Shown: one piece after another, positions 1 to 64,000 of the stretch
Position numbering within the stretch: the stretch's first letter is position 1
Layout: the number at the start of each line of letters is the position of its first letter
Assembly (NCBI GenBank): GCA_902464275.1
Contig: CABQIK010000004.1
Location: 18,479 to 82,478, forward strand
Direction of reading: 5' to 3'
Length of the DNA stretch: 64,000 nt
Origin: an uncultured Alphaproteobacteria bacterium
Lineage (GTDB): Bacteria > Pseudomonadota > Alphaproteobacteria > RF32 > CAG-239
Notes under the pieces: model-generated
The model's input: only the letters and a program-made list of their open reading frames with translations
Told to the model about the DNA's origin: nothing
Database searches by the model: none
Made by a program: the position numbers and the translations under genes

Positions 1-688
1 AAAACCGCTGTACGGGCAGGGGTATTTGCCGTTTTCAAGAGATGAAGTTTATTACTTGCAACAAGATGATATTTATTTGTCGGGCACGGCTGAATTGATA
101 TTAAATTCTTTGCGCGCCGATGAAATTTTGCAAGAAAATGAACTGCCGGTTTTATATGCCGGATTTTCACCGTGTTTCCGCCGCGAAGCAGGCGCTGCCG
201 GTAAAGATACCCGCGGTTTGGTGCGTGTTCACCAATTTATGAAAACCGAGCAATTTGTTATTTGTAAAAACGATATTAATGAAAGTGAAAAATGGCACCA
301 AAAGCTGTTGCAAATTTCTGAAGAGGTTTTACAGGATTTGGAACTTCCGTATCAGGTTTTGGAAGTTTGCACCGGCGATATGGGCGCGCCCAAATACCGC
401 CAGTATGATTTGGAAGCATGGGTTCCGAGCCAAAATTGCTATCGCGAAACACATTCTTGCTCAAATATTACCGATTGGCAGGCTCGTCGTACCAACTTGC
501 GCTATCGTGACAATGCGGACGGTAAAGTAAAGTTTGCTCATACTTTGAACAATACCGGTATTGCAACGCCGAGAGCCTTGGTTCCGTTTATAGAAAATCA
601 TCAAAACGCAGACGGCACGGTTAATATTCCGGTAAAATTGCAGCCGTATATGGGCGGTAAAAAAGTTATCGGAAAAAATTGCAAATAG
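1..688 (+). CDS. serS: seryl-tRNA synthetase, C-terminal part (gene is 5'-truncated by the window edge)
   Basis: The translation FRREAGAAGKDTRGLVRVHQFMKTEQFV matches the class II motif 2/3 region of SerS (E. coli [25 protein letters not shown]). The reading frame runs from the window start to the stop at 688. Confidence 0.85.
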   Translation, partial: KPLYGQGYLPFSRDEVYYLQQDDIYLSGTAELILNSLRADEILQENELPVLYAGFSPCFRREAGAAGKDTRGLVRVHQFMKTEQFVICKNDINESEKWHQKLLQISEEVLQDLELPYQVLEVCTGDMGAPKYRQYDLEAWVPSQNCYRETHSCSNITDWQARRTNLRYRDNADGKVKFAHTLNNTGIATPRALVPFIENHQNADGTVNIPVKLQPYMGGKKVIGKNCK

Positions 689-693
689 TACAT

Positions 694-729
694 AAGCGGC
701 GGTTTAGAAAATAAACCGCCGTTTTAATT
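694..729 (+). terminator. intrinsic terminator after serS
   Basis: GC stem gcggcggttt / aaaccgccg followed by a T-run. Confidence 0.6.
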
Positions 730-783
730 TAATAAGCTTGAATTGAGCGCTTAAAATCTTAATTATTACAAAGAGGTTTTAGT

Positions 784-1455
784 TTGATGGAAAAGTTAAA
801 TTTAAAAGAACTTAAAGCAGCGGTTTTTGACTGGGATAATACGTTGGCGGAAAGCCGTACGGCGCTGGTTTTTTGCGTTAATCAGGTATTAAAAGAATAT
901 AATCTGCCGGAATGGGAGATTGTTAAAGCCAAACGAGATAACAATTTGTCGTTCAGAGATAATTTTCCGCGTATTTTTGGTGATAAAGCGGCGGAAGCTT
1001 ATGAAAAATATACGCAAGTTTATTTAAAAAATGTTGCCGGAATGATTAGTACCTTTCCGAAAACCGTTGATGTTTTGCAGTTTTTGAAGTCAAAAGAGGT
1101 AAAGCTGATGGTAATGAGCAATAAAGACCGCAGGTTGCTTAATTATGAATTACCGTTGCTGTTTAACCCTGATTTGTTTGATAATGTGGTATGCGGTCAT
1201 GAGGCGGCAAAAGATAAACCATATGGCGAGCATTTGTTTTGGACGCTGAAAAATATGTTTACGCCGCAGCAAATAAACAGACAAAACGTGTGGGTTATCG
1301 GTGACAGTCCGCAAGACAGTACTTGCGCTGAAAATGCCGGCGCATTGCCGATACGAATCGGCAAATCTATTTGGAATGACGAAACTAAAGATACGTCAGG
1401 GATAGTGTTTTTTGATTCCTTTGTGGATTTTTATAAAACTCTGCTTTTATCTTGA
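784..1455 (+). CDS. HAD-superfamily hydrolase (phosphatase-like)
   Basis: N-terminal FDWDNT (DxDxT) motif; 223 aa; SD agagg upstream. Confidence 0.7.
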   Translation: MMEKLNLKELKAAVFDWDNTLAESRTALVFCVNQVLKEYNLPEWEIVKAKRDNNLSFRDNFPRIFGDKAAEAYEKYTQVYLKNVAGMISTFPKTVDVLQFLKSKEVKLMVMSNKDRRLLNYELPLLFNPDLFDNVVCGHEAAKDKPYGEHLFWTLKNMFTPQQINRQNVWVIGDSPQDSTCAENAGALPIRIGKSIWNDETKDTSGIVFFDSFVDFYKTLLLS

Positions 1456-1488
1456 GCAAAATAGAGTACATTAAAAACAAACAACACT

Positions 1489-2688
1489 TTGATTTTTGAA
1501 AATAAAATGGTTAGGGTTCATCATTACGGCAATTATATAAAACGACTGAACAAAATATTGTTGGCCGCTTTGTTGATTTGTGCGCTTGGTTTTAACGCGA
1601 TTAAGTTTTGTCGTTTGGCGGAAACAAACAACACTTTGATTGTTAATTATCAGTCGCCGATTGATGAATTGCAAGATTTTAGAACACCGTTGCCTTTGGA
1701 GGCGTATTTTTCCGAAAATTATGCCGAAAATAAAGAACTTAAAATGTTGGCGCTTGCTGTTGATGAAAGAGTGTTCGGAAAACAGGCCTTGAAAGCTTTG
1801 CAAAAAAAAGTAAATATGGTTAAAAACGGGCAGGGACTGTTGGTTTTCAGCCGCAGTAACGCCGATTATGCCGACAGATTGGCCAAAGCACTGTCTTTAG
1901 CGGCGCAGAAAATTGAGTATGAAGATTTTTCAGATAAACTTGCGGAGCAAATTATAAAACACGCCGCTCAAAAAAACAAATATGTGTTTTTAATTTTGAG
2001 CGCTGAAGAAGATAACGTTTTGCAAGGAAAGTTACAAACAGCCAAGGCGCTTAATTTGCATCCGCGAGTGTTTAACTTAAACGATAAAATTCCGTTGACA
2101 AATAAAACGGTAAATACCTTTGTTGAAGCAGAAAAACTAAGTCCGGAGCAACAGGAAGAGAATTTAAAACAGTTTGCAGCAGATTATGAACCTCAGTTGG
2201 CGCGTTTTTTGAAGGATGTGCATGCCGGTTATTATGATATGCCGGAATATTCGGCGGCTGATGAGCATTTGTTTGACAGAGGCGTGGCGCAAGTGCTTGC
2301 CATAGATAAAAATAACGACAAATACCAACAATTCGGCGATATTTATGCTGATACGGCTTTAGCGCGCTCGTTGCTTGACGGTTTTATTTTAGCAAAACAT
2401 GAAATGCCGGAAGCTGAATATAAATTTTTTATTTTAACCGGAACCGATAAGAAAAAATATAGCGATGAATGGGATTTTATGGAAGATATTAAAGCCGGTA
2501 AAGACGGAATTATGCTGATAAACGGCAATCGGCAGGCAATGTTTTTGCCTTATTTTTGGAATATTTATCCTGATAAAGAGGCTTTTGTTAAAAATCTTAA
2601 AATCAGCGCCGGTTTAAGCCCTGATTATTGGTCAAAAAAAATTAAAGTTTATTATTTCAGAGCAGTGGAGATAAAATATGAAAATTAA
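1489..2688 (+). CDS. hypothetical signal-anchored/exported protein
   Basis: 399-aa ORF with an N-terminal hydrophobic segment (LLAALLICALGF). Host-like codon usage. Its stop overlaps the start of the next gene. The real start may be the internal Met at about 1507. Confidence 0.5.
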   Translation: MIFENKMVRVHHYGNYIKRLNKILLAALLICALGFNAIKFCRLAETNNTLIVNYQSPIDELQDFRTPLPLEAYFSENYAENKELKMLALAVDERVFGKQALKALQKKVNMVKNGQGLLVFSRSNADYADRLAKALSLAAQKIEYEDFSDKLAEQIIKHAAQKNKYVFLILSAEEDNVLQGKLQTAKALNLHPRVFNLNDKIPLTNKTVNTFVEAEKLSPEQQEENLKQFAADYEPQLARFLKDVHAGYYDMPEYSAADEHLFDRGVAQVLAIDKNNDKYQQFGDIYADTALARSLLDGFILAKHEMPEAEYKFFILTGTDKKKYSDEWDFMEDIKAGKDGIMLINGNRQAMFLPYFWNIYPDKEAFVKNLKISAGLSPDYWSKKIKVYYFRAVEIKYEN

Positions 2689-4396
2689 AGGTTATGAAGT
2701 AAATTTCAGCGAGGAAGAACTTGATAATATTTTAACCGAAAAAACACGCAATATAGAACTTATATCGCGCGAGTTTGAAGGCTATAAAAATTTGCCTGTC
2801 GGCGATAAAAAAGCCATTGATCATTTAATTAAAGCGGCTGACATAATAAACAATGTGGCGCTTGAGCAAGACAACCCTTACAATTTGGAAATTAAACGCG
2901 AGATGGAAAAACTGGCGGTTAATGACGCGTATGTTTCCAAGGTGTTGCAACTGTTTAACTGTTTGAACGGAGTTGCCGGTAATAACGGAATTGATAAAGA
3001 ACCGGTGCGGATTTTTAAAAATCTGCCGCTTTTTAAAGGGAAAAACTTTTATCCGACCGATTTATCGGAAAAAGAATTTCATGAAATTATTTTAAAAATG
3101 GCGGAAAGAGGTAAAATTGAAGAATTAAAAAAGATTTTATCTGCCCGCACTATGGTCAGAAGAAACGGCGATGAATTAAAATCTATAGATTATACCGAAT
3201 ATTTTGCAGAGCAATTTTCTGAGATTGCCAATGAGTTGGAGGTGGCCGCTTATTATTGCACGGAGCCTGAATTTAAGGAGTTTTTAAGTTGGCAGGTTCA
3301 GGCTTTGCTGCAAAACAATCAGGATATGGATATGTTGGCCGACAAGCATTGGGCTTTGTTGCAAAATAATAATTTGGAATTTACGATTTCACGTGAAAAT
3401 TATGAAGATGAAATGACCGGAACAGTGTTCAACAATCCTGATGTGGCTAAAGTTATAAACGATAACAATATTGAAGTTGTGGCTAAAGACACTTTGGGGT
3501 GCAGAGTTGGCTTGGTTAATAAAGAAGGTACGGAAAAAATTTTGAAGTTTAAGCAAACCATACCTTATTTGGCGCAGTGGATGCCGCTTAACAAACAGTA
3601 CAAGCAAAACAGTTTTTCAGCGGAAGACTTAAAGCAAAATATGGTAGATGTTGATTTAATTGCTTTAACCGGCGATTATGCAATGTGCCGCGGCGGTATA
3701 ACTCAAGCGCAAAATTTGCCTAATAATGATAAAATTGCGGTAAAATGCGGCGGGTGGCGGCGTAATGTATATCATCGTCAGGTTTTACTCAGCTATGATG
3801 TTGAAAATGAAAAGAAACTGCTTAATCGCCTGGTTGACCCCGAACTCCACAAGTATGTTGACCACGCGCAGATAATTGTTTTTGATATAGGGCATGAAAA
3901 CGGACATTCGCTCGGTCCGACGGCAGAATATCAAAATTCATTAGGTGTTTTTAAGCATATTATAGATGAGCATAAAGCCAATGTTTTTTCTATTGCTTCA
4001 ATCGCGGAGTTAGCTAAAAAAGAGGCGCGTTTTACTAAAGAAGATTTGAAAAAAATTTATGCTTCATGGGTGGTTGAAACACTGTTTTTAAGAGCGCGGC
4101 CGATTTTTTCGCAACCGCACCGCATGGCCTCATTGATTGAGTTTAACTATTTGTTTGAAAATAAAGTTATTTGGTTTGACAGTAACAAAAAACTGCATAT
4201 AGACTTTGATTTAATAGGTATGGTGGCATACAGACTTTTGGAAGAAACAATCAGAGTGCAGCTGTCTAAATCAGCCGATAACGCTAAGGCTTTTATTAAT
4301 CGTTGGGCGGTTTGGGGCGAGTGGTCGCGCCATATTGCCGATGTTCAGCAAGAGTTGGGCGTAAAGCCTTATATCAAAATTATAACCAATTTTTAA
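2678..4396 (+). CDS. hypothetical protein with HExxH (HENGH) motif, putative Zn-metallopeptidase-like
   Basis: 572-aa ORF; FDIGHENGH zincin-like motif; start overlaps the stop of the upstream ORF (translational coupling); SD ggag. Confidence 0.5.
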   Translation: MKIKGYEVNFSEEELDNILTEKTRNIELISREFEGYKNLPVGDKKAIDHLIKAADIINNVALEQDNPYNLEIKREMEKLAVNDAYVSKVLQLFNCLNGVAGNNGIDKEPVRIFKNLPLFKGKNFYPTDLSEKEFHEIILKMAERGKIEELKKILSARTMVRRNGDELKSIDYTEYFAEQFSEIANELEVAAYYCTEPEFKEFLSWQVQALLQNNQDMDMLADKHWALLQNNNLEFTISRENYEDEMTGTVFNNPDVAKVINDNNIEVVAKDTLGCRVGLVNKEGTEKILKFKQTIPYLAQWMPLNKQYKQNSFSAEDLKQNMVDVDLIALTGDYAMCRGGITQAQNLPNNDKIAVKCGGWRRNVYHRQVLLSYDVENEKKLLNRLVDPELHKYVDHAQIIVFDIGHENGHSLGPTAEYQNSLGVFKHIIDEHKANVFSIASIAELAKKEARFTKEDLKKIYASWVVETLFLRARPIFSQPHRMASLIEFNYLFENKVIWFDSNKKLHIDFDLIGMVAYRLLEETIRVQLSKSADNAKAFINRWAVWGEWSRHIADVQQELGVKPYIKIITNF

Positions 4397-4444
4397 TATT
4401 ATTCAGCTAAAATGGAATTAATATTCGGTTGAGAGGAGAATGAA

Positions 4445-4813
4445 ATGTTTGGAAAATTGATTTACGGACAATTTTCATTGAAAGAAACTTTTTGGAAATA
4501 TGGCGTGTTGGGCATTTTCGGGTGCTCTTTGGTAACCAAAATTTTTAAAATGTTTCTGCTTAAACAGTTAAAAGGCGTTTCGTTAGGCGTTTATTATACG
4601 CGTTATTTTTCACCGCTTAACATGGATAATACCATATTGTTTTTAACCATAAGCTATTTTGTGTGCGCTTTTGCTTTAAGCGTATATTGTATTATGGTTG
4701 TTTTCGGGGTTTGGCGCAGCGCGGCAGAATATGATAAAAGCGTGTGGATGCGCCATATTGCGAAAGTAATGATTTTATTAACGGTTTATGCCGGATTGAT
4801 GTTCGGGTTATAG
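4445..4813 (+). CDS. hypothetical small membrane protein
   Basis: 122 aa, 3 predicted TM helices, SD gagaggaga upstream. Confidence 0.45.
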   Translation: MFGKLIYGQFSLKETFWKYGVLGIFGCSLVTKIFKMFLLKQLKGVSLGVYYTRYFSPLNMDNTILFLTISYFVCAFALSVYCIMVVFGVWRSAAEYDKSVWMRHIAKVMILLTVYAGLMFGL

Positions 4814-4821
4814 GATAAAAC

Positions 4822-4980
4822 ATGAAAAAAGCGTTTTTATTGTTTGTAATTGCCATGTTGGGAGCTTGTGTGGTATCAGGAGATTTTCCGGAAGACCGTA
4901 ATCGTTTGCATGAATTAGGACGCGATGATGTTTACTGCCAAAAAAATCCTGACAAGTGTATAGATGGTATACCGTGGTAA
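4822..4980 (+). CDS. small lipoprotein (52 aa), not in the ORF track
   Basis: MKKAFLLFVIAMLGAC lipobox signal, 4 Cys in the mature part, follows the previous gene after 8 nt. Confidence 0.4.
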   Translation: MKKAFLLFVIAMLGACVVSGDFPEDRNRLHELGRDDVYCQKNPDKCIDGIPW

Positions 4981-5063
4981 ACTGAATAAGCATGGTGCGG
5001 AGTTTGTAAATAATCTGTTGTAAATTTCGGATTAGATGTAAAGATTGCTAAAGGAGATATAAA

Positions 5064-5369
5064 ATGACTGAAAATGCCGATAATATTACCTATGATTTTG
5101 TGGTAAACGATGAAGACGAAGTTATGCTTCTTTTGTATGCCGGCGAAACGGCTCCGGCTGCTGAAACCCGCATTGCTTTAGATGCGGAAAATCACTCGGC
5201 GGAATTATTTCGTAATGAAGATGAAAGCATTGTGCTTGAGGCTATTCCCGATGAAATTTTTGACAGCCTGATTGATGCCGATAAGTTATTGGTGTGCGAG
5301 CTCAGTAATACCGAAAATGAAGATGACAGCCGTATAGTTTATGCTTATGAGGCTGATATTGAAGATTAA
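5064..5369 (+). CDS. hypothetical highly acidic small protein
   Basis: 101 aa, about 35% D/E, strong SD aaaggaga; function unknown. Confidence 0.5.
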   Translation: MTENADNITYDFVVNDEDEVMLLLYAGETAPAAETRIALDAENHSAELFRNEDESIVLEAIPDEIFDSLIDADKLLVCELSNTENEDDSRIVYAYEADIED

Positions 5370-5371
5370 TT

Positions 5372-5402
5372 TAAACCGCCGGAATTTGTTTTCGGCGGTT
5401 TA
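5372..5402. terminator. bidirectional intrinsic terminator
   Basis: aaaccgccgg...ccggcggttt hairpin with A-run before and T-run after, between convergent genes. Confidence 0.6.
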
Positions 5403-5405
5403 TAT

Positions 5406-6254
5406 TTAATCGGCTAAAAATTTTTTAAGCGCGGATAATTGTTTTTGAGCGTCTTCACGCCCCAAATTGTACATAGCTTTAATTATTTCAGGGTTGGTTT
5501 CGGCATGTTTGATGTTAATAAACCGGCTTGGTTGAATTACAAAAATTTTACCTTGTGCCGACAGATTTTTGATATAATCAAGCTCTTGATTATACATGAT
5601 ATGGCGATTTTTAAGAGCCTTAATAAATTCAGGAAATTTACGATATACTATTTTTGCCAACCATAACAATGAAAACGGCTTTTTGCGGTATCCGGCGGGG
5701 CGGGTTTGCACTACTATAATTTTATTGTACCCTAAATTAAGGGCAGCCTGTAAAGGAATGCTGTCGGTAATACCGCCGTCAAGGTATAAATTGCCGTCAA
5801 TATCCACAATTTTGGAAACAAAAGGCATAGAGGCGGAAGCTCGCAAATAATCCATGTATTTTCCGCTCATTTCGGGGCATAAAATATATTCAGCCTTGCC
5901 GGTTGTTACATTGGAGCAGGTTACATAAAATGCGGTTTTTGAATTGCTGAAGGTTTGATTATCAAAAACATCAAGCTTTTCAGGCAGTTCATGATAAGCA
6001 AATTCAGTGTCAACCATGTTGCCGGTTTTAAGCCATGATTTAAGGCTCATAAAACGATAGTCATCGTTGTATTTCAGGTTATAGCGGATACCGCGTCCGG
6101 TTTGACGCGAAACATAACCGCAGCCATGAATCGCTCCGGCCGAAACGCCGATTACGCCATCGGTCATAATGTTGTTTTCAAGCAGAATATCAAGCACTCC
6201 GGCGGTATAAATGCCGCGTTTGGCGCCGCCTTCAAGAACTAAACAAGTTTTCAT
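5406..6254 (-). CDS. patatin-like phospholipase
   Basis: GGAKRG (GxGxxG) and GVSAG (GxSxG) motifs; 282 aa; its ATG overlaps the stop of the upstream CDF gene (ATGA). Confidence 0.8.
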   Translation of the reverse strand: MKTCLVLEGGAKRGIYTAGVLDILLENNIMTDGVIGVSAGAIHGCGYVSRQTGRGIRYNLKYNDDYRFMSLKSWLKTGNMVDTEFAYHELPEKLDVFDNQTFSNSKTAFYVTCSNVTTGKAEYILCPEMSGKYMDYLRASASMPFVSKIVDIDGNLYLDGGITDSIPLQAALNLGYNKIIVVQTRPAGYRKKPFSLLWLAKIVYRKFPEFIKALKNRHIMYNQELDYIKNLSAQGKIFVIQPSRFINIKHAETNPEIIKAMYNLGREDAQKQLSALKKFLAD

Positions 6255-6907
6255 TATTTTTCCTCAACGGTTTGCGGGTTGCCGACTAAAATATTAAATG
6301 ACGATTTTATTAATCCGGCTGACCATTTTAAGATAATTAAGCCGCCGACAAGCCCCATGAGCGGGTCAAAAAATACCAAACCGAAATATTTGCCGAGCAA
6401 AAGGGCAATAATGGCAGTTACGGAAGTTAAGGCATCGGCTAAAATATGCAAATAAGCGGCCTTAAAGTTTAAGTTTTCTTTGTGGTGGTGATGCTCGCAA
6501 ATTTCAGCGCCGTGATGATGATGTTCCGACATGATAAGGATACAAACTATATTAACCAACAAGCCGATAACGGTTACCAAAATAGCCTCATTAAATGAAA
6601 TTTTGGCAGGGTGGATAAAGCGGTCAACAGATTCAAAAATTATGCCGAAAGATGTTAATCCTAAAAATAAGGCGCTGGTATAGCCTCCGAGGGCGTTTAA
6701 CACGTCTTCTTTGTTTTTGTAACGGTTGATTACGGCGCAAACCATAAAGGTGATAAATAAGGCTAAAGCATGGGTTCCCATGTGAAAGCCGTCGGCGGTT
6801 AAGGCCATTGATTTGGTTAAAATGCCAAAGCTGATTTCAGCCGCCATGGTAATTAAGGTAACAATAATTACCAACAAAGTTTTGTTTTTTAATTTTTCAT
6901 TATCCAT
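6254..6907 (-). CDS. cation diffusion facilitator (CDF) family transporter, short form without a C-terminal cytoplasmic domain
   Basis: 6 TM helices and His-rich loops (HHHHGAEICEHHHH), with the typical CDF TM-domain pattern. Only 217 aa, and it ends immediately before the next gene. Confidence 0.65.
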   Translation of the reverse strand: MDNEKLKNKTLLVIIVTLITMAAEISFGILTKSMALTADGFHMGTHALALFITFMVCAVINRYKNKEDVLNALGGYTSALFLGLTSFGIIFESVDRFIHPAKISFNEAILVTVIGLLVNIVCILIMSEHHHHGAEICEHHHHKENLNFKAAYLHILADALTSVTAIIALLLGKYFGLVFFDPLMGLVGGLIILKWSAGLIKSSFNILVGNPQTVEEK

Positions 6908-6917
6908 GATTTTCGTC

Positions 6918-7196
6918 CTATTTTATTTTATCCAAATGTTCAACCAAGTCATCAATCAGGGTTTGCGAATCTTTGTTGTTTTTAAGCGCGTCTTTGATGC
7001 AGTTTTGCAAATGGCCGCGCACAACCTCTTTCCAAACGCCTTTTAAGGCTGATTGCGTGGAGGTGATTTGGTTTAAAATTTCCATACAGTCGCGATTTTC
7101 GGCAACCATTTTATTAATGCCGCGAACCTGTCCTTCAATACGGTTAAGGCGGGCGGTTAATTGTTTTTTATCATCTTCAGTGTAGCAAAAAGACAT
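6918..7196 (-). CDS. CsoR/RcnR/FrmR-family metal-sensing transcriptional repressor
   Basis: 92 aa with RLNRIEGQVRGI, the C-x-H-x-C pattern (RDCMEIL...GHLQNC), and the helical-bundle length typical of DUF156. Confidence 0.8.
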   Translation of the reverse strand: MSFCYTEDDKKQLTARLNRIEGQVRGINKMVAENRDCMEILNQITSTQSALKGVWKEVVRGHLQNCIKDALKNNKDSQTLIDDLVEHLDKIK

Positions 7197-7208
7197 ATTT
7201 AATCCTCA

Positions 7209-7240
7209 ATATAGTATATACCCCTATACCCTATCTATAT
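7209..7240. promoter_or_regulatory. candidate rcnR/csoR-type operator (AT-rich inverted repeat flanking C/G tracts)
   Basis: atatagtatataCCCCtataCCCtatctatat lies 13-44 nt upstream of the repressor start. It resembles RcnR TACT-G6-N-AGTA type sites. Confidence 0.35.
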
Positions 7241-7264
7241 GACGAATAAATATGATTGTCAAGC

Positions 7265-8359
7265 CTAAATTTTGTGTTTAAATACGGTTTTGGCCAAAAG
7301 CACAGCGCAAAAGCCGCTGATAATGCTGAGTAAAGCGCCCATTTTGGCGGCGTCTTGCAAGGATGTGTCGGTATAAGCAATATCGGCAATAAATAAAGAT
7401 ACGGTCAGCCCGATGCTTGCGGTTAAACCGATTAAAATTATATCGGCATTGTTAATTCTTTTGTCGGTTGTAAAGCCTGCTAAGGCGCCGATTTTGATAA
7501 ATAAGGCAATGCCGGCTGTTTTGCCGATAATCAGAGAGCTTAAAATAATAACCGTCAGGGCTGAGATGTTGCCAAAGGCAATACCGGCGTTGGCAAGGCC
7601 GAAAAAGAACAATCCGAAGGTTACTATCGGTTTTAGATGCTGTTCAAGTTTGTGAAGAGGTTGAGCGGGAATAAACGGAATAATCCATACCAGAGCTAAT
7701 GAAGCGTGCAGGTTGGCCGTGTATAATCCTAACCACGAAATAAGCGCAGGGAGCAGATACGGCAAGTATGTTTTGGTTTTAGTTTTGTGCAAATACATGG
7801 CGGCGAGCATGGCAAGAGCAATCAGAATCAGGCAAGCCGGCTGAAAAGGTTTATCGGCGTCAGGGTAAAAAAGAGCAATAATACCAAGGCCGATAAAGTC
7901 ATCAATAATGGCTAAAAACAGTAAAAAAGCCAGAGCCGGATGCTTTTTAGGAAAAATTAATTTGGCAAACAGCAGGGCAATGGCAATATCGGTAGCGGTG
8001 CCGACAGCCCACCCGGAAGCATATTCGGTATGGCCGAAAACAGCGTTCAGTCCGTAAAAAATCAGAATCGGCATCAGCACACCGCCCCAGGCGGCAAATA
8101 TGTTCACTAAGGCCTTTTTTACAGGGAATAAAGCGCCTCCGGCGGAAAACTCGTGCATAATTTCAATGGTGACGGAGCCGAAAAACAATACTAAAAAAAT
8201 ATCGTTTACCAAAAAATGAAAATTTATTTCAGCAAAAATGTGATGGTGTACCAAATTGTGATATGAAGAATAATCGGCATTTGCCCACAGCAAAGCAATA
8301 ATAACGCCGCTTATGAGCGGCAAAGACCATTCTTCGGCTAATTGCACAAACTTGTTCAT
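7265..8359 (-). CDS. nhaA: Na+/H+ antiporter NhaA
   Basis: 364 aa, about 11-12 TM helices, NhaA-like sequence (…WGGVLMPILIF…DD motif region). Confidence 0.8.
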   Translation of the reverse strand: MNKFVQLAEEWSLPLISGVIIALLWANADYSSYHNLVHHHIFAEINFHFLVNDIFLVLFFGSVTIEIMHEFSAGGALFPVKKALVNIFAAWGGVLMPILIFYGLNAVFGHTEYASGWAVGTATDIAIALLFAKLIFPKKHPALAFLLFLAIIDDFIGLGIIALFYPDADKPFQPACLILIALAMLAAMYLHKTKTKTYLPYLLPALISWLGLYTANLHASLALVWIIPFIPAQPLHKLEQHLKPIVTFGLFFFGLANAGIAFGNISALTVIILSSLIIGKTAGIALFIKIGALAGFTTDKRINNADIILIGLTASIGLTVSLFIADIAYTDTSLQDAAKMGALLSIISGFCAVLLAKTVFKHKI

Positions 8360-8433
8360 AACTTCTCCGTTGTTGCCAACACATAATAATCAGTAAATTT
8401 AACTTTACAAGTAAAAGCGGATAAAAAAGAATT

Positions 8434-8895
8434 TTAATTTGTCAAGTTGCTTTTTAAGGTTTCAAGTTTTTCAATTTTAGCTTTGGTTTTGGTTATGTAA
8501 TTATTGGCGCTGTTAAATTGTTCGGTTGCGTCTTTGCAGCCTTCAGAGCCGTAAGCGGTGAGGCCGCTTTCCGAGCATTTTAAGTTTTTGTCTTTGGCTA
8601 ACTGTTTAATGGAATCTTTTTTAATTTGATAATTGTTTTTAAGCTCAGGTAATTCAGTGTTTATATATTTAAGCAGATTATCTTTGGCTTCTTGGCATTT
8701 TACGGTTCCGGTTTTGGCCATTTGCTCGGCTGAGCAGGCTTCATCCATTTTTTTGGTTAATTCTACATCTTTGTCATCGGCAAAACAAAAATATGCGATT
8801 GCCAAAACAATAAGAACAACAGTTAAGCACCCGTTGTTTTCTTGCGCTACTTCTGAAATTTTTCCGGTTGCAGTATCTATTTCAATTTTGGACAT
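8434..8895 (-). CDS. hypothetical membrane-anchored coiled-coil protein
   Basis: 153 aa, one N-proximal TM (LTVVLIVLAIAYFCF), Lys/Glu-rich helical remainder. Confidence 0.45.
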   Translation of the reverse strand: MSKIEIDTATGKISEVAQENNGCLTVVLIVLAIAYFCFADDKDVELTKKMDEACSAEQMAKTGTVKCQEAKDNLLKYINTELPELKNNYQIKKDSIKQLAKDKNLKCSESGLTAYGSEGCKDATEQFNSANNYITKTKAKIEKLETLKSNLTN

Positions 8896-9041
8896 TTTAT
8901 ACCCTTTGATTACCTTGGTTAAAAACGTTGTTACTATAAAAAACTAATTTTGAAAATTCAATAAAAAATTTGCTTGACCTTGAGTTTACTCTAAGTGCTA
9001 CACTAAAAACAAATCGGTAAAATTTTTACCAGGAGGTAAAA

Positions 9042-9062
9042 ATGAAAGTTTTTTTATTATAA
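9042..9062 (+). promoter_or_regulatory. candidate leader peptide ORF (MKVFLL) with consensus SD in the macAB 5' region
   Basis: aggagg sits 5 nt upstream of the ATG. The 6-codon ORF is flanked by the motifs ggtaaaatttttacc, ggtaaaaa and tttttacc, which could form alternative pairings. Confidence 0.25.
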
Positions 9063-9256
9063 ATTTGATTGGCTTAATGCTTGTTTTATATTAAATGCCG
9101 TGCTCTTATATTATGACCGCGCACTGTTTTTACCGCTGTCCTTGTCTTATACACCGGTAGCAGACACAATTTATAATCGGAACGATTTTATTTTCAGTTT
9201 TGTGAACCTTTTCTTAAATAAAATCGTTATTAATAATTGTGAACGGAGTTTACAAT

Positions 9257-10462
9257 ATGGAAACGAGAATTATGATTGAAAAGTTAAAAAAAACGGCGAC
9301 AAGTCGTAAATTATGGATATACGGCGCAATAATTTCAGTCTGCGTTTTGTTTTTACCGCAAATGTTCGGCAGTAAAGACGATGTTACGTATATAACCGAA
9401 GATGTTAAGCGGCAGAATATTGAAAAAGTGGTGAATGCCGCCGGCGAGGTCAGAGCAATTCAGTTGGTTGAGGTCGGCGCGCAGGTTTCAGGTAAAATTG
9501 AAAAACTGTATGTTAAAGTTGGGCAAGAAGTTAAATCCGGCGATATGATTGCTGAAATTGATTCCACCACTCAGCAAAATGAAGTTGATATTAATAAAGC
9601 TAAGTTAAGCAGTTATCAGGCGCAGCTTGCCGCCGCCAAAACATCATTGAACGTGGCGGAAAAACAGTATCAGCGTATGCAAAAGCTGAAAAAACAAAAT
9701 GCGGCTTCGTCAGAAGATTTGGAAAACAGCGAAGACGCTTACCAAACCGCAAAATCAAAAGTGGCGGAACTGACCGCGTCGGTTAAAGAAACCGAAATTT
9801 CATTAAGCACGGCGGAAACCAATTTGGGTTATACCCGTATTACCGCTCCACTTGACGGCACGGTTGTTTCAGTTCCGGTAAAAGTAGGGCAAACCATTAA
9901 CGCTGCTATGGATACGCCGACCATTGTGCAAATTGCCGATTTAAGCCAAATGGAGATTTTGATTGAAATTTCAGAGGGCGATATTTCTGAAATCAAAGCA
10001 GGAGTTAAGGTTACCTATTCTATATTGGCAGATTTAAATCATGTGTATGAAACAACTTTAAAATCTATTGATCCGGCGCTTACGTTGTTGACCAACGGAA
10101 CATATTCGGAAGTTGTGGGCGATGATGAGGCAATTTACTATTACGGCCGTTTGATTGTGCCTAATGATGAGGGAAAATTGAGAATCGGCATGACGACTCA
10201 AAATGTGATTTATGTTGAAAATGCCGAGAATGTACTTTCGGTTCCGGTTATGGCGGTAAAAGGAAAGGCAAATGAGCAGTATGTTGAAGTTTTGACTAAA
10301 ACAGGCTTGCAACAAAAGCCGGTTGAAATCGGAATTTCCGACGGATTGCATATTGAAATTAAAAGCGGCTTAAATGAAGGCGACAAAGTGGTTTTGGCGC
10401 ACATGTCTTCGGCTGAAATTTCAGACAAGACTGCCAATATCAAAGGTCCAAGGAGATTCTAA
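9257..10462 (+). CDS. macA: macrolide-type efflux periplasmic adaptor (HlyD/MFP family)
   Basis: Single TM, coiled-coil region, lipoyl/beta-barrel MFP signature. ggag SD before the ATG at 9257; the track's 9239 start is a GTG. Confidence 0.8.
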   Translation: METRIMIEKLKKTATSRKLWIYGAIISVCVLFLPQMFGSKDDVTYITEDVKRQNIEKVVNAAGEVRAIQLVEVGAQVSGKIEKLYVKVGQEVKSGDMIAEIDSTTQQNEVDINKAKLSSYQAQLAAAKTSLNVAEKQYQRMQKLKKQNAASSEDLENSEDAYQTAKSKVAELTASVKETEISLSTAETNLGYTRITAPLDGTVVSVPVKVGQTINAAMDTPTIVQIADLSQMEILIEISEGDISEIKAGVKVTYSILADLNHVYETTLKSIDPALTLLTNGTYSEVVGDDEAIYYYGRLIVPNDEGKLRIGMTTQNVIYVENAENVLSVPVMAVKGKANEQYVEVLTKTGLQQKPVEIGISDGLHIEIKSGLNEGDKVVLAHMSSAEISDKTANIKGPRRF

Positions 10463-10463
10463 G

Positions 10464-12404
10464 ATGAATATCATTGAACTGAAAAAAATTAATAAATTTT
10501 TCGGTGAAAACGCTAATCGGGTTCATGTGCTTAAAGATGTTAATTTTTCAGTTGAAAAAGGCGATTTTGTTGCCATTATCGGACAATCAGGTTCCGGAAA
10601 ATCCACAATGATGAATATTATAGGGTGTTTAGATGTGCCGACTTCCGGCTCTTATAAAATAAACAGAGTTGAGGTTGGCAAAATGAACAAGGACGAATTG
10701 GCAGATTTGCGCTCTAAAACATTCGGCTTTATTTTTCAGCGTTATAATTTGCTTTCAAGCTTAAAAGCTGATGAGAATGCCGCGCTGCCGGCGGTTTATT
10801 TGGGGCTTAATGCTGAAGCTCGCAATAAACGGGCGGTGGAATTGTTAAAAAAACTTGAGCTTGGCGATAAAGTTAACAACAAACCGAACGAACTTTCCGG
10901 CGGACAGCAGCAACGCGTGAGTATTGCCCGCGCTTTAATGAACGGCGGCGAAATTATTTTGGCAGATGAACCAACCGGCGCGCTTGATTCAAAAAGTGGC
11001 GAGCGGGTTATGGAAATTATTAAAGAGTTGCACAAGCAGGGACATACCATAATTTTGGTAACCCATGACAGCCATATTGCCGCGCAGGCAAGCAGAATTA
11101 TTGAAATTAAAGACGGGCAGGTGGTGTCAGACACGCGCAAGTCAGACACTATATATCCGGTGGCGGAAAAGGTTGAGCACAATAAAAAAAGCAAGTTTGA
11201 TACATTTAAGTACAGTTTTATGGAATCGTTTAAAATGTCGGTTCATGCCATTTTATCTAATAAAATGCGCTCGCTGTTGACGATGCTCGGTATTATTATC
11301 GGTATTGCTTCCGTGGTTTCGGTGGTGGCTTTGGGTAACGCGTCACAGCAAAAAATTATGGAGCAAATTAATTCTATGGGCACCAATACCATTGATATTT
11401 TGCCGGGAACAGGTTTTGGCGACCGGCGCGCCATGAGAGTGCGTACCTTAAAAATCAGCGACTCTGATTATTTGGGTAAACAAAGCTTTATAGACAATTC
11501 AACCCCGAAAGTTTCCGCTAACGGTAATTTGGTGTATGAAAACCAAGCCTTAACCGCGCAGCTTACAGGAGTAGGCGAGGCGTTTTTTGAAGTTAAAGGA
11601 CGCAAAATTGCTTTAGGACGCATTTTTACGCAAGGCGAGGTTGACGATATGGCCTCGGTGGTTGTAATTGATGATAACACCCGTAAACAGTTGTTTGAAA
11701 ATGATCCTGACCCGATTGGCAAGATTTTAATTTTTAACAAAAAACCGCTGAAAATCATCGGCATTACCGAGCCATACAACGCCCCCGGTCCGATGTCGGA
11801 TTCTATGAACTTGTGGACTCCGTATACGACCGCAATGTATAAAATTAACGGTACTAACGATATTGATTCAATTACGGTAAAAATTAACGATGCGGTAAAT
11901 TCGCAAGTGGCGGAAGAAAGTATTGAAAATATTTTAACCTCACTGCACGGTAAAAAAGACTTTTTTATGATTAATACCGACAGCATTAAGCAAACAGTGG
12001 AAAGCGCAACCAATACCATGAAGCTTTTGATTGCCAGCATTGCGGTAATTTCATTGATTGTCGGCGGTATCGGGGTGATGAATATTATGTTGGTATCGGT
12101 TACCGAGCGTACGCGCGAAATCGGTATCAGAATGGCTATTGGCGCCAAACAAGCCGATATCTTACAGCAGTTTTTAATTGAGGCAGTGTTAATTTGTTTG
12201 GTCGGCGGTTTTATGGGAGTGACGCTCTCATTATTGATAGGCGCCGGATTTAATACTTTTTCGGAAGATTTCGGTATGATTTTTTCAACATCGTCCATAA
12301 TTTTGGCGTTAAGCTGTTCAAGCGCAATCGGTATAATATTCGGATATATGCCGGCAAGAAACGCTTCAAACCTTAATCCTATTGATGCATTAGCGAGTGA
12401 ATAA
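10464..12404 (+). CDS. macB: MacB-type ABC transporter (fused ATPase plus FtsX-like permease)
   Basis: Walker A GQSGSGKST, LSGGQQQRV signature, C-terminal 4-TM permease with a large periplasmic loop. aggag SD; the upstream start in the track overlaps macA. Confidence 0.85.
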   Translation: MNIIELKKINKFFGENANRVHVLKDVNFSVEKGDFVAIIGQSGSGKSTMMNIIGCLDVPTSGSYKINRVEVGKMNKDELADLRSKTFGFIFQRYNLLSSLKADENAALPAVYLGLNAEARNKRAVELLKKLELGDKVNNKPNELSGGQQQRVSIARALMNGGEIILADEPTGALDSKSGERVMEIIKELHKQGHTIILVTHDSHIAAQASRIIEIKDGQVVSDTRKSDTIYPVAEKVEHNKKSKFDTFKYSFMESFKMSVHAILSNKMRSLLTMLGIIIGIASVVSVVALGNASQQKIMEQINSMGTNTIDILPGTGFGDRRAMRVRTLKISDSDYLGKQSFIDNSTPKVSANGNLVYENQALTAQLTGVGEAFFEVKGRKIALGRIFTQGEVDDMASVVVIDDNTRKQLFENDPDPIGKILIFNKKPLKIIGITEPYNAPGPMSDSMNLWTPYTTAMYKINGTNDIDSITVKINDAVNSQVAEESIENILTSLHGKKDFFMINTDSIKQTVESATNTMKLLIASIAVISLIVGGIGVMNIMLVSVTERTREIGIRMAIGAKQADILQQFLIEAVLICLVGGFMGVTLSLLIGAGFNTFSEDFGMIFSTSSIILALSCSSAIGIIFGYMPARNASNLNPIDALASE

Positions 12405-12405
12405 C

Positions 12406-13770
12406 ATGAAAAAGAATATGGTTTTTAAATCTTTGGTTTTAACGTTTTTATTGGCAACGCTCGGCTGCGCGGCAAATAAATACGAATCGCATACGCTTGA
12501 AGATGAGCTCGGGCAATATGACAGCGCGCGTTATAAGGCTGACGGCGAATGGTGGCGCGAATATAACAATGCGGAGCTTAACCGCTTGGTGGAAACGGCG
12601 CTACAAAAAAATCCTGATTATTTGCGCGCGGCGATAAATATTAATAAAGAACTTTATAGTTTAAAGTTGCAAACGCTTGATTTGTTTCCGACTTTAGCGG
12701 GCAAGCTTAACGCTTCTTCGCAGAGTGAAGTTAAGCGCACCGATAATTTTTCAAGCAATTTTTCAGGCGAGCTCGGCTTAACGTATGAAGTTGATTTGTA
12801 CGGTAAAATTCGTAATTTGCAAACTGCGCAGGAATTTGAATATAAAGCGACTGAACAAGATAAAGAATCGGCGCGTTTGAGCCTTGTCAACAGTGTGGTT
12901 GATTTGTATTTTAATTTGGCATACTTAAACAATGCGATTGCTTTAACCGAAAAGAACATCGCGCTTTATCAAAATTTGTATAATATATCGGCGCAAAAAT
13001 ACCAAAGCGGCAAAACTGACGACATAGAATATTTGCAAACTAAGCAAAGCCTACTCTCAGAAGAAAATAAACTGCTTGATTTACAAACGTCATTTAAAGA
13101 ACAAGAACGCAGTTTGCGCAATATTTTAAGCGCTAAGCCCGATGAAGATTTAAATTTAGAGTTTATCGGCCTTATAGAGCAAAAGTCGCTTAATGTTAAT
13201 ATGGAAACGCCGCTTGCGGTGCTTGCTAAGCGTCCGGATTTGCTTGCCGGTCAATATCGGTTGGAAAAAGCGTTTAAAAACTTAAAAGCCGAAGATAAAA
13301 ACTGGTATCCGACCATTTCACTCAAAGGGGCGATTAATTCGGCTTCTGACAAGGCGCGCACTACGTTTGATTTTCCATACTTGCTCGGCAGCGTGGGGGT
13401 TGATTTGCCGTTTTTAGATTGGAACAGAGTTAAAAACAATGTTAAAATTTCGGAGGCAGATTATAATTTGGCGCTGATTGATTTTAAGGATAACTTAAAT
13501 CAGGCTCTAAATGAAGTCGCTTATTATTACTTCGCATATCAAAAAGCAGGACAGCAATATGATAATGTTGAGCAAAATTATAATAATGCCGTAAAAATCA
13601 GCAAATATTATCAGGCACGTTATAATAACGGCAAAATAGAGTTTAAGGATTATTTGGAAGCAATTAATACGGAAAATGAGCTGTATAAAAGTTTAATTGA
13701 GCAAAAATATCAGATAATCAAATATGAAAACTATATCTTTAAGGCCATGGGCGGGAAGTACGGCGCTTAA
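12406..13770 (+). CDS. outer membrane factor lipoprotein (TolC/NodT family)
   Basis: Lipobox LLATLGC; two tandem OEP-type repeats; directly follows macB. Confidence 0.75.
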   Translation: MKKNMVFKSLVLTFLLATLGCAANKYESHTLEDELGQYDSARYKADGEWWREYNNAELNRLVETALQKNPDYLRAAININKELYSLKLQTLDLFPTLAGKLNASSQSEVKRTDNFSSNFSGELGLTYEVDLYGKIRNLQTAQEFEYKATEQDKESARLSLVNSVVDLYFNLAYLNNAIALTEKNIALYQNLYNISAQKYQSGKTDDIEYLQTKQSLLSEENKLLDLQTSFKEQERSLRNILSAKPDEDLNLEFIGLIEQKSLNVNMETPLAVLAKRPDLLAGQYRLEKAFKNLKAEDKNWYPTISLKGAINSASDKARTTFDFPYLLGSVGVDLPFLDWNRVKNNVKISEADYNLALIDFKDNLNQALNEVAYYYFAYQKAGQQYDNVEQNYNNAVKISKYYQARYNNGKIEFKDYLEAINTENELYKSLIEQKYQIIKYENYIFKAMGGKYGA

Positions 13771-14507
13771 TACATAACTTTGTTTAAGTACAGTCCGCAG
13801 GCCGGGGCGGTTACTCCGGCTTTGGCGCGGCATTTGCTTTCCAGAATATTTTTAACGTCATCGGGGGTTAAGTGTTTGTCGCCAACCATTTTTAAGGTTC
13901 CGACCATATTGCGCACCTGATGGTATAAAAAGGAGCGCGCCTCAACAATAAAATCTATTTCATCGCCGTTTTGAATAATATCAAGCTTGTCTAAGGTTTT
14001 AAGAGGCGAAAGAGCCTGACAGCCGGCGCCGCGGAAAGAGCTGAAGTCATGATGCCCGAGCAGGTGTTTTGCGCCTTCGCGCATTAAATCAACGTTAAGC
14101 GGATAGCCGACATGCCAAACGCGGTTTTCAAGCAAAACGGTGCGCGCTCGGCGGTTTAATATGCGGTAAATGTAACCGCGTCCGACGGCTGAAAAACGGG
14201 CGTGAAAATTATCAGGCGCCTGCTCAACGTTAATGACGGCAACCGGAGCCGCCATATCGCGCAAATTGGCGTTAAAGGCTTCGCGAATCCGGAACAATTC
14301 CATATCGGTATTTAAATCAAAATGGGCAACCTGAGCCAAGGCATGTACTCCGGCATCTGTGCGTCCTGCGGCATAAATTTCAGATTTTTGGTGGGTAAAG
14401 CTAAACAGCGCGGTTTCAAGATATTCTTGCGCGCTCATTCCTTCTTGCTGTTTTTGCCAACCGACAAGGTTGGTGCCGTCATATTCTATGGTTATTTTGT
14501 ATCGCAT
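13767..14507 (-). CDS. truA: tRNA pseudouridine(38-40) synthase
   Basis: 246 aa; YDGT..GWQ and RTDAGVHA motifs. Confidence 0.85.
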   Translation of the reverse strand: MRYKITIEYDGTNLVGWQKQQEGMSAQEYLETALFSFTHQKSEIYAAGRTDAGVHALAQVAHFDLNTDMELFRIREAFNANLRDMAAPVAVINVEQAPDNFHARFSAVGRGYIYRILNRRARTVLLENRVWHVGYPLNVDLMREGAKHLLGHHDFSSFRGAGCQALSPLKTLDKLDIIQNGDEIDFIVEARSFLYHQVRNMVGTLKMVGDKHLTPDDVKNILESKCRAKAGVTAPACGLYLNKVMY

Positions 14508-14544
14508 GCCAACATCAATAATCTATTTTACTTGTTATTGCAAG

Positions 14545-14572
14545 AAAAAAGCCGGAGTATTTGCTCCGGCCG
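14545..14572 (-). terminator. intrinsic terminator (minus strand)
   Basis: gccggag...ctccggc stem; T-run on the minus strand. Confidence 0.5.
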
Positions 14573-14590
14573 TGGAAGTATAAAATCAAT

Positions 14591-15610
14591 TTAAGCAACC
14601 AACTTTAAGCCGGTTTCTTGTTTTTCTTTAAAAAAACCAAGCTTACGTTGTACCTCCCAAATAACACGTAAAGCATTGAGAGCATTTTCTCCGGTAATAC
14701 GAGGAGTTGCCTCGCCTCTGATACAAGCCGTAAAGTGGCTGAGCTCGGCGCTTAACGGTTGATTGGTAGGAATAAAGAGCTGTTCAACACTGCCTTTTAA
14801 GCCGTAATTCATCCAGTCAGGGATGCTTTCTTGGTTAACATAAGGCATACGTCCTTGCGAGTGAACGTTAATGCTTTGATTGATAAAGTCCATATCAATG
14901 TAGTTGGTGTCAGTGGTGACAGTTAAAGTGCGCACGCGGGCTTGAGTGATACGGCTCGCCGTTAAGTTGGCGGTAGCGCCGTTTGCAAATTCAAGCAAAG
15001 CGGAAATGTAATCTTTACCTTCCGGTTTGTCGGCGGTTTTAACCGAGCAAGCCTGAACATTAACAACCGGAGATTTAACTAAAGACTGAATAACTTCAAC
15101 GTCGTGAATCATTAAGTCCATAGCAACGTCAACATCGGTAATACGACCGCTGGCCGCCGACATACGCTGAGCGGTTAAAGAACGAATTTTGGAAGTATCG
15201 GATAAAATTTTGCCCATCTGCTCAACGGCCGGATTAAAGCGTTCAATATGGCCGACCAATAAAGTTACGTTGTTCTTTTTAGCGGCGTTGATTAAGCGCA
15301 TGCACTCATCTTCAGTGGTGGCTAACGGTTTTTCAATTAAGCAGTGAATGCCGTGATTTAAGAAAAACTCGCCAACATCGGCGTGAGTGGTTGAGGTGGT
15401 AACCACGCTGACGGCGTTAACGCTTTTGGCAACTTCTTCCATTGATGAAAAAGCTTTAATGCCAAACATTTCAGCCGCATTTTCAGCCGCTTCCGGAAAA
15501 ATATCATATACGCCGACAAGCTCAACATTAGGCAGATTTTTGTATGTTTTTAAGTGGTTTTTGCCCATAACACCGGCGCCGATAACGGCAACTTTAATGG
15601 TATCAGTCAT
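14591..15610 (-). CDS. Gfo/Idh/MocA-family NAD(P)-dependent oxidoreductase
   Basis: N-terminal Rossmann motif KVAVIGAGVMGKNH; 339 aa. Confidence 0.75.
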   Translation of the reverse strand: MTDTIKVAVIGAGVMGKNHLKTYKNLPNVELVGVYDIFPEAAENAAEMFGIKAFSSMEEVAKSVNAVSVVTTSTTHADVGEFFLNHGIHCLIEKPLATTEDECMRLINAAKKNNVTLLVGHIERFNPAVEQMGKILSDTSKIRSLTAQRMSAASGRITDVDVAMDLMIHDVEVIQSLVKSPVVNVQACSVKTADKPEGKDYISALLEFANGATANLTASRITQARVRTLTVTTDTNYIDMDFINQSINVHSQGRMPYVNQESIPDWMNYGLKGSVEQLFIPTNQPLSAELSHFTACIRGEATPRITGENALNALRVIWEVQRKLGFFKEKQETGLKLVA

Positions 15611-15715
15611 TTAAAATCCTTTGTAATTTACGAAAAACTGAGCCTTTTATAGCACATTTTTCGTCAAATTGCTTTTAAAAAGATGTTACATATTGTTACA
15701 GGCCGGTTAACGCGT

Positions 15716-16786
15716 TTATTCCATTTCAGCCAAACGGCGAGCTTGGTCTTCAGTGACTAATGCCTCAATAATTTCGCCCAAAGCCTCGCCGGAAACCACT
15801 TCGTCAAGTTTGTAAAGGGTAAGGTTAATGCGGTGGTCGGTAACGCGGCCTTGCGGGTAGTTATAAGTGCGGATACGCTCGCTGCGGTCACCACTGCCGA
15901 CTTGGGTTTTACGCTTTTCGGCATAGTTGGCGTCAATGCTTTCTTTTTGCATGTCATAGAGTTTGGCGCGCAGGTGGTTCATGGCTTTTTCACGGTTTTT
16001 GAACTGTGAGCGGTCATCTTGGCATTGTACCACCACGCCAGTCGGAATATGGGTGATACGAACCGCGGACTCGGTTTTGTTAACGTGTTGTCCGCCCGCG
16101 CCCGATGAACGGTAAACGTCAACTTTTAAGTCGGCCGGATTGATGTATAAGTCAACCTCTTCAATTTCAGGCAAAACGGCAACGGTGGCGGCGGAAGTGT
16201 GCACGCGTCCTTGTGATTCGGTTACAGGAACACGTTGCACGCGGTGGGCGCCGGATTCAAATTTAAGCTTGGCAAATACGTCTTTGCCGGTAATTTTGGC
16301 AGAAGCTTCTTTGTAGCCGCCCAAACCGTTTTCGTTGGCGTCCAAAACCTCAAATTTCCAACCTTGTTTTTGTGAATAACGCTGATACATTTCAAACAAA
16401 ACAGCGGCAAACAAGGCGGCTTCGTCACCGCCGGTTCCGGCGCGAACTTCCAAAATGGCGTTCTTTTCGTCATCTTCCGACTTCGGTAACAGCAAAATTT
16501 TAATTTCATGCTCCATTTCAGGGAGTTTTTCTTTTAACTCATAATATTCGCTTTCCGCCATTTCGCGCATTTCTTTATCAAGCGACGAATCGTCCATCAT
16601 TTGCTTGGCGTCATTTAAATTGGCGGCGGCATGCTGATATTTTTTGATAGCCTCAACCACCGGCGTTAATAATGAAAGTTCTTTGTTAAGCTTAACAAGC
16701 TCATCGGAAGATACGTTTCCGGTTAACAAAGATTCAATTTCTTCATGGCGGCGAACCACGCCGTCAAGTTTTTCTTCAAAATTCAT
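15716..16786 (-). CDS. prfA: peptide chain release factor 1
   Basis: GGQ motif ([11 protein letters not shown]) and PxT-type region; 356 aa. Confidence 0.9.
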
Positions 16787-16787
16787 C

Positions 16788-18020
16788 TTAAATTTCCTTC
16801 AGCAAATTATTAATGGCAACGAGTTTTTGTTCGCCGCTGTCTAAATTTTTGACGGTAACATTGCCGCCGGCAAACTCGTCAGAGCCGATAATTACGGCTT
16901 TGCAGGCGTTGGCTTTGTTGGCCTTTATCATACGTTTTTTGATATTGCCGCTATAACTGTGTTCAACACGGTGGCCGGCTTTGCGCAAATCATAGGCAAT
17001 TTTTAAGGCAGTTTCAGCCATATCTTCGCCAACCGGAATTACGGCAATCGGGCGAGCCGGTTCAACATCTGCCTCAAGCAGCATAGAAAGGCGTTCAACC
17101 CCGCAAGCCCAACCGATACCGGCAACTTCGCCGCCGCCCATTTGGGCAACCAGACCGTCATATCTGCCGCCGGCAAGCACGGTGCCCTGAGCGCCGAGTT
17201 TATCAGTGGTCAGTTCAAATACGGTATGCGAATAGTAATCTAAACCGCGTACTAAACGGTTGTTGACACGATATTTAATATTTAATAAATCAAGACCTTT
17301 CAGCACCGCATTAAAGAAGGCGGCAGATTCTTCATTTAAGCTGTCGGCATAAAGAGGAGCGCCGGCCACAACCGCTTTATCGCATTCTTCTTTAGAATCT
17401 AAAATGCGCAACGGGTTTTTGGTCAGGCGGTTTTTGCTGTCTTCTGACAGTTCGTCATAATGCTGATTTAAGTAATTTACCAGTTTTTCACGGTAAGCGT
17501 CGCGGCTGGCCGCATCGCCTAAAGAGTTGATTTCAACCGTAACGGCGCCGGCAAGGCCGAGTTTTTCAAGGAACTCATAAGCCATGGCAATAACTTCAAT
17601 ATCGGCTTGCGGCGAGGCCACGCCCAACATCTCAACCCCAAACTGGGTAAATTGGCGCTGACGACCTTTTTGCGGACGCTCATAACGGAACATCGGTCCT
17701 TGATAATAAAGCTTAACCGGCAGGTTTTGCTGCATGCCTTCAGAAATAAAAGAGCGCACAACGCCGGCCGTGCCTTCGGGACGCAGAGTTAAACTTTCGC
17801 CGCCGCGATCTTGAAAACAATACATTTCTTTGGTAACAATATCAGAGGTATCGCCCAAATTGCGCGAAAAAACCTCGGTAAATTCAAAAATAGGGGTTTC
17901 AATTTCATCAAAACCGTACTTTTCAACCACTTCGGAGGCGGTGGTGATAACTTTTTTAACTTTTCTTTTAGCGGCGCCATATAAATCATAAGTTCCGCGA
18001 ACATTTTGTAATTTTGCCAT
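16788..18020 (-). CDS. hisS: histidyl-tRNA synthetase
   Basis: Class II aaRS motifs, 410 aa, HisRS-like anticodon-binding C-terminus. Confidence 0.9.
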
Positions 18021-18094
18021 GTTATTTTTCCTAATTTATTTAAACAAAGAAACGGCGCAGAAAATCTGAGCCATTTCTTAAAATGACAGCAATG

Positions 18095-18970
18095 CTAATG
18101 GTTTAAAAATTTATCAAGCGCAATGCCGGTTTGCTTGCGCGGGCCGGCAACTTTGGTTAATTGTCCGTCAATGTAAACATCAACATTGTAATAACGGCCG
18201 ACCGATAAAATTAAGCCTTCTTTATCAGGCACGTTGTAAACGTAACCTTTGGGCTTAATGCCGGTATCATAAACTTTTTGGTCATCACGCACTTCAAACC
18301 AAGATTCGCCGTTAAATTTGATTACCACACGGCTTTCAGATGCGGCTTGCGGTTCTTCTTCGACAACAGGGGGTTCGGCGTAGCTTTCATCTGATATGGT
18401 TATTTGATTATCTTCAATCGGAGTTTCGGTTTCAGCTTCCGGCGGTGTGATAATTTCATCAATATTTATCGGTTTTTCAGAGTCGGTATCGGAAATTTGC
18501 TCTTCATCAGCCGGTTGATATTCATCAATCGCGGTTTCAGCTTTTTTGGGAGAGCAACTTAATAAGAGCCAAGCCAGATAAATAAGCACCACGGCAATAA
18601 TGCCGATTGATATTTGTTTTTTGTTGGGAATAGTTAACTTAGTATGTTTTTCAATAACCTTTTTGTCGTTTCTGTTTTGATCAGTGTTTTTTTGAGGCAT
18701 AGCCTCGGATTTATAACACTGAACAATACGGTCGGCATTAAGACCTAAATATTCGGCATACGAGCGGATAAAACCGGTGCCGTAAGGAACGGGAGGAAGC
18801 TCTTTAAAGTTGCTTTCTTCAAGGGCTTTAATGTAAATTTTACGAATACACAAAGCTTTAGATACCGTGTCTAAAGTTTTTTTCTGATTTAAACGCGTGT
18901 ATTTTAAAAACATACCGACAGTAGTTGCTTCCTCAACGGCGTTTGGTGTTTTTTCAGGTTGTTTTTCCAA
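18095..18970 (-). CDS. rodZ: RodZ-like cytoskeleton protein (HTH, TM, DUF4115)
   Basis: N-terminal XRE-type HTH, single TM, Pro/Glu-rich linker, C-terminal RodZ_C-like beta domain. Confidence 0.65.
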   Translation of the reverse strand: MEKQPEKTPNAVEEATTVGMFLKYTRLNQKKTLDTVSKALCIRKIYIKALEESNFKELPPVPYGTGFIRSYAEYLGLNADRIVQCYKSEAMPQKNTDQNRNDKKVIEKHTKLTIPNKKQISIGIIAVVLIYLAWLLLSCSPKKAETAIDEYQPADEEQISDTDSEKPINIDEIITPPEAETETPIEDNQITISDESYAEPPVVEEEPQAASESRVVIKFNGESWFEVRDDQKVYDTGIKPKGYVYNVPDKEGLILSVGRYYNVDVYIDGQLTKVAGPRKQTGIALDKFLNH

Positions 18971-19018
18971 TTTCAGGCATCCTTTATATAAATTTTTTAC
19001 ATTAAATCACACTTTTTA

Positions 19019-21262
19019 TCAGATTGCAATACCATGATCATGCGCGTAGGCAGATAATTGCGGGCGCAAAGATCGTTTGGGTGATTTTAACAGAGTTTGC
19101 ACGTAATCAGTAATATCCTGAACTCGCAGGGTGCGAATCATATTTTTAACATTGCCGAAAGCGGAGCCGGTCATGGAAAGCCTTCGGAAACCTAAACCTA
19201 TCAACACCATTGCTTCTATCGGAGTGCCGGCCATTTCGCCGCATACCGAACACGGAACGCCGGCGGCATCGGCCTTGGTTACTATTTGTTTTAAGGCGCG
19301 CAAAAACGGAGCCGATAAAACATCATAACGGTCGGTAATGCGCGGATTGCCGCGGTCGCATGCAAACATAAATTGCGCCAAATCATTGGTGCCGATAGAA
19401 ATAAAATCGGCATATTTTAACACGTCGTCAAGCTGAAAAATAACCGATGGAACCTCAATCATTAACCCGACATTTATTTTAGAGGGCATCGGTTCGCCTT
19501 TTTTGCGCTCTTTTTCAACCTCAATCATTAAAGTTTCTTTGGCGTCTAAAAATTCTTCCAGACTGGAAATCATCGGGAACATAATGTTGAGTTCTTTGCC
19601 GGCGGTCACTCTTAAAAATGATTTGAGCTGTTGACGCAAAATGGCGCGGCGATCAAGCGTAATGCGGATTGAGCGCCAACCGATAGCCGGATTATTTTCT
19701 TTCATATCGCCCCAATACGGCAAAAGTTTGTCAGAACCGACATCTAAACTGCGGAAGATAACTTTTTTATTACCGGCTTTAGACACGAGTTTTTGATAAA
19801 AGTTTATCTGTTGGGCAACATCGGGCATAGTTTCAGACGACATAAACGGAATTTCGGTACGGTATAAACCGATGCCGTCGCATTTAGTGGAATCTATGTA
19901 ATCAAAGTCAAAATCAAGCCCGACATTAAGGTTTAAGCTGATACGAAGACCGTCAAGGGTTTTATTGGAAAAGCGACGCAATTTTTTTAATTGTTCAAGC
20001 AATATTGCCATATTTTTTTGCTGAGATTTAAATTTTTGCACAATGTCGTCGGGAGGATTGATGTAAACAAAGCCTTCTTTACCGTCTATACCAAGCAGTT
20101 CGCCATCTTTAACGTCTTTGAAAATACCGTTGATTTTGGCGATGACCGGTATGTTTAAGGCTTTGGCGACAATAGATACGTGCATGGTCGGAGTGCCGTC
20201 TTCTAAAACAAGACCGCGAATTTTTTTGTAATCGTAATCCATTAAGTCAGCCGGACCCATGGTTTGTGCCACAATGATGATGTCTTTTTCATTGTTTATT
20301 CGGTTTAATTTTTTTTCATCGCCGCTTAAAAACATACGCAGGCGGTCGGCAATATCGCGGAGGTCATGTAAACGCTCTTTTAAGTAAATGTCGCTGCTTC
20401 CGGAGAGCCGGTTCCACATATCCTCATAGGCACGTTCTACCGCGGCTTCAGCAGTCAGACCGCCGGAAATGTTATCTGATATTTTGCGATACCAACCTTT
20501 ATCGCGCGCAAACATGCGGTAAGTTTCCAAGATGTCGGTATGTTCGCCTATACCGAGTTGCGTCGCATTGAATTTTTCATCAAGGCTTTTGTTCATTTTT
20601 TCTTTGGCGTCATCAAGGCGAGCAAGCTCTTTGTTGACATCCTCGGCAAAAATTTCGGTAACGGCTTGGCGGCGGCGGTGCACAACCGCGTTGCCGATGC
20701 CGTATCCTTTGTTTAACACCATGCCTTTAAGATGATCTTTAAGCTTTAAACCGCGCGATTTAACCAACTTTTTTTTGTAGGCTATCATTTCTTCCGATGA
20801 AAGGGCGGCAGTTAAAAACATGGCGATGGTTTCAAGCGCTTCATTATCAGTCTGCGAATAAGCATGAGGTTTTTTGTGAGCGATTACGATAGTTCCGTAG
20901 GTGCGGCTCCAACGCAATAACGGAGCGCCGAGAGCCGATTTAAATATACGTTCATTTTTGACAGCCGGCGGCTCATTGTTTTCAGAATAAGATAAAGTTT
21001 GGCGGGTGGCGGCAATTTCACCTATAAATCCTTCGCCGTAACGAATATGATGTTTGTATTGCTTTTCAACTAATCCGGAGCCACATAAAAATTCCAGATA
21101 ATTGTCGTCAACCGTAACATAACAAACCGCTGCATCGGCATTAAAGCCGGCGGCCAGAATATGCATAAATTTTTCAAGACGCTCCGACGGGTCTTGATTT
21201 TCAGGAATAGCCTGAATTTGTTTCAGAATTTCCATTGCGGTGTTTTCAATGTTTGTTTGCAT
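19019..21262 (-). CDS. ptsP: phosphoenolpyruvate-protein phosphotransferase EI-Ntr with N-terminal GAF domain
   Basis: 747 aa; N-terminal GAF region, then the PEP-utilising enzyme regions with a predicted conserved His and TIM-barrel; the length matches PtsP. Confidence 0.85.
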   Translation of the reverse strand: MQTNIENTAMEILKQIQAIPENQDPSERLEKFMHILAAGFNADAAVCYVTVDDNYLEFLCGSGLVEKQYKHHIRYGEGFIGEIAATRQTLSYSENNEPPAVKNERIFKSALGAPLLRWSRTYGTIVIAHKKPHAYSQTDNEALETIAMFLTAALSSEEMIAYKKKLVKSRGLKLKDHLKGMVLNKGYGIGNAVVHRRRQAVTEIFAEDVNKELARLDDAKEKMNKSLDEKFNATQLGIGEHTDILETYRMFARDKGWYRKISDNISGGLTAEAAVERAYEDMWNRLSGSSDIYLKERLHDLRDIADRLRMFLSGDEKKLNRINNEKDIIIVAQTMGPADLMDYDYKKIRGLVLEDGTPTMHVSIVAKALNIPVIAKINGIFKDVKDGELLGIDGKEGFVYINPPDDIVQKFKSQQKNMAILLEQLKKLRRFSNKTLDGLRISLNLNVGLDFDFDYIDSTKCDGIGLYRTEIPFMSSETMPDVAQQINFYQKLVSKAGNKKVIFRSLDVGSDKLLPYWGDMKENNPAIGWRSIRITLDRRAILRQQLKSFLRVTAGKELNIMFPMISSLEEFLDAKETLMIEVEKERKKGEPMPSKINVGLMIEVPSVIFQLDDVLKYADFISIGTNDLAQFMFACDRGNPRITDRYDVLSAPFLRALKQIVTKADAAGVPCSVCGEMAGTPIEAMVLIGLGFRRLSMTGSAFGNVKNMIRTLRVQDITDYVQTLLKSPKRSLRPQLSAYAHDHGIAI

Positions 21263-21358
21263 CTTGCCTCTGATAAAAGAAAAATTATGCTTGTGCTTTA
21301 TTTATATTATTTATATTCTGTTTCAGCAAGCATAAATCTTAATTTATAAGGAGCAAAA

Positions 21359-21721
21359 ATGGCTAATAATTATAAACGCGGCGATAAAGATACTCGTCCG
21401 TGGGGAACGTGGGAAGTTTTGGATTGCGGCGAAACTTTTTGCGTTAAAAAAATTTGTGTTACTCCGCATAACAAACTTTCATTGCAATTACACCATCATC
21501 GCGGCGAGCACTGGATTATTGTAAAAGGCGAAGCCAGGGTTACTTTGGGTGAAGATATTTTGGTGCGTAAGCAAGACGAATCGGTTTATATTCCGGTAAA
21601 TACCAAGCACCGAATCCAAAACGACACCGAATCCGATGTTGAATTTATTGAAGTTCAGACAGGAGATAAGCTTGATGAAAACGATATTGTGAGATATGAA
21701 GATATTTATGGTCGCATTTAA
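21359..21721 (+). CDS. cupin-domain protein (mannose-6-phosphate isomerase type II C-terminal-like)
   Basis: 120 aa with a cupin motif pattern (HHHRGEHWIIVKG...). Confidence 0.6.
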   Translation: MANNYKRGDKDTRPWGTWEVLDCGETFCVKKICVTPHNKLSLQLHHHRGEHWIIVKGEARVTLGEDILVRKQDESVYIPVNTKHRIQNDTESDVEFIEVQTGDKLDENDIVRYEDIYGRI

Positions 21722-21730
21722 CGGGCTTTA

Positions 21731-21760
21731 AAACCGGAGAATTAAACCTCCGGTTTTTTA
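21731..21760 (+). terminator. intrinsic terminator
   Basis: aaaccggag...ctccggtttttt. Confidence 0.6.
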
Positions 21761-21858
21761 TTGTGCATAAGTTTGTTAAAAATTCATTTCATGGTTGCGA
21801 ATCTGAAAAAGTTAAATAATAGTTAATCTGAAAATTAACTTAATGTTAAGGATTTGAA

Positions 21859-22260
21859 ATGGATTTTGAAACAGATTATGTAACCGCGCAAAGCGATGAT
21901 ATTGTGATTTCAGCTTGTCAGGCGTTTTTGGAAGAAGACGATGAAAATGCTTGCGGTTATTATTTGCGGATTGAAAATAATTCAGATGAACGAATCCAAA
22001 TTTTGGGTAAAAATTTTAACATTACCGATGACCGCGGCAACAGCTATTATGATAATGCTCCTGGCTTTAAGGGCGAGTTGCCGGAGTTGGAACCGGGGGA
22101 ATATTTTGAGTTTTCAACCAGCGCTCCGATGTTTGCGGCGCAAGCGGTTTTGTACGGCAGTTTTCAAATTATAAAAGAACATCAAAACCAAATAAAAAGC
22201 ATTAAAATTCCGCCGGTATCATTAATCGGCAATACGGAAGTGTTTACAACGCTTAATTAA
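21859..22260 (+). CDS. apaG: ApaG (DUF525) protein
   Basis: 133 aa, ApaG fold signature (YYLRIEN…GEYFEF). Confidence 0.75.
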   Translation: MDFETDYVTAQSDDIVISACQAFLEEDDENACGYYLRIENNSDERIQILGKNFNITDDRGNSYYDNAPGFKGELPELEPGEYFEFSTSAPMFAAQAVLYGSFQIIKEHQNQIKSIKIPPVSLIGNTEVFTTLN

Positions 22261-22988
22261 AAAAGCTCTTGTTGCACGTTAGTGTTCAAAATTTTCATGG
22301 CTTCTTTTACAATCGGAACAGATATAGCCCTTTTGCATGAAAGCGAAATGGCGTCGGTTTCGGCCACCAGTTTTTGCGCATAAGAAAATGAGCGCTGCAT
22401 ATTTTGCACAATGTAATTTAACACTTCAGGCGATATAATTATTTGCCGGTCATTAAACAATTTTACGATTAATGCGGTGAGCATGGCATCATCAGGTTCA
22501 CCGATGGCAACACTCGGAATGGTGTTTAAGCGCGAGCGCAAATCGGGGAGCTTAAAATACATTCTGGCGGGCGATTGCTCGGCGGTAAATAATATGTAGC
22601 CTCCTTCGTTTTGGTATAAGTTAAACAAGTGAAATAAGGCTTCGTTATCGGCTTTCGGGGTTAGGTTTTCAACCACCAGACAAGGATTATCGCGGTGCAG
22701 TCGCTCCACATTGCGCGAATTGACCGCGGTTGCCTGAATAATTTGTACCGGAATCGGATGTTCGCAGCACGCGGCAACGCGCTCGGCAAAAACATGCGCC
22801 AGATGTGATTTTCCGCAGCCTTCAGGTCCGTATAAAACAATGGCAAAAAACGGCCAATTCGGCCACATTTCAATCATATTTAAGGCTTCGCGGTTGCAAT
22901 CAGCCACCATAAAATCATCACGCCCGAAATCGGTGCGAGGCTTAAATTTTAACGGAAACTGTTTTATTTTAAAATTTGCGGCGTTCAT
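22257..22988 (-). CDS. hda: DnaA-related AAA+ protein Hda/HdaA
   Basis: 243 aa; Walker A GPEGCGKSHLAH; DnaA domain III-like. Confidence 0.75.
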   Translation of the reverse strand: MNAANFKIKQFPLKFKPRTDFGRDDFMVADCNREALNMIEMWPNWPFFAIVLYGPEGCGKSHLAHVFAERVAACCEHPIPVQIIQATAVNSRNVERLHRDNPCLVVENLTPKADNEALFHLFNLYQNEGGYILFTAEQSPARMYFKLPDLRSRLNTIPSVAIGEPDDAMLTALIVKLFNDRQIIISPEVLNYIVQNMQRSFSYAQKLVAETDAISLSCKRAISVPIVKEAMKILNTNVQQELF

Positions 22989-22992
22989 TTTT

Positions 22993-25578
22993 TTAATCGT
23001 TCAACAACTCAAAAACTTTTTTGGTTAAGTCACCCAAGCTGTACGGCTTGGCAATAAATTTAAATTCTTCGGAGCCGTCCAATTTGCGGCGGGCAATTTC
23101 TTCAGAATAACCTGACGCTAAAATTATTTTTATATCAGGCAGCATTTGTTTAGCTTTTTTGGCCAAATCGGCGCCGTTCATTCCGGGCATAACCATATCG
23201 GTAATCATTAAATTAAATTGCTCGCCTTTGTTTAATAAGTCAAGCGCATTTTCGGCACAGTTACAGGGCGTAACCTCAAAGCCTTTGCGTTTTAAGGCTC
23301 TGAAGCCGAAAGCTCGGACCGAATCTTCATCTTCCACAAATAAAATTTTAACTTTTTGCGGATTGATGTTTTGTTCGCGATTGTGGTCAAGCGCCGAAAC
23401 GTTAAGTCCGAAAATTATTTTAGGAGCCTGTTGGGTTGACGAAGTTAATACCGGTATTTGATTATCGGGTTCTGGTACTGATTTTTCAGGTTCGTTGTCG
23501 GCATTTTCAAAACGCGGCAGATGAATTGAAAAAGTTGTGCCTTGGCCGACCGTGCTTTTAACTTTAATAAAGCCTTCGGTTTGGCGAACAATGCCGTAAA
23601 CCGTGGCCAGACCTAAACCGGTTCCGGAACCGACAATATTTTCTTTGGTGGAGAAAAACGGTTCAAAAATGCGGCTTAAATTTTCAGCAGGAATACCGCA
23701 ACCGGTATCTGACACATCAATAACCACAAAGTCACCGGCGTCAATGGTATCGCCGCCGAATAAATATGGTTCGTTTAGGGTTTCGGTATGGGTTGAAATT
23801 TTTAAAGTGCCTTTGCCCTGCATGGCATCGCGGGCGTTAACCGCTAAATTTAAGATTACCTGTTCAAGCCGAACTCTGTCAACTTTAACATAACCTAAGT
23901 CAGAGCCGTGATAAAATTCAAGTTTTATGTTTTCGCCTAAAGTGCGTTTTAACAGCGGGCTGAAATCGGTTAAACTTTCGGTGATGTCGGTTTTTTTAGG
24001 AGTTAACGACTGCTTGCGTGAAAAAGCCAAAAGCTGGCTGACTAAGGCGGCGGCGCGGTTGGCATTTTGCTTAATCTGGGAAAGGTCGGCAAAGGAGGGG
24101 TCGCCGACGCCGTGGCGTTGCAGTAATAAATCACAAAAGCCTATCATGGCGGTGAGCAAGTTGTTAAAATCATGCGCAATGCCGCCGGCAAGTTGACCCA
24201 TAGCCTGCATTTTTTGAGCTTGCGCGAATCGTTGCTCTAAGTTTTTTTGCTCGGTGGTATCGGTAATGTATAAAATAAGCCCGTCAATAGTTTCTTTTTC
24301 AGAAAGAATACGGCGCTGCGGGGTGATAAAAATATGAACGCTTTTGCCGGATTTTAAGGAAGCTTCCGTTTGAACAAGTTCACGGTTTTGCGGGTCTTTG
24401 GCAAATCGGGTGTATTCGGTTTGCAAAAAAGATATTGTTTCGGCAGGCAATAATGAAGCAATGCTAAGTTTTTCTTTACTGTCAGGGTCGGTTGCTAAAA
24501 TTTCATGAGCTTTGGCGTTGGCTGAAATAATGTTATTGTTGGGGTCGCTGAACACAATTCCGCAAGGCGCTGAGTTGAACAACCAATCGGCTTTATCGGT
24601 GATGTAGTTGAGTTGCTCGCGTAAATCGGCGTCATTGGGCAGATTTTTTAAGGTAATGCCTCTGATTTTAATTTTGTCATCATCTTTAAAGTTGTTTTGC
24701 ATTACGTAAATTTGCGCGGTTTCGTCAGTTTCGGTTTTAAACAACCCGAATCCGACAAACGAAGGCTTGCGCGAGTTTAAAATACCGGTATCGTGCACAA
24801 GAAGGTCTTTTAATGACTTGCCGACCAAATTTTCTTTAAGCGATAACAGCTGAGCGGCAAAAGTTTCGTTTACGTATTCAAGATTGTGGTCCGAATCGGC
24901 AATATAAATGCCGACCGGCATTTGATTAATAAAAGTATGAAGTTTTTTGCGCTCTTCTTCAAAAGTTTTTTCCATGTTTTGAGCGGCGGTAATATCTTTG
25001 AGCGACCAAAAAAAGTAGGTTTCTTTTTCAATTTTTTTAATGGAAAATTCTTCTTCAAAAATATCGGTCTTTTTTAAATAAACCGGCTTAACGGTAATGT
25101 TATACCATTTTTCTTTACTGTCTGAGCGCAAAGATAAAATTACGGTTTCGGTTTTAAGACTTTTGAGCGCAAGTTGCAGGCGCTGAAAGTTAAGCAGGTT
25201 TTGGCGCTCGTCAACCAAATCGGCCTGCAGTTTTTCCATAATGCCGGAAGCGCCGAAAAATTGTTTGGCCGGATTGTTTTCAATAATCGGCTCGCCGCTG
25301 CGGTTGTCTATGCGGTTGATAATTTCGCGACTGCTTAAAATTTCGTTGGCGAATCCGCCGTAGGTAATGGCTTCTTCGCTTGCCTTCATAATTTTGATGG
25401 AAATACAGATACAAATTATGGTAATCAGCAAAATCAGCAAAATGATGTATACCGAATATTGCGGATAAATAAACAACATTAACAAGCTGATTGCTAAAGA
25501 TACAATAACGTATACTAAAGCGCTCAACGCTTTTTCAAGTTGTCGGTCAGGACGATTAATGTTGTTTTTACTTAACAT
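22993..25578 (-). CDS. cckA: hybrid sensor histidine kinase/response regulator (CckA-like)
   Basis: N-terminal TM helices, PAS repeats, H-box GGIAHDFNNLL, HATPase_c, C-terminal receiver (FVEDEDSVR…D). It is adjacent to hda. The cckA assignment is an inference from domain order and the alphaproteobacterial context. Confidence 0.75.
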   Translation of the reverse strand: MLSKNNINRPDRQLEKALSALVYVIVSLAISLLMLFIYPQYSVYIILLILLITIICICISIKIMKASEEAITYGGFANEILSSREIINRIDNRSGEPIIENNPAKQFFGASGIMEKLQADLVDERQNLLNFQRLQLALKSLKTETVILSLRSDSKEKWYNITVKPVYLKKTDIFEEEFSIKKIEKETYFFWSLKDITAAQNMEKTFEEERKKLHTFINQMPVGIYIADSDHNLEYVNETFAAQLLSLKENLVGKSLKDLLVHDTGILNSRKPSFVGFGLFKTETDETAQIYVMQNNFKDDDKIKIRGITLKNLPNDADLREQLNYITDKADWLFNSAPCGIVFSDPNNNIISANAKAHEILATDPDSKEKLSIASLLPAETISFLQTEYTRFAKDPQNRELVQTEASLKSGKSVHIFITPQRRILSEKETIDGLILYITDTTEQKNLEQRFAQAQKMQAMGQLAGGIAHDFNNLLTAMIGFCDLLLQRHGVGDPSFADLSQIKQNANRAAALVSQLLAFSRKQSLTPKKTDITESLTDFSPLLKRTLGENIKLEFYHGSDLGYVKVDRVRLEQVILNLAVNARDAMQGKGTLKISTHTETLNEPYLFGGDTIDAGDFVVIDVSDTGCGIPAENLSRIFEPFFSTKENIVGSGTGLGLATVYGIVRQTEGFIKVKSTVGQGTTFSIHLPRFENADNEPEKSVPEPDNQIPVLTSSTQQAPKIIFGLNVSALDHNREQNINPQKVKILFVEDEDSVRAFGFRALKRKGFEVTPCNCAENALDLLNKGEQFNLMITDMVMPGMNGADLAKKAKQMLPDIKIILASGYSEEIARRKLDGSEEFKFIAKPYSLGDLTKKVFELLND

Positions 25579-25638
25579 CTGTGAACTTTCAGGAGCTATC
25601 GGGCAGCCTGATTGCAGACCGCCCGATATAAAGTTATA

Positions 25639-27258
25639 TTAAGTTGTAACATCAGCTTTGGTTTTGCCGGTGCGTTTGCTGATTTCGGCAATATCTGAAG
25701 CAATTTGCGCAATCGGTTTTAACATGGCAAGCGGTTCGGCGTTTAAGTTTTCGGTTTCATAGGCTTCAAGGTAAACGCGCAGAGTGGCGCCGTTGGTGCC
25801 GGTGCCGGATAAGCGGTAAACTATGCGGGAGCCGTCGGTAAAGCGCACAATTAAACCGTTTTTGGTGGAGCTGCCGTCAACAGGGTCATTATATACAAAC
25901 GGAGCGGCGTCTGAAACTTTATAATTGCCGAAAGTTTTGCCGTTTAAGCTCGGCAATTTGGCTTCTAAATCAGCCATGAGCTTGTCGGCAACGGCGGTGT
26001 CAATGCCTTCATAGTCAAAGCGCAAATAATAGCTGCGGCCGTATTTTTTCCAAAAGTCGCGGGTTATCTGCTCAACCGATTTTCCGGTGGCGGCAATAAT
26101 GTTTAACCAGAATAAAACCGCCCAAATGCCGTCTTTTTCACGGATATGGCTGGAGCCGGTGCCGAAACTTTCCTCGCCGCAAAATGTGATGCGGTTGGAA
26201 TCCATAAGGTTGCAAAAATATTTCCAACCGGTAGGAACTTCATAATAGCCGATGTTTAAGGCTTTAGCCACGCGGGATACGGCGGTTGACGTTGCGGCGG
26301 ATTTAGCCACGCCGTAAATACCGTTTTTATAGGCAGGAATATATTTGTAGTTATCGGTTAAAATAGCAAGACTGTCGCTCGGGGTAACAAAAAATTTGTG
26401 ACCCAAAATCATGTTGCGGTCGCCGTCACCATCATTAGCGGCGCCAAAGTCAGGGCCGTTATCGGAATACATAAAGTCAACCAGATTTTTGGCGTAAATT
26501 AAGTTCGGGTCAGGGTGCAGGCCGCCAAAATCAGGCTTGGGAATAAAGTTACGGACAGAACCTTTGGGCGCGCCTAAAACTTCTTCAAAAATTTTAAGAG
26601 CGTACGGACCGGTAACGGCGTTCATGGCGTCAAACACCATGGTAAAGCCGCCGGCAAAAAGTTTTTTAATGGCGGCAAAGTCAAAAATGCTTTCCATCAT
26701 TTCAGTATAAACGCTAATCGGGTCAATAACTTCAATTTCCATATCGCCGAGTTTTTGCGTGCCTAAATTTTGCAGATTGACATCAGGGGCGTCATAAATT
26801 TTGAAAGCGGAAATTTCTTTGGTGCGGGCGTAAATGGCATCGCTGATTTGGGAAGAGCATTGTCCGCCGCTTTTGGTGGCGTATTTAATGCCGAAGTCGC
26901 CGTTTTCACCGCCGGGGTTGTGCGAGGCGGAAAGTACCAAACCGCCGTCAGCGTGGTTTTTTAATAAAACTTTGGACGAAGCGGGAGTTGAAATCATGCC
27001 GTTTTGGCCGACAATTAATTTTTTCATACCGTTGGCAGCGGCAATTTTGATAATTTTTTGAATGGCAATATCGTTGTAATAACGTCCGTCACCGCCTAAA
27101 ACAAAGGTTTGTCCTTTTACGCCGCCGATGGCGTCAAATAAGCTTTGAATAAAGTTTTCAAGATAGTTCGGTTGGGAAACGATTTTAGATTTTTTACGAA
27201 TACCGGCTGTTCCCATTTTTTGGTCGGTATAAGGCGTTGTCGCAATAGTTTTTATCAT
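25639..27258 (-). CDS. pgm: phosphoglucomutase (alpha-D-glucose phosphate-specific)
   Basis: Active-site SASHNPGG, metal loop DGDGDR, 539 aa. Confidence 0.85.
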   Translation of the reverse strand: MIKTIATTPYTDQKMGTAGIRKKSKIVSQPNYLENFIQSLFDAIGGVKGQTFVLGGDGRYYNDIAIQKIIKIAAANGMKKLIVGQNGMISTPASSKVLLKNHADGGLVLSASHNPGGENGDFGIKYATKSGGQCSSQISDAIYARTKEISAFKIYDAPDVNLQNLGTQKLGDMEIEVIDPISVYTEMMESIFDFAAIKKLFAGGFTMVFDAMNAVTGPYALKIFEEVLGAPKGSVRNFIPKPDFGGLHPDPNLIYAKNLVDFMYSDNGPDFGAANDGDGDRNMILGHKFFVTPSDSLAILTDNYKYIPAYKNGIYGVAKSAATSTAVSRVAKALNIGYYEVPTGWKYFCNLMDSNRITFCGEESFGTGSSHIREKDGIWAVLFWLNIIAATGKSVEQITRDFWKKYGRSYYLRFDYEGIDTAVADKLMADLEAKLPSLNGKTFGNYKVSDAAPFVYNDPVDGSSTKNGLIVRFTDGSRIVYRLSGTGTNGATLRVYLEAYETENLNAEPLAMLKPIAQIASDIAEISKRTGKTKADVTT

Positions 27259-27336
27259 GTTCCTATTCCTTTTAACGTTAATAATACCCTGATAGAAGAT
27301 ATAATGCCTTAAAAGATTTTACAGGTAAAGCAAAAT

Positions 27337-28008
27337 TTATTTGTTCTGCCATATAAAATCAGTAAGTTTTTTTAAATTGCGGCGCGCGTATAAATCCGGC
27401 AGGTCAAACAAGGTTTTAAACTCCGGCAGGTCTTTATCGGAAACGGTTATGCCTTTTTGCAGGCCGTCTGTGTATTCGGCGCGCCAATGCAAAGCGGGAG
27501 CAATGGTAAAGCCTAAAAATTTGCCGATGGTTTTAAGTTGCTGCAAGCTAGCCTCTGAGTAGTTGTCATTAGGGCAGACAACCCAACGAAAAGAGTTTTT
27601 TCCGGCGGCGGCGCGCTGTTTTTTGGCTTCCCAGATAAGAGAGGCAAAAAGACTGTTTTTGGCGGTTAAGTTTTGCAAAGCTTCCTCACCGCGAAGCATG
27701 GTGAGCACAATATCGGCAGATTGAAAATAATCGGCATCGGGCGAATCTAAAATTACGGCGTCATATTGCGGGCTGATTTCAGATAATATGCCTTTTTTTA
27801 AGGAATAATATTGCGGAATCGGCAAGTTATGATGTTTGCCCATGTTAAGAGTGTAACGTTTGGCAACAAACATAGCGAGCGGACTGTTATTAACGTTGTC
27901 AAGCACGGCGGTTTTGTAGTCTTTGGCGAGCATAACTGCCAAATGGGCGGTAAATAAAGTTTTGCCGGTTTGGGTGTTGGAGCTGTTAATAACAATAATC
28001 TGGGCCAT
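27337..28008 (-). CDS. ParA/MinD-like P-loop NTPase (divergent)
   Basis: N-terminal NSSNTQTGKT deviant Walker A; 223 aa. Confidence 0.5.
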   Translation of the reverse strand: MAQIIVINSSNTQTGKTLFTAHLAVMLAKDYKTAVLDNVNNSPLAMFVAKRYTLNMGKHHNLPIPQYYSLKKGILSEISPQYDAVILDSPDADYFQSADIVLTMLRGEEALQNLTAKNSLFASLIWEAKKQRAAAGKNSFRWVVCPNDNYSEASLQQLKTIGKFLGFTIAPALHWRAEYTDGLQKGITVSDKDLPEFKTLFDLPDLYARRNLKKLTDFIWQNK

Positions 28009-28010
28009 GA

Positions 28011-29186
28011 TTAATTCTGCGCATAAGCTGAGTTAGGTGTAAAAGTGGTTACCATGCAGGCTTGATTGCCGCGTTTCAAGGCAGCGCAAGCGCGGGAAGC
28101 GTCGGCTTTGGCTAAGCCGATGAGTTTGGAGCGATAAATGGTTTTGCCGCCGGTTGTAACTTTTTCAATATGCGAGCCGCGAATGGCAAATTTACCGGCA
28201 AGTTTGTTTTTTATTTTTTGCGCGTGAGTCTGAGCCTTGGTATAAGAGCCGAAGGAGCCGATTTGAATTGCCCAGTTGCCGCTTTTTGAAGTTTTGGAAG
28301 CATAAGATTTAGTTGCGGTTTTAACTGATTTGGTTTGCGGCGCAGCTGTATCAATTTCAGTATGCAGACGGTTGTAGTCAATTAAAGAAGAAAGTTCCAT
28401 ATTACCCAAGGCCTTATCCATCATGGCATAAACTTTTTTGTCGCGTTCGGCGGAAAAATCATGCCCCATGGTAACGGCAATAACGCGATGATTGCCGCGG
28501 CGGGCAGAAGTTACAATGTTATAACCGGAAGCGGCGGTATAGCCGGTTTTAAGACCGTCGGCGCCGTCAAAATCTTTTAGCAGGTCATTATGCGATTTAT
28601 AAGTGCGGCCGTCATATTCAAATTGCGGAATTGAAAACCAAGAGTAATATTGCGGAAAATGGTGATATAATGCCGCCGCCAAAATTGCCATATCGCGAGC
28701 GGTGGTTTTTTGCTGAGAGTTCGGTAAGCCGGAAGCGTTTTTAAAAGTGGTGTCCTTCATGCCGAGTTCATGGGCGGTTTCAGTCATTAATACGGCAAAA
28801 GATTTTTCATCTTTAGCAAGGGACTCGCCTAAAACCGTGGCGCAATCATTGGCTGATTTAATGATGGTGGCTAAAATGGCGGTGCGAACATCAATGGTTT
28901 TGCCGGGAGTTAAGCCCAGGCGCGAAGGAGAGCGGTTGGCGGCGTTGCGCGAGACTTTTAAGTTGTCATCAAGGCTTAAAGTTCCGTTTTCAAGCGCGTT
29001 GAAGGTTATGTATAAAGTCATTAACTTGGTTAAAGAGGCGGGGTAGCGCAAGGCGTTGGCATTGTCGGCGTACAGAACGCTGCCGCTTTGCGCGTCAATT
29101 AAAATGGAAGAAGTTGCGGCTTGAGTTTTAGCGGCGCAAAAGCTTAAAAGAGCCAAAACAACAAAAAATAACTTAACACATTTCAT
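28011..29186 (-). CDS. D-alanyl-D-alanine carboxypeptidase (PBP5/6-like) with C-terminal SPOR domain
   Basis: Signal peptide; SLTK (SxxK), SAN and KTG motifs; C-terminal SPOR-like repeat (WAIQIGSF…ACAALK). Confidence 0.8.
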   Translation of the reverse strand: MKCVKLFFVVLALLSFCAAKTQAATSSILIDAQSGSVLYADNANALRYPASLTKLMTLYITFNALENGTLSLDDNLKVSRNAANRSPSRLGLTPGKTIDVRTAILATIIKSANDCATVLGESLAKDEKSFAVLMTETAHELGMKDTTFKNASGLPNSQQKTTARDMAILAAALYHHFPQYYSWFSIPQFEYDGRTYKSHNDLLKDFDGADGLKTGYTAASGYNIVTSARRGNHRVIAVTMGHDFSAERDKKVYAMMDKALGNMELSSLIDYNRLHTEIDTAAPQTKSVKTATKSYASKTSKSGNWAIQIGSFGSYTKAQTHAQKIKNKLAGKFAIRGSHIEKVTTGGKTIYRSKLIGLAKADASRACAALKRGNQACMVTTFTPNSAYAQN

Positions 29187-29356
29187 AATTTTTTATCTCA
29201 TAGTTTAATTGGTTAATTGTTTAGGTGTAAAATAAGGCTAAAAGTCAAACAAAGAGTTAATGATTGCGAAAATTTTATGATGTTTTGATAAATTTTTGAA
29301 AGCGGTGATAATTTTTATTGACTTTTGCGGCGAATGTTAGTAAAAGACCAGTTGAC

Positions 29357-29433
29357 GGCGGACGTAGCTCAGTTGGTAGAGCCCCGGTTTGTGGTACCGG
29401 TTGTCGTGAGTTCGAGCCTCATCGTCCGCCCCA
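29357..29433 (+). tRNA. tRNA-His (anticodon GTG) with encoded G-1 and CCA
   Basis: Hand-folded cloverleaf: acceptor GCGGACG/CGTCCGC, D-stem GCTC/GAGC, anticodon stem CCGGT/ACCGG with loop TTGTGGT, T-loop TTCGAGC. An extra 5' G pairs with the discriminator C. Confidence 0.75.
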
Positions 29434-29440
29434 ATAAATA

Positions 29441-29466
29441 AGCCGCCGCAAGGCGGTTTTTTTATT
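29441..29466 (+). terminator. intrinsic terminator after tRNA-His
   Basis: agccgcc gcaa ggcggtt plus T8. Confidence 0.6.
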
Positions 29467-29498
29467 GGGAAAAAGCGGGTTTTGTGTTTAAAACGCGG

Positions 29499-30461
29499 TT
29501 ATTCGCTTTTAAGATTAATGATAACAAATTCTGATTTGGTGCCGGTTTTGAATTTAATTGACCAATCAGAAAGACCGGACGTAACAATAAAATCCGTTAA
29601 CAAGCGGCGCTCATAGCCATAAGTACGGTCGTTGGCGCCTATCCATTCGCCGACTTTGTTAAGCGGCCATAATTGTCCGCCGTGCGTGTGGCCTGAAAGC
29701 ACTAAATCAGCGCCGGATTGAACTTGATTGTTGTAATCAGCCGGTTGATGATCCATAACAATTATAAATTTACTTTTATCAAGTCCTTGGGTCAGTTTTT
29801 GCATGGAAAGACGCGAGCCGCCGCGTTGCAGTTCGGATAAATCGTTGCGACCAACGATGTAAACGGCGCTGTTAAGAATAACGGTTTCATCTTGCAAAAC
29901 TCTGACGCCGTTTTTTGTCAGCTCATTAATTAAATCAGCGCCGGTAAAGCCGCGAATGGCCGGATTGTGATAACCTTTGTCATGATTGCCGAAAGCAAAA
30001 TATACGCCATACGGAGTTTTAAGATTGCCGAGAGCTTGGCAGGCGGCAATCATTTCTGCGCGCGAAGTGCCGTCGTCAACAAAATCGCCGGTAATCAGCA
30101 CCATGTCGGGGTTTTGTTGCTGTATGGCTTGCAGATGTTTGGCAAAACCATCGCTGTTAAAGGTGGTGCCGATGTGCGAATCGGCAAAATGCGCGATTTT
30201 AAATGCCGGAATTTGCTTGGCGGTGGTTATGGTGTAATTTGTTTGCCAAACGTGATGGTCTAAATACCAACCGCTGAGCAAAGTTAATAAGCTGAGCAAA
30301 ATTGCCGCATATCCGGCGTAATAACGATTAAAGGTGTGCTTGCCGATGCGCCCGATAAGGTAAAACAGCGTATCGGAGATAAACCAAAAACCGGCAAAAT
30401 AAATTAAGCAAACAACCGCGTTCATGAGGTTTAAGCATAAAGTCAGCCCGCCAAAGCACAA
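29499..30461 (-). CDS. membrane-anchored metallophosphoesterase
   Basis: N-terminal TM helices; calcineurin-like motifs GDFVDDG and GNHD. Confidence 0.75.
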   Translation of the reverse strand: MCFGGLTLCLNLMNAVVCLIYFAGFWFISDTLFYLIGRIGKHTFNRYYAGYAAILLSLLTLLSGWYLDHHVWQTNYTITTAKQIPAFKIAHFADSHIGTTFNSDGFAKHLQAIQQQNPDMVLITGDFVDDGTSRAEMIAACQALGNLKTPYGVYFAFGNHDKGYHNPAIRGFTGADLINELTKNGVRVLQDETVILNSAVYIVGRNDLSELQRGGSRLSMQKLTQGLDKSKFIIVMDHQPADYNNQVQSGADLVLSGHTHGGQLWPLNKVGEWIGANDRTYGYERRLLTDFIVTSGLSDWSIKFKTGTKSEFVIINLKSE

Positions 30462-30907
30462 GGCGGTAATTACAAAGCCCTTTAAAATTTGATACGAAAG
30501 ATAAATTCCCTTATGCCGTTTGGTGTGAGGGAATTTTTCGTTTTAAATTTAAAATAAAAAAAGGGAGGTACCTCACGGCAGCTCCCTAAAAAACAATGGT
30601 GATTCTGCAAAAACGAGAATCTTTCATTTTACTATGCAAAATAAAGGAGAAACAAGCGCATTTCACAACGAACTTGTTCCTGTATATCATAATTTTATGG
30701 CAAAACATCTTTGAAGAGGCACGGGTCAATCATGGAAAAAACAACGTGCGTACAAAGTGTGTAATATTCAAAGTAAAAAAATTGTCATAAAAATCTAAAA
30801 TCAAGCGGAAGATAAGCTTAAAAATTTATTTGGTCAATATTTTTTGTAAAAATTTTTCTTGAAAGAAGAATTTTAAAGCTTATCTCACGGATATAAGGAG
30901 AAATTTT

Positions 30908-31510
30908 ATGGAAAAATGTTTTTTACACGCGCTTGCCATGCGGCGCTCTGTGTATAGTTTAAGTAATAAAATTGCGCTTTCAGACGATGAGTTGCGGCAA
31001 AATTTGGCGGAAGTTGTTAAAAATGTACCGAGCGCTTATAATGTGCAATCGGCGCGAGTCGTTCTTTTGCTTGGCGAGCAACATCAAAAACTGTGGCAGA
31101 TTGTGCTTAAAAGCCTTTATCCGTTGGTACCGCCGGAAAAACAAGCCGCGACCGAAAGCAAAATAACAGAATCGTTTGCGGCAGGGTACGGTACAATTTT
31201 GTTTTTTGAAGACGCAGAGGCTTTGGAGTCGGTAAAAAGCAAGTTTCCGCTTTACAAGGATAATTTCGGTATTTGGGCGGAGCAGGCAAACGGCATGTTG
31301 CAATATGCGGTGTGGACGATGCTTGCCGTTGCCGGAATCGGGGCGAGTTTGCAGCATTACAATCCGTTGATTGACGAGCAAGTTAAACAAACCTGGAATT
31401 TGCCGGATTTTTGGCAGTTAAAAGCGCAAATGCCGTTCGGAGAGATAAAAACTCCGCCGGCAGATAAAACTTTTGTGCCGGTTGCGGAAAGATTAAAAGT
31501 TTTTGCCTGA
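30908..31510 (+). CDS. nitroreductase-family protein
   Basis: 200 aa with a nitroreductase-like fold pattern; SD aaggag. Confidence 0.6.
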   Translation: MEKCFLHALAMRRSVYSLSNKIALSDDELRQNLAEVVKNVPSAYNVQSARVVLLLGEQHQKLWQIVLKSLYPLVPPEKQAATESKITESFAAGYGTILFFEDAEALESVKSKFPLYKDNFGIWAEQANGMLQYAVWTMLAVAGIGASLQHYNPLIDEQVKQTWNLPDFWQLKAQMPFGEIKTPPADKTFVPVAERLKVFA

Positions 31511-31687
31511 AACAAGGCATAAAAATTTAAAAACAAGAGCGGTTTTTAATTAAATTTTTACTTCACAAGGCTAAAAATATATCTGAAGTATAGTATGTTA
31601 CAAAAATGTGAAGATTTTGCCATAATCGGCGGAATATCTGGATTTTTGATGCTTTTTGTGCTACGATACAAAATATATTAAGCAGGC

Positions 31688-32497
31688 GTGCGAGGTAAAA
31701 CTATGTATTTGTGGGTTGTAATAGCAACGTTTATTACCATTTTGCTGTCATATAATTTGTCAGTAAGGCCGGATATGGACAGGGCTTATGCGGAAACGCG
31801 AGCCAGTGTTGCTATTGCCAAATTCAGAGCGTTGCATAACGGGGTCAGAGATTATTTAATTTCAAGAGCGCCGCAGCTGACAGGGCTGACGAGAGTTGAT
31901 TTTTATCCCGGTGACGGCGTTAATATTTCAAAAACCGATGGCGACGGCTCGCAATACAAGGTTTTAACTTATGAGCAAATTAAAAATTATCTGCCGATAG
32001 GTTATGCGCAGGAAGGGAAAACCTTAGACGATGTTGCCAACATTACCGGCGGCGGCAAAATTGTGAGCAAGGTTTTTTGCTTTGCCGATGCAGATACCGA
32101 CGCGCAATGCGTTTCAGGCGTTGACGGCAGTTGTTGCCATATTTCGGCCGATGGCGAAACCGGCGCTAAAATATACGTTGTTACATTTACGCAAATGCCT
32201 ACAAGGTGGATTAATAAAGTTTCAAATTTGCCGAATGCCGATATGATGGCCGCAATGGCGCATGTTCACGGATACGGCCGTCTTTTCGGCTATACTGAAA
32301 CCAGAGCAGGCAAATTGGTTTTGAGCGGCGGCAAAATTGTGCAGAATTATGATAATTACGGCAATCCGATTGGAGCCGAAAAACTTGAACGCTTAGAAAT
32401 TTTTAACGCAATTAAAAACGATACCGATTTTCAAAAATCAGGCTGTGACAAAGAAAATGTTCATTGCTTGTTTGAAATAGAGCAAATTTACGGTTAG
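31688..32497 (+). CDS. hypothetical exported Cys-rich protein with pilin-like N-terminal helix (no canonical prepilin motif)
   Basis: 269 aa; N-terminal hydrophobic helix followed by an amphipathic AETRASVAIAKFRALHNG segment; 8 Cys in the C-terminal half; immediately upstream of the giant pilin-like gene. Confidence 0.5.
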   Translation: MRGKTMYLWVVIATFITILLSYNLSVRPDMDRAYAETRASVAIAKFRALHNGVRDYLISRAPQLTGLTRVDFYPGDGVNISKTDGDGSQYKVLTYEQIKNYLPIGYAQEGKTLDDVANITGGGKIVSKVFCFADADTDAQCVSGVDGSCCHISADGETGAKIYVVTFTQMPTRWINKVSNLPNADMMAAMAHVHGYGRLFGYTETRAGKLVLSGGKIVQNYDNYGNPIGAEKLERLEIFNAIKNDTDFQKSGCDKENVHCLFEIEQIYG

Positions 32498-32507
32498 GAG
32501 AAAACAG

Positions 32508-35500
32508 ATGAAAACGCAATATAAAAACTTTATCAGTAAAGTTAACCAGACCGGTAGCCTTATGATTGAGGCGATGGCGATGTTGGCGTTAATTTCATTG
32601 GTTACGCCAACCCTTTACAAAAAGTCGGCGGAAAGAACCACGGAGTTGCAGGATATTAACACCGCAACCCATGTTCGCACCATTATGAAGGCAGTGGACA
32701 ACTACGTTACCGCCAACTATCAGAGCCTGCTTGATAACAAACTGCGCAATGACGGCTCGGTGTATGAAATTGATTTGAACGATGACAGTTCAGAAGACAG
32801 TATTCATGACTTTTTTCCGTACGGCTATAAATTTGACGATTTAAAAAACTTCGGCATGCCGAAAGTTATGTTAAAAAGACAAGGATTTTCAATTACGTCA
32901 TTTGTGCAGCTGCCTAAAAAGACCGACATCGGCGAAATGCGCGCCGCGCGTATTGCCTCAATGATAGGCAGTAACGGCGGTTATGTTAACAGCGATAAAA
33001 ATGCGTTGGGCGTAGGCGGCGTTTGGAGCTTGAATCAGGCGGATTTAACCTCTTTGGGTTTTGATACCAACAAAGGTTCGGTGGTTGTGGCCTCATCAGA
33101 TGCCATTAACTCGGCCTCAACCGGCGCGCTTGAAAATGATAAATATTTGCAAAGAACTCCGGTTGACCGTCCGGATCAGCTGTGGCGCAACACCATGATT
33201 ACCGACCTTTATATGGGCGGCGTTACCGGTGTGGACGATATGTATAAAATTTTGGGTGTTGACCAGTTAATTATGGGTAGCACCGATAAAACCAACAATT
33301 TGGAAACATTGGTATTGACCGATGCCGCTCAGGGCGGTGGTTCAGCATGGATGGCGGGTACGTTATCAGCCTTGAACAATGCGTTTAAGATTGATGGTAG
33401 CTCGGAAATGCCGATTTTGACCTTAGCCGATGAAGAAGGCACGATTATGTCGGCAGATTCGCGTACTTTTGACTTATTCCCGGAAGCGGACGGCACAGTC
33501 GGGCTTGAAGTTAATCAGCAAGGGCAAAATATAATTAGCGATTATGCCACCACCATTAACAATGATTTAACGGCAACCGGCGATACCTTAGTGGCAAGCG
33601 GCGGTACCGACACCTCGTTTAAGGCAGGTCCGGACGGGCGTTATATTACGGCGGATGCCTCAAAAGTTTTGTTGCAAAACGGGCAGGTGGAAATTTTGGA
33701 TGATGACGGTACTGGCGCGGTAACCAACATTAAGGGCAGAGCTAATATCACCGGTATAACCACGGTGGGTACCACAATTAACCCGGGTGCGAATAGTATG
33801 GAGGGTTTAATTCCTGATTATCAGTTTAAAGTTTACGGCACCGGCAATGCTTATGTGGCAAATGACTTAGTTGTTGGCAACACTTTGTATACTAAAAAAT
33901 TTAATACCGCGGAACTCCATGCCGGCGGCGAAATGTTGGCGGGCGATGACGCTCGTTGGCTGCACGCAACCGCAACCGGCGTTAGAGTTACTGACCCGAC
34001 CGATTCTGCCAATGTCAGAACTCGTATGGAAATTACGGAAAACAGAACCGCTTTGTATAATCAGGACGGGCGTAATTCCGGCGGGGGTGAAATGGTGTTA
34101 GATCAAGGGTCTTCCCGCTTAACCGGAAAAGATATGGTTGAGATGTATACTAATGCGGATAACGGCGAAGTTCAGTTACAAAACAATGCTTTGGTTATCA
34201 GAGGTAAAACCGAGGCGAGCGGCGGAAGAAACGCCGTTATCAGCGCCGATGCCGATACGGTTGATCTTAATGCTAACATTACGTCAGTTAATGACGGCGT
34301 ATTTCAGGTTAGACGTGAAGATAATGCCGCCGGCATGCAGAACAGCTTGTATGTAAACCCGAATGACAATACTAACCAAGGTTTGGTTTTGGCGGAAGCT
34401 AACCGCACCACAGTCAGACCGCGAGGTACTGATGGTATTTTTGATGTTCAGGATGAGGACGGTAAACGAGTTTTGAACGTTATGCCGAACGGGCTTAATG
34501 GCGAAACAGTGAATGTAGGATATAACTCATATACTCGCCCGATTGGTACAGTTGATGTGGATAAAGAAAGTGTTAGTTTCTCAGATGTAACCGGTAATTC
34601 GGCTTATCGGGTTGTTGAAGTTGACCTTGACAGGTCATTGGCGCAAAAAACGGATGATGACAATCCGACGAGAGGAAGCGTTTATATTCGTCGCGGCGCG
34701 GTTGAATTAGAATCGCCAAGCGGCGCCGGATATGAAGCTGATGCCGGTTATGGCTACATTGAAGCCGGACGGTTTGTGGCTAATACTAAATACAATGGTG
34801 TTGATATTGATAATCCGAAAAACGCTTATACATCGGATTATAGCAGTTGGGGAATTAATGCAGACGATGACTATGATCGTTATATGGTCAATCCGGCTTA
34901 TACCTCTGTTATGCATGATATTAAACTCACGACCCGCGGCGGCGCGCGTTTAAGCGATATTTTGCCTGACTTTATCAATAAAGGTATTTATGTGGTAAAC
35001 AACACTTATAAAGATACCGGTTTCAGTCTTAATAGTATTACGGCAACAGCTAGTAATGGCGGTCAGATTTCGGTATCGGTAAACAACTGTAGTGAAAGTG
35101 CATCTAAGTGTATAGACGAAGTCGGCAGTGGTACTTTATCTAATGAAAACCAATGGGCGTCACCGTTTTTGGGTGTGGTGCCGGCGCCGTTATGTCCTCC
35201 GGGGCATGCCCGCGTGATTACGATTACGCCGGCGGGTTTTCAGATGTCACAAGCCGGACAGATGATTAAAAGTAAACATTATGTAGGAGCTAAATCAAAT
35301 AAAAAGGGTAACCGTTTTGTTGTTGATGAAAGGGCAAGCCTGAATGAATTAGGGTTGGTTAATAATATGGATATGGCAGATGATAACCAAACAATTACAG
35401 GCGCTCAGTATCAACATAGTACAATTACGGATTCTGCCGGTAATACTAGAGATCTTTATTACTTAGGCTATGGAAATGAACCTACATTAACTAAGACTCA

Positions 35501-35963
35501 GGGTAGCGGGACGACCACATACGCGCCGCAGCCGCTTTATTTCCAACAAAGCACCTGGCTGAAGAGTAAAGTGCAACCGCAAAATAATGGTCAAGCAGGT
35601 TCATGTAATGAGAGCTTGGGCAGTGGCGAAGGTTGTAAAGACTTTGTCGGTTGGTCGGCGATTATGGGCTTTATTTATCCGGCAAGCTTGTACGACAATA
35701 TTATTAGTGCGGTTGTAGGAAATCCGCCTAAGGATGAAGATGTTTACTGGAACGTCTTTCCGGTTAAAGCCAAAACATTGGAAGCATACGCTACGGTTTA
35801 TTGCTACTTTGACCGTACCAATCTTTATAACTCAGGTATGCAAGATGAGTATACTGATAAGTATGACCAGTTAAACTCTTTCAGAACAGGCCGTACAAAG
35901 CCTACCAACTCTTATACCGAAAGATTGGATGACCCGACCTTAAAGTATAAAAACCCGTGGTAA
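32508..35963 (+). CDS. giant (1151 aa) protein with prepilin-type N-terminal cleavage/methylation motif; putative pilin-like adhesin
   Basis: MKTQYKNFISKVNQTG|SLMIEAMAMLALISLV has G at -1, E at +5 and a 20-residue hydrophobic helix. The rest is Gly/Thr/Asn/Asp-rich and beta-like, with a Cys-containing C-terminal region. SD aggaga. Confidence 0.6.
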   Translation: MKTQYKNFISKVNQTGSLMIEAMAMLALISLVTPTLYKKSAERTTELQDINTATHVRTIMKAVDNYVTANYQSLLDNKLRNDGSVYEIDLNDDSSEDSIHDFFPYGYKFDDLKNFGMPKVMLKRQGFSITSFVQLPKKTDIGEMRAARIASMIGSNGGYVNSDKNALGVGGVWSLNQADLTSLGFDTNKGSVVVASSDAINSASTGALENDKYLQRTPVDRPDQLWRNTMITDLYMGGVTGVDDMYKILGVDQLIMGSTDKTNNLETLVLTDAAQGGGSAWMAGTLSALNNAFKIDGSSEMPILTLADEEGTIMSADSRTFDLFPEADGTVGLEVNQQGQNIISDYATTINNDLTATGDTLVASGGTDTSFKAGPDGRYITADASKVLLQNGQVEILDDDGTGAVTNIKGRANITGITTVGTTINPGANSMEGLIPDYQFKVYGTGNAYVANDLVVGNTLYTKKFNTAELHAGGEMLAGDDARWLHATATGVRVTDPTDSANVRTRMEITENRTALYNQDGRNSGGGEMVLDQGSSRLTGKDMVEMYTNADNGEVQLQNNALVIRGKTEASGGRNAVISADADTVDLNANITSVNDGVFQVRREDNAAGMQNSLYVNPNDNTNQGLVLAEANRTTVRPRGTDGIFDVQDEDGKRVLNVMPNGLNGETVNVGYNSYTRPIGTVDVDKESVSFSDVTGNSAYRVVEVDLDRSLAQKTDDDNPTRGSVYIRRGAVELESPSGAGYEADAGYGYIEAGRFVANTKYNGVDIDNPKNAYTSDYSSWGINADDDYDRYMVNPAYTSVMHDIKLTTRGGARLSDILPDFINKGIYVVNNTYKDTGFSLNSITATASNGGQISVSVNNCSESASKCIDEVGSGTLSNENQWASPFLGVVPAPLCPPGHARVITITPAGFQMSQAGQMIKSKHYVGAKSNKKGNRFVVDERASLNELGLVNNMDMADDNQTITGAQYQHSTITDSAGNTRDLYYLGYGNEPTLTKTQGSGTTTYAPQPLYFQQSTWLKSKVQPQNNGQAGSCNESLGSGEGCKDFVGWSAIMGFIYPASLYDNIISAVVGNPPKDEDVYWNVFPVKAKTLEAYATVYCYFDRTNLYNSGMQDEYTDKYDQLNSFRTGRTKPTNSYTERLDDPTLKYKNPW

Positions 35964-35979
35964 TCGGCACACAAAAACC

Positions 35980-36014
35980 AAACAGCCTCTGATAAAATCA
36001 GAGGCTGTTTTTGG
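35980..36014. terminator. bidirectional intrinsic terminator
   Basis: aaacagcctctg...cagaggctgttttt between convergent genes. Confidence 0.6.
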
Positions 36015-36020
36015 GATAAA

Positions 36021-37421
36021 CTATTTAACAATATTACATTCATTTATCAAAACGAGTTTAGGGTTGGTATGCGCGGCTTCAAGCAAGCGTTTGTTAAACC
36101 CGCTTTTGGAAAATAGGCCATAAGTTAAATCATACCCTTTAAAATCAGGTGTTTGGCATTTTTCAACTAATTTGGCGTAAACATCAATATCAACAGGTTT
36201 GTTATCTTTGTAATATTTACATTCGGCCGCAAAAATGCGTTTGTGGCTTTCGTCAATTGCAACTAAGTCTATTTCAGTGTGTTTGTTCCAATATGCGCCA
36301 ATGCGAGAAGGCACAAAATTAAGTTGTTTTTCATTGCAAAGCTTGGCAAAAATATCGCGGCAGATTTCTTCATAAACAAAAGCAACATGATTATCAATAA
36401 AGTTGGCTTTCAGTTTGTCTTGCACAAAATTTAAATTATCAAGCTCAAGCTCTCCCTTATACGGAAAAACAAACATAAACCAAAAACGCATAAACACGTC
36501 TTTGATAAAATATAAACCTTTACGGCTTTTTTCAGGATTTTTGTCAGTTATCGGCACGCGTTTTTCAAGTAAATATAGTCCTTGCAAGGTTTCAAGATAA
36601 GGGCTTAATTTGTTGCTTTCAGTGGCCATGGCTGAAGATATTTCTGACAGCTTATGGTTATTTTGCGCAATTGCTTTCATTACGGAATAATAGTTTATCG
36701 GCTCTTTAACTTCTTTGTTAAGTAAAAAAGCCGGTTCCTCATATAAAAAACCGTTTTTGTTAAAAATAACACGGGAGATGTTATCGGTTAAAGAATTTTT
36801 ATTGTCAAAAAGCTCCAAATATTTAGGCACGCCGCCGGTTACGGAATAAAGTTCAACCACGTCAGCAAAAGATTTGTGGCGATAATGCTTTTTTATATCT
36901 GAAAAAGCCAGCGGGGCAAGTCTGATTTGAGAAGTGCGGCGTCCGTATAAGGGGCTGTTTTCCGCTAAAACCTGCTTGGTCATCATGTTAATGTATGAAC
37001 CACAGATAATAACCATGATGTTTTGCTTAGATAAAATTTCGTCCCATGCTTTTTGAAAAATAGAAGTAAAAGCCGGATTGGTGTTAACCATATATTGAAA
37101 CTCGTCAAGCACCAGAACTTTGGTTGCCGGATTAGGCATAGCGGCAAACAGCTTAAACAGCTCAAGCCAGTCATCAAAGTTTGCTTTGGCAATAAAAGGC
37201 TGTTTGGAAAATTCCGCCAGATTTTGGGCGAATCTTTTCATGCTTTGCGGTTCCGATTCTTCGGTTGCTAAAAAATAAAGAGCGGGTTTGTTTTTAATAA
37301 ATTCTTGGATTAATGCGGTTTTGCCAATGCGGCGGCGTCCATATAAAACAACGAAAGAGTGTTTGTTGTCATACTCTTGCTCTAAATCTGAAAGTTCTTT
37401 TGTCCTGCCGATAAATTCCAT
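36021..37421 (-). CDS. AAA+ ATPase of the archaeal-ATPase/DUF234 family (orphan)
   Basis: Walker A GRRRIGKT, DEFQ Walker B, C-terminal DUF234-like region; 466 aa. Confidence 0.7.
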   Translation of the reverse strand: MEFIGRTKELSDLEQEYDNKHSFVVLYGRRRIGKTALIQEFIKNKPALYFLATEESEPQSMKRFAQNLAEFSKQPFIAKANFDDWLELFKLFAAMPNPATKVLVLDEFQYMVNTNPAFTSIFQKAWDEILSKQNIMVIICGSYINMMTKQVLAENSPLYGRRTSQIRLAPLAFSDIKKHYRHKSFADVVELYSVTGGVPKYLELFDNKNSLTDNISRVIFNKNGFLYEEPAFLLNKEVKEPINYYSVMKAIAQNNHKLSEISSAMATESNKLSPYLETLQGLYLLEKRVPITDKNPEKSRKGLYFIKDVFMRFWFMFVFPYKGELELDNLNFVQDKLKANFIDNHVAFVYEEICRDIFAKLCNEKQLNFVPSRIGAYWNKHTEIDLVAIDESHKRIFAAECKYYKDNKPVDIDVYAKLVEKCQTPDFKGYDLTYGLFSKSGFNKRLLEAAHTNPKLVLINECNIVK

Positions 37422-37493
37422 AATACCCTCGTTTGCTCAATTAATATAATCTAGATTAGACTAATTTTGATTATATTACAAGAGGAAAATAAT

Positions 37494-37534
37494 AAAAAAG
37501 GAGCTGTTTTGTTTACAGCTCCTTTTAAGAGGAT
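37494..37534. terminator. bidirectional intrinsic terminator downstream of proS
   Basis: aaaaaaggagctg…cagctcctttt. Confidence 0.55.
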
Positions 37535-37545
37535 TTGTTTAACGC

Positions 37546-39063
37546 CTAATATGAGCGGGCGTAAATAACGTCTAAGGTGGCGTCATCGCCGGTTAATAAG
37601 CATTTGCCGGTAGTTCCGCTTTGGTCAAACGGAATGCAGCGAATGGTTATTTTCATGGCTTTTAAAATTTCTTCCGTTTCGGGTTTGGCGTTCCATTTAC
37701 CGCGAACAAAAGCAACTTTACCCTGCTTACCATCTTCAATCCACTCATTGCTTTGAGCAAAATAAGCCTTAAACGCTTCCGGCGCGGTAATGTCGGTGCG
37801 GATATTATCAAGCAAACGCTGCTTGGCTTTGGCGAACATATTGTGCTGAATGTTTTGTAAGCGCTCACCGATATTGGCAATAAATTCAGCGGATTTAACA
37901 GGCTCTTTGCCTTCAGGAAGACCGAGCTTTAAGCGTTCGCGAACCATCATGCCGCCGGATTCTACATCGCGCGGGCCGATTTCACAAATAACCGGAGCGC
38001 CTTTGCGGGTCCATTCCCAAAACTTGTCAACGCTTGACTTGTTGCGTTTGTCGGTTTTAATGCGAATGTTTTTGCCAAAGGCGGTTTGCTTGCTTAACTG
38101 TTGTGTTAAGCTGTTGATATAAGCCATAACCTTTTCTTCATCTTCCGGCTTTTTGATTACCGGAACAATAACAACCTGATACGGTGCAATGGCAGGCGGA
38201 ACTACCATGCCTTCATCATCGGCGTGAGTCATGATAACGCCGCCGATTAAGCGGGTGGAAACGCCCCATGAAGTGGTATATGCGTATTCCGGCTTGTTGT
38301 CTTTGTTGATAAAGATAATGTTGGCGGATTTGGCAAAATTTTGCCCTAAAAAGTGCGAGGTTCCGGCTTGTAGGGCTTTGCCGTCCTGCATCATCGCTTC
38401 AATGCAGTAGGTGTCAATTGCGCCGGGGAATTTTTCATGCTCAGGTTTGCGACCGGCAATAACCGGCATGGCTAAAACTTCTTCCGCCACTTTACGGTAA
38501 ACTTCAAGCATCTGTTTGGTTTCAGCTTCAGCCTCTTGCGCGGTGGCGTGGGCGGTGTGTCCTTCCTGCCATAAAAATTCGCGCGTGCGCAAAAACAGGC
38601 GCGGGCGCATTTCCCAACGCACTACGTTTGCCCACTGGTTAATCAAAACCGGCAAATCGCGATATGACTTAATCCATTTTGAAAACGAATCGGCAATAAT
38701 GGTTTCACTGGTCGGGCGCACGATTAACGGCTCGTCAAGCTCCGAATCGGGAGTTAATTTGCCATCTTTCATGGTTAAACGCGAGTGAGTTACCACCGCC
38801 ATTTCTTTGGCGAATCCCTCAACGTGTTCAGCCTCTTTTTGGAAGAAGGAGAGCGGAATAAACAGCGGGAAATAAGCGTTTTCATGTCCGGTTGCTTTAA
38901 ACTCGCAGTCAAAAGCTTCGCGGATGCAATCCCAAATGCCGTATCCCCACGGTTTGATGACCATACACCCCGGAGAAACGGAGTTTTCAGCCATGTCGGC
39001 TTCAGCCACAACGGCTTGATACCATTCAGGATAGTTGGTTTTTCGGTTTATTTTAAGTGCCAT
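37546..39063 (-). CDS. proS: prolyl-tRNA synthetase, archaeal/eukaryote-like type
   Basis: 505 aa without the bacterial insertion domain; class II motifs; C-terminal Zn-binding-type extension. Confidence 0.9.
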   Translation of the reverse strand: MALKINRKTNYPEWYQAVVAEADMAENSVSPGCMVIKPWGYGIWDCIREAFDCEFKATGHENAYFPLFIPLSFFQKEAEHVEGFAKEMAVVTHSRLTMKDGKLTPDSELDEPLIVRPTSETIIADSFSKWIKSYRDLPVLINQWANVVRWEMRPRLFLRTREFLWQEGHTAHATAQEAEAETKQMLEVYRKVAEEVLAMPVIAGRKPEHEKFPGAIDTYCIEAMMQDGKALQAGTSHFLGQNFAKSANIIFINKDNKPEYAYTTSWGVSTRLIGGVIMTHADDEGMVVPPAIAPYQVVIVPVIKKPEDEEKVMAYINSLTQQLSKQTAFGKNIRIKTDKRNKSSVDKFWEWTRKGAPVICEIGPRDVESGGMMVRERLKLGLPEGKEPVKSAEFIANIGERLQNIQHNMFAKAKQRLLDNIRTDITAPEAFKAYFAQSNEWIEDGKQGKVAFVRGKWNAKPETEEILKAMKITIRCIPFDQSGTTGKCLLTGDDATLDVIYARSY

Positions 39064-39073
39064 AATCTTTTCC

Positions 39074-41467
39074 TTAATTTCTTAATTCACCGCCGGTTTT
39101 TTTGCCGACTTCGTTAATAACTTTATTCATCAGATTTTCAATATCTTTATCGGTAAAGGTTTGCTCTTTGGGTTGGAAAGTAACGCTCAAAGCCACCGAT
39201 TTTTTATCAGCCGGAAGATTTTCGCCTTCGTAAATATCAAAAATCCGCACATCGCTGATATAATTGCGATCGGCATTTTTAGCCGCGGCTAAAATATTGG
39301 CGGCGGTAACGTCTTTGTTGACCACAAATGCCAAATCTTTATCTACCGGTTGAAATTGCGAAAGTTCCAATTTCTTTTTGGCTTTGTCATGACCGCCGCG
39401 CGGCAGCGGAATGTTATCAAGATATACTTCAAACGCCATAACACGGCCTTTTAAGCCTAATTTTTTGGTAACGGCAGGATGCAATTCGCCAAAGTATGCC
39501 AAAACATTTTTGCCCAAACGCAAAGCGCCGCTGCGTCCGGGGTGATAATAAGCCGGAGCGTCGGTAGTAATCTGCGGGTTTTCAAACGGGCCTTTGGCGG
39601 CGGCAATAGCGGCAATCGCGTCGGCTTTAACATCAAACACATCAAAGCTGCGAGAAGCGCCTGACCAATCTTTTTTACCGGTTAAGCCTATTCTGATACC
39701 GGCGGCAACCGTCATTTGCTCGTTGGGGTGACGACCGAAAAATTCAGGTCCGACCTCAAAAATTGACATATTGCCATAGCCGCGGGCAATGTTGTTTTTG
39801 GCGCCGAGCAACAGGTTGGGCAGTAACGACGGGCGCATTTCATTTAAATCGGCCGCAATCGGGTTTTGTAGCAAAATTTGCTCCGGCTGATTGTTTTTGT
39901 GGAAGTTGCCGGCAATTTCCGAATCGGTAAAGCTCCAAGTTACGGTTTCATACATGCCGCGCGAGGCAAGCTCATGTTTAACGGTAACGATGTTCATTTG
40001 CCGCGGAGTTAAAACCTGTTTGGGGAATTTGTCATGCGGCAGGCTTTCCGCCGGAATTTCATCAAGCCCAATCATGCGGACGACTTCTTCAACCAAATCA
40101 TGCTCGCCTTCAATATCGCCGCGCCAGGTTGGCGAAACGGCTTTAATTTTATCGCCTTCGTTTGAGGTTTTGAAACCGAGATGATTTAAAATTTCAGTGA
40201 TTTTTTCAGCGGAAACATCAAGTCCGATAAAGTTTTTAAGCCGTGACGGACGGATATAAGCAACCCGCTCTTTAACATCTTCAGAGCCGCAAATTTCAAT
40301 TTCAGAAGCTTCGCCGCCGCAAATATTCAAAATCATCTGCGTGGCGTAATCAGAACCGGAAATGTTGGACTTGGGGTCAACCCAACGTTCATAGCGGTAG
40401 CGCGAATCGGACTCAATGGCAAATTTACGTCCGGTACGGGCAATACATTCCGGCTTGAACAATGCGCATTCCAAAAACACGTTGGTGGTTTCGGGCGAGC
40501 AGCCTTTTTCGGCGCCGCCCATAATGCCGCCCAAGCATTGAATGCCGGCGTCGTCGCAAATGCCTAATGACTGATTGTCAAGGGCGTATTCTTTTTCTTC
40601 CAATGAGGTGAATTTTTCGCCGTCATGGCACATTCTGACCGTGATATTGCCGCAGAGTTTGTCGGCGTCAAAAACGTGCAGCGGGCGCGCCAAATCATAA
40701 TTGATGTAGTTGGTAATATCTACAAGCGGCGAAATGGAGCGCAAGCCGATGGCGGTTAAGCGGTCTTTCATCCATTTAGGAGTTTGCGCCTTGTTGTTTA
40801 CGCCTTTAATGTAACGTCCGGTATAAGTCGGGCAGGCGTCAGGGCATTCAACCTTAACGGAAACGGGGCTTTTATACGAGCCTTTAACTTCATGAATTTT
40901 AAGCGGTTTTAAGGTGCCTAATCCGGCGGCCGCCAAATCACGCGCAATGCCGCGCACGCCTAAACATTCGGCGCGGTTAGGGGTGATTGAAACTTCAATA
41001 ACCGGATCAATGTTAAGAACTTGCTCGGCCGGCAACCCCAAAGCAGTGTTAGCCGGAAGTTCAATAATTCCGGTATGGTCTTCGCCAACGCCGAGTTCTT
41101 TTTCGGAGCACATCATGCCAAAGCTCTCGGTGCCGCGGATTTTGCCGACTTTTAAAACTTCGTTGTAGCACGGAATTAATGTTCCGACCGGCGCAAAAAT
41201 GCCGATTAAACCTTCTTTCATGTTAGGAGCGCCGCAAACTACCTGCAATTTTTCAGAGCCGGTGTTGACGGTTAATACATGCAGGTGGTCAGAATCAGGG
41301 TGCATAGTAACGTTTTCAGCGCGGGCGGTAATAAATCCGCGCAAGTTTTCTGCCGGATTGATAACTTCTTCAACCTCAAGTCCGATTTTGGTTAAGGTTT
41401 CGGCAATGGTGTTGACATCGGCAGCGGTGTCAAGATGCTCTTTGAGCCATGATAAAGTAAATTTCAT
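39074..41467 (-). CDS. pheT: phenylalanyl-tRNA synthetase beta subunit
   Basis: 797 aa; tRNA-binding, B3/B4, B5 and FDX-ACB region pattern; overlaps pheS by 4 nt. Confidence 0.9.
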   Translation of the reverse strand: MKFTLSWLKEHLDTAADVNTIAETLTKIGLEVEEVINPAENLRGFITARAENVTMHPDSDHLHVLTVNTGSEKLQVVCGAPNMKEGLIGIFAPVGTLIPCYNEVLKVGKIRGTESFGMMCSEKELGVGEDHTGIIELPANTALGLPAEQVLNIDPVIEVSITPNRAECLGVRGIARDLAAAGLGTLKPLKIHEVKGSYKSPVSVKVECPDACPTYTGRYIKGVNNKAQTPKWMKDRLTAIGLRSISPLVDITNYINYDLARPLHVFDADKLCGNITVRMCHDGEKFTSLEEKEYALDNQSLGICDDAGIQCLGGIMGGAEKGCSPETTNVFLECALFKPECIARTGRKFAIESDSRYRYERWVDPKSNISGSDYATQMILNICGGEASEIEICGSEDVKERVAYIRPSRLKNFIGLDVSAEKITEILNHLGFKTSNEGDKIKAVSPTWRGDIEGEHDLVEEVVRMIGLDEIPAESLPHDKFPKQVLTPRQMNIVTVKHELASRGMYETVTWSFTDSEIAGNFHKNNQPEQILLQNPIAADLNEMRPSLLPNLLLGAKNNIARGYGNMSIFEVGPEFFGRHPNEQMTVAAGIRIGLTGKKDWSGASRSFDVFDVKADAIAAIAAAKGPFENPQITTDAPAYYHPGRSGALRLGKNVLAYFGELHPAVTKKLGLKGRVMAFEVYLDNIPLPRGGHDKAKKKLELSQFQPVDKDLAFVVNKDVTAANILAAAKNADRNYISDVRIFDIYEGENLPADKKSVALSVTFQPKEQTFTDKDIENLMNKVINEVGKKTGGELRN

Positions 41468-42573
41468 CGTGTTAATCCTCCGTTATTGCTTAATCCGCCG
41501 GTCATAGATGAAAAGTCAAGCGGCGCAAAACCATAATTTTTTAACCAACGAACGTCAGATTCAAAAAACGTGCGTAAATCCGGAATGCCGTATTTGAGCA
41601 TGGCTAAGCGGTCAATGCCCACGCCGAACGCGAATCCCTGATATTCATCAGGGTCAATGCCGCCGGCTTTTAACACATTGGGGTGAACCATGCCGCAGCC
41701 CAAAATTTCAAGCCAATCATTGCCGGCGCCGATTTTAAGCTCGTTTTTGGTTTTTAAGCAACCGATGTCAAGCTCGGCGGAGGGCTCGGTAAACGGAAAG
41801 TATGACGGGCGGTAACGCACCGGAATTTCATCAAGTTCAAAAAAGGCTTTAACAAAGTCATACAAGCAGCCTTTTAAGTTGGCCATGGTGGTGGTTTTAT
41901 CAATAACCAAGCCTTCTACCTGATGAAACATCGGGGTGTGAGTGGCGTCATAGTCGGAACGATATGTGCGCCCCGGAGCAATAATGCGAATCGGCGGTTT
42001 TTTGTTTTCCATGGTGCGAATTTGCATGCCGGAAGTGTGCGTGCGGATAACATACGATTTATCCATATCAAACGCTTCATCGGCATCGTGCGGAAGATAG
42101 AAAGTATCCTGCATTTGGCGGGCAGGGTGGTTAGCCGGCATATTAAGCGCGTTAAAGTTATGAAACTGGTCTTCAATATCCGGACCTTCAGCCACTTCAA
42201 AACCCATTTGACCGAAAATAGCGACAACTTCTTCATAAATTTTGGAAACAGGGTGAATACGTCCCTGAACTTCAGGGCGAATCGGTAGCGTGACGTCAAT
42301 TTTTTCAGCCGCGAGCTTTTGGTTTAATTCGGCGGTTGCCAAAATTTCTTTGCGGGCAGTTAACGCCGTTTCAACTTCGCTTTTTAAAATGTTAATTTTT
42401 TTACCGAAATCAGCTTTTTCTGCCGGAGATAAAGCTCCCAATCCTTTTAATTTTTCGGTAATAGTACCTTTTTTGCCCATGGCGGAAACTCTGACTTCGT
42501 CTAATGATTTAATGTCTTGAGCCTCGTTGATGCTGCGCAAAATTTGTGTTTTCAGACTTTCTAAATCTTCCAT
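41464..42573 (-). CDS. pheS: phenylalanyl-tRNA synthetase alpha subunit
   Basis: 369 aa; class II motifs (FRPSYFPFTEPSAE). Confidence 0.9.
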   Translation of the reverse strand: MEDLESLKTQILRSINEAQDIKSLDEVRVSAMGKKGTITEKLKGLGALSPAEKADFGKKINILKSEVETALTARKEILATAELNQKLAAEKIDVTLPIRPEVQGRIHPVSKIYEEVVAIFGQMGFEVAEGPDIEDQFHNFNALNMPANHPARQMQDTFYLPHDADEAFDMDKSYVIRTHTSGMQIRTMENKKPPIRIIAPGRTYRSDYDATHTPMFHQVEGLVIDKTTTMANLKGCLYDFVKAFFELDEIPVRYRPSYFPFTEPSAELDIGCLKTKNELKIGAGNDWLEILGCGMVHPNVLKAGGIDPDEYQGFAFGVGIDRLAMLKYGIPDLRTFFESDVRWLKNYGFAPLDFSSMTGGLSNNGGLTR

Positions 42574-42661
42574 TATTTTAACCTTTATACGTAAAAAGAG
42601 CCGACTTGGATTGCCAAGAGAGCTCTTTTACTTAGTTTTTATGATATTACTGTATCTGTGC

Positions 42662-43021
42662 TTATTTTTTAAGAGCCGCTTTGGCAGAATCTACCAGTTT
42701 AGCAAAAGCTTGGGGCTCTTTCAAAGCGATATCAGCGAGAACTTTACGGTCAAGTTCAATGCCGGCTTTAACGAGCCCGCTGATAAATCGGGAATAAGTC
42801 ATATCATGCAGACGGGTTGCGGCATTAATACGCTGAATCCACAACGCGCGGAAACTTCTTTTCTTTGCGCGGCGGTCGCGGTAAGCATATTGCAAACCTT
42901 TTTCAACTTTTTCAACAGCAACTCTGAATACATTTTTATTACGACCGGTGTAACCTTTAGCCATACCAAGAATTTTCTTGTGGCGAGCATGAGCGGTCAT
43001 ACCTCTTTTAACGCGTGACAT
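42662..43021 (-). CDS. rplT: 50S ribosomal protein L20
   Basis: 119 aa, [15 protein letters not shown]…. Confidence 0.9.
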
Positions 43022-43034
43022 ATCTTAATCCTCC

Positions 43035-43232
43035 TTACAAATACGGTAAAAACTTTTTGACAATCTGAACATCAACTTCGTTTAACAAAACGGAGCCGCG
43101 AGCCTGTCTTTTCATTTTCTGAGATTTGCAGAAGAGGCAGTGTCTCTTAAACGCATAATTTCTTTTAATTTTGCCGGTTCCGGTAACGCTGAAGCGTTTC
43201 TTGGCGGCACTTTTTGATTTTAATTTAGGCAT
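43035..43232 (-). CDS. rpmI: 50S ribosomal protein L35
   Basis: 65 aa, MPKLKSKSAAKKRF…. Confidence 0.85.
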   Translation of the reverse strand: MPKLKSKSAAKKRFSVTGTGKIKRNYAFKRHCLFCKSQKMKRQARGSVLLNEVDVQIVKKFLPYL

Positions 43233-43374
43233 TTCAAAATCCTTTCTAAAAGTGGATTAATATTTAAGCGGTCAGGCATGCCAATCAGCCCGAGCCACTC
43301 GTTCAAAGCAAGTTTATACTCTTTTGCGTTTTAAAATGCAAGCAAAATTTTGGCACTTGCGGCAACTGGCGGGT

Positions 43375-44436
43375 TTATTTTTTAAACAGTAAATTAGTGT
43401 TAAAATAATCAATGCCCATGGCCGATTTTACTTCATGCAAAGTGTTTGAGGCGGTTTCACGCGCTTTTACGCTTCCGTTTTGCAGCATGTTGAAAATTTC
43501 GCCGATGTCGGAGGCCAGTTGTTCACGCTTTTCGCGAATCGGTTTCAATTCGTTTTGCAAAATTTCATTCAAAAAACGCTTAACCACGCTGTCGCCCAAG
43601 CCGCCTTTTTGGTAATGAGCCTTTAATTCCGCCAAATTTTGATAAGCAGGCAGAAAAGCGGCAAAATGTTCGTCTTTGCAAAAAGCGTCAAGATAAATAA
43701 ACACCGGATTATTTTCAGTGTGGCCGGGGTCTTCAACCCGCAAGTGGGTGGGGTCGGTAAACATACTCTGCACTTTTTTCTTAATATCATTTGACGAATC
43801 GGAAAGATAAATGCAGTTGCCTAATGATTTGCTCATTTTGGCGGCGCCGTCAAGCCCCGGAAGGCGCGAGCAGATGCTGCTTTCAGGCAAAACCGCGGTC
43901 GGTTCAACCAAAACCGGACGGTAAACGGTGTTAAACGAGCGCACAATTTCGCGGGTTTGTTCAATCATCGGCAGTTGATCTTCGCCTACCGGAACAAGAT
44001 TTGCCTTAAAAGCCGTGATGTCGGCAGCCTGACTAATCGGGTAGGTTAAAAATCCGACCGGAATGCTTTGCTTAAAGCCGCGCAGATGAATTTCATTTTT
44101 AACCGTCGGATTGCGCTGCAGGCGAGATAAGGTTACCAAATTCATGTAGTAGAATGAAAGCTCGCACAGCTCCGGAATTTGCGACTGAATGAAGATGGTT
44201 GACTTTTGAGGGTCAAGCCCGCAAGCCAAATAGTCAAGCGCAACTTCTGAAATGTTGGTGCGAACTTTATTAATGTCATCGGCGTTGTCGGTTAAAGCCT
44301 GAGCATCGGCAATCATAATGTAAATATTGTGATATTTGCCGCTGTTTTGCATTTCAACGCGGCGCTTTAATGAGCCGACATAGTGCCCTAAATGTAATTT
44401 TCCGGTGGGTCTGTCACCCGTTAAAATCGTGTCCAT
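43375..44436 (-). CDS. trpS: tryptophanyl-tRNA synthetase
   Basis: 353 aa; HIGH-type LHLGHY and KMSKS motifs; TrpRS-like length. Confidence 0.75.
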   Translation of the reverse strand: MDTILTGDRPTGKLHLGHYVGSLKRRVEMQNSGKYHNIYIMIADAQALTDNADDINKVRTNISEVALDYLACGLDPQKSTIFIQSQIPELCELSFYYMNLVTLSRLQRNPTVKNEIHLRGFKQSIPVGFLTYPISQAADITAFKANLVPVGEDQLPMIEQTREIVRSFNTVYRPVLVEPTAVLPESSICSRLPGLDGAAKMSKSLGNCIYLSDSSNDIKKKVQSMFTDPTHLRVEDPGHTENNPVFIYLDAFCKDEHFAAFLPAYQNLAELKAHYQKGGLGDSVVKRFLNEILQNELKPIREKREQLASDIGEIFNMLQNGSVKARETASNTLHEVKSAMGIDYFNTNLLFKK

Positions 44437-44519
44437 AATTAAACTCCTTATTTATTCTTTCAATTAAACCAAAGGTTACGGCTTGTCAAGGTTATCTTAT
44501 GATTATGGAAGTTTGTGTA

Positions 44520-44548
44520 TTGACAGATTTGACAAATAATTGTATAAT
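44520..44548 (+). promoter_or_regulatory. perfect consensus sigma-70 promoter (TTGACA-17-TATAAT) facing the 4-gene insert
   Basis: ttgaca at 44520-44525, 17-nt spacer, tataat at 44543-44548; about 200 nt upstream of ORF 44755. Confidence 0.5.
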
Positions 44549-44754
44549 TACCTTGTTTACTTAAAAATATGTTCATTATTATGTTGAAAATTCGGTTGGT
44601 TTTAGGTTGTCAGCTTAAAAACAGTCAGAAAATGCAGCAGAAAATGAAAATTTTGCGGTGAGCAATCGTTATTGTGGCACATTCTGCCATCTCCCTTTGA
44701 CGGTTTACTTTATTTGGTCTATCTGGAGAGTAGACGCCATTAACATTATTTCTT

Positions 44755-45774
44755 ATGGCAAAAATTTTCAGTTTTTTGGGAAGCCTCTTAGAGGGACTTC
44801 TTATGGTTGTTGTTTTTTACAACCCGGTGTCGTTTCTTGTTTGGAGTTTTGTTGCTCCGAAAAAAGCCGCCGCGATCATGGTCACCAAAGACGATGACTC
44901 AAAGGTTATGCGCTTTTTGAGCAATCTTCACAAGCCGTTGACTCATCTGTATCCGATGTACATCAAAAAGCACTTCATGAAAGCTTTGGGGATGAGGAAT
45001 TATTCCGCCAACGCTCAGGTGAAAGCTTTTAGAGCTTTGAACGAATCGGACGTTCCTGCAAAAGCGGTTAAGCTTGTTGAACAAATGAGCGATGTTGCCG
45101 TTTCCAAGCTTTGGGATGACAACATGTTGCGGCATAGGAGTTACAATCCGGTGATTACCTATGCGGTTACTGAGTCGGGAAAGTCGTTGATGACTCGTCA
45201 GCTCAAAGTGTTGTTTGAGAGGGAGGATTATGATAGTTTTGGCAACTATGCCAAGAATCATACTCTGAGCAAAGCAGCATTAGAGTTGCTCATTGAGCGG
45301 ATGGAGCAAAAGTCAGAGCAAAAGTCAGAAGACAAAGAGTCTTTTGATAAGTTGCAAGACGTTCTGTTCAGCCAGATTGAAAAGAACGGCCTTCCTGCAA
45401 ACTTGGTGGAGAAAGCAGTAAAAGCTTGCGGGCAGAATCAGCTGGCGATTACAAAATCTTTTGAAGTCTTCCGCCAGAAAACCTTGGTTCTGTCAAGGGA
45501 CTATAAGGCGTTTTCAGAACTTGTAAAATACAAAAAACTGGCGCCGTCTGTGGAAGCGTTGATGGACAGAGAACAGTACAACAGCTATCTGGAAGCAGGC
45601 AACCATCTTAGTGACGAAGCAATTCGTGAATTTATAGCTCGCGAAAATATGGCAATATGCGATCTTATATTTAAGAACGAAAAGCTTTCAGCGGTGGCTG
45701 TTTTAATGGCTGAAGCCAATCCGAAATTTGCGCTGAAGCTTCCGGCCGGAATTAGTCTGATTTCAAAATGTTAA
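44755..45774 (+). CDS. hypothetical membrane-anchored alpha-helical protein (insert gene 1)
   Basis: 339 aa; N-terminal hydrophobic hairpin (FSFLGSLLEGLLMVVVFY / VSFLVWSFVAP); helical remainder with a KSEQKSEQKSEDKE linker. No SD. Codon usage differs from flanking genes (ctt/ctc/agg/tca enriched, NCG depleted). Confidence 0.5.
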   Translation: MAKIFSFLGSLLEGLLMVVVFYNPVSFLVWSFVAPKKAAAIMVTKDDDSKVMRFLSNLHKPLTHLYPMYIKKHFMKALGMRNYSANAQVKAFRALNESDVPAKAVKLVEQMSDVAVSKLWDDNMLRHRSYNPVITYAVTESGKSLMTRQLKVLFEREDYDSFGNYAKNHTLSKAALELLIERMEQKSEQKSEDKESFDKLQDVLFSQIEKNGLPANLVEKAVKACGQNQLAITKSFEVFRQKTLVLSRDYKAFSELVKYKKLAPSVEALMDREQYNSYLEAGNHLSDEAIREFIARENMAICDLIFKNEKLSAVAVLMAEANPKFALKLPAGISLISKC

Positions 45775-45778
45775 GGAT

Positions 45779-46315
45779 ATGACGAATTTTGAAATTATGC
45801 TGGGCGGACTCTCGTTAGTCTTGTTCGGCGGAGCCTTCACCTTGCTGTTGTGGGGTGATTTTCAAAAGGCCAAGACTTTTAAAATCGTTCTGATTCTGCT
45901 CATGGCTGTCAGCTCGGTTGGCGCGGTTTACGCCATATACAGCCAACTGAAACTTGCTGCGCAAATAGCAGAGAAGTATGTGATTGTCGCATTAGAAAAC
46001 GAATATTCTACGGTGAATGAAACCGATGTGTTCGGAATTGATGCTGATTCTTACACCATTCTGCCTACCGGTAACAAGCTTTTGAAGAAAACCTTGTACG
46101 GGAATTTGGAGTGGAGAGATACTTCTTTTGTGCAGCAAATTGACTCATCAGGTAACAGCAAAACAATTTGTTTTGTAAAAACGCGAGTCAAAAGAGTTAA
46201 ACTCGGCAGCGCAGAAGCGACAAGACCGAATCAACCCGGCGCAGAAATAAAAGTAAAGTGCCGGTATAAAGTCGGGGATACGGTAAAGGTCCGCGGTGAC
46301 CGCATCATTCCTTGA
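45779..46315 (+). CDS. hypothetical 2-TM protein with beta-rich C-terminal domain (insert gene 2)
   Basis: 178 aa; TM hairpin then a soluble domain ending in RYKVGDTVKVRGDRIIP; 4 nt after gene 1. Confidence 0.5.
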   Translation: MTNFEIMLGGLSLVLFGGAFTLLLWGDFQKAKTFKIVLILLMAVSSVGAVYAIYSQLKLAAQIAEKYVIVALENEYSTVNETDVFGIDADSYTILPTGNKLLKKTLYGNLEWRDTSFVQQIDSSGNSKTICFVKTRVKRVKLGSAEATRPNQPGAEIKVKCRYKVGDTVKVRGDRIIP

Positions 46316-46328
46316 TTTTAGTTCTTAT

Positions 46329-46358
46329 AAAAAAACTCCTCGTTTGAGGAGTTTTTTT
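46329..46358 (+). terminator. intrinsic terminator inside the insert
   Basis: aaaaactcctcg tttg aggagttttttt. Confidence 0.6.
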
Positions 46359-46425
46359 AATGCCCTCTTGATTTATTTAAAAGTTCTCGTTATAAGGTAA
46401 TCAGAAACTCAAATTTTTATGATAT

Positions 46426-47031
46426 ATGTATGAATTTTTAAAAATTATGATGGTTGTTTGCGAAATCGCGATGATCATCGGTTTTGTGTTTTTTGTTGCT
46501 TTCCAAGCTTATTTTTGGAGCGACAGAGATCATGCTAAAACCTTTTTTATGTTTGCGCTGTACTCATTGCTTGGCGTGAGTATTTGCGGATGGTTTATTC
46601 ATGGCTGCGCGCTTAATGCAAAAGCTATTGTTTCTGCGGTTGCGGTATTGCTGATTATGGCTCAATTTTGCTTTTTTAAGGAGCGGTGGCAAGAATTTTA
46701 TGCCAGAGAGCGGTCACCGTTTAAAAAGCTGAAGAAAGCTCTTATTTTTACAATTTTAGTATTGATATTGGGCTTTTCAGGTGCTTACGGTTACTGCAAA
46801 AAGCAAAAAGCTGATTATCAACGCGCGCATGCAGATATGTATGTGGTTGTCGGCTTTGGAATAAGAGCCGCAGATGATGGCATGAGCTCAGTATATGATA
46901 CTGATGAAGACCATTTGTTTGTGGCAATCAGACCCGTAGACTGCTATAAAGCAAAACCGAGAGTGTTGATATCAAGAAAATATCATCTCGGGGATACAGT
47001 ACTGATGTTTCACAATAAACCGGTGTCGTAA
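46426..47031 (+). CDS. hypothetical 4-TM protein (insert gene 3)
   Basis: 201 aa; 4 predicted TM helices; C-terminal about 60-aa domain ending in KYHLGDTVLMFHNKPVS; non-host codon usage; no SD. Confidence 0.5.
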   Translation: MYEFLKIMMVVCEIAMIIGFVFFVAFQAYFWSDRDHAKTFFMFALYSLLGVSICGWFIHGCALNAKAIVSAVAVLLIMAQFCFFKERWQEFYARERSPFKKLKKALIFTILVLILGFSGAYGYCKKQKADYQRAHADMYVVVGFGIRAADDGMSSVYDTDEDHLFVAIRPVDCYKAKPRVLISRKYHLGDTVLMFHNKPVS

Positions 47032-47579
47032 TGTATGTATCAGCGCTTGCAGGCATGATTATTTGCGGAACGTTTTTGTTGCTCGCCTTTATATTTTATG
47101 TACGCGCGCAATGGGTGTTTTGGTTTTATTACGGAGAAGAGCTGTATTGGTTAGTAGGTTTTATTATGGTGCTTTTGTTCAGCGCCTCCTATGCCGATAT
47201 GCTTTTTCCGCTTGATGGAACTGATTTGCTAAGCTCCGCTTTGATTTTTGTGTTTGTTTCCGCCGCGCAATATGTGTGCGGTCAGGTACGATTAGAGGAA
47301 ATGCGCAATACGCCTCCGTGGTGTTGGGAGCATTATGCCAAAAAATTTATGCCGCTGTTTATTGTTGCCGTTGTTGCGTTGCGCTTTGCTTTTGCCGGAT
47401 GTTTGGAGTATCGGGAAAATTATCGTTGGAATCATGCCGAATCGGTTGATGAAAATTCGGAAGTAAAGATTTTTAACGGTAGGCAAATCAAGCAACCGGT
47501 TTCAAAGTTTAAGCTCGGGTATCAGGAAATTACCTCAGCGGTTGAACGCGAAAAACAACGTAAAACTAAAAAGAAGTGA
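47031..47579 (+). CDS. hypothetical 4-TM protein, paralog of gene 3 (insert gene 4)
   Basis: 182 aa; same 4-TM topology and similar N-terminal region (FVAFQAYFW vs FYVRAQWVFW); start overlaps the previous stop (TAATG); codon usage closer to the host. Confidence 0.5.
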   Translation: MYVSALAGMIICGTFLLLAFIFYVRAQWVFWFYYGEELYWLVGFIMVLLFSASYADMLFPLDGTDLLSSALIFVFVSAAQYVCGQVRLEEMRNTPPWCWEHYAKKFMPLFIVAVVALRFAFAGCLEYRENYRWNHAESVDENSEVKIFNGRQIKQPVSKFKLGYQEITSAVEREKQRKTKKK

Positions 47580-47613
47580 AAAAGACGCCTTTATTTATAA
47601 AGGCGTCTTTTGC
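47580..47613. terminator. bidirectional intrinsic terminator between insert gene 4 and der
   Basis: aaaagacgccttta…taaaggcgtctttt. Confidence 0.6.
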
Positions 47614-47614
47614 T

Positions 47615-48961
47615 TTATTCGGCGTACGGATTGTCTGATTTGCGGACGGTAACGCGTACCGGAACACCGCCTAAATTGAAAGTTTCGCGCAGGCTGTTAA
47701 CCAAATAGCGCAAATACGAATCGGGCAAACCTTCCGGATTACTTGAAAAAATGTAAAATGAAGGCGGACGTGTTTTGGCCTGAGTAATGTATTTTAACTT
47801 AATCCGCCGTTTGTTTTTGCCTAAAGGCGGAGTGTTTTGTTCCTGTACGTCAGAAAACCATTTGTTTAGCGGCGCAGTCGGGATACGAGTGTTCCAACGG
47901 TCATAAACCTTAAACACCGCGCTCATTAATTTATCTAACCCCTCGTTTTTAAGGGCAGAAATAGTAACAGTCGGCACGCCGGTGATTTGGGTTAAAGAGG
48001 TTTGCAGTTTGTCGTTTAATTTTTGCAAAGCCTCAGAACGTTTGGCAATGTCCCATTTATTAACGGCAATTACCAGAGCGCGACCCTCGTCAATTACCTG
48101 GCGGGCAATGGTTAAATCCTGCTTGTCTAAAACCGCGTTGGCGTCAAGTACCAAAACTACAACCTGCGCCATGAAAGCGGCATGCTTGGTGCTGGCCGCC
48201 GACATTTTTTCAAGCGAATCGGTAATTTTGGATTGGCGGCGCAAACCGGCGGTATCAACCAAATTAACTTTGCGTCCTTTCCACTGCCATTCTGAAGTTA
48301 TGGCGTCGCGGGTGATGCCTGCTTCCGGGCCGGTGAGCATACGTTCATCATGCAACAAAGCATTTACCAAGGTTGACTTGCCAACGTTAGGACGTCCGAC
48401 AATGGCAAGCTGTATGGGTTTTTCGTACTCCGGTTCCGCATCCGGTTTATTTTCAGGTTCAGGAGCTGCGGTAACGGCAATTTCACTTAACGCCGTGTAT
48501 AAATCTTCAAGACCTAATCCATGCTCGGCCGAAAAAGGAATCGGCTGTCCCAAGCCTAGTTTATAAGCCTCAAAAATGTTGTCTTCCTGAGCTTTGCCCT
48601 CACATTTATTGGCAAGCAAAATTACCGGTTTATGGCTTTGTCTGACCAGGGCGGCAAAAGTTTCATCATACGGGTGCAGACCGGCGCGGGCGTCAAACAT
48701 AAAAAGGCAAACATCAGCCTCACTGATGGCGCGTTTGGTTTGGGCAAGCATGCGTTGCTCAATGCTGTTTTCTTTGGCGTCTTCAAATCCGGCGGTATCT
48801 GTTAAACACAAGTCAAGATTTTTGAAGCGAACAACCGCTTTTTTACGATCACGCGTAACCCCCGGCTTGTCATGCACAATCGCAAGTTTTCTGCCGGCTA
48901 AGCGATTAAACAGCGTTGATTTTCCTACGTTTGGTCTGCCGATCACTGCCACTTTTAACAT
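47615..48961 (-). CDS. der: ribosome-associated GTPase Der/EngA
   Basis: Two tandem G domains (GRPNVGKST twice) plus a KH-like C-terminus. Confidence 0.9.
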   Translation of the reverse strand: MLKVAVIGRPNVGKSTLFNRLAGRKLAIVHDKPGVTRDRKKAVVRFKNLDLCLTDTAGFEDAKENSIEQRMLAQTKRAISEADVCLFMFDARAGLHPYDETFAALVRQSHKPVILLANKCEGKAQEDNIFEAYKLGLGQPIPFSAEHGLGLEDLYTALSEIAVTAAPEPENKPDAEPEYEKPIQLAIVGRPNVGKSTLVNALLHDERMLTGPEAGITRDAITSEWQWKGRKVNLVDTAGLRRQSKITDSLEKMSAASTKHAAFMAQVVVLVLDANAVLDKQDLTIARQVIDEGRALVIAVNKWDIAKRSEALQKLNDKLQTSLTQITGVPTVTISALKNEGLDKLMSAVFKVYDRWNTRIPTAPLNKWFSDVQEQNTPPLGKNKRRIKLKYITQAKTRPPSFYIFSSNPEGLPDSYLRYLVNSLRETFNLGGVPVRVTVRKSDNPYAE

Positions 48962-48972
48962 TTTTGAATTTC

Positions 48973-50298
48973 CTATTTATATGCAACCAGTTCAGCGTCA
49001 TCGGTAACAAACACAACAGTTTGCTCAGCCGCAATCGGAGCTGACGGAATCGGTGAGTTTAAGCTGATTTTATTTAATATTTTTCCGTTTTGCGGCGATA
49101 CGGCATAAGTTGTTCCGTCAGATGAGGTAACTAGCAGTTGGCTATTTACCATTACCGGACCGCTTAAATAAATATCGGAGCGGTCTTTTAAATCATAATC
49201 GTCAAGCAACGGCGCAGACCACAAAATTTGCCCGTTTTGTTTGTTAAGAGCAATAAGCTCATGACTGTTGGTTAATACAAACAAATAGTTTCCGGCTACC
49301 CACGGCATGTTGGTTCCGCCTAATTTTTGCTTCCAGATAATTTCGCCGGTGCGGTAATTTACGGCGGCAAGCAAGTCATTATGACCGATGGCATAAACAG
49401 TTTCATGGTCAATAACCGGCGAGGCTTTTACGGCGTTAATTGCAGTTGAAAAGTTAGATTGAGCAGAATCAATTAAAGCTACCGTCCACGCCGGATAGCC
49501 GATGTCGGCATTAAAAGCCTGAATATCGCCGTTGGAAAATCCGGCAACCGCAAAGCTTTTGTCTGCCGAACAGGCCGGAGCAGAGGTTCCTGCCAAAACC
49601 GTATCTTCAGCCGAAATGTTATATTTCCAAACCTCGTCACCGGTTTTGGTGTTTAAGGCTAACAAGCGATTGTCTAAGGTTTGTACCAAAAGCTTATTGG
49701 CGCAAACGGCGGGAGCCGTTCGGAGCGGAGTATCTAAATCTTTGCGCCATAAAATTTTGCCGGTGGTTTTATCAAGGGCAAAAACACTGCCGAATCCGGC
49801 GGCGGCATAAATACCGTCGGCATCGGCGGCCAGTCCGGCGCCGTTCAGCCCGTTTTCATTTTCAAACTTGCCGGCAGGTTTAAGTTTTTGCTTCCAAATT
49901 TTGCGGCCGTCAGTTAATGAAAAAGCGCTCACTGTTCCGTTTACGTCTTGCGCAAATACGGTGTTTTTGTAAATTATCGGAGAGGCAAGCAACAAATTGC
50001 GTTTGGAACTGCCTTTACCGAAATTTTGTTCCCAAACTTTTTGCATATTGTCGCCGGCTTGAACGTTGGCGAGGTTGTGAGCGGCATTGCCGCCGGTTTG
50101 ACTCCATGATAAATTGTTTGTTGCGGCCGGAATTTCAGTTGCCGGAATTGAAACGGCGGCAAAATCAACCGCGTCATCTGCCGCAAGCACTGAAACTCTG
50201 GTGCCGGTCGGGAGTTTTTTGTCGCTTGAAAAAATTCCGCATGAAGACAAAAGCACGGCAAGCAAACAAGCGCCTATTAAATTGGGTTTTGTAAACAA
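48973..50298 (-). CDS. bamB: outer membrane protein assembly factor BamB
   Basis: Lipobox LLSSCG; PQQ-like beta-propeller repeats; conserved position between yfgM and der. Confidence 0.8.
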   Translation of the reverse strand: MFTKPNLIGACLLAVLLSSCGIFSSDKKLPTGTRVSVLAADDAVDFAAVSIPATEIPAATNNLSWSQTGGNAAHNLANVQAGDNMQKVWEQNFGKGSSKRNLLLASPIIYKNTVFAQDVNGTVSAFSLTDGRKIWKQKLKPAGKFENENGLNGAGLAADADGIYAAAGFGSVFALDKTTGKILWRKDLDTPLRTAPAVCANKLLVQTLDNRLLALNTKTGDEVWKYNISAEDTVLAGTSAPACSADKSFAVAGFSNGDIQAFNADIGYPAWTVALIDSAQSNFSTAINAVKASPVIDHETVYAIGHNDLLAAVNYRTGEIIWKQKLGGTNMPWVAGNYLFVLTNSHELIALNKQNGQILWSAPLLDDYDLKDRSDIYLSGPVMVNSQLLVTSSDGTTYAVSPQNGKILNKISLNSPIPSAPIAAEQTVVFVTDDAELVAYK

Positions 50299-50322
50299 TG
50301 TTTATCTCCGAATAACCAGAAT

Positions 50323-51051
50323 TTATAAACCGTTTAAGGTTGAAAGCATATCTTGAATACGGCTTTTGAAGTTGTCAGAAATATTGCCGTTTTCTAACAA
50401 AGATTTATACAAAGCGCGAGCCGTTTCGGTGTCGCCGTCACGAATGGCGGCCATGGCCAACAAATCGGTGGCCAGAGGCGACCAAGAGTTGTCAGCGGCA
50501 ATAACCGGCTGTAACAAAGCTTCAATTTCAGCGCGCGGAGCGGTATCAATTTTGTAGGTGGCAAGTTTTAAGGCCGCCAAATTGCGGATGCGCGGATTGA
50601 GCTCGTCATTGTCGGCAATGGTTTGAAGCATGGTTTCAGCCTCAGCGTTTTTGCCTTGTTCAAACAAAACGGTGGCAATTTGAACGCGAGCCAACTCGCT
50701 GTAAACGCCCTGATTGGCGGCGGCGATTTTTTCAAGCGCTTTAAGACTGTTTTCATAATTTTCTGATGATTGCAATGCCGATAAATAGTTTTCGGTTTGC
50801 TGCTGATATTTAGCATCACGCCAACCTTTAATGGTTTCAAAGCTGACGGCGGCGGTAACGGCAATTACTACAAACAAAATGATAAATAAACCGTATTTGT
50901 TCCACAAAACTTTAAGATTTTCATTTTTAACGTCTTCGGTTACTTCCTGAATAAAGGCGTCGGTAACTTTGTCGTCAACCTGATAAGAGCTGTGTCTGTT
51001 TACAGAAGGTTCTTTGTTTTCCAAAGCTTTTTTGGTGGTGTTTTTTTTCAT
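50323..51051 (-). CDS. YfgM-like membrane-anchored TPR protein
   Basis: N-terminal single TM, TPR-like C-terminus, 242 aa, synteny with bamB-der. Confidence 0.65.
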   Translation of the reverse strand: MKKNTTKKALENKEPSVNRHSSYQVDDKVTDAFIQEVTEDVKNENLKVLWNKYGLFIILFVVIAVTAAVSFETIKGWRDAKYQQQTENYLSALQSSENYENSLKALEKIAAANQGVYSELARVQIATVLFEQGKNAEAETMLQTIADNDELNPRIRNLAALKLATYKIDTAPRAEIEALLQPVIAADNSWSPLATDLLAMAAIRDGDTETARALYKSLLENGNISDNFKSRIQDMLSTLNGL

Positions 51052-51144
51052 GGTATTAATTCCTTGCTAAAAAAATAAATTGCTTTCAGTATAGTATAAA
51101 ATATTTGTATATCAATCGGTTTGTTAATAAAATTACCAATTATT

Positions 51145-52332
51145 TTATAAGTCGCGGCTTATTTCATTAATTAAAATTCCGCGCACCCATCTTAACCCTT
51201 CAACCGGAAGCTTGTTGCCGAATATAATGGTGCCTTTGTCTGAAACAATGGCTAAAAAATAACTTTCGGAAGTGGGGGTAAAATTAATGTCTATGCCTTT
51301 TAATTCGCTGAATTTGACCACACCGTCACGAACCCGCAGAAAACCGATTTTGCGGAAAAGGTAAATATGGTCTTTGCTGATGATGATAATGTCTTTGCTG
51401 ATAAGGCTTAAAAAAGCATAAATTATAACCGAGAGTAAAAAAGCGTAAAAGATGATTACGGCATCATACGGAAGGTGCTGAATAAGAATATCATGATTTA
51501 TACCCGCGTATATAAGCAAACTGCCGAAAGCGGCAATGGCAAACATGCTTAAAAAGCTGTATGCGTCAAAAAACAATTTGCGGATTTTTATCATTTTTTC
51601 ACCGCTTTTACGGCTTTTGAAGCTGATATATGAAGGTTTTTCCTGATGGTAAGCAAAATCTTTGGGCAGGTGCCACTTAGCCACAACCTCGGGGTATGAG
51701 CGGCTGAGGTCGTTAAAATTGTGCGAAACCATCCCTTTTTCAGAAATGGTCAGCGCGGGCATGCGCAGTATTTGCGCGTATTCTTTCCACAATTTGCGAA
51801 TGTGGTGTTTGCTTGTGCTGATATAAAGAGGTATGGTTTTGGCCGGGTCTTTGTGATAAAGTTCTATAATAAATTTGTTTTTGTTGAAAAGTCCGTACTG
51901 ATAAAATTTTACCCGCAAGCGCACGCCGGAATAATTGTAAAGACGCTCGGAAAAGCTGTAACTTTTGCTGAACAACGGCTGATTTTTGACCATAACCGTA
52001 TCGCCGTCAAAAAAGATGATTTTGTAACGCAACATGCGAATAAAAGCATTTAAAATCAGTCCGATGCCCAAAACAAGCAGCAAAGAGTTAAAAACTATCG
52101 GCGGCACAAAGGTGTGAATTTTAATGGTAGTGCGCGGCAGATTGTTTTCTAAATCAGCAACACCGTTGAATGAAAAGTTAAAAATCTGGTATAGCCCGAT
52201 AAGGCACAGCAATGCTCCGCAAAGAGCCGAAATTATTAAAATCAGCCGTGAAAACCTGTCAACTCCGCGGGTCGGAAGTTTGCTGATGTCAAGTTTAAAA
52301 CTGTGACTGTAATGATCGGGGTATTGCTGCAT
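51145..52332 (-). CDS. hypothetical membrane protein with two TM-hairpin plus PH-like modules (YdbT/bPH-like)
   Basis: 395 aa; two repeats of a TM pair followed by a soluble domain of about 100 aa (FFDGDTVMVKNQ…; ISKDHIYLFRK…). Confidence 0.5.
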   Translation of the reverse strand: MQQYPDHYSHSFKLDISKLPTRGVDRFSRLILIISALCGALLCLIGLYQIFNFSFNGVADLENNLPRTTIKIHTFVPPIVFNSLLLVLGIGLILNAFIRMLRYKIIFFDGDTVMVKNQPLFSKSYSFSERLYNYSGVRLRVKFYQYGLFNKNKFIIELYHKDPAKTIPLYISTSKHHIRKLWKEYAQILRMPALTISEKGMVSHNFNDLSRSYPEVVAKWHLPKDFAYHQEKPSYISFKSRKSGEKMIKIRKLFFDAYSFLSMFAIAAFGSLLIYAGINHDILIQHLPYDAVIIFYAFLLSVIIYAFLSLISKDIIIISKDHIYLFRKIGFLRVRDGVVKFSELKGIDINFTPTSESYFLAIVSDKGTIIFGNKLPVEGLRWVRGILINEISRDL

Positions 52333-52476
52333 GTTAAATTCCTTCAGGGTTAACTATATAAGGCTATATTACACCAATTAAATAAATAATCACCAAATTT
52401 TTTCAGTTTATATGAAAGTTTTGTTTGAGTTTTTTGTTTTTGTTTATATAGTAAGTACATCATCAGAGGTTTAAGA

Positions 52477-54150
52477 GTGGTTAATATGTTGTTTGTTGAT
52501 GTTTTGAGCAATGTTGCAAAGTGGCCGTATATCGGATTAAGTTTTGCGTTTTTGGGCGCGGCCGTGTTTTATGCCCGCAGTCTTAAAATAAAAAAAGGCA
52601 TAACTATATTATATGCCGGTTTGCTTTTGTTGTTTTTGAGTTCGGCTTTGCATTTTGCGGCGGGCTTTTTTTATGAGCAAGGGGTTTCGGCAAAAATTTT
52701 GGTTTTAAGCGAGATGCTGCTGATTTTAGCGGCTTCATCGCTTTTGCTGATGGCTTCATCACATATTTTGTTAGGAGAGCCGCTTAACCAAAATGTTTTG
52801 TTTTTGTTTGTTACAATCAGCCTGCTGTTGGCTTTGTACGCCGTGTTTGTGGCCGATGATGCCAATATTATCAACAACCTGCAGCAAATTTTGCCGATTG
52901 TGGGCATGAGTTATGTTTTTTTGAGCTTTGTTTCAAGGCCGAAGTTGTGGAAATCGGCGGGACGTATGACGGCAGGGGTTGCAACTTTGGGGCTGACCGT
53001 GTTGTTGCTGTTGCCGCTGATTGCCAAGGTTTCATATCCGTGGCACTTGCCGCTTGATTTGTTGGCATTGCTTGCTTTTTCATACTTTTTACTCTTAAAC
53101 GAAAGCTTAAAAGAAAAAGTTTTGCAAGCTCAGGAGATGTATCGGAAAGTTAATCAGAATATCAGCACAATTATTAAATCATCGCCGTTTCCGATAATTA
53201 TTTCGCGTTTGGGCGATGATTCTTTGGTGCTGGTTAATAAAAATGCCGCCGATTTGTTCGGTATAGATGAGAGCGAGCTGCCGCGCTATCATTTTAAAGA
53301 TTTTTTTGTTGATGCGGAAAACCGTAAACTGTTGCAGGAACGGCTTGAAAAAACGCGGCAAGTGCACGATTTTGAAATTTTGGTCAAAACCGCGTTCGGC
53401 AATACGCCGTTTTGGTTGCTAACCTCGGTTAATGTTATTGATTATAACAATGATGTGGTGCTTTATTCGGCGTTTCAGGATATTACTTCGCACAAGCGTC
53501 GCGAATCTATGTTGCAATCTCAGGCTGACCGCGATCCGCTGACTGCGGTTTACAATCGCCGCTATTTTGAAACGATGGTCGCTGAAAAAATTAAGGCGGC
53601 ACACTCTAAAAAAGAGCCTTTTGCCGTGCTGATGATTGACGCGGATAATTTTAAGCGGGTTAATGATACGTACGGGCATAAAACCGGCGATAAGGTTTTA
53701 ATGGAATTGGCGGCAAATTGTGAACGTTCATTGCGTCCTGATGATGTGGTGGCTCGTTACGGCGGTGAAGAATTTGTGGTGTTTTTGGCAAACGTAAATC
53801 CGGAAGTGGCCGTAATGGTTGCCGGCAGGCTGAAAGATGAAATTGCCAAAGCCGTGGTTTATGCGGATGATAATCGGCCGGTCAGCTTTACGGTCAGTAT
53901 CGGGGTTGCTCCCTCCGGTGTTTCAGATGAGGTCGGCTTAATGATAAAAATGGCGGATGACGCAATGTATGCGGCTAAGCAAAACGGGCGCAACAGGGTT
54001 GAGCTGTATAATTCCGCCATGGCTGAAAATATGAACAAAGCCAAAAGCGATGAAGCGGCAAGGCTTATGCACCCGATATTTTCATCAGAAGAAACGGAAG
54101 AAATTTCATTGCTTGACGGAATTGAAACCACGCACATGGCGGAGGATTAA
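52477..54150 (+). CDS. membrane sensor diguanylate cyclase (GGDEF)
   Basis: About 7 TM helices, PAS-like region, RDPLTAVYNRRYF and an intact GGEEF motif. Confidence 0.85.
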   Translation: MVNMLFVDVLSNVAKWPYIGLSFAFLGAAVFYARSLKIKKGITILYAGLLLLFLSSALHFAAGFFYEQGVSAKILVLSEMLLILAASSLLLMASSHILLGEPLNQNVLFLFVTISLLLALYAVFVADDANIINNLQQILPIVGMSYVFLSFVSRPKLWKSAGRMTAGVATLGLTVLLLLPLIAKVSYPWHLPLDLLALLAFSYFLLLNESLKEKVLQAQEMYRKVNQNISTIIKSSPFPIIISRLGDDSLVLVNKNAADLFGIDESELPRYHFKDFFVDAENRKLLQERLEKTRQVHDFEILVKTAFGNTPFWLLTSVNVIDYNNDVVLYSAFQDITSHKRRESMLQSQADRDPLTAVYNRRYFETMVAEKIKAAHSKKEPFAVLMIDADNFKRVNDTYGHKTGDKVLMELAANCERSLRPDDVVARYGGEEFVVFLANVNPEVAVMVAGRLKDEIAKAVVYADDNRPVSFTVSIGVAPSGVSDEVGLMIKMADDAMYAAKQNGRNRVELYNSAMAENMNKAKSDEAARLMHPIFSSEETEEISLLDGIETTHMAED

Positions 54151-54153
54151 AAT

Positions 54154-55294
54154 GGGGTGTGTATATCAGCAAAATTGCGGCGGTTGCTGCTTTAGAGATA
54201 AAACGCAAGAAGAATACAGAAGCTTAAAAGAACAAAAAGTTAAGGGAATTTTGAGCGCCGGTCTGAAAGAACAGGATTATAAGTGGAATAAGCCGATATT
54301 TTTGCCGGACGGAACACGTCGCCGCGCCGCGTTGGCTTTTATGCAGACTAAGGGCGGATTGTTACTCGGTTTTAATGAAAATAAAAGCAGTCAAATAGCC
54401 GATTGTGCGCAATGTTTGATGTTAACGCCGAAAATTAATGCGATTTTGCCTTCTCTCCGCAGGTTTTTAGCTGAATTTTGCGCCATAAAAGTCAGCCGAA
54501 AACTAAAGGGCAAAAAAGTTGTTGTTTCATCGGTAACTAAAGGCGATGTGCTGATTTTGGAAGCTGATAACGGACTTGATATTGTGCTTGAGGCCGATTG
54601 CGAACTGGCGCTTGATTATCGGATGGCAATTTTTGATTATGTGAATAATGAGCCCGATATTATTCGGTTTTCATTCAGGCGCAAAGCGGAAGAACAGGCG
54701 GAGCCGGTGATTGAAAAATTAAAACCGGTGGTTAAAATTGCCGGATTTGATATTTATATTGCGGCCGGAACTTTTTTGCAGGCATCGGCGGCGGGGCAAG
54801 ACGCTTTAATTTCGTTGGTGCTTAAATATATCGGCGATACCGGCGGCAAAATTGCTGATTTGTTTTGCGGAATCGGCACATTTTCATATCCGCTTGCGGC
54901 AAATAAAGAAAATAAAATTATGGCGGCAGATTTAAGCGAACCGCTTTTGGCCGGGTTTCAGGCTTCATTGAACGCGCATTTGTTGCATAATGTTAAAATT
55001 GAAAAACGCAATTTGTTTAAATATCCGTTTACGGCCGATGAGCTTAAAGAGTTTAACGCGGTGGTTTTTGACCCGCCGCGAGCCGGAGCCGCGGCGCAAG
55101 CGGCGGAGCTTGCCAAAATGGAGCAAAGCGATAAGCCTGCCATAGTGGTTGCGGTTTCATGCAATCCGCACAGTTTTGTAAATGACGCTAATGTGTTGGT
55201 TTCCGGAGGTTACAAACTTAAAGAAGTGACGATGGTTGATCAGTTTGTATATTCTAATCATGCGGAATTAGCGGCGTTGTTTACAAAAAAATAA
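54154..55294 (+). CDS. RumA/TrmA-family RNA (uracil-5)-methyltransferase (RlmD-like)
   Basis: N-terminal Cys cluster (CGGCCF), SAM-binding motif (DLFCGIGTF), C-terminal catalytic Cys region. The ATG at 54154 is preferred over the track start, which overlaps the GGDEF gene. Confidence 0.7.
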
Positions 55295-55333
55295 GCATTG
55301 CGGGTTATACTCTTAAAAAACAAAGGAGATAAT

Positions 55334-55873
55334 ATGAAAAATATTTGGTTAAGTCTGGCGGCGGTGGCTGTTTTGGGAGCTTGTTCGTTCGGAAATGATG
55401 ACGAGAATCATTTTGTGGTGGTTTCAGGCGAAGACGATACTTCTTATTTGAAGGATATTGACGCTTGTCCGAAAGTGCATATCAGACAAAATGATACTAA
55501 AATTGTGCAAATTGACGAGTATCATGAGTTGTTTACCATTGAGGCCGTCGGTTATGAAGGGCATTGCTATTATAATAAAAAGCTCGGTAAAGATAAGGCG
55601 GTGGTTAAACCCAAATTTAAAATTACCCGCATGGAAGAAAGCGATGTTACCGATGTGCATTTTTCATATTACCTTGAAACGGTTGAAGGGCCGGTTAATT
55701 ATTTAGGTAAAAAAACGTATTTTGCCGAAGCTCATATTCCGCTCGGGTCAGAGGTGTTAGATTACACTGCGGAAGGCGGCGAGCTTACCATTCCGGTTCC
55801 GGGAACGTATAATATGGATATTTATTTGGGGCTTAAAGCCAAAGCTCAAGATTTGGAATATAAAACAAAATAA
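55334..55873 (+). CDS. hypothetical lipoprotein
   Basis: MKNIWLSLAAVAVLGAC lipobox; SD aaggaga. Confidence 0.5.
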   Translation: MKNIWLSLAAVAVLGACSFGNDDENHFVVVSGEDDTSYLKDIDACPKVHIRQNDTKIVQIDEYHELFTIEAVGYEGHCYYNKKLGKDKAVVKPKFKITRMEESDVTDVHFSYYLETVEGPVNYLGKKTYFAEAHIPLGSEVLDYTAEGGELTIPVPGTYNMDIYLGLKAKAQDLEYKTK

Positions 55874-55884
55874 GGAGAAACATT

Positions 55885-57858
55885 ATGCAATATAACTATA
55901 AAGATATGGCCAACGCTATCAGATTTTTGAGCGCTGATGCCATTGATAAAGCTAATTCCGGTCATCCCGGAATGCCACTTGGTATGGCAGATGTTGCTGC
56001 TGTTTTGTTTGGTAAATTTATAAAACTTAATCCGGCAGACCCGCGTTGGTTTGACCGCGACCGCTTTGTGCTTTCAGCCGGGCACGGCTCTATGCTTTTG
56101 TACTCGCTTTTATATTTACTCGGCTATGAAGATATTAATATTGAAGATATTAAAAACTTTCGCCAACTCGGCTCTAAAACCGCCGGTCACCCCGAATACG
56201 GGCATTTGGCCGGAATTGATATGACTACCGGACCTTTAGGGCAGGGCATATCCTCGGCAGTCGGTATGGCGCTCGCAGAGCGAATTATTAACGCAAAATT
56301 CGGCGATAAGCTTTGCAATCACTACACATACGTTATTTGCGGCGACGGTTGTTTAATGGAAGGAATTTCTGAAGAAGCGGCTTCTTTAGCCGGTCACTTA
56401 AAACTAAACAAGCTTATTGTGTTGTGGGATAATAACAATATTACGATTGACGGCAATGTTTCGGCCGCAAGCTCAACCAATCAGCCGGAGCGATTTAAGG
56501 CGATGGGTTGGCACGTTATGGAAATTAACGGTCATGATTATGCTGAAATTGAAAAAGCCTTAACGGCGGCGCAAAAATCAGACAAGCCGGTATTTATTGC
56601 CTGCAAAACCACTATCGGGTTTGGCGCGCCGATGAAATGCGGAACTTCAAAATGCCATGGTTCACCGCTTGGCGAAGCCGAGACCGCGGCCATGCGTCAT
56701 GAACTGGCTTGGCCGTATCCGCCGTTTGAATTGCCGTGTGAAGTTTTAAACGCATGGCGAATCGCCGGAAATAAAAGCAAAGCGGATTATCAGTCATGGA
56801 AAAAACGCGCGCAGACCGCCGGCAAAGAATTTAGCGATTACGTAAATGATGTGTTGCCGAAAAATTGGCAGCATGACTTAAACGCCGTAAAAGAAAAAGC
56901 GATTACCGAAAAAACCAAAGTTGCCACGCGTAAAGCTTCGCAAATGTGTTTGGAAGCCATTGTTCCGAATATTCCGCAGATTGTCGGCGGTTCGGCTGAT
57001 TTGGCGGCTTCAAATTTAACCTTTGTAAACGGTATGAAGACCGTGACGGCCGCTGATTATAACGGCAATAACGTTATGTACGGAATCCGCGAGCACGCCA
57101 TGGCGGCAATTATGAACGGTATGAGCCTGCATGGCGGAGTTATTCCATACGGCGGAACTTTTTTTGTATTTTCGGATTATATGCGCCCGTCCATGCGATT
57201 GGCGGCTTTAATGGGAATTAGAGTTGTTTATGTTTTAACCCATGATTCTATCGGCGTTGGCGAAGACGGTCCGACACATCAGCCGATTGAGCAGTTGGCC
57301 TCATATCGGGCAATGCCTAATATTTACACATTCCGCCCGTGCGATGTGGTTGAAACGGCCGAGGCTTGGGAAATTGCTTTAACCTCAGAAAAAACGCCGA
57401 GCATATTGGCGCTTTCTCGCCAAGGGTTGCCGATGCTGCGCGACTCTGCGGCGGAAAATTTAACGGCTAAAGGCGGCTATATTATTTCAGACGCGCAAAA
57501 GGGTAAAAAACGCAAGACAACGATAATCGCTACCGGTTCAGAGGTATCTTTAGCGGTTGAAGCGCAAAAGCTTTTACGTGAAAAAGGGATTGAAACCGCA
57601 GTTGTTTCAATGCCGTGTACAGAACTGTTTGACAAACAGCCAAGCGACTATAAAGAAAAAGTGCTTGGTAATTGTCCGCGAATTGCCGTTGAAGCCGCCG
57701 CTAAATTCGGTTGGGAAAAATATACCGGCTTAAACGGAGCCGTCATCGGAATGGACAGCTTTGGCGCCTCCGGTCCGGCAAGTGAACTTTACCCGCATTT
57801 CGGCATTACCGCCGAGAAAGTAGTAGAGGAAGTTATAAACCTGTGTGCCGGCGTATAA
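55885..57858 (+). CDS. tkt: transketolase
   Basis: 657 aa; TPP-binding GDGCLMEG; typical Tkt N-terminus (RFLSADAIDKANSGHPG). Confidence 0.9.
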   Translation: MQYNYKDMANAIRFLSADAIDKANSGHPGMPLGMADVAAVLFGKFIKLNPADPRWFDRDRFVLSAGHGSMLLYSLLYLLGYEDINIEDIKNFRQLGSKTAGHPEYGHLAGIDMTTGPLGQGISSAVGMALAERIINAKFGDKLCNHYTYVICGDGCLMEGISEEAASLAGHLKLNKLIVLWDNNNITIDGNVSAASSTNQPERFKAMGWHVMEINGHDYAEIEKALTAAQKSDKPVFIACKTTIGFGAPMKCGTSKCHGSPLGEAETAAMRHELAWPYPPFELPCEVLNAWRIAGNKSKADYQSWKKRAQTAGKEFSDYVNDVLPKNWQHDLNAVKEKAITEKTKVATRKASQMCLEAIVPNIPQIVGGSADLAASNLTFVNGMKTVTAADYNGNNVMYGIREHAMAAIMNGMSLHGGVIPYGGTFFVFSDYMRPSMRLAALMGIRVVYVLTHDSIGVGEDGPTHQPIEQLASYRAMPNIYTFRPCDVVETAEAWEIALTSEKTPSILALSRQGLPMLRDSAAENLTAKGGYIISDAQKGKKRKTTIIATGSEVSLAVEAQKLLREKGIETAVVSMPCTELFDKQPSDYKEKVLGNCPRIAVEAAAKFGWEKYTGLNGAVIGMDSFGASGPASELYPHFGITAEKVVEEVINLCAGV

Positions 57859-58204
57859 TGGGCAGCTGCTAGGAATTTTGTCGCTCGTGTACCTTTTTGT
57901 GTACAAGTCGCTCCAAAATTCCGTCGCATTAGCCACATTCTACGCAGGCTTGGATTATTTTTTAGGATAAACATCAGAAAATCTCCTCAAATTGTTGCAT
58001 TTAAGAAGATTTTAGCTCGCGTTTTTTTTGCAATATTTACGAGTCCGGGGTGTGTATAAGTTGTATGGTTATGGGCGGGATTATTCCGCTGCGCTCCATT
58101 CACTGCGCTCATCGGCTGTTGCCGACCGGCGTTCTTTCGCCCGCCTTTCGCTTGTAGTCGAACTCACTTCTGTGATTTCGTATCACGGAATGTGCCAATT
58201 AAAA

Positions 58205-58228
58205 AGACCTCCTTAGAAGGAGGCCTAA
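58205..58228 (-). terminator. intrinsic terminator on the minus strand inside the tkt/tRNA-Arg spacer
   Basis: Minus strand GCCTCC TTCTAA GGAGGT followed by CTTTTT. Confidence 0.45.
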
Positions 58229-58230
58229 TG

Positions 58231-58360
58231 GCGGTCTTGCTTCGTAAGGCTCGCTTTTTTTCAAAAAGCTTGCCAACTACGCTTCGGGCAAAGACATTTA
58301 TGGTTCGCTGCAGTTGCTATCGCTTCCTTTGCTCACCGTAAATGTCTATACGCGCCATTA
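58231..58360 (-). ncRNA. candidate small RNA (unclassified) bounded by two intrinsic terminators
   Basis: About 130 nt with no plausible ORF. It contains an 8-bp inverted repeat GACATTTA…TAAATGTC and lies between the tRNA-Arg terminator and the 58205-58228 terminator. Confidence 0.2.
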
Positions 58361-58389
58361 AAAAAAGCACCATTAAGGTGCTTTTTTTA
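58361..58389. terminator. bidirectional intrinsic terminator downstream of tRNA-Arg
   Basis: aaaaaaagcacc attaa ggtgcttttttt, nested in a longer palindrome that includes the tRNA 3' end. Confidence 0.6.
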
Positions 58390-58390
58390 A

Positions 58391-58467
58391 TGGCGCGCCC
58401 GGCGGGATTCGAACTCACAACCTTCTGATCCGTAGTCAGATGCTCTATCCAATTGAGCTACGGGCGC
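58391..58467 (-). tRNA. tRNA-Arg (anticodon ACG), CCA encoded
   Basis: Reverse complement folds as GCGCCCG-TA-GCTC…GAGC-A-TCTGA-CTACGGA-TCAGA…TTCGAAT…CGGGCGC-G-CCA. The T-stem has one mismatch (GTGAG/CCCGC). Confidence 0.65.
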
Positions 58468-58643
58468 ATCGCGATTTATTGTGTTAATAAATCAAAACTT
58501 TTCGTTTTGCAAGCACTTTTTTGCATAATTTTTATTTTTTTGATAAAAATCTTGCTAAAACTTTAATTTCACGCTTGTATTTTAATAAAATTAACTTTAC
58601 AACTTAGTTAAACGGTTAACTAATTTACTAAAAGGCTTGTATT

Positions 58644-59753
58644 ATGAAAAAAACTTTGATTGTTGGCGCGGCTTTGTTAATCAGCGCTTGCGCTTCAGAA
58701 ACTTTGTTTCCTTCCGATAACCAAATTGTCAGCACTCCGGCATCGGAAAAAATGCAGATAGACGCTAATACCGGAACGATGGTTGGCCGCAAGGTTGTTG
58801 AATTTAAAAACGAATTGAACCAGATTCGCTCTCAGCTTAATAAAGATTCTGAAACTTTAACCAAATTGCGCGCTGATGTTACCGCTAACATTACAAAATA
58901 TAATGAAATTATGGCGGCAATGGAAACTAAATTGCAGCTCGGCACCACTCCGGCCAACCCGAAAATGGTGGCTTTATACAACAATGCACAAAATGTTTTG
59001 CAGGAAAATGAAGCTGCGATTGAAGGCTTAAACACCCTTTCTGCCGATACTGCCGCTTTAGGCACTCAGCTTGCCGCGCTTATCAGCAGTGTGCGCGAAA
59101 CATACGCTGTTCCGGGAGCGTTAGATGAAGACCATGCCAACTTGCGAGTTTTGGAAAACGGCGCGGAACAAACCGCTGTTGCCGTTAAAAATATGATGGC
59201 GGAAGTTATGGTTGATTCGGCTCAGCAAAAAGGCACAACTCAAAACGCCAGAGCTCGTTTATTGGGTATGAATAACGCCATTGCGCACGGTTCATTCGGA
59301 CCGGACAACGCCGTAATTTTATCTCAGCCGTTGCCTCATCCGCAGGTGATGCAGCAAGCTCCCCGTCCGCAAACCGTAAAACAGCCCTTGCCGAAACTTA
59401 AAGCTCCGGTAAAAGCTTCCGTTAAGTCTAAAGCTCCGGTAAAAGCTGCCGCTCCGGTTAAAACCGTTAAAAATGCGCCGTTGTTTAAGGTTGTGTTCAG
59501 CGCTGAAGACGTTAATTATAAAAAAGATTTAGAATCGGCCGTTAATAAAGCTCTTGCCGCCAATGCCAAGGCAAAGTTTAAGGTTGAAGCTGTAAATCCG
59601 CTGAAAGTTGCCGCGACCGCTGATTCTAAAAAATATGCGGCGGAAGTTTTTGCCGAAATGATTAATCTCGGTGTTGCTCCTGAAGATATTACCATTGTTT
59701 CAAAGGCGGGCTCAGATGTTAAAACTCCGCTTGTTAATGTTTATGCAAAGTAA
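58644..59753 (+). CDS. hypothetical lipoprotein with coiled-coil region and Lys/Ala/Pro repeats
   Basis: Lipobox LLISAC; KAPVKA(S/A) repeats near the C-terminus. Confidence 0.55.
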   Translation: MKKTLIVGAALLISACASETLFPSDNQIVSTPASEKMQIDANTGTMVGRKVVEFKNELNQIRSQLNKDSETLTKLRADVTANITKYNEIMAAMETKLQLGTTPANPKMVALYNNAQNVLQENEAAIEGLNTLSADTAALGTQLAALISSVRETYAVPGALDEDHANLRVLENGAEQTAVAVKNMMAEVMVDSAQQKGTTQNARARLLGMNNAIAHGSFGPDNAVILSQPLPHPQVMQQAPRPQTVKQPLPKLKAPVKASVKSKAPVKAAAPVKTVKNAPLFKVVFSAEDVNYKKDLESAVNKALAANAKAKFKVEAVNPLKVAATADSKKYAAEVFAEMINLGVAPEDITIVSKAGSDVKTPLVNVYAK

Positions 59754-59769
59754 AAGCAAGCTCTTAAAT

Positions 59770-59805
59770 AAAAAAGGTTTCAGCTTAAAAACTGAAACCT
59801 TTTTT
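59770..59805. terminator. bidirectional intrinsic terminator
   Basis: aaaaaaggtttcag…ctgaaacctttttt. Confidence 0.6.
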
Positions 59806-59821
59806 GTTGCTTAAAACCGGA

Positions 59822-62287
59822 TTAATCAACCGGTTTAATATGCCAAATTTTATCGGCGTATTCCATAACGGCGCGGTCGCTTGAAAAATATCCGATGCGC
59901 GCAACATTTAAAAGCGCCTTTTTGCACCATTCGGATTTTTCACGATAATCGGTTTCAGCCTTGTGCATGGTTTGGTTAAAGTCTGCCAAATCAGCTAAAA
60001 TAAAGTAATAATCGCGATTAACCAGTTCTTCAAAAATAGGCTTAAAGAGCAAGGCATGGTCTTTTTCGCAGAACATACTGGAGTTAAGCGAATTTAAAAT
60101 ACGTTTAACGTAATCAGACTTTTCATAAATTTCACGCGGGTTATAAGTTGCGCGCATAGCTTTTATTTGCTCGTCTTTTAAGCCGAACAAATAAAAGTTT
60201 TCAGCGCCGACCGCTTCGCGAATTTCAATATTGGCGCCGTCATAAGTGCCGACGGTTAACGCCCCATTTAAGGCAAACTTCATGTTGCCGGTGCCGGAAG
60301 CTTCAAATCCGGCGGTTGAAACCTGCAAGCTTATATCGGCGGCCGGAATCAGGCGTTCAGCCAATGAAACTTTGTAATTGGGCAGGAAAACAACTTTAAT
60401 GGCGTTGTTGACCCGCGGGTCATTGTTTACCACATCGGCCACGTTATTAATTAATTTAATTATGAGCTTGGCAAAAGTGTATGACGGAGCGGCTTTACCG
60501 GCAAAAATATAAGTTTTATTGTGTATCGGGCGAGCATTGTCTTTAACAATGGCCAAATAATCGCCGATAACCTGCAAAATGGTCATTAATTGACGTTTGT
60601 ATTCATGAATACGTTTGGCGTGAACAATGTACATGCTGTTGGCATTAACCATAATCCCCGCATTTTTGAAAATTTGGAAAGCCAAATGCTCTTTGTTGGT
60701 GCGTTTGTTTTCAGCAAATTTTTTGATAAATTCTTCATCATTAATAAACTGCTCAAGCTTTTTAAGCTCTTCCAGCTTTGTAATCCACTCTTTGCCGATT
60801 TTACCAGTGATAAGGTCGGCAAGCGGGGTGTTAGCGTGCAATAGCCAGCGGCGCGGGGTTATGCCGTTGGTAACGTTAATGAATTTTTCCGGCCACAATT
60901 CATAAAACTCAGGAACAAGCGCGGTTTTAATCAGCTCAGAGTGAAGCTTGGCAACGCCGTTGACGGAAAATGAACCGACAATAGAGAGGTTTGCCATGCG
61001 AATAATTTGATTATTACCCTCGCCGGAAACGATAGAAACTTTAGCCAATTTTGGCGAGGTTTCGCCGAATTTAGAGCGGGCAAATTCCATAAAGCGTTTG
61101 TTGATTTCATAAATAATCTGCAAATGGCGCGGCAACATTTTACCTAAAATGCGGGTCGGCCATGTTTCAAGAGCTTCCGGTAACAGAGTGTGGTTGGTGT
61201 AGGCAAAAATTTTGGTGGTAATTGCCCATGCGTCGTCCCATTCCTGCCCGTATTGGTCAATAAGCAGGCGCATCATTTCGGCAATGGCCAAAGCAGGGTG
61301 CGTGTCATTTAACTGAATGCAAACATATTCCGGCATTTTGTAAAAGTCGTTACTCTTTTCCAAAAAGCGGCGGATAATATCTTGAATGGCGCATGAAACA
61401 AAGAAATATTGCTGAGTGAGGCGCAATTCTTTACCGGATTCAACCGCATCGGACGGGTATAAAACTTTTGAAATGGTTTCGGTTTTGATTTTATCTTTAA
61501 CCGCTTCCATATAACCGCCTTCATTGAAAACGTTAATATCAAGCTCTTCATCGGTTTTGGCGGAAAATAAGCGTAAATAGTTGACCGATTTGCCGTCATA
61601 GCCGACAATCGGAAAATCATACGGAACGCCGTATAAAGTTTGGGTGTTAACCCATGTAAAATAAGGTTTGCCATCAGCGCCCATGTAGCTTTCAACATTG
61701 CCGTAAATCGGAATGCTGACTTTGCGGTCTTGGCGCGCAAACTGCCAGGGCGAGTTTTCACCGAGCCAACTGTCGGCCTGCTCAATTTGCCAACCGTTTT
61801 CAAATTTTTGCTTAAATAATCCGAATTGATAGTTTATGCCGTATCCGAATCCGGCCAAACCTAAAGAGGCCATTGAATCAAGATAACATGCCGCCAAGCG
61901 TCCCAATCCGCCGTTGCCTAATGCAGGGTCATATTCGGCATCAAAAATTTCTTCCATGGAAATGTTCGGAAAACCGTCAATATGAATATCTTTGAGCAGG
62001 TTAAACAGTTCAAGGTTGTGCAAATTGTTTTCAAGCGAACGACCGATAAGATACTCAATAGAAAGGTAATAAACCCGTTTAGAACCGGCGTCATTATAGC
62101 GATGAATGGTTTGATACATGCGGTCCATGGCAAATTCACGCACGGCCAAAGCGATGGCTTCAAAGGCTTCTTCTTTGGTAAGTTCGCAGGTTCGTTTGCC
62201 GATAAAATATTTAATGTAATGTTCAATTGAAAGCTTTAAGCGGGCTTTGTCAATTTCATTTACGGCTTTTGATTCGTCTTTTTTCAA
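59822..62287 (-). CDS. glgP: glycogen/maltodextrin phosphorylase
   Basis: 821 aa; PLP site EASGTGNMKFALNG. Confidence 0.9.
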   Translation of the reverse strand: MKKDESKAVNEIDKARLKLSIEHYIKYFIGKRTCELTKEEAFEAIALAVREFAMDRMYQTIHRYNDAGSKRVYYLSIEYLIGRSLENNLHNLELFNLLKDIHIDGFPNISMEEIFDAEYDPALGNGGLGRLAACYLDSMASLGLAGFGYGINYQFGLFKQKFENGWQIEQADSWLGENSPWQFARQDRKVSIPIYGNVESYMGADGKPYFTWVNTQTLYGVPYDFPIVGYDGKSVNYLRLFSAKTDEELDINVFNEGGYMEAVKDKIKTETISKVLYPSDAVESGKELRLTQQYFFVSCAIQDIIRRFLEKSNDFYKMPEYVCIQLNDTHPALAIAEMMRLLIDQYGQEWDDAWAITTKIFAYTNHTLLPEALETWPTRILGKMLPRHLQIIYEINKRFMEFARSKFGETSPKLAKVSIVSGEGNNQIIRMANLSIVGSFSVNGVAKLHSELIKTALVPEFYELWPEKFINVTNGITPRRWLLHANTPLADLITGKIGKEWITKLEELKKLEQFINDEEFIKKFAENKRTNKEHLAFQIFKNAGIMVNANSMYIVHAKRIHEYKRQLMTILQVIGDYLAIVKDNARPIHNKTYIFAGKAAPSYTFAKLIIKLINNVADVVNNDPRVNNAIKVVFLPNYKVSLAERLIPAADISLQVSTAGFEASGTGNMKFALNGALTVGTYDGANIEIREAVGAENFYLFGLKDEQIKAMRATYNPREIYEKSDYVKRILNSLNSSMFCEKDHALLFKPIFEELVNRDYYFILADLADFNQTMHKAETDYREKSEWCKKALLNVARIGYFSSDRAVMEYADKIWHIKPVD

Positions 62288-62470
62288 AACATTTCCCCTT
62301 GATTTTAAAATACTCTTTTATACCGAACTATATAAAAAATTGTTTGAAATTTACTTAACAATATAAGAATATCAGAGATATTTGCAAAGTTTTTTATGCG
62401 AAAACAGTTGCAAATTGTTTGAAAATATACAATAATCGGGGCGATTAACGTAAAAAAACAGGGATTTAAA

Positions 62471-63823
62471 ATGAAAAAAACTTTTTTGTTAACATTGCTC
62501 GGCGCAACCGCGTTGGCGGTAAATGCCGAGGCTGCCACTATTTTTGAGGCGATGGGCAGTGCTTATACCAATAATCCGACCTTACAAGCGCAGCGCGCGT
62601 ATGTCAGAGCGATTGACGAGAATGTGGCGATTGCAAAGTCCGGTTACCGTCCGACTTTGGCGGTTGTAGGTTCTTATTCGGATTCACATATTCATAATGA
62701 TGTTGTTGAGGTTCAGGACGGATATGACGAATCGGTTGCCGCTGTTGTTAATCAGCCTATTTTTAACGGATTTTCAACCCGTAACAGCGTTAAAGCCGCA
62801 GATGCTTCCGTTAAGGCCGAACAAAGCAATTTGTATAATGTTGAACAACAGGTTTTATTAAGCGCTTCAACCGCGTATTTGAATGTTTTGCGTGACGAAT
62901 CAATCGTAAAACTGCAAAAAAATAATGAAAAACTTTTGAAAAAACGTATGGAAGAAACCAAAGAGCGTTTTAATGTCGGCGAAGTTACCCGCACCGATGT
63001 TTCGCAATCGGAAGCTCGTTATTCGCAAGCTCGTTCTGACCGGATTGCCGCCGAAGGCAGTTTGGCAGCGTCCAAAGCAATTTATGTTCAAGTTATCGGA
63101 CATGAGCCGGAAGGTTTGGAAGAACCTGTCGGAATTGCCGATATGTTTCCGAAATCAATAGAAGACGCGGTAAATTATGCCAAAGGCAACAACTATGCCT
63201 TAAAGGCTGCCAAAGAAGCCTTAAATGCGCAGAGCTATACGGTTGCCGCCAACACCGGCGCTTTGCTCCCGCAAGTAAACTTTGAGGCTGCCGCCGCCCG
63301 TGGACAGACACAGTCATACACTACCAAAGACCCTGAAACCAATAGTTTTAAGTGGGGCGTTAATATGACGGTTCCTTTGTATGACGCCGGTGAAAACCGC
63401 GCTAAAATCCGCCAAAGCAAGTATAAAAAATGGCAGGCGCAGGAAGCGGTTATGGAAGCTGAGCGCAATATGATTTCATCGGTCAGCAGCAACTGGGAAT
63501 ATATGGTTGCAAACCAAGCAAAAATTGCTTCGGTTAAAGACCAAATCAGAGCTTATGCGATAGCTCTTGACGGTGTTCAGCAGGAAGAAGCTTTGGGTAA
63601 CCGCACGGTTTTAGATGTGTTGGACGCTTATCAATCGCTTTTAAACTCTAACGTTGAAGAAGTTCAGGCTCGCCGCGATTATTACGTTTCAGGCATGCAG
63701 TTGTTGCTTTCAATGGGGCGTTTAACCGCTAAAGACCTTAATTTGTCGGTTGATTTATACAATGCCGAAAAGCATTCGGAAAAAACTGCCGGCAGATGGC
63801 TTTCATTATCGGTTGATAAATAA
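62471..63823 (+). CDS. tolC: TolC-family outer membrane efflux protein
   Basis: Signal peptide, two OEP repeats, 450 aa. Confidence 0.8.
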   Translation: MKKTFLLTLLGATALAVNAEAATIFEAMGSAYTNNPTLQAQRAYVRAIDENVAIAKSGYRPTLAVVGSYSDSHIHNDVVEVQDGYDESVAAVVNQPIFNGFSTRNSVKAADASVKAEQSNLYNVEQQVLLSASTAYLNVLRDESIVKLQKNNEKLLKKRMEETKERFNVGEVTRTDVSQSEARYSQARSDRIAAEGSLAASKAIYVQVIGHEPEGLEEPVGIADMFPKSIEDAVNYAKGNNYALKAAKEALNAQSYTVAANTGALLPQVNFEAAAARGQTQSYTTKDPETNSFKWGVNMTVPLYDAGENRAKIRQSKYKKWQAQEAVMEAERNMISSVSSNWEYMVANQAKIASVKDQIRAYAIALDGVQQEEALGNRTVLDVLDAYQSLLNSNVEEVQARRDYYVSGMQLLLSMGRLTAKDLNLSVDLYNAEKHSEKTAGRWLSLSVDK

Positions 63824-63867
63824 AAATTTTCTGTTATGATACAGATATAAGTTTTTTAAGGAAGCAA

Positions 63868-64000
63868 ATGGCAGAAGAAGACGAAATGTCAATGGATGAA
63901 ATTCTGGCTTCAATCCGGAATATTCTGTGGGAAAAGGAGGTGAATAAAAGCGCCTCCCGTTCCTGTATTCGTGACTATGCCAAAGATGCGGAAGGCGATG
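63868..64000 (+). CDS. PopZ-like/DUF2497 protein, N-terminal fragment (3'-truncated by the window)
   Basis: MAEEDEMSMDEILASIRNIL resembles the PopZ N-terminus (…MEEILASIRRII); SD aaggaag. Confidence 0.45.
   Translation, partial: MAEEDEMSMDEILASIRNILWEKEVNKSASRSCIRDYAKDAEGD

Follow-up and report, generated by a model that had tools for sequence, protein, structure and literature searches.

How can a protein of 1151 residues that begins like a prepilin be put to use where no pilus machinery is encoded nearby? In the 64-kb stretch of DNA from an uncultured gut alphaproteobacterium that is analyzed here ("the window"), the gene for this giant protein (G) follows one for a smaller, pilin-like partner (P). 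Both open reading frames were found as given in a preliminary description of this DNA (31688-32497, + strand, 269 aa from a GTG codon; 32508-35963, + strand, 1151 aa), which had called G prepilin-like. That assignment is confirmed and sharpened by the reading frames, homologs and alignments presented below: G (32508..35963, +) is best read as a minor pilin of the type IVb PilV/TcpB/CofB class, modular in build and of giant size.

The locus and its distribution

The start codon of G is located 10 nt past the stop codon of P. In at least 72 of 78 related loci, which reach down to about 28% identity, the gene immediately 5' of G and on its strand was P; besides P, any single neighbor of G was common to 21 loci at most. 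The two genes presumably form a conserved operon. They are flanked by genes for a nitroreductase, ProRS and PheST, a chromosomal housekeeping setting whose synteny is kept between species. A consensus scan returned a promoter-like site (31597..31626, +; GTTACA, an 18-nt spacer and TG-CATAAT) whose position would fit the start of the two-gene operon; the site is weak (9 of 12 positions matched), and shuffled controls hold more such sites than the region does. A perfect 14-bp hairpin (35980..36010, no strand assigned), situated between the convergent genes for G and an ATPase_2/DUF234 protein, is probably a bidirectional terminator.

More than 276 full-length homologs of G were retrieved; the 120 matches listed were 1083-1209 aa long and 38-100% identical. 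Relatives were present in 265 genomes of the GTDB collection (one genome per species), and the family comprised 672 clusters at 50% identity. On these three counts, the family is beyond chance. Its members measured ca. 930-1454 aa in intact loci and up to 1471 aa among cluster representatives. The hosts were related gut and rumen Alphaproteobacteria, amounting to hundreds of species; all records retrieved were MAG or uncultured entries, with no cultured isolate among them, and the existing annotation was "hypothetical protein" only.

The N-terminus of G

G begins with MKTQYKNFISKVNQTG, followed by SLMIEAMAMLALISLVTPTLY, and features Gly16, Glu21 and a 21-residue hydrophobic stretch. The preliminary description had read this N-terminus as a class III (prepilin peptidase) signal, and the family bears that reading out. 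Residues 1-16 (32508..32555, +) constitute a predicted leader peptide ending in an invariant Gly16, after which cleavage is predicted to occur. No homolog with an intact N-terminus had lost the G-x4-E motif: Gly(-1) and Glu(+5) were invariant in all 75 such members (from 78 species loci). The helix after Gly(-1) was nearly invariant across the family alignments, and leaders with an unambiguous start codon had 10-17 aa. G accordingly presents what is expected of a type IV pilin, i.e. a short charged leader, Gly(-1), about 20 hydrophobic residues and Glu at +5 (the leader ending in NQTG, before SLMIEAMAMLALISLVTPTLY). When all six frames of the window were inspected, the combination of G-x4-E and a hydrophobic N-terminus was found in G alone.

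A PilV-like pilin module

The leader is followed by a PilV-like pilin module (residues 17-262; 32556..33293, +) made up of an alpha1-N helix that includes Glu21 (+5), a long alpha1 and a beta-sheet, with the conserved motifs YLPYG and ASMIGSNGGY. The fold predicted for this N-domain is that of a type IVb pilin, with an extended N-terminal alpha-helix on an antiparallel beta-sheet.

An alignment of 26 diverse N-domains was compared with PilV from a Salmonella plasmid using hhalign (probability 97.7%, E = 1.6e-12, 224 columns), and residues 11-258 of G were aligned to residues 3-234 of PilV. The Pfam model Shufflon_N (PF04917) matched G with E = 2.7e-6 and 27.5 bits, which is exactly the curated cutoff; 9 of the 26 family members were matched, the best at E = 3.5e-7. 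With the mature N-domain of G as a tblastn query, 783 plasmid records were matched; the 15 matches listed were all to genes that carry the annotation "pilus tip adhesin PilV", and for most of them E was about 3e-4 and 94-97% of the query was aligned. In the reverse direction, PilV was compared by phmmer with 1428 ORFs from the related loci and the window; the matches were confined to the G family (17 members at 3e-12 to 6e-7). The PilV sequence used in the comparison itself has no Glu at +5. Judged by sequence, homology to the constant N-terminal part of PilV covers residues 11-258 of G.

The stalk and the C-terminal domain

The more than 1100 residues that follow the N-terminal helix of G had been characterized as Gly/Thr/Asn-rich and beta-like, with a cysteine-containing C-terminal region; the composition (G 9.6%, T 8.9%, D 8.3%, N 8.2%) and the placement of the six cysteines, all at residues 861-1099, agree. 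From alignments, composition and the AlphaFold2 model, a variable beta-rich stalk was delimited (residues 263-720; 33294..34667, +) that is rich in Gly, Thr, Asn and Asp and contains no cysteine. Its length and sequence differ between species, with many insertions and deletions in the alignments, and no sequence repeats were found in it. It was modeled as short beta-strands with moderate pLDDT, and its resemblance to fibers and spikes is weak.

An alignment of 25 diverse members served to define the conserved C-terminal domain (residues 721-1151; 34668..35963, +), which holds all six cysteines and ends in RLDDPTLKYKNPW. Within it lies a near-invariant 34-residue block (residues 795-828, NPAYTSVMHDIKLTTRGGARLSDILPDFINKGIY; 34890..34991, +), almost unchanged in 24 of the 25 members, down to ca. 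28% overall identity; AlphaFold2 modeled it at low confidence (pLDDT 30-45). The model of the whole protein was poor (mean pLDDT 59.8), and no significant structural match to the stalk or the C-terminal domain was obtained. Neither the C-terminal domain by itself nor the ca. 890 residues of stalk and C-terminal domain together matched Pfam, PDB sequences, phages or plasmids, and the domain did not resemble the C-terminal part of PilV. Within G, conservation is highest in this distal domain, which is odd for an adhesin that is exposed and may hint at a structural role or some other one.

The partner protein

Homologs of P begin at MYLW, and just upstream of the corresponding ATG most relatives carry an in-frame stop codon and a Shine-Dalgarno-like purine run. 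The start of P is therefore likely at 31703 (31703..32497, +), and the protein has 264 rather than 269 residues. Its cysteines number six, not eight as first counted; across 51 homologs, four are invariant and two nearly so. P had been portrayed as pilin-like and devoid of a cleavage motif, and it was indeed modeled with a pilin fold: there is no leader peptide, and the protein starts straight with a hydrophobic helix (MYLWVVIATFITILLSY), which is followed by a long helix and then a beta-sheet. A YLPxG(Y/F) motif is common to P and the N-domain of G.

P and R64-type PilM (PF07419; PDB 3eoi and 3hg9) are alike in architecture, in fold and in having the hydrophobic helix first. PilM, whose function is poorly defined, has ca. 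143 residues, whereas P has 264 with six conserved cysteines, and no sequence or profile similarity was detected between them (hhalign probability 0.1%; PF07419 matched by 0 of 51 P homologs). P is thus PilM-like as a small pilin-fold protein with its hydrophobic helix first, encoded beside a pilV-like gene; pilV and pilM adjoin in the PAPI-1 and Burkholderia Tfp7 operons (PMC3984277).

Pilus genes in the window and in related genomes

As had been stated earlier, the window contains no pilB/pilC/pilD, tad or gsp genes; 35 ORFs were scanned with Pfam, and the remaining genes were named through synteny with a related locus (L001). The other genes of the window encode housekeeping, efflux and signaling functions only, and no gene for an A24 prepilin peptidase is among them. 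Genes for an assembly ATPase, a platform protein or a secretin were absent from the window and from the 10 kb around G in all 78 relatives. The earlier term orphan holds for the locus in the window, and it suits the 78 related loci fetched as well.

Nine PilS/bundlin look-alike genes were found within 10 kb of G, in seven loci; the one scanned, from a related genome, matched Pfam pilin models at E = 4e-17 and 3e-12. Genes for A24 prepilin peptidases occurred ca. 3 kb from G in two related loci (L031 and L034). The peptidase had 714 homologs, and the named ones among the matches listed came mostly from MAG Alphaproteobacteria, with a few other labels. In related genomes, the peptidase genes are also solitary among housekeeping genes; it is therefore nothing unusual in this lineage for a pilus gene to be an orphan.

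Proposed role of the pair

We consider it fairly probable that a type IVb pilus like that of R64 has P and G as pilin-type components and that its other genes are scattered around the chromosome. An A24 prepilin peptidase would cut off the short leader of G behind Gly16, and the hydrophobic helix alpha1, whose +5 residue is Glu, would serve as an inner-membrane anchor before docking into the pilus. Because some 890 bulky residues come after the pilin module, G would be confined to the pilus tip. There it would probably prime assembly, like TcpB and CofB, and, as a presumed adhesin, would show the variable beta-rich stalk and the conserved cysteine-containing C-terminal domain. The latter would bind a conserved ligand or keep the tip complex together. 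For P, pairing with the pilin module of G is probable, in the role of a tip or priming co-subunit or of a membrane-bound assembly factor. Several points weigh against this proposal: the lack of genes for an assembly ATPase, platform protein and secretin in the window and within 10 kb of G in the relatives; the failure of N_methyl and the NCBIfam pilin models to match; the PilV sequence compared, in which +5 is not Glu; the high conservation of the distal C-terminal domain; and the poor model of G, with no significant structural match to its stalk or C-terminal domain. A tip subunit of ca. 120 kDa, possibly trimeric, would moreover have to pass through a secretin.

Alternative explanations

G could also keep its pilin-type N-terminus but operate inside the cell envelope rather than in a surface pilus, as the large cap subunit of a short pseudopilus like that of type II secretion (compare GspK) or, together with P, as a membrane-anchored periplasmic fiber. 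We regard this as unlikely: the closest sequence relative of G is PilV, a surface pilus tip adhesin, and not a GspK-type pseudopilin; related genomes encode PilS/bundlin-type major pilins; the Gly/Thr/Asn-rich beta stalk of variable length, within the ca. 890 residues past the module, looks like an extracellular fiber; and the window has no gsp genes.

A bolder and slightly more doubtful possibility is that the pair is the core of an unrecognized surface organelle that defines the lineage, with a new activity in the C-terminal domain, including NPAYTSVMHDIKLTTRGGARLSDILPDFINKGIY. A type IVb-derived filament would then carry a fiber of ca. 120 kDa, and the pair would be a core need of the lineage's lifestyle. 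Rather than plain adhesion, the domain could have an enzymatic or membrane-active function or could bind a conserved host or microbial target, by analogy with fibers of epibiotic or predatory bacteria.

It is very improbable that G is a conventional large adhesin with an ordinary signal anchor or Sec signal in which G-x4-E is coincidental. Such a protein would be in keeping with the lack of machinery nearby and with the failure of N_methyl (Pfam PF07963), TIGR02532 and the NCBIfam pilin models to match full-length G or its N-domain. The lineage's own PilS-type pilin, however, scores only E = 0.04 on N_methyl, and the model is therefore insensitive for such type IVb-like sequences. An ordinary N-terminus is contradicted by the invariant Gly and Glu and by the PilV homology from tblastn and hhalign, which extends over about 225-250 residues, far past the helix; it also disagrees with the predicted type IVb pilin fold and with the absence of a second such N-terminus from the window.

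Equally improbable is that a conjugative element has G as its PilV adhesin for mating-pair formation, as in the R64 thin pilus, for although PilV is the closest known relative, the gene occurs in 265 species genomes among syntenic housekeeping neighbors (ProRS, PheST and the nitroreductase), its C-terminus is conserved rather than switchable, and the window holds no transfer genes, no Rci-type or other recombinase and, in place of shufflon sfx repeats, only short repeats at chance level.

Comparison with known systems

PilV of the R64/IncI1 thin pilus and related type IVb pili (PF04917), to whose N-terminal ca. 250 residues G is homologous, shares with G a short leader whose last residues are NQ(x)G, a hydrophobic helix in which a proline is similarly placed, the motifs (Y/H)LPxG(F/Y) and SNxxGxGGY(V), and a size exceeding that of the major pilin. 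PilV has about 430-480 residues, as against 1151 in G (about 930-1471 in the family), and the C-terminal ca. 890 residues of G are unrelated to it. R64 PilV has a shufflon and switchable C-termini, whereas G has no shufflon, Rci or switchable ends. PilV is encoded in pil operons (pilL-pilV) on plasmids, such as those of enterobacteria, or on genomic islands; G is chromosomal, outside any pil operon, in Alphaproteobacteria.

TcpB of the Vibrio cholerae TCP and CofB of ETEC CFA/III belong to the large minor pilins of type IVb systems; they prime assembly and form trimers at the tip. G is 2-3 times larger, without detected sequence similarity to them; it has no evident secreted partner comparable to TcpF or CofJ, and the membrane-anchored, pilin-fold P is present instead. 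PilY1/PilC of type IVa pili resemble G in size (ca. 1000-1200 aa) and presumed tip location, a likeness already drawn in the preliminary description. PilY1 is no pilin, and its C-terminal domain is a beta-propeller, whereas G brings its own pilin module. G was rejected as a PilY1/PilC adhesin, given this module, the lack of a Pfam match to the PilY1/PilC domain and the lack of a predicted propeller.

Minor pilins of large, modular build are already established at the tips of other pili (PMC8179133); modular type IV pilins include S. sanguinis PilB and PilC and Thermus ComZ (Raynaud et al. 2021, PMC8179133). Like these proteins, G has a pilin module with grafted non-pilin modules, for which exposure at the tip is expected. 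In that 2021 survey, 860 residues represented the "most extreme case" (PMC8179133), compared to 1151 in G and up to about 1471 in its family. The grafted part of G has no database domain match, and G would therefore have escaped a survey of that type.

Implications

The results furnish a first functional assignment for a family annotated as hypothetical only: a putative tip protein of a type IVb pilus, accompanied by a pilin-fold partner that has no leader. G widens the known size range of pilins, and the locus represents a pair like R64-type pilV/pilM that resides in the chromosome, away from any pil operon. The conserved C-terminal domain of ca. 430 residues, which has no known relatives, is a target for structural and binding studies. 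The gut and rumen Alphaproteobacteria that carry the family are widespread in humans and animals, and, if the pilus is real, it would be a candidate means of attachment in the gut for these bacteria.

Gene pair and reading frames

G, the giant protein of 1151 aa, is encoded at 32508-35963 (+), and the ORF of P, the small pilin-fold protein encoded just upstream, lies on the same strand at a distance of 10 nt. A weak promoter-like site (31597-31626) is located 5' of the pair, and a perfect 14-bp hairpin (35980-36010) is located 3' of it. As first called, the P ORF spanned 31688-32497 (+) and encoded 269 aa from a GTG, the length given in the preliminary description. The homologues of P begin at MYLW, five codons past this GTG, and most related loci have, immediately 5' of the MYLW ATG, a stop codon in the same frame and a ribosome-binding site rich in purines; P was therefore reassigned as a protein of 264 aa (31703-32497) with its hydrophobic helix at the very start. 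Its cysteines number six, four of them invariant and two nearly so, rather than the eight counted earlier.

The N-terminus of G reads MKTQYKNFISKVNQTG, followed after the predicted cleavage point by SLMIEAMAMLALISLVTPTLY. The prepilin-type signal noticed earlier, i.e. G-x4-E followed by a hydrophobic stretch, was borne out and was unique to G among the ORFs in all frames of the 64-kb window. Gly, Thr, Asp and Asn are abundant in G, and all six of its cysteines are located within residues 861-1099.

The N-terminal module of G

Judged by homology, the N-terminal module of G (residues 17-262, after a predicted 16-residue leader) is a PilV-type pilin. The 75 family members whose N-terminus is intact all follow the pattern [QE]-x-G/[SGT]-[LMI]-[ML]-[IV]-E-A-[MLI]-A-M-L-x-L-[IV]-x-x-V-T-P-x-x-Y-[KR]-K (slash, predicted cleavage), and Gly(-1) and Glu(+5) are unchanged in all 75, as expected if homologues keep the motif. 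Full-length proteins yielded nothing useful against Pfam and NCBIfam; a match to Pfam Shufflon_N (PF04917) emerged only for the N-domain by itself. For the first 320 residues of G, this match (E 2.7e-6, 27.5 bits) was at the curated cutoff, and it was obtained for nine of 26 diverse members (best E 3.5e-7). When the mature N-domain was compared with 72,556 plasmids using tblastn, 783 records were matched; the 15 matches listed all fall on genes annotated as shufflon-system pilus tip adhesin PilV, most with 94-97% query coverage, ca. 26% identity and E of ca. 3e-4. An hhalign comparison of the 26 diverse N-domains with one plasmid PilV aligned G 11-258 with PilV 3-234 over 224 columns, at a probability of 97.7% (E 1.6e-12). 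When the full set of 1428 ORFs called across the loci and the window was searched with the same PilV by phmmer, only the G family matched.

The canonical N_methyl and TIGR02532 models did not match G. N_methyl is weak even on the lineage's own PilS-type pilin (E 0.04), and NCBIfam gave the 26 N-domains only faint matches to the pilin-type N-termini of ComGG, GspG and ComGE (E 0.025-0.14).

Stalk and C-terminal domain of G

Residues 263-720 are rich in Gly, Thr, Asn and Asp, contain no cysteine, and are predicted to form many short strands. Insertions and deletions are abundant in this region across the family, whose members range from ca. 930 to ca. 1470 aa. Residues 721-1151 are highly conserved. 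They include a 34-residue block, NPAYTSVMHDIKLTTRGGARLSDILPDFINKGIY (G 795-828), that 24 of 25 diverse members preserve almost without change; AlphaFold2 confidence for it is low despite this conservation.

The C-terminal part had no match in Pfam, the C-domain and stalk had none in phages and plasmids, and the C-domain showed no similarity to the C-terminal part of PilV. Whole-family and C-domain profiles gave only noise against PDB sequences. A Foldseek search of the PDB with the whole G model returned no match below E 0.001; fibre-like matches to T5 pb4, T4 gp34 and Bd2133 are suggestive only. The weak structural matches (phage fibres and spikes, VgrG/Rhs and OspA-like sheets) indicate only a predicted elongated, beta-rich shape. 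Neither shufflon-type repeats nor internal protein repeats were found.

The partner protein

The AlphaFold2 model of P is confident (pLDDT 87.6, pTM 0.82) and features a helix at residues 2-16, a break, a helix at 22-54, and then a beta-sheet. Like PilM of the R64 type (MPLIFYLLGIFAVV...), P is without a leader peptide and without Gly(-1)/Glu(+5), but the two have no similarity at the sequence level (hhalign; Pfam across 51 P members). A comparison of P with plasmids gave only noise. A YLPxG(Y/F) motif is common to P and the N-domain of G (hhalign E 8.5e-5, 21 columns); PilV has HLPAGF at this place. The pairing of P with G fits the arrangement of the R64-type system in PAPI-1 and Burkholderia Tfp7, two variants in which pilV is a direct neighbour of pilM (PMC3984277).

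Distribution and linkage

More than 276 homologues of G were found; the 120 listed are nearly all full-length and 38-100% identical, and the few named ones among them are all labelled hypothetical protein. No Pfam domain is on record for any of those listed. In a collection with one genome per species, relatives of G were found in 265 genomes, essentially all MAGs from the guts of humans, rodents, rabbits, chickens and ruminants; Candidatus Scatocola is among them. Judging by how homologues and related contigs are named, the source organism is an uncultured gut alphaproteobacterium. A profile of the N-domain matched 672 clusters at E <= 0.001 (205 at E <= 1e-30) among 1.84 billion cluster representatives. 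Only the G family appeared among the 150 matches listed; the weaker matches may include PilV-type proteins.

In no fewer than 72 of the 78 loci fetched, the P gene immediately precedes G in the same orientation, and this adjacency holds down to ca. 28% identity of G. The other neighbours vary, the commonest occurring in 21 of the 78 loci. Because P is nearly constant and the other neighbours are not, P and G form a conserved cassette that moved around the chromosome as a unit.

In a Scatocola-like clade (L032, L038, L040-L043, L047, L049, L056, L057, L060, L061, L063, L064, L068, L071, L076 and L079; L numbers denote loci from related genomes, with their own coordinates), the pair stands head-to-head with flagellar genes, in the region of ca. 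5 kb either side of position 10000. These neighbours include FliL (Pfam 3.6e-7), a gene that is FliM-like by eye only, and a gene for a protein with an MgtE_N-like domain. Next on the same strand is a conserved 254-aa gene (cluster 2) whose product resembles a signal peptide at its N-terminus and lacks a Pfam match; this gene could be a third operon member in this clade. Four contigs with the cassette come from assemblies that bear the label Lachnospiraceae, Bacteroidaceae or Eubacterium (L009, CAVBCV010000001.1; L031, CAVIDY010000002.1; L074, CAVKTH010000008.1; L069, CAKREC010000086.1); these bins are probably mislabelled or contaminated.

Pilus genes in the lineage

The earlier observation that the window lacks pilus, Tad and type II secretion genes stood: none was found by Pfam scans of 35 ORFs and synteny with L001, and R64 pilus proteins had no phmmer match among the ORFs called there. 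Pilus machinery was likewise absent within 10 kb of the G gene in the 78 related loci. Over 1.56 Mb of these loci, no pilus ATPase, platform or secretin gene was found by regex and phmmer, and R64 PilN, PilO2, PilP, PilQ and PilR had no match. The Walker-A candidates were not pilus ATPases but ClpX, UvrB and a ComM-like Mg-chelatase.

PilS and Bundlin are type IVb major pilin families. Nine genes for pilins of this type (ca. 200-230 aa) were found within 10 kb of G in seven of the 78 loci, among them L012:579-1280, L017:16694-17425, L026:7358-8062, L028:1239-1931 and 14855-15577, L044:14976-15575, and L072:123-782 and 7442-8290. The one scanned matched PilS (4e-17) and Bundlin (3e-12) in Pfam. 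Their N-termini read G/RSM[IV]E[MI]LGVLAI..., with an unusual Arg at +1. They stand singly among housekeeping genes and, by a rough estimate, are commoner near G than expected if they were placed at random.

In L031 (16588-17301, -) and L034 (15733-16446, -), a gene for an A24 prepilin peptidase (Pfam 2.7e-16) is located ca. 3 kb from G; others are at 10001-10717 in L081/L082 and at 10001-10702 in L084. The peptidase has 714 homologues, and most of the named ones among the matches listed bear the label "MAG: prepilin peptidase [Alphaproteobacteria bacterium]"; a few are labelled otherwise. In the related genomes these genes are short (ca. 235 aa) and isolated among housekeeping genes, outside pilus operons. 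Because pilin and peptidase genes also stand alone, scattered pilus genes seem to be the rule in this lineage, and the isolated location of P and G is no argument against a pilus role. Nothing relevant emerged from a literature search on the pili of RF32-type gut Alphaproteobacteria.

Surroundings in the window

Other window genes, assigned by Pfam and by synteny with L001, encode tRNA synthetases, RF-1, RodZ, PtsP, BamB, a GGDEF protein, transketolase, glycogen phosphorylase and a complete MacAB-TolC-type tripartite efflux set (9239-13770, +: HlyD-family adaptor, MacB-type ABC/FtsX fusion, OEP outer-membrane factor). A second OEP gene is at 62471-63823. Between the G gene and ProRS is an ATPase_2 (PF01637) and DUF234 gene (36021-37421, -); at the syntenic position in L001 it is missing and ProRS directly follows G, so it is probably a recent insertion in the source genome. 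No Pfam match is on record for four consecutive genes at 44755-47579 (+; 339, 178, 201 and 182 aa). All but the first are predicted to encode membrane proteins, and the block is kept in the closest relatives (clusters 36-38) and also in L001. Examined as possible pilins, they were not pilin-like. Six ORFs of 122-572 aa were without a Pfam match at E <= 1e-5 (2678-4396, 4445-4813, 8434-8895, 51145-52332, 55298-55873 and 58644-59753).

Proposed mechanism and alternatives

We infer that a prepilin peptidase would cut the 16-residue leader off G and that the PilV-like module would then enter a type IVb pilus made of PilS-like subunits. Its ca. 890 bulky residues would restrict G to the pilus tip. 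By analogy with TcpB and CofB, for which a priming role has been demonstrated (PMC5207764; PMC6048534; PMC8179133), G would probably be the priming subunit. The variable stalk would project the conserved, Cys-containing C-terminal domain, which may bind a conserved ligand or else keep the tip complex together. Leaderless P would probably pack its nearly invariant N-terminal helix on that of G. Its role would be that of a co-subunit that caps the tip, much as GspK, which lacks Glu5, does in the pseudopilus, or else that of a PilM-like factor for assembly at the membrane.

It is unlikely that G instead acts inside the envelope, in a pseudopilus or an anchored fibre. The chromosomal housekeeping context of G, its species-wide conservation and the lack of a shufflon and a recombinase all contradict its reading as the PilV of a conjugative element. 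Its reading as an ordinary adhesin with a signal anchor conflicts with the homology to PilV and with the N-terminal motif, which is invariant.

Read as a tip pilin with its partner, P and G do not amount to a novel type of system, because large modular minor pilins have precedents: the catalogue of PMC8179133 comprises over 1200 proteins in 264 architectures, with a maximum size of 860 residues. What is new is that G would be a PilV-class pilin of two to three times the usual size that carries a large domain without known relatives and is coupled to a leaderless pilin-fold partner, and that this pair, which is placed outside any pil operon and carries no annotation in the databases searched, is conserved throughout an entire lineage of uncultured gut bacteria.

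Follow-up and report, generated by a model that had tools for sequence, protein, structure and literature searches.

In the window, the whole 64,000-nucleotide stretch of DNA that was analysed, four consecutive plus-strand open reading frames, g1 to g4, lie between trpS and der with the lengths given in the original prediction, and its perfect sigma-70 promoter and two strong intrinsic terminators were likewise recovered (Table 1). The block reads from its sequence as two transcription units, one running from the consensus promoter P1 through a leader of about 200 nucleotides and g1-g2 to a terminator, and the other from a weaker, conserved putative promoter through g3-g4 to a second terminator. 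P1 implies a transcription start at about 44555, and its TTGACA and a -10-like hexamer precede the leader at constant spacing in all aligned lineages. P2 scores under the threshold of the promoter scan and is put forward as a candidate; its -35 hexamer and TATAA do not vary among six loci with very different g3 alleles. The hairpin and T-run of T1 are also kept in six loci.

Table 1. Features of the block between trpS and der, in window coordinates.
Feature	Position	Strand	Remarks
Promoter P1 (TTGACA, 17 nt, TATAAT)	44520-44548	+	12/12 sigma-70 consensus match
Leader RNA 5' domain	44553-44665	+	one long irregular hairpin
Helix P1	44553-44561 with 44657-44665	+	5' domain
Helix P1b	44564-44568 with 44650-44654	+	5' domain
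Helix P2	44572-44577 with 44643-44648	+	5' domain
Helix P3	44582-44586 with 44635-44639	+	5' domain
Helix P4	44591-44598 with 44622-44630	+	5' domain
Helix P5	44601-44608 with 44612-44619	+	5' domain
Leader RNA 3' domain	44666-44759	+	helices P6-P8 and pseudoknot
Helix P6 outer	44666-44671 with 44698-44703	+	3' domain
P6 inner hairpin	44675-44679 with 44685-44689	+	3' domain
Pseudoknot 5' strand UCUCC	44690-44694	+	3' internal loop of P6; pairs with P7 loop
P7 hairpin	44717-44721 with 44731-44735	+	3' domain
Pseudoknot 3' strand GGAGA	44725-44729	+	P7 loop; SD-like, but 26 nt 5' of AUG
Helix P8	GCCAU 44736-44740 with AUGGC 44755-44759	+	3' domain; contains g1 start codon
g1, 339 aa	44755-45774	+	hydrophobic helical hairpin, then alpha-solenoid
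g2, 178 aa	45779-46315	+	2 TM and C-terminal beta-rich domain
Intrinsic terminator T1	46328-46359	+	3' of g1-g2; -17.4 kcal/mol, z -7.5
Putative promoter P2 for g3-g4 (TTGATT, 17 nt, TATAAG)	46368-46396	+	sequence reading
g3, 201 aa	46426-47031	+	4 TM and short C-terminal domain
g4, 182 aa	47031-47579	+	4 TM and basic tail
Bidirectional intrinsic terminator T2	47580-47611	.	common to g4 and der; -19.5 kcal/mol, z -7.3

None of the four proteins belongs to a recognisable family: searches of Pfam, NCBIfam, PADLOC and PHROGs gave no match and no toxin, secretion, defence or immunity domain. Each begins with hydrophobic sequence, as predicted, with one stretch of about 35 residues in g1 by hydropathy, and two TM helices in g2 and four each in g3 and g4 by hydropathy and AF2 models, membrane topology being assigned from hydropathy and charge only. 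The expected hydrophobic hairpin and helical domain of g1 are both present, the N-terminal hairpin carrying conserved NP and AP[KR]xAA motifs and the remainder being modelled by AF2 as an all-helical alpha-solenoid, which probably acts as a protein-binding scaffold. Unlike HEAT, ARM and ankyrin solenoids, g1 matches none of the repeat families at the sequence-profile level, is anchored by the NP hairpin, and belongs to a family of about 350 residues seen in gut and rumen Alphaproteobacteria MAGs only. The proposed tandem paralogy of g3 and g4 is upheld, and iterated profile searches and a shared DNA motif, D3, add g2, which the original prediction had missed, so that by sequence comparison g2, g3 and g4 form a set of three paralogous small membrane proteins restricted to one genus. 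The beta-rich domain of g2, for which no fold match was found, ends in Y.[VI]GDTV, and the C-terminal domain of g3 ends in YHLGDTV. The MY start of g3 is invariant across alleles, and the stop of g3 and the start of g4 overlap (TAATG).

Examining the surroundings of the block in relatives, we found it adjoining trpS, divergently, in every related genome or contig recovered (L001-L015, L022 and L023), which by synteny marks it as a locus resident in one genus of uncultured gut Alphaproteobacteria, always divergent from trpS. The original prediction had instead read the block as horizontally acquired, of foreign composition and set between trpS and der, with a toxin/immunity or membrane-defence module among the candidates for its function. 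Codon preferences speak partly for it: AGR makes up 0.43-0.67 of Arg codons in g1-g3 (median 0.09) and CTN 0.50-0.60 of Leu codons (0.39), so that both enrichments claimed for g1-g3 hold, with that of CTN extending to g4. The reported absence of Shine-Dalgarno (SD) sequences holds as well, an SD-like 4-mer at -18 to -4 preceding none of the four genes and 30 of 48 genes in the window, but the AAGGA of g2 overlaps the stop codon of g1, and g2 is therefore probably translationally coupled to g1. The block also has its own strong promoter and terminators, and its proteins lack homologues beyond a narrow clade. However, GC (0.40-0.45) and GC3 (0.39-0.50) of the four genes lie within the window ranges of 0.36-0.48 and 0.35-0.51, their overall codon-usage deviation falls in the upper half of the distribution and is equalled by ordinary genes, and the claimed scarcity of NCG codons is contradicted by NCG/NCN values of 0.27-0.38, the other genes having a median of 0.26. 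Moreover, no tRNA, integrase or bracketing direct repeat was found at the block, and neither g1 nor the leader was found in viral contigs. The site is the same in all relatives, even in lineages where g1 is only about 39-50% identical, and the g1 family, leader included, is old and spread across the whole lineage. The original prediction had itself named conserved orthologues with housekeeping annotation at this locus as evidence against it; the locus is conserved in relatives, and none of the proteins carries such an annotation. Thus, given synteny in all relatives, the lack of mobility marks and normal GC, a recent foreign island is unsupported, and synteny already largely refutes it; we regard it as very unlikely.

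The conserved position of the block contrasts with the divergence of its genes: the flanking ProS, PheT, PheS, L20, L35 and TrpS are 97-100% identical at the protein level, versus 39-87% for g1-g4. Between the window and L013, trpS has a dS of 0.26 and g2 one of 1.72, while that of g1 is saturated, and sliding-window identity is 92-93% in the leader, 51-74% in g1-g2 and 97% at the start of g3. Between L014 and L015, dS is 0.03 for trpS, 0.01 for g2 and 0.92 for g1; between L012 and L013 it is 0.01 for trpS and 2.47 for g3; and L011 and L014, at 0.47 for trpS, differ by just 0.15 in g1. On the right flank, der, bamB and yfgM show dS of 0.34-0.93, and the genome-wide baseline is uncertain. Mosaic alleles are visible in the g1 alignment. 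These comparisons describe a hypervariable, mosaic cassette, in which deeply diverged allele classes of each gene have been swapped singly between genomes with near-identical flanks. Since the alleles agree neither with the flanks nor among themselves, old allele classes must have recombined, and the horizontal traffic at this locus, as read from the alignments, is whole-gene allele exchange between lineages by homologous recombination, for which the conserved leader and the der side may provide the anchors.

Divergence of this extent could simply follow if the genes encoded dispensable membrane proteins, weakly expressed and specific to the lineage, on which constraint is relaxed, with neither diversifying selection nor an antagonist involved. 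Rare codons are used, functional domains were not found, and dN/dS of g1-g4 (0.08-0.42) at 0.2-0.4 is several-fold above that of the flanks; it stays below 1 throughout and so does not demonstrate positive selection. Relaxed constraint, however, raises dN and not dS, and here dS is 10- to 100-fold higher than in adjacent genes of the same genome pair. The same g1 allele is found across a trpS dS of 0.47, whereas different g1 alleles occur at a trpS dS of 0.03. Furthermore, no locus has a broken ORF and the motifs are conserved, and the conservation of so elaborate a regulatory RNA, and of the promoters, speaks for a function that is being maintained. We therefore consider relaxed constraint improbable. 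The allele pattern would instead reflect diversifying or negative frequency-dependent selection by a variable antagonist, with phage, bacteriocin or a contact-delivered effector as candidates, or it may reflect kin recognition. Import of alleles from relatives outside the sample could also raise dS, with no balancing selection involved.

Between the promoter and g1 lies a conserved structured RNA that the original prediction had overlooked. Every g1-family gene recovered is preceded by a TTGACA promoter and then by the leader of about 200 nucleotides, whatever its neighbours, including distant homologues that stand alone in five other genomic contexts; within the genus, leaders are 92-95% identical to that of the window. 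A covariance model, R1, finds exactly one match for each g1-family gene and no other match in 280 kb. In a blind pattern scan of metagenomes, 24 of 25 true matches were followed by a g1-family ORF and the 25th locus stops at the leader, with seven additional matches arising by chance.

The predicted fold of the leader comprises eight helices and a pseudoknot and is supported by covariation. The architecture of the 5' domain recurs in independent MFE folds of seven divergent leaders, and when 18 distinct leaders are aligned with MAFFT, blind to structure, 88.7% of its cells pair, compared with 35-54% when partners are slid, with 15 pairs changing on both sides, a number reached in 0 of 500 shuffles. 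In the 3' domain, pairing is 81.9% (35-50% slid) and again 15 pairs change on both sides. The pseudoknot is present in all 18 leader types through compensatory variants (UCUCC/GGAGA, GGUUUCC/GGAAACU, AUGUUCU/GGAACAU and AAGUCUCU/GGAGACUU), its helix averaging 6.1 bp, whereas shuffled strands give 4.3 and reach at most 5.1 in 1000 shuffles. Helix P8 is invariant save for a compensatory change in L058, UCCAU with AUGGA, and covariation therefore says little about it. The 3' strand of P8 is also under coding constraint.

That this conservation acts at the DNA level, through overlapping divergent promoters or operators for trpS and g1 with structure being incidental, can hardly be credited. In the genus, the promoter and SD of trpS do lie in the spacer, and 44437-44520 shows conservation; but the same element precedes g1 homologues away from trpS, conservation sits 3' of the -10 hexamer, and two-sided pair changes are many and pairing far exceeds slid controls, so that the comparative data already contradict it. 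Somewhat more weight goes to a small hydrophobic leader peptide, encoded by an upstream ORF (uORF) at AUG 44569 (MFII...), as the reason for conservation of the 200 nucleotides in place of a ligand- or factor-sensing RNA; such a peptide could serve stalling or attenuation, or be type-I-toxin-like with a folded-back mRNA. This AUG is invariant in 18/18 leaders, codons one to four hardly vary (M-F/V-I-I), the encoded peptide is rich in Phe and Ile, and the uORF is enclosed by P1, whose 5' end pairs about 105 nt downstream, as in fold-back-inhibited toxin mRNAs. Its length, however, varies by lineage (12, 18, 25, 30, >40 or >70 codons), its frame is broken by 1-nt indels in L007 and L022, and no SD is spaced so as to serve it, the purines that precede its AUG being the covarying 5' strand of P1b. 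Moreover, variable positions in its codons are compensated on the 3' strand (columns 26/114 as CG, UG and UA; 24/116 from UA to GC), the leader contains no terminator, and the 3' domain, outside the short uORFs, is equally conserved and structured. We thus consider a conserved peptide unlikely, and hold the same view of ribosome- or peptide-based control through this uORF in the 5' domain.

The structured leader itself probably controls g1 translation, and may be a cis-acting, riboswitch-like translational switch responding to some signal, one conformation of which would occlude the g1 start codon. SAM-II and preQ1 riboswitches are pseudoknotted and, together with ribosomal-protein leaders, exemplify an occluded initiation region. 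As in such systems, a covarying multi-helix fold with a pseudoknot lies directly 5' of one gene family in any context, the last helix takes in the start codon, and a strong, constitutive-looking promoter implies control after transcription starts. In contrast to them, the leader is large for a translational riboswitch, neither the window's nor the divergent leaders match any of the 4227 Rfam 15 models (E<=1), no obvious ribosome-binding site or recognisable SD was seen for a switch to mask or expose, the 5' domain contains a uORF, and the known features of the g1 protein point to no ligand or factor.

We favour, with a probability of roughly 0.6, a resident hypervariable cassette of two units, in which the g1 family with its structured leader belongs to an inner-membrane module that is gated at translation and subject to diversifying selection. 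Its proteins may form an inner-membrane complex, and a role in defence, immunity or recognition is our best inference. Hypervariable loci between conserved flanks, maintained by recombination and frequency-dependent selection, include those for O-antigen and capsule, the pilin and hsdS cassettes, and such self-recognition loci as Proteus ids and Myxococcus traA. The cassette resembles them in its fixed chromosomal site, near-identical flanks with inner alleles far older than the flanks, gene-sized mosaicism, and alleles that cross species boundaries. It differs in its products, which are small inner-membrane proteins and a membrane-anchored solenoid with no sign of surface exposure; none of them is a glycosyltransferase, a pilin, a specificity subunit or a known recognition protein. 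Polymorphic toxin/immunity and bacteriocin-immunity arrays share with it tandem paralogous small multi-TM proteins and strain-level hypervariability, and alpha-solenoid (ankyrin- or HEAT-like) immunity proteins occur in polymorphic toxin and bacteriocin systems. Unlike such arrays, the block and its neighbours hold no toxin, secretion/delivery or mobility genes, its proteins go unmatched in PADLOC, Pfam and NCBIfam, and g1 occurs alone in other lineages. Such hypervariability would be expected of a module for defence, immunity or recognition.

Comparing g1-g4, a block of four membrane-protein genes, with related loci, we found that it is a resident of its locus. The original prediction was of a compositionally foreign, horizontally acquired insert between trpS and der. 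However, the same block adjoins trpS, divergently, in all 17 related loci recovered (L001 to L015, L022 and L023), and no empty site was seen among them. Its presence beside trpS in every relative found is the decisive evidence that it is not a foreign insert. None of three marks of a genomic island was found, namely, distinct composition, presence/absence polymorphism and mobility signatures at the borders: there is no integrase or transposase ORF in 44437-47620, no tRNA at the borders (the nearest are at 29358 and 58391) and no direct repeats bracketing the block. A phage or prophage origin was rejected as well: no member of the g1 family occurs in viral contigs, where five matches to a pattern from the leader, a folded RNA between promoter P1 and the g1 start, are due to chance. 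The related loci are MAGs of uncultured Alphaproteobacteria (one labelled Lachnospiraceae), and all comparisons are based on MAGs and metagenome contigs. The isolate label HGM16767 is taken to mark a human-gut MAG, and several metagenome contigs are titled "human gut metagenome".

The physical description of the block was borne out. The four consecutive ORFs lie on the plus strand as described, with the expected N-terminal transmembrane (TM) segments: by hydropathy, residues 1-35 of g1 form one long hydrophobic stretch, g2 has two TM segments, and g3 and g4 have four apiece. As predicted, none of the four has a Shine-Dalgarno (SD)-like 4-mer at -18 to -4 (0/4, versus 30/48 window genes), the proposed sigma-70 promoter matches the consensus at 12/12 positions, and both proposed terminators are strong, with folding energies of -17.4 kcal/mol (T1; z, -7.5) and -19.5 kcal/mol (T2; z, -7.3). 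The foreign composition, on the other hand, was not recovered: GC (0.40-0.45) and GC3 (0.39-0.50) of g1-g4 are within the range of other window genes, and their codon-usage G-statistics, although in the upper half, are equalled by ordinary genes. Of the codon preferences claimed, AGR arginine codons are indeed raised in g1-g3 (0.43-0.67 versus a median of 0.09) and CTN leucine codons in all four genes (0.50-0.60 versus 0.39), but NCG usage is not distinctive (0.27-0.38 versus a median of 0.26). For annotation, this means that membrane ORFs confined to one lineage, with unusual codons and lacking an SD sequence, are not necessarily a foreign island.

Features of the trpS-g1-g4 locus in window coordinates
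Feature	Position	Strand	Description
trpS	43375-44436	-	left neighbour of the cassette
Promoter P1	44520-44548		sigma-70 consensus
uORF, MFIIMLKIRLVLGCQLKNSQKMQQKMKILR	44569-44661	+	within 5' domain of leader, hydrophobic (MFII...)
g1	44755-45774	+	ORF, 339 aa
g2	45779-46315	+	ORF, 178 aa
Terminator T1	46328-46359	+	in conserved g2-g3 spacer
Putative promoter P2	46368-46396	+	TTGATT, 17 nt, TATAA[G/A]; after T1 in spacer
g3	46426-47031	+	ORF, 201 aa
g4	47031-47579	+	ORF, 182 aa
Terminator T2	47580-47611	.	after g4
der	47615-48961	-	right neighbour of the cassette in the window

The residents of this site are highly divergent. ProS, PheT, PheS, L20, L35 and TrpS are 97-100% identical in protein sequence between the other loci and the window, whereas g1-g4 are only 39-87% identical. 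With the flanking genes as the baseline, from which the genome-wide level may differ, synonymous divergence (dS) between the window and the related locus L013 is 0.26 in trpS but saturated in g1, 1.72 in g2, 0.40 in g3 and 0.41 in g4. Since the right-flank genes der, bamB and yfgM have dS values of 0.34-0.93, conservation may be unusually high on the side of the aminoacyl-tRNA synthetase (aaRS) and ribosomal-protein genes. Individual pairs of related loci show gene-by-gene mosaicism: L014 and L015 are close in trpS (dS, 0.03) and g2 (0.01) but not in g1 (0.92; 69% amino acid identity), and L012 and L013 differ little in trpS (0.01) but strongly in g3 (2.47; 48%). Conversely, L011 and L014 have a trpS dS of 0.47 and yet a g1 dS of 0.15 (95% amino acid identity), so that one g1 allele is common to more diverged backgrounds. 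Sliding-window identity between the window and L013 is 92-93% in the leader, 51-74% across g1-g2 and 97% at the g3 start. It drops once more inside g4 and then, over the 3' end of g4 and on into der, stands at 92-100%. Chimeric alleles are visible in the g1 protein alignment, the ORFs are intact throughout, and dN/dS is 0.08-0.42.

These comparisons show g1-g4 to be old allele classes that are functional and that homologous recombination has shuffled; they are neither decaying genes nor a single acquisition. The anchors for this recombination are fairly likely to be the conserved leader and the flank on the der side. A similar pattern was found in a second lineage, in which the metagenome loci L032 and L038 have 96% identical leader DNA but 59% identical g1-homologue proteins; in the comparison with a further locus, L039, the values are 79% and 34%. 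Rapid evolution of the protein behind a conserved leader is a trait of the g1 family as a whole. The cassette offers a clean natural case of gene-by-gene allele shuffling between near-identical chromosomal backgrounds, which usually marks molecules in phage, bacteriocin or kin interactions. Strain-level hypervariability and recombination, a trait by which toxin/immunity or defence membership was assessed, are present in this module.

The cassette is likely transcribed as two units. An AAGGA lying 2-3 nt ahead of the g2 AUG shares bases with the g1 stop codon, and the stop of g3 and the start of g4 overlap in TAATG. The g2-g3 spacer is kept even where the g3 alleles of the loci compared are 45% identical. 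From the conserved spacer and the overlaps, we derive a predicted layout of promoter P1, leader, g1-g2 and T1, followed by promoter P2, g3-g4 and T2.

The 200-nt spacer from promoter to g1 AUG is 92-95% identical within the genus and 83% identical to that of L022, in contrast to 59-77% for g1 coding DNA. A spacer HMM placed the same element directly before each distant g1 homologue. This holds for the two tandem copies in L018 as well, where (at 6705-9044, and also in L019) each of two g1-family genes has its own structured leader; leader and gene duplicate as one unit. When the metagenome collection was scanned blind with a degenerate DNA pattern from the leader, 32 loci were obtained, of which 25 are true leaders by HMM. 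Of these 25, 24 precede a g1-family ORF in the same orientation, and the one remaining locus breaks off at the leader; the other 7 of the 32 are chance matches, with neither a leader by HMM nor a g1-family ORF. In total, 18 distinct leaders, 55-95% identical to that of the window, lie in at least six contexts, always directly upstream of a g1-family ORF. Neither the 64-kb window nor the loci searched contain the leader in any other position, and a covariance model of its 3' domain gave a single match for each g1 gene and no other in 280 kb. In Rfam 15, nothing matched 44437-44754 or the divergent leaders of four other loci (L029, L031, L046 and L017) at an E value of ≤1, and a gathering-threshold scan of the whole window returned only two tRNAs. 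One weak Rfam "Phe_leader" match (46326-46424, minus strand; E value, 0.35) was rejected, as it is the T1 terminator region. A literature search found no description of the leader RNA or the g1-g4 proteins, which is weak negative evidence. Within the scope of Rfam 15, four protein-family libraries, PDB and the literature, the leader belongs to no described family.

Independent minimum free energy folds of divergent leaders share one architecture, consisting of a 5' domain that is a single long hairpin (helices P1, P1b, P2, P3, P4 and P5) and a 3' domain composed of hairpin P6, with an inner stem and an asymmetric internal loop, hairpin P7 and helix P8. A TTGACA -35 element and a -10-like hexamer occur at a similar upstream distance in most lineages; thus, the transcript start is predicted to fall at or near the first base of helix P1. 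Because a covariance-model alignment (A11) kept a one-column register shift in window-type leaders, statistics were taken from a structure-blind MAFFT alignment and a register-free pseudoknot search over the 18 distinct leaders, several of which are closely related. In the 5' domain, 88.7% of cells pair, versus 35-54% for slid partners, and 15 pairs are changed on both sides, a number reached by 0/500 shuffles. In the 3' domain, 81.9% of cells pair, versus 35-50%, and again 15 pairs are changed on both sides. The leader thus has a conserved secondary structure with compensatory changes. Moreover, in 18/18 leaders there is pairing between the internal loop of P6 and the loop of P7, with compensating variants (among them UCUCC/GGAGA, GGUUUCC/GGAAACU, GUCUCC/GGAGAC, AAGUCUCU/GGAGACUU and AUGUUCU/GGAACAU), and the helix averages 6.1 bp, versus 4.3 bp for shuffled strands. 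This pairing is a pseudoknot or possibly an alternative helix, since in some lineages it also takes in the first bases of the 3' strand of P7.

Helix P8 pairs GCCAU (44736-44740) with AUGGC (44755-44759), which includes the g1 start codon; the helix would therefore sequester that codon. P8 has 5 bp in 17/18 leaders and only 4 bp in L016; it is otherwise invariant except for a compensatory change in L058, where UCCAU pairs with AUGGA. The covarying fold of the leader, its exclusive link to g1-family genes and the paired start codon are all established by sequence comparison, and the leader is very probably a cis-acting translational regulator. It would work like pseudoknotted translational riboswitches and leaders. 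An alternative "ON" structure was not identified, nor does the leader contain a U-tract terminator. The leader also contains the uORF, whose AUG at 44569 is invariant in 18/18 leaders and whose first four codons are nearly conserved, and two roles were considered for it. A leader peptide as the main constraint was rejected, since uORF length varies from 12 to >70 codons, indels in L007 and L022 break its frame, and those "codon" positions that vary are matched by compensating partners in P2 and P4. The main constraint is thus on RNA structure. The same range of lengths, together with the missing terminator, argues against a leader-peptide transcription attenuator, although the uORF may have some regulatory role. 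That the leader senses a small molecule as a true riboswitch, and not a protein, sRNA, temperature or the uORF, is a tentative proposal; the genes around it offer no clue to a ligand. If it is a genuine sensor RNA, it would be an orphan regulatory RNA class from poorly studied uncultured Alphaproteobacteria of the human gut and rumen. Moreover, because the leader is tied to a single protein family, finding its signal would point to the role of the protein.

Consistent with the prediction that they lack recognizable catalytic motifs, the g1-g4 proteins have no match above noise in Pfam, NCBIfam, PADLOC or PHROGs, and these libraries gave only sub-threshold noise for any toxin, effector or defence domain in the module. 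Only 25 close homologues of g1 were found (47-100% identity), none of them annotated. A profile search of 1.84 billion representatives gave 87 clusters, mostly of full-length proteins of 330-380 aa; the 10 clusters looked up are named only "hypothetical protein" at source, from Alphaproteobacteria MAGs. In other lineages the g1 homologue stands alone (a tandem pair in L018) in unrelated contexts: xseA-M23-bacA, terC, hydG/hydF with flagellar genes, and rplU-rpmA-obg. The JGI name "UPF0335 family" of one homologue was not reproduced by Pfam and was treated as spurious; Pfam also gave nothing consistent for 46 family members. In the models, which are predictions from shallow alignments, g1 is an alpha-solenoid of stacked helix pairs. 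It resembles ankyrin, HEAT and ARM repeat proteins in fold but not in sequence membership, as no such Pfam profile matches g1 or the 46 members. PDB sequence search with the g1 and g2 profiles found no match, and sequence and fold searches together gave generic solenoid matches only.

The claimed tandem paralogy of g3 and g4 was confirmed, the two being colinear paralogues, and iterated profile search joins g2 to them in a small family found only in this genus. g2 and g3 have a common C-terminal domain that begins YV.V and ends Y.[VL]GDTV and is visible in DNA, too (D3). In the g2 model (pLDDT, 74), two TM helices are accompanied by a beta-rich domain, for which no fold match was found; an NfeD-like OB-fold for the Y.[VL]GDTV domain was dropped without Pfam support. 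The positive-inside rule, a weak guide here, would put the beta domains of g2 and g3 in the periplasm and the solenoid of g1 in the cytoplasm. There is about an even chance that g1-g4 form an inner-membrane complex with the solenoid as binding scaffold.

Putting these elements together, we propose that the leader RNA would switch g1 translation through start-codon pairing in P8, and that the solenoid and its small membrane partners g2-g4 would assemble in the inner membrane as a binding module. Pressure from an antagonist would generate allele diversity, frequency-dependent selection would keep the alleles, and homologous recombination between the leader and the der-side flank would swap them. 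Residency, allele shuffling and family relationships are documented above by sequence comparison. In behavior, the locus resembles classical hypervariable loci between conserved flanks, and also immunity arrays, but it has none of the defining proteins of either. That an antagonist drives the variability, so that the role is one of defence, immunity or recognition, is possible, though we hold it with some doubt. The most far-reaching possibility is that the leader represents a new large pseudoknotted riboswitch-like class, limited to gut Alphaproteobacteria, that senses a cellular or infection signal and gates translation of a new membrane-anchored alpha-solenoid family, and that the solenoid and three hypervariable small membrane partners make up an undescribed defence, immunity or self-recognition system under frequency-dependent selection; we give this a probability of roughly 0.3. 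There is a similar, real chance that leader and cassette together form something not yet described.

The cassette's position between trpS and der is correct for the window but not for L004 and L007, where eight more genes (L004 13024-17533 and L007 13067-18179), absent from the window, part g4 from der: small unknowns, an Ion_trans channel, peptidase A24, rplY, pth, ychF and a 167-aa unknown. Thus, the placement is true for some lineages only, and the right edge of the cassette is a rearrangement breakpoint. A 94-nt noncoding stretch at 57977-58070, with no Rfam match, is 87% identical to L004 13178-13270, just downstream of the L004 g4; it may be a small conserved element moved with the rearrangement. 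On the same side, the BamB-like PQQ beta-propeller lipoprotein (48973-50298, minus strand) is markedly more divergent than its neighbours, with 77-86% protein identity and a dN/dS of 0.14-0.16, versus 0.03-0.06 for aaRS genes. On the other side of trpS, a gene for a 466-aa ATPase_2 and DUF234 protein (36021-37421, minus strand; GC, 0.37) forms a ~1.4-kb strain-specific insertion between a 1151-aa gene and proS, which are joined directly in all related loci. It is this gene that behaves as a foreign insert would, in contrast to the four-gene block, and it is the sole true strain-specific insertion nearby. The 1151-aa protein itself (32508-35963, plus strand) has no Pfam match and is a large lineage-specific gene product, with counterparts of 1130-1151 aa upstream of proS in L004 to L007 and L022 and a 1020-aa gene in L014.

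Follow-up and report, generated by a model that had tools for sequence, protein, structure and literature searches.

A consensus-type promoter and its conserved leader upstream of an uncharacterised gene family in uncultured Alphaproteobacteria

A consensus promoter beside trpS

What does a promoter with perfect consensus hexamers do in front of a gene of no known family? The site that raises this question, TTGACAGATTTGACAAATAATTGTATAAT, occupies positions 44520–44548 on the plus strand of a 64,000-nt stretch of DNA from an uncultured alphaproteobacterium (the whole stretch is referred to here as the window). It consists of a -35 hexamer TTGACA (44520–44525), a 17-nt spacer (44526–44542) and a -10 hexamer TATAAT (44543–44548), a match at 12 of 12 positions. 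A preliminary description of the DNA had presented it as an exact promoter in an alphaproteobacterial intergenic region, about 200 nt upstream of the first gene and opposite the start of trpS, and each of these points was borne out. The promoter lies within the 318-nt spacer between trpS and ORF1; the -10 hexamer is 206 nt upstream of the first ORF1 ATG (44755), and 84 nt separate the promoter from the trpS start codon (44436–44434, minus strand). The taxonomic label agrees with the titles of related MAGs.

To the left of the promoter, the minus strand encodes pheT, pheS, rplT, rpmI and trpS. The divergent trpS (43375–44436) has a Shine-Dalgarno sequence, AAGGAG, at 44449–44444 and a candidate -35 hexamer, TTGACA, at 44489–44484 on the minus strand, inside a conserved palindrome (CTTGTCAAG). 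The part of the spacer nearest trpS is conserved (pi 0.05), and the candidate -35 suggests that the trpS and ORF1 promoters stand back to back. To the right, four ORFs on the plus strand are followed by a bidirectional terminator, an inverted repeat at 47580–47611 that closes the cluster, and then by the minus-strand genes der and bamB. ORF1 (44755–45774) encodes a protein of 339 aa, for which the structure model (pLDDT 81) predicts that an N-terminal membrane anchor leads into an all-alpha solenoid. ORF2 (45779–46315, 178 aa) has hydrophobic N-terminal segments that, by eye, are consistent with two membrane-spanning helices, and ORF3 (46426–47031) and ORF4 (47031–47579) encode hydrophobic, putative membrane proteins. 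Searches of the four ORFs against Pfam, NCBIfam, PHROGs and PADLOC assigned them to no family, the only matches being weak and composition-driven ones to TauE and DUF3522. A perfect 14-bp hairpin between A and T runs follows ORF2 (46328–46359) and is the probable terminator of the ORF1–ORF2 transcript; the terminator scan did not flag it. The transcript from the promoter therefore probably spans ORF1 and ORF2, and ORF3 and ORF4 may have a promoter of their own.

The exact site is the only one in the 64-kb window, and also the only one with one mismatch or fewer at a 17-nt spacer. The number of exact sites expected by chance on both strands is 0.02 per 64 kb according to dinucleotide shuffles (2/100), and 0.022 when calculated analytically from composition. 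Scaled up, this corresponds to about 0.7 perfect sites per 2-Mb genome, so that a single exact match is not in itself beyond chance. In favour of a functional promoter, E. coli-like promoters are in use elsewhere in this organism, one example being TTGATA-16-GATAAT, 46 nt upstream of tRNA-His.

It is the conservation pattern that lifts the site above a chance match. Across 12 distinct haplotypes of the genus, both hexamers are invariant (0% variable columns, pi 0), while 71% of columns vary in the 21 nt upstream of the -35 (pi 0.36) and 100% in the 4 nt after the -10 (pi 0.34). The corresponding values are 24% (pi 0.107) for the promoter spacer and 38% (pi 0.152) for fourfold-degenerate sites of trpS. 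By simple arithmetic, the probability of twelve invariant sites at the 38% neutral rate is about 0.003. With the hexamers unchanged and their flanks varying at or above the synonymous rate, these alignments indicate that selection keeps the promoter at consensus. The sequence features expected of a sigma-70 promoter are present: hexamers at or near consensus with 16–18-bp spacing, an intergenic and gene-facing position, and conservation of the hexamers across relatives. Judged by its sequence and that of its relatives, 44520–44548 is very probably a functional housekeeping (sigma-70-type) promoter. From promoter geometry, transcription is predicted to start within 44553–44556 on the plus strand, at G 44555, 7 nt after the -10. 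In every lineage, the conserved RNA described below and its first helix (position 1 of the covariance model) begin 5–7 nt downstream of the -10.

Three further promoter features were considered and dropped. A second TTGACA within the spacer (44529–44534) is not conserved, being TAGACA in several relatives; no TG precedes the -10, as an extended -10 element would have; and there is no obvious A-tract in the window to suggest an UP element. In the last two respects the site differs from consensus-type promoters. It resembles synthetic consensus promoters and near-consensus natural ones (phage T5 N25, rRNA P1 types) in its TTGACA/TATAAT hexamers, its optimal 17-bp spacer and its apparent back-to-back arrangement with a housekeeping gene promoter. 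Very strong expression, as proposed in the preliminary description, is plausible. Full agreement with the consensus need not give the highest output in vivo, as very tight binding can make promoter escape the limiting step. The promoter taken alone would be a curiosity, but the full consensus is maintained by selection in three lineages, an unusual situation among natural promoters. According to one review, the full consensus is found in almost no natural promoter.

A structured leader that recurs with ORF1

The region between the promoter and the ATG (44553–44754, about 202–205 nt) is itself conserved. In the genus haplotypes, conservation switches on at 44553 and continues to the ATG; over the first 120 nt of the leader pi is 0.034, 4.4-fold lower than the 0.152 of trpS fourfold sites.

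A search of other contigs for the same promoter plus leader, as the preliminary description had proposed, was productive. The module comprises a TTGACA -35, a 16–17-nt spacer, a TAnnnT -10, 199–217 nt from the -10 to the ATG, and an ORF1 homologue, and it recurs in six lineages beyond the genus: the sister lineage L023, plus L021/L022, L024, L025, L072/L065 and L135. The -35 is perfect in all six. Five of them (L023, L024, L025, L072 and L135) combine it with a 17-nt spacer and TAnnnT, and in L021 the spacer is 16 nt. The full TTGACA-17-TATAAT is found again in L025 and L023, the other -10 hexamers being TAACCT (L024), TATCCT (L021), TATTCT (L072) and TATGTT (L135). Protein identity to the ORF1 of the window is 42% in the sister lineage and 24–30% in the distant ones. 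Three genomic contexts are represented: beside trpS; between ftsY and xseA, where L021/L022 and L024 carry the module without ORF2–ORF4; and beside a hydrolase gene, in L025. L072/L065 and L135 are metagenome loci. Among the blocks that the leaders have in common are AUUAUUAGGUU, towards the 5' end, and, at the start codon, GCCAUUAAAAUU-N-AUGGCA. Promoter, leader and ORF1 are co-inherited across these distant lineages.

Searching 1.84 billion representative proteins with a profile gave 86 clusters of full-length ORF1 relatives, most of which begin Met-Ala; close homologues of ORF1 make up only 25 clusters. In a scan with a short motif, 4 of 120 loci among the matches listed carried ORF1 relatives, and the rest were mostly noise. 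In a scan of one genome per species, the leader block was found in four MAGs, two of them titled Alphaproteobacteria, one Proteobacteria and one Lachnospiraceae (probably mislabelled). One of the Alphaproteobacteria MAGs bears the tag HGM16767, which we take to denote a human-gut collection. The leader-block scan of JGI metagenomes returned no matches, yet a JGI contig (L016) carries the block, so the scanned copy of the collection is incomplete. The module bearers are apparently gut-associated, uncultured Alphaproteobacteria.

Folding divides the leader into two domains and two further hairpins, P2 and P3. Domain I (44553–44665) is a rod-like 113-nt hairpin, for which single-sequence folds, covariation and covariance-model searches agree. 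Its closing helix pairs 44553–44561 with 44657–44665 and has compensatory changes at 6 of 8 pairs in an alignment of 13 leaders. An internal loop opposes AUUA (44578–44581) to GAA (44640–44642) and is invariant in 12/12 rows of the model-fitted alignment described below; the apical loop is at 44609–44611. Within the rod, the 77-nt hairpin 44572–44648 has a folding z-score of -2.5. Single-sequence folds of the window, L021, L024, L072 and L135 give the same rod built from different helix sequences.

Domain II (44667–44702) is a hairpin. On its 3' side it carries UCUCC (44690–44694), the putative partner of the loop of the next hairpin, P2 (44717–44735), which has the stem GUCUA/UAGAC and the loop UCUGGAGAG displaying a Shine-Dalgarno-like GGAGA (44725–44729). 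Since the MAFFT alignment set these stems out of register, P2 and the loop pairing were judged by folding each sequence separately. The P2 stems differ in sequence and yet are complementary in every case (GUCUA/UAGAC, UCUCAA/UUGAGA, CCCAA/UUGGG, UCUUCA/UGAAGA and UCCC/GGGA). In turn, the loops GGAGA, GGAAAC or GAAGG are complementary to UCUCC, GUUUCC or CCUUC located 17–22 nt upstream of P2. In the 13-leader alignment, 3 of the 5 pairs in this loop-to-upstream helix (helix 6) have compensatory changes. The P2 stem and the loop pairing are accordingly modelled as a predicted pseudoknot. Taken singly, the loop-to-upstream duplexes are no stronger than those of shuffled sequences (p 0.03–0.38), so that the case for the pseudoknot rests on fixed position and covariation. 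Some 25 nt separate the GGAGA from the AUG, more than the ordinary Shine-Dalgarno range, and any role of it in translation is therefore conjecture.

The last element, P3 (44736–44759), pairs GCCAU (44736–44740) with AUGGC (44755–44759) and would enclose the ORF1 start codon. It is predicted in 8/8 locally folded leaders (10 when within-genus haplotypes are counted) and in 6/8 full-length single-sequence folds. Because P3 is invariant in 13 sequences, covariation lends it no support and the pairing stays at the level of a prediction. Moreover, AUGGCA is also under coding constraint, given the Met-Ala start of most family members.

The covariation statistics were obtained from a sequence-only MAFFT alignment of the 13 leaders, with the consensus fold computed by RNAalifold. 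Compensatory changes are present at 19 of 37 pairs, compared with 7.3 ± 1.8 in shuffles, none of 500 of which reached 19; 92.5% of cells are paired, compared with 34–45% when partners are slid by 1–3 columns. Within the genus, where leaders are nearly invariant, only 1 of 61 pairs is compensatory and 53 of 61 are unchanged, so the covariation case depends on the six diverged lineages.

A covariance model of domain I, trained on the genus and L023 only, was used to search 318 kb that included 35 unrelated loci. It located the distant domains at exactly the expected coordinates, with E-values of 1.4e-5 for L024, 3e-4 for L021/L022, 0.18 for L025 and 0.25 for L072, while the best E-value among the 35 unrelated loci was 2.6; the domain of L135 went undetected by this model. 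In the model-fitted alignment, which leans towards structure by construction, the forward-strand rows have compensatory changes at 31 of 41 pairs, as against 5–12 for slid partners, and 97% of cells pair. Frequent G-U pairs and a much weaker score on the reverse strand identify the plus strand as the RNA strand.

The helices covary, and the earlier suggestion of a long structured leader is upheld both by this covariation and by conservation in excess of synonymous sites. Comparative sequence evidence makes it very probable that the leader is a selected structured RNA. It is previously uncatalogued: in Rfam searches at gathering and permissive thresholds, the window contained only two tRNAs and nothing relevant at E ≤ 10 in 44380–44860, and the six related loci gave nothing relevant at E ≤ 1. 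The RNA is thus new within the known class of structured 5' leaders. We considered 6S RNA and rejected it, as there was no Rfam match and the leader has two domains joined to a gene rather than forming a free-standing rod. As for the attenuator structures proposed earlier, the leader contains a weak hairpin followed by an interrupted U stretch (44664–44716, -11.1 kcal/mol, z = -2.9), and a terminator scan found none in the leader.

A fixed locus with exchanged alleles

The preliminary description had also raised the idea that the genes form an insert, an imported element with its own promoter. As far as import is concerned, this is contradicted by the distribution of the locus. Many metagenomic contigs carry an unchanged TrpS protein within an identical gene arrangement. 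On the contigs of homologues as distant as 47% identity, the succession of trpS, spacer and unknown genes is preserved throughout; the genes stand beside trpS in every relative found. Nor are the marks of an insert present: GC content matches that of the flanks, and the locus has no flanking repeats and no integrase or tRNA genes. None of the features by which mobile elements and genomic islands are recognised was found at the locus. In viral contigs, scans with the promoter and the leader block returned no matches, the motif matching unrelated phage coding sequence only. The idea survives only in a narrow sense, namely that alleles, though not the promoter, have been exchanged by recombination.

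Signs of this exchange are evident in the divergence of the genes. Among relatives, DNA identity is 90–99% for housekeeping genes and 59–82% for the four ORFs; at the protein level, TrpS is 96.6–100% identical and ORF1–ORF4 are 45–82% identical. Synonymous divergence of the ORFs is 0.1–0.4, compared with 0–0.03 in trpS, der and bamB, and dN/dS is about 0.1–0.2. A dN/dS this low, together with high dS, points to alleles being exchanged through homologous recombination. When the window is compared with L006, both flanks are 100% identical and the operon is 80–97% identical in patches; L004 combines two allele sets in a mosaic. The promoter falls in a block with 100% identity between strains that differ in the genes themselves. 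The right flank also varies among relatives, comprising der/bamB, an ion channel gene with peptidase A24, or a ResIII helicase gene. Thus, the locus as read from these sequences is a fixed one, a hypervariable island in which homologous recombination reshuffles the alleles of the genes while the promoter in front of them stays invariant.

These data bear directly on two alternative explanations, both of which we consider highly improbable. If the four genes were a recently imported mobile cassette with a strong promoter of its own, it would be natural for them to lack a known family, for their alleles to be far more divergent than the backbone and for the right flank to differ among relatives. 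However, the trpS junction is present in every relative, including the sister lineage with only 42% ORF1 identity, and direct or inverted flanking repeats and transposase genes are absent along with the other marks of insertion named above. Both the viral scans and the promoter block, identical between strains whose genes differ, speak against a cassette, as does a dN/dS that points to homologous allele exchange. The other explanation holds that the promoter match is fortuitous or merely adequate, and that the intergenic DNA is conserved through low local divergence, or through sites that act as DNA (operators, for instance, or recombination anchors for the variable genes), rather than for an RNA function. 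The chance expectation for a 2-Mb genome agrees with it, the genus is shallow (rplT is 97–99% identical even at third codon positions), and the conserved leader borders a recombining island for which it could serve as a homology arm. What it leaves unaccounted for is the pattern of conservation, with invariant hexamers amid flanks that vary at or above the neutral rate. DNA anchors or hitch-hiking also cannot explain why the leader recurs, with compensatory changes and G-U pairs, in different contexts and beside proteins of 24–30% identity. The distant leaders are not recent horizontal copies, as their flanking genes are not near-identical.

Possible roles of the leader

The observations are probably best explained by a selected consensus promoter feeding a conserved cis-acting leader that would set the output of ORF1, or of ORF1 and ORF2, post-transcriptionally. 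Abundant transcript starting near 44555 would be supplied constitutively by the promoter, and it would be left to post-transcriptional steps to determine how much ORF1 is made, together with ORF2 as far as the 46328–46359 hairpin. The rod at the 5' end would shield the mRNA and/or serve as the binding site of a factor, its invariant loop being presented to a partner. The pseudoknot and P3 would gate the access of ribosomes, with the ORF1 start codon locked in the 5-bp P3. For the element of this scheme in which the leader acts in cis on ORF1 expression, sequence comparison makes a reasonably good case.

Two further alternatives assign the conserved RNA a different function. In one, domain I would exist as a stable small RNA in its own right, transcribed alone or processed from the leader and acting in trans or binding a protein; expression of ORF1 would then depend on read-through or on a weaker promoter further downstream. 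Domain I is indeed the best conserved part of the leader and a self-contained rod with paired 5' and 3' ends, the compound hairpin and U-rich stretch at 44664–44716 could be a weak attenuator, and some distant leaders contain a second promoter-like site (e.g. L021, 4923–4952). Still, domain I is followed by no canonical terminator, and conserved blocks (P2 and P3) run on to the start codon. The RNA has no second copy in the window and is always attached to an ORF1 homologue, at a -10-to-ATG distance held to 199–217 nt. This fits a cis-acting leader better and makes an independent small RNA improbable. In the other alternative, the leader works through a translated short ORF beginning at a conserved UAUG (44569), by peptide-dependent attenuation or by producing a toxic or regulatory peptide. 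The preliminary description had offered such an ORF, of 30 codons (MFIIMLKIRLVLGC..., 44569–44661, plus strand), as a reason for the leader. In its favour, an AUG occurs at the homologous UAUG in 6 of 7 lineages, a start of the form M-F/V-I-I recurs in the window, L025 and L024, and ORFs of 29–30 codons are present in the window, L025 and L135. Against it, changes within the genus are 7 non-synonymous to 1 synonymous, and L010, L015 and L016 are thrown out of frame by a 1-nt deletion. In the distant leaders the AUG is lost in L021 (AUA), and the ORF stops after 4 codons in L072 and after 18 in L024, the peptides being otherwise unrelated in sequence. No Shine-Dalgarno sequence precedes the AUG, and the conserved bases are explained by the helices and AUUA loop of domain I. 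The ORF was consequently judged non-coding; a conserved translated upstream ORF of the kind that defines leader-peptide attenuators is absent here, and a peptide-based mechanism seems very unlikely.

Returning to the cis-acting leader, known systems offer several precedents. In ompA-type 5' UTR stabilisers and S-layer leaders, a 5'-terminal stem-loop shields abundant mRNAs for envelope proteins from 5'-end-dependent decay. The window has a consensus promoter, a leader longer than 100 nt, a stable helix within a few nt of the 5' end (if the predicted transcription start is correct) and an envelope or membrane-protein gene downstream. Unlike the ompA type, to which it has no sequence relationship, the present leader is longer (about 202 nt) and has an invariant internal loop, a predicted pseudoknot and a start-codon hairpin. 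These additional features suggest regulation rather than stabilisation alone, and that the leader is chiefly an mRNA stabiliser is no more than a tentative proposal.

In the translational riboswitches SAM-II, preQ1-II and guanidine-III, the ribosome-binding site is sequestered in a pseudoknot. The leader of ORF1 likewise has a conserved, covarying, aptamer-like domain in the 5' UTR, a purine-rich Shine-Dalgarno-like loop predicted to pair upstream, and a start codon predicted to be paired. It differs from these riboswitches in the absence of an Rfam match, in the distance of about 25 nt between GGAGA and AUG, and in having a long rod instead of a compact junction; furthermore, the downstream gene provides no metabolic clue or candidate ligand. 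Sensing of a small molecule by the leader strikes us as unlikely, and binding of a protein as doubtful; neither of these roles nor stabilisation excludes the others. That the leader represents a new ligand- or protein-sensing class of RNA, a riboswitch or an autoregulatory operator, can be put forward only tentatively. In such a sensor, the AUUA/GAA loop of the rod would be the sensing element and the pseudoknot with the start-codon hairpin the switch, and the target would be a widespread, uncharacterised family of membrane-anchored alpha-solenoid proteins. Should a ligand or protein indeed be sensed, a little-studied and apparently gut-associated bacterial branch would have yielded an additional class of regulatory RNA. 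Irrespective of what is sensed, we regard as the larger result that a conserved, covarying and uncatalogued 5' leader has been passed on jointly with a consensus-type promoter and an uncharacterised protein family across divergent uncultured bacteria.

The arrangement at the trpS locus has a further parallel. Conserved 5' leaders also precede hypervariable surface loci in the JUMPStart/ops system with RfaH and in the UpxY-dependent capsule leaders of Bacteroides. Similarly, the window has an invariant promoter-leader block directly before polymorphic, recombining envelope genes. Unlike in those systems, there is no ops sequence, no NusG paralogue was seen nearby, and in the distant lineages the leader precedes a single ORF1 gene with no variable cluster. 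The promoter and leader offer an experimentally tractable handle on both the gene family and the recombining, hypervariable membrane-protein locus. As to the genes of that locus, the window contains no ORF1 paralogue, ORF3 and ORF4 show weak paralogy to one another, and a C-terminal GDTV motif is common to ORF2 and ORF3.

Polymorphism of the four-gene cluster

The four-gene cluster (44755-47579) is a recombination-driven polymorphism island in the window and in the related loci L001-L010. Strains that match at 100% in the flanks still differ by 3-20% in these genes. Synonymous divergence reaches 0.1-0.4 in the ORFs compared with 0-0.03 in trpS, der and bamB, while dN/dS of the cluster ORFs is about 0.1-0.2. 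Two allele sets are combined as a mosaic in one of these loci, L004. The pattern suggests long-lived alleles maintained by balancing or frequency-dependent selection on membrane proteins.

The right-hand neighbour of the cluster also varies among close relatives (L008-L010, L015, L017 and the sister lineage L023): it is der/bamB in some, an ion-transport protein accompanied by a peptidase A24 in others, and elsewhere a ResIII helicase roughly 1100 aa long. ORF2 is absent from some relatives. This right-hand junction resembles a hot spot of rearrangement.

Start of ORF1 and the ORF2–ORF3 gap

Gene callers place the start of ORF1 differently: for the strain group of the window itself they pick a second ATG at 44803, with GAGGGA in front of it, and for relatives the first ATG, the homologue of 44755. 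ATG 44755 is probably the real start, because it is conserved and because an in-frame 12-nt indel among alleles lies downstream of it. No Shine-Dalgarno sequence lies at normal spacing before ATG 44755. In one related locus, L008, the homologous codon (at about position 4975) is ACG, while all other relatives have ATG; the substitution converts a G-U to a G-C pair in one predicted helix. This ACG may be a sequencing error or itself a non-AUG start, or translation may begin at a GTG further downstream.

A perfect 14-bp hairpin with arms TAAAAAAACTCCTC and GAGGAGTTTTTTTA lies between ORF2 and ORF3 (46328-46359). It is likely a bidirectional terminator; a terminator scan did not pick it up. On its 3′ side there is a promoter-like TTGATT-17-TATAAG (about 46368-46396). 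Since both elements precede ORF3 and ORF4, these two genes may form a transcription unit of their own.

Conservation around trpS

Conservation extends to the trpS-proximal part of the spacer (44437-44498), where diversity among 12 same-genus haplotypes (pi) is 0.05. This part includes the palindrome CTTGTCAAG (44482-44490), which contains a minus-strand TTGACA. The corresponding -10 element, TAATTG at 17 nt downstream, is poor. The palindrome could be the trpS promoter or an operator.

Even at third codon positions, rplT (42662-43021) retains 97-99% identity among relatives, whereas trpS third positions in those same relatives are only 75-91% identical. Such a pattern suggests strong constraint at the codon or RNA level, or else a recent sweep.

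Collection searches and an assembly label

The short motif GCCATTAAAATT-N-ATGGCAA matches conserved coding sequence in uncultivated phage contigs (L146-L166). These matches have nothing to do with the leader, and the contigs carry no ORF1 homologue. The leader pattern with 25 specified bases gave 0 matches in metagenome_contigs, yet the JGI contig L016 (Ga0565122_011481) contains it; the null result in that collection therefore says nothing about absence.

Finally, the assembly that holds the locus L013/L007 (GCA_963594125.1, contig CAVBCV010000001.1) is titled Lachnospiraceae bacterium, but the arrangement of this locus, pheST-rplT-trpS-leader-ORF1-4-der-bamB, is the same as in Alphaproteobacteria MAGs. 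Probably the bin carries a wrong label or is contaminated.
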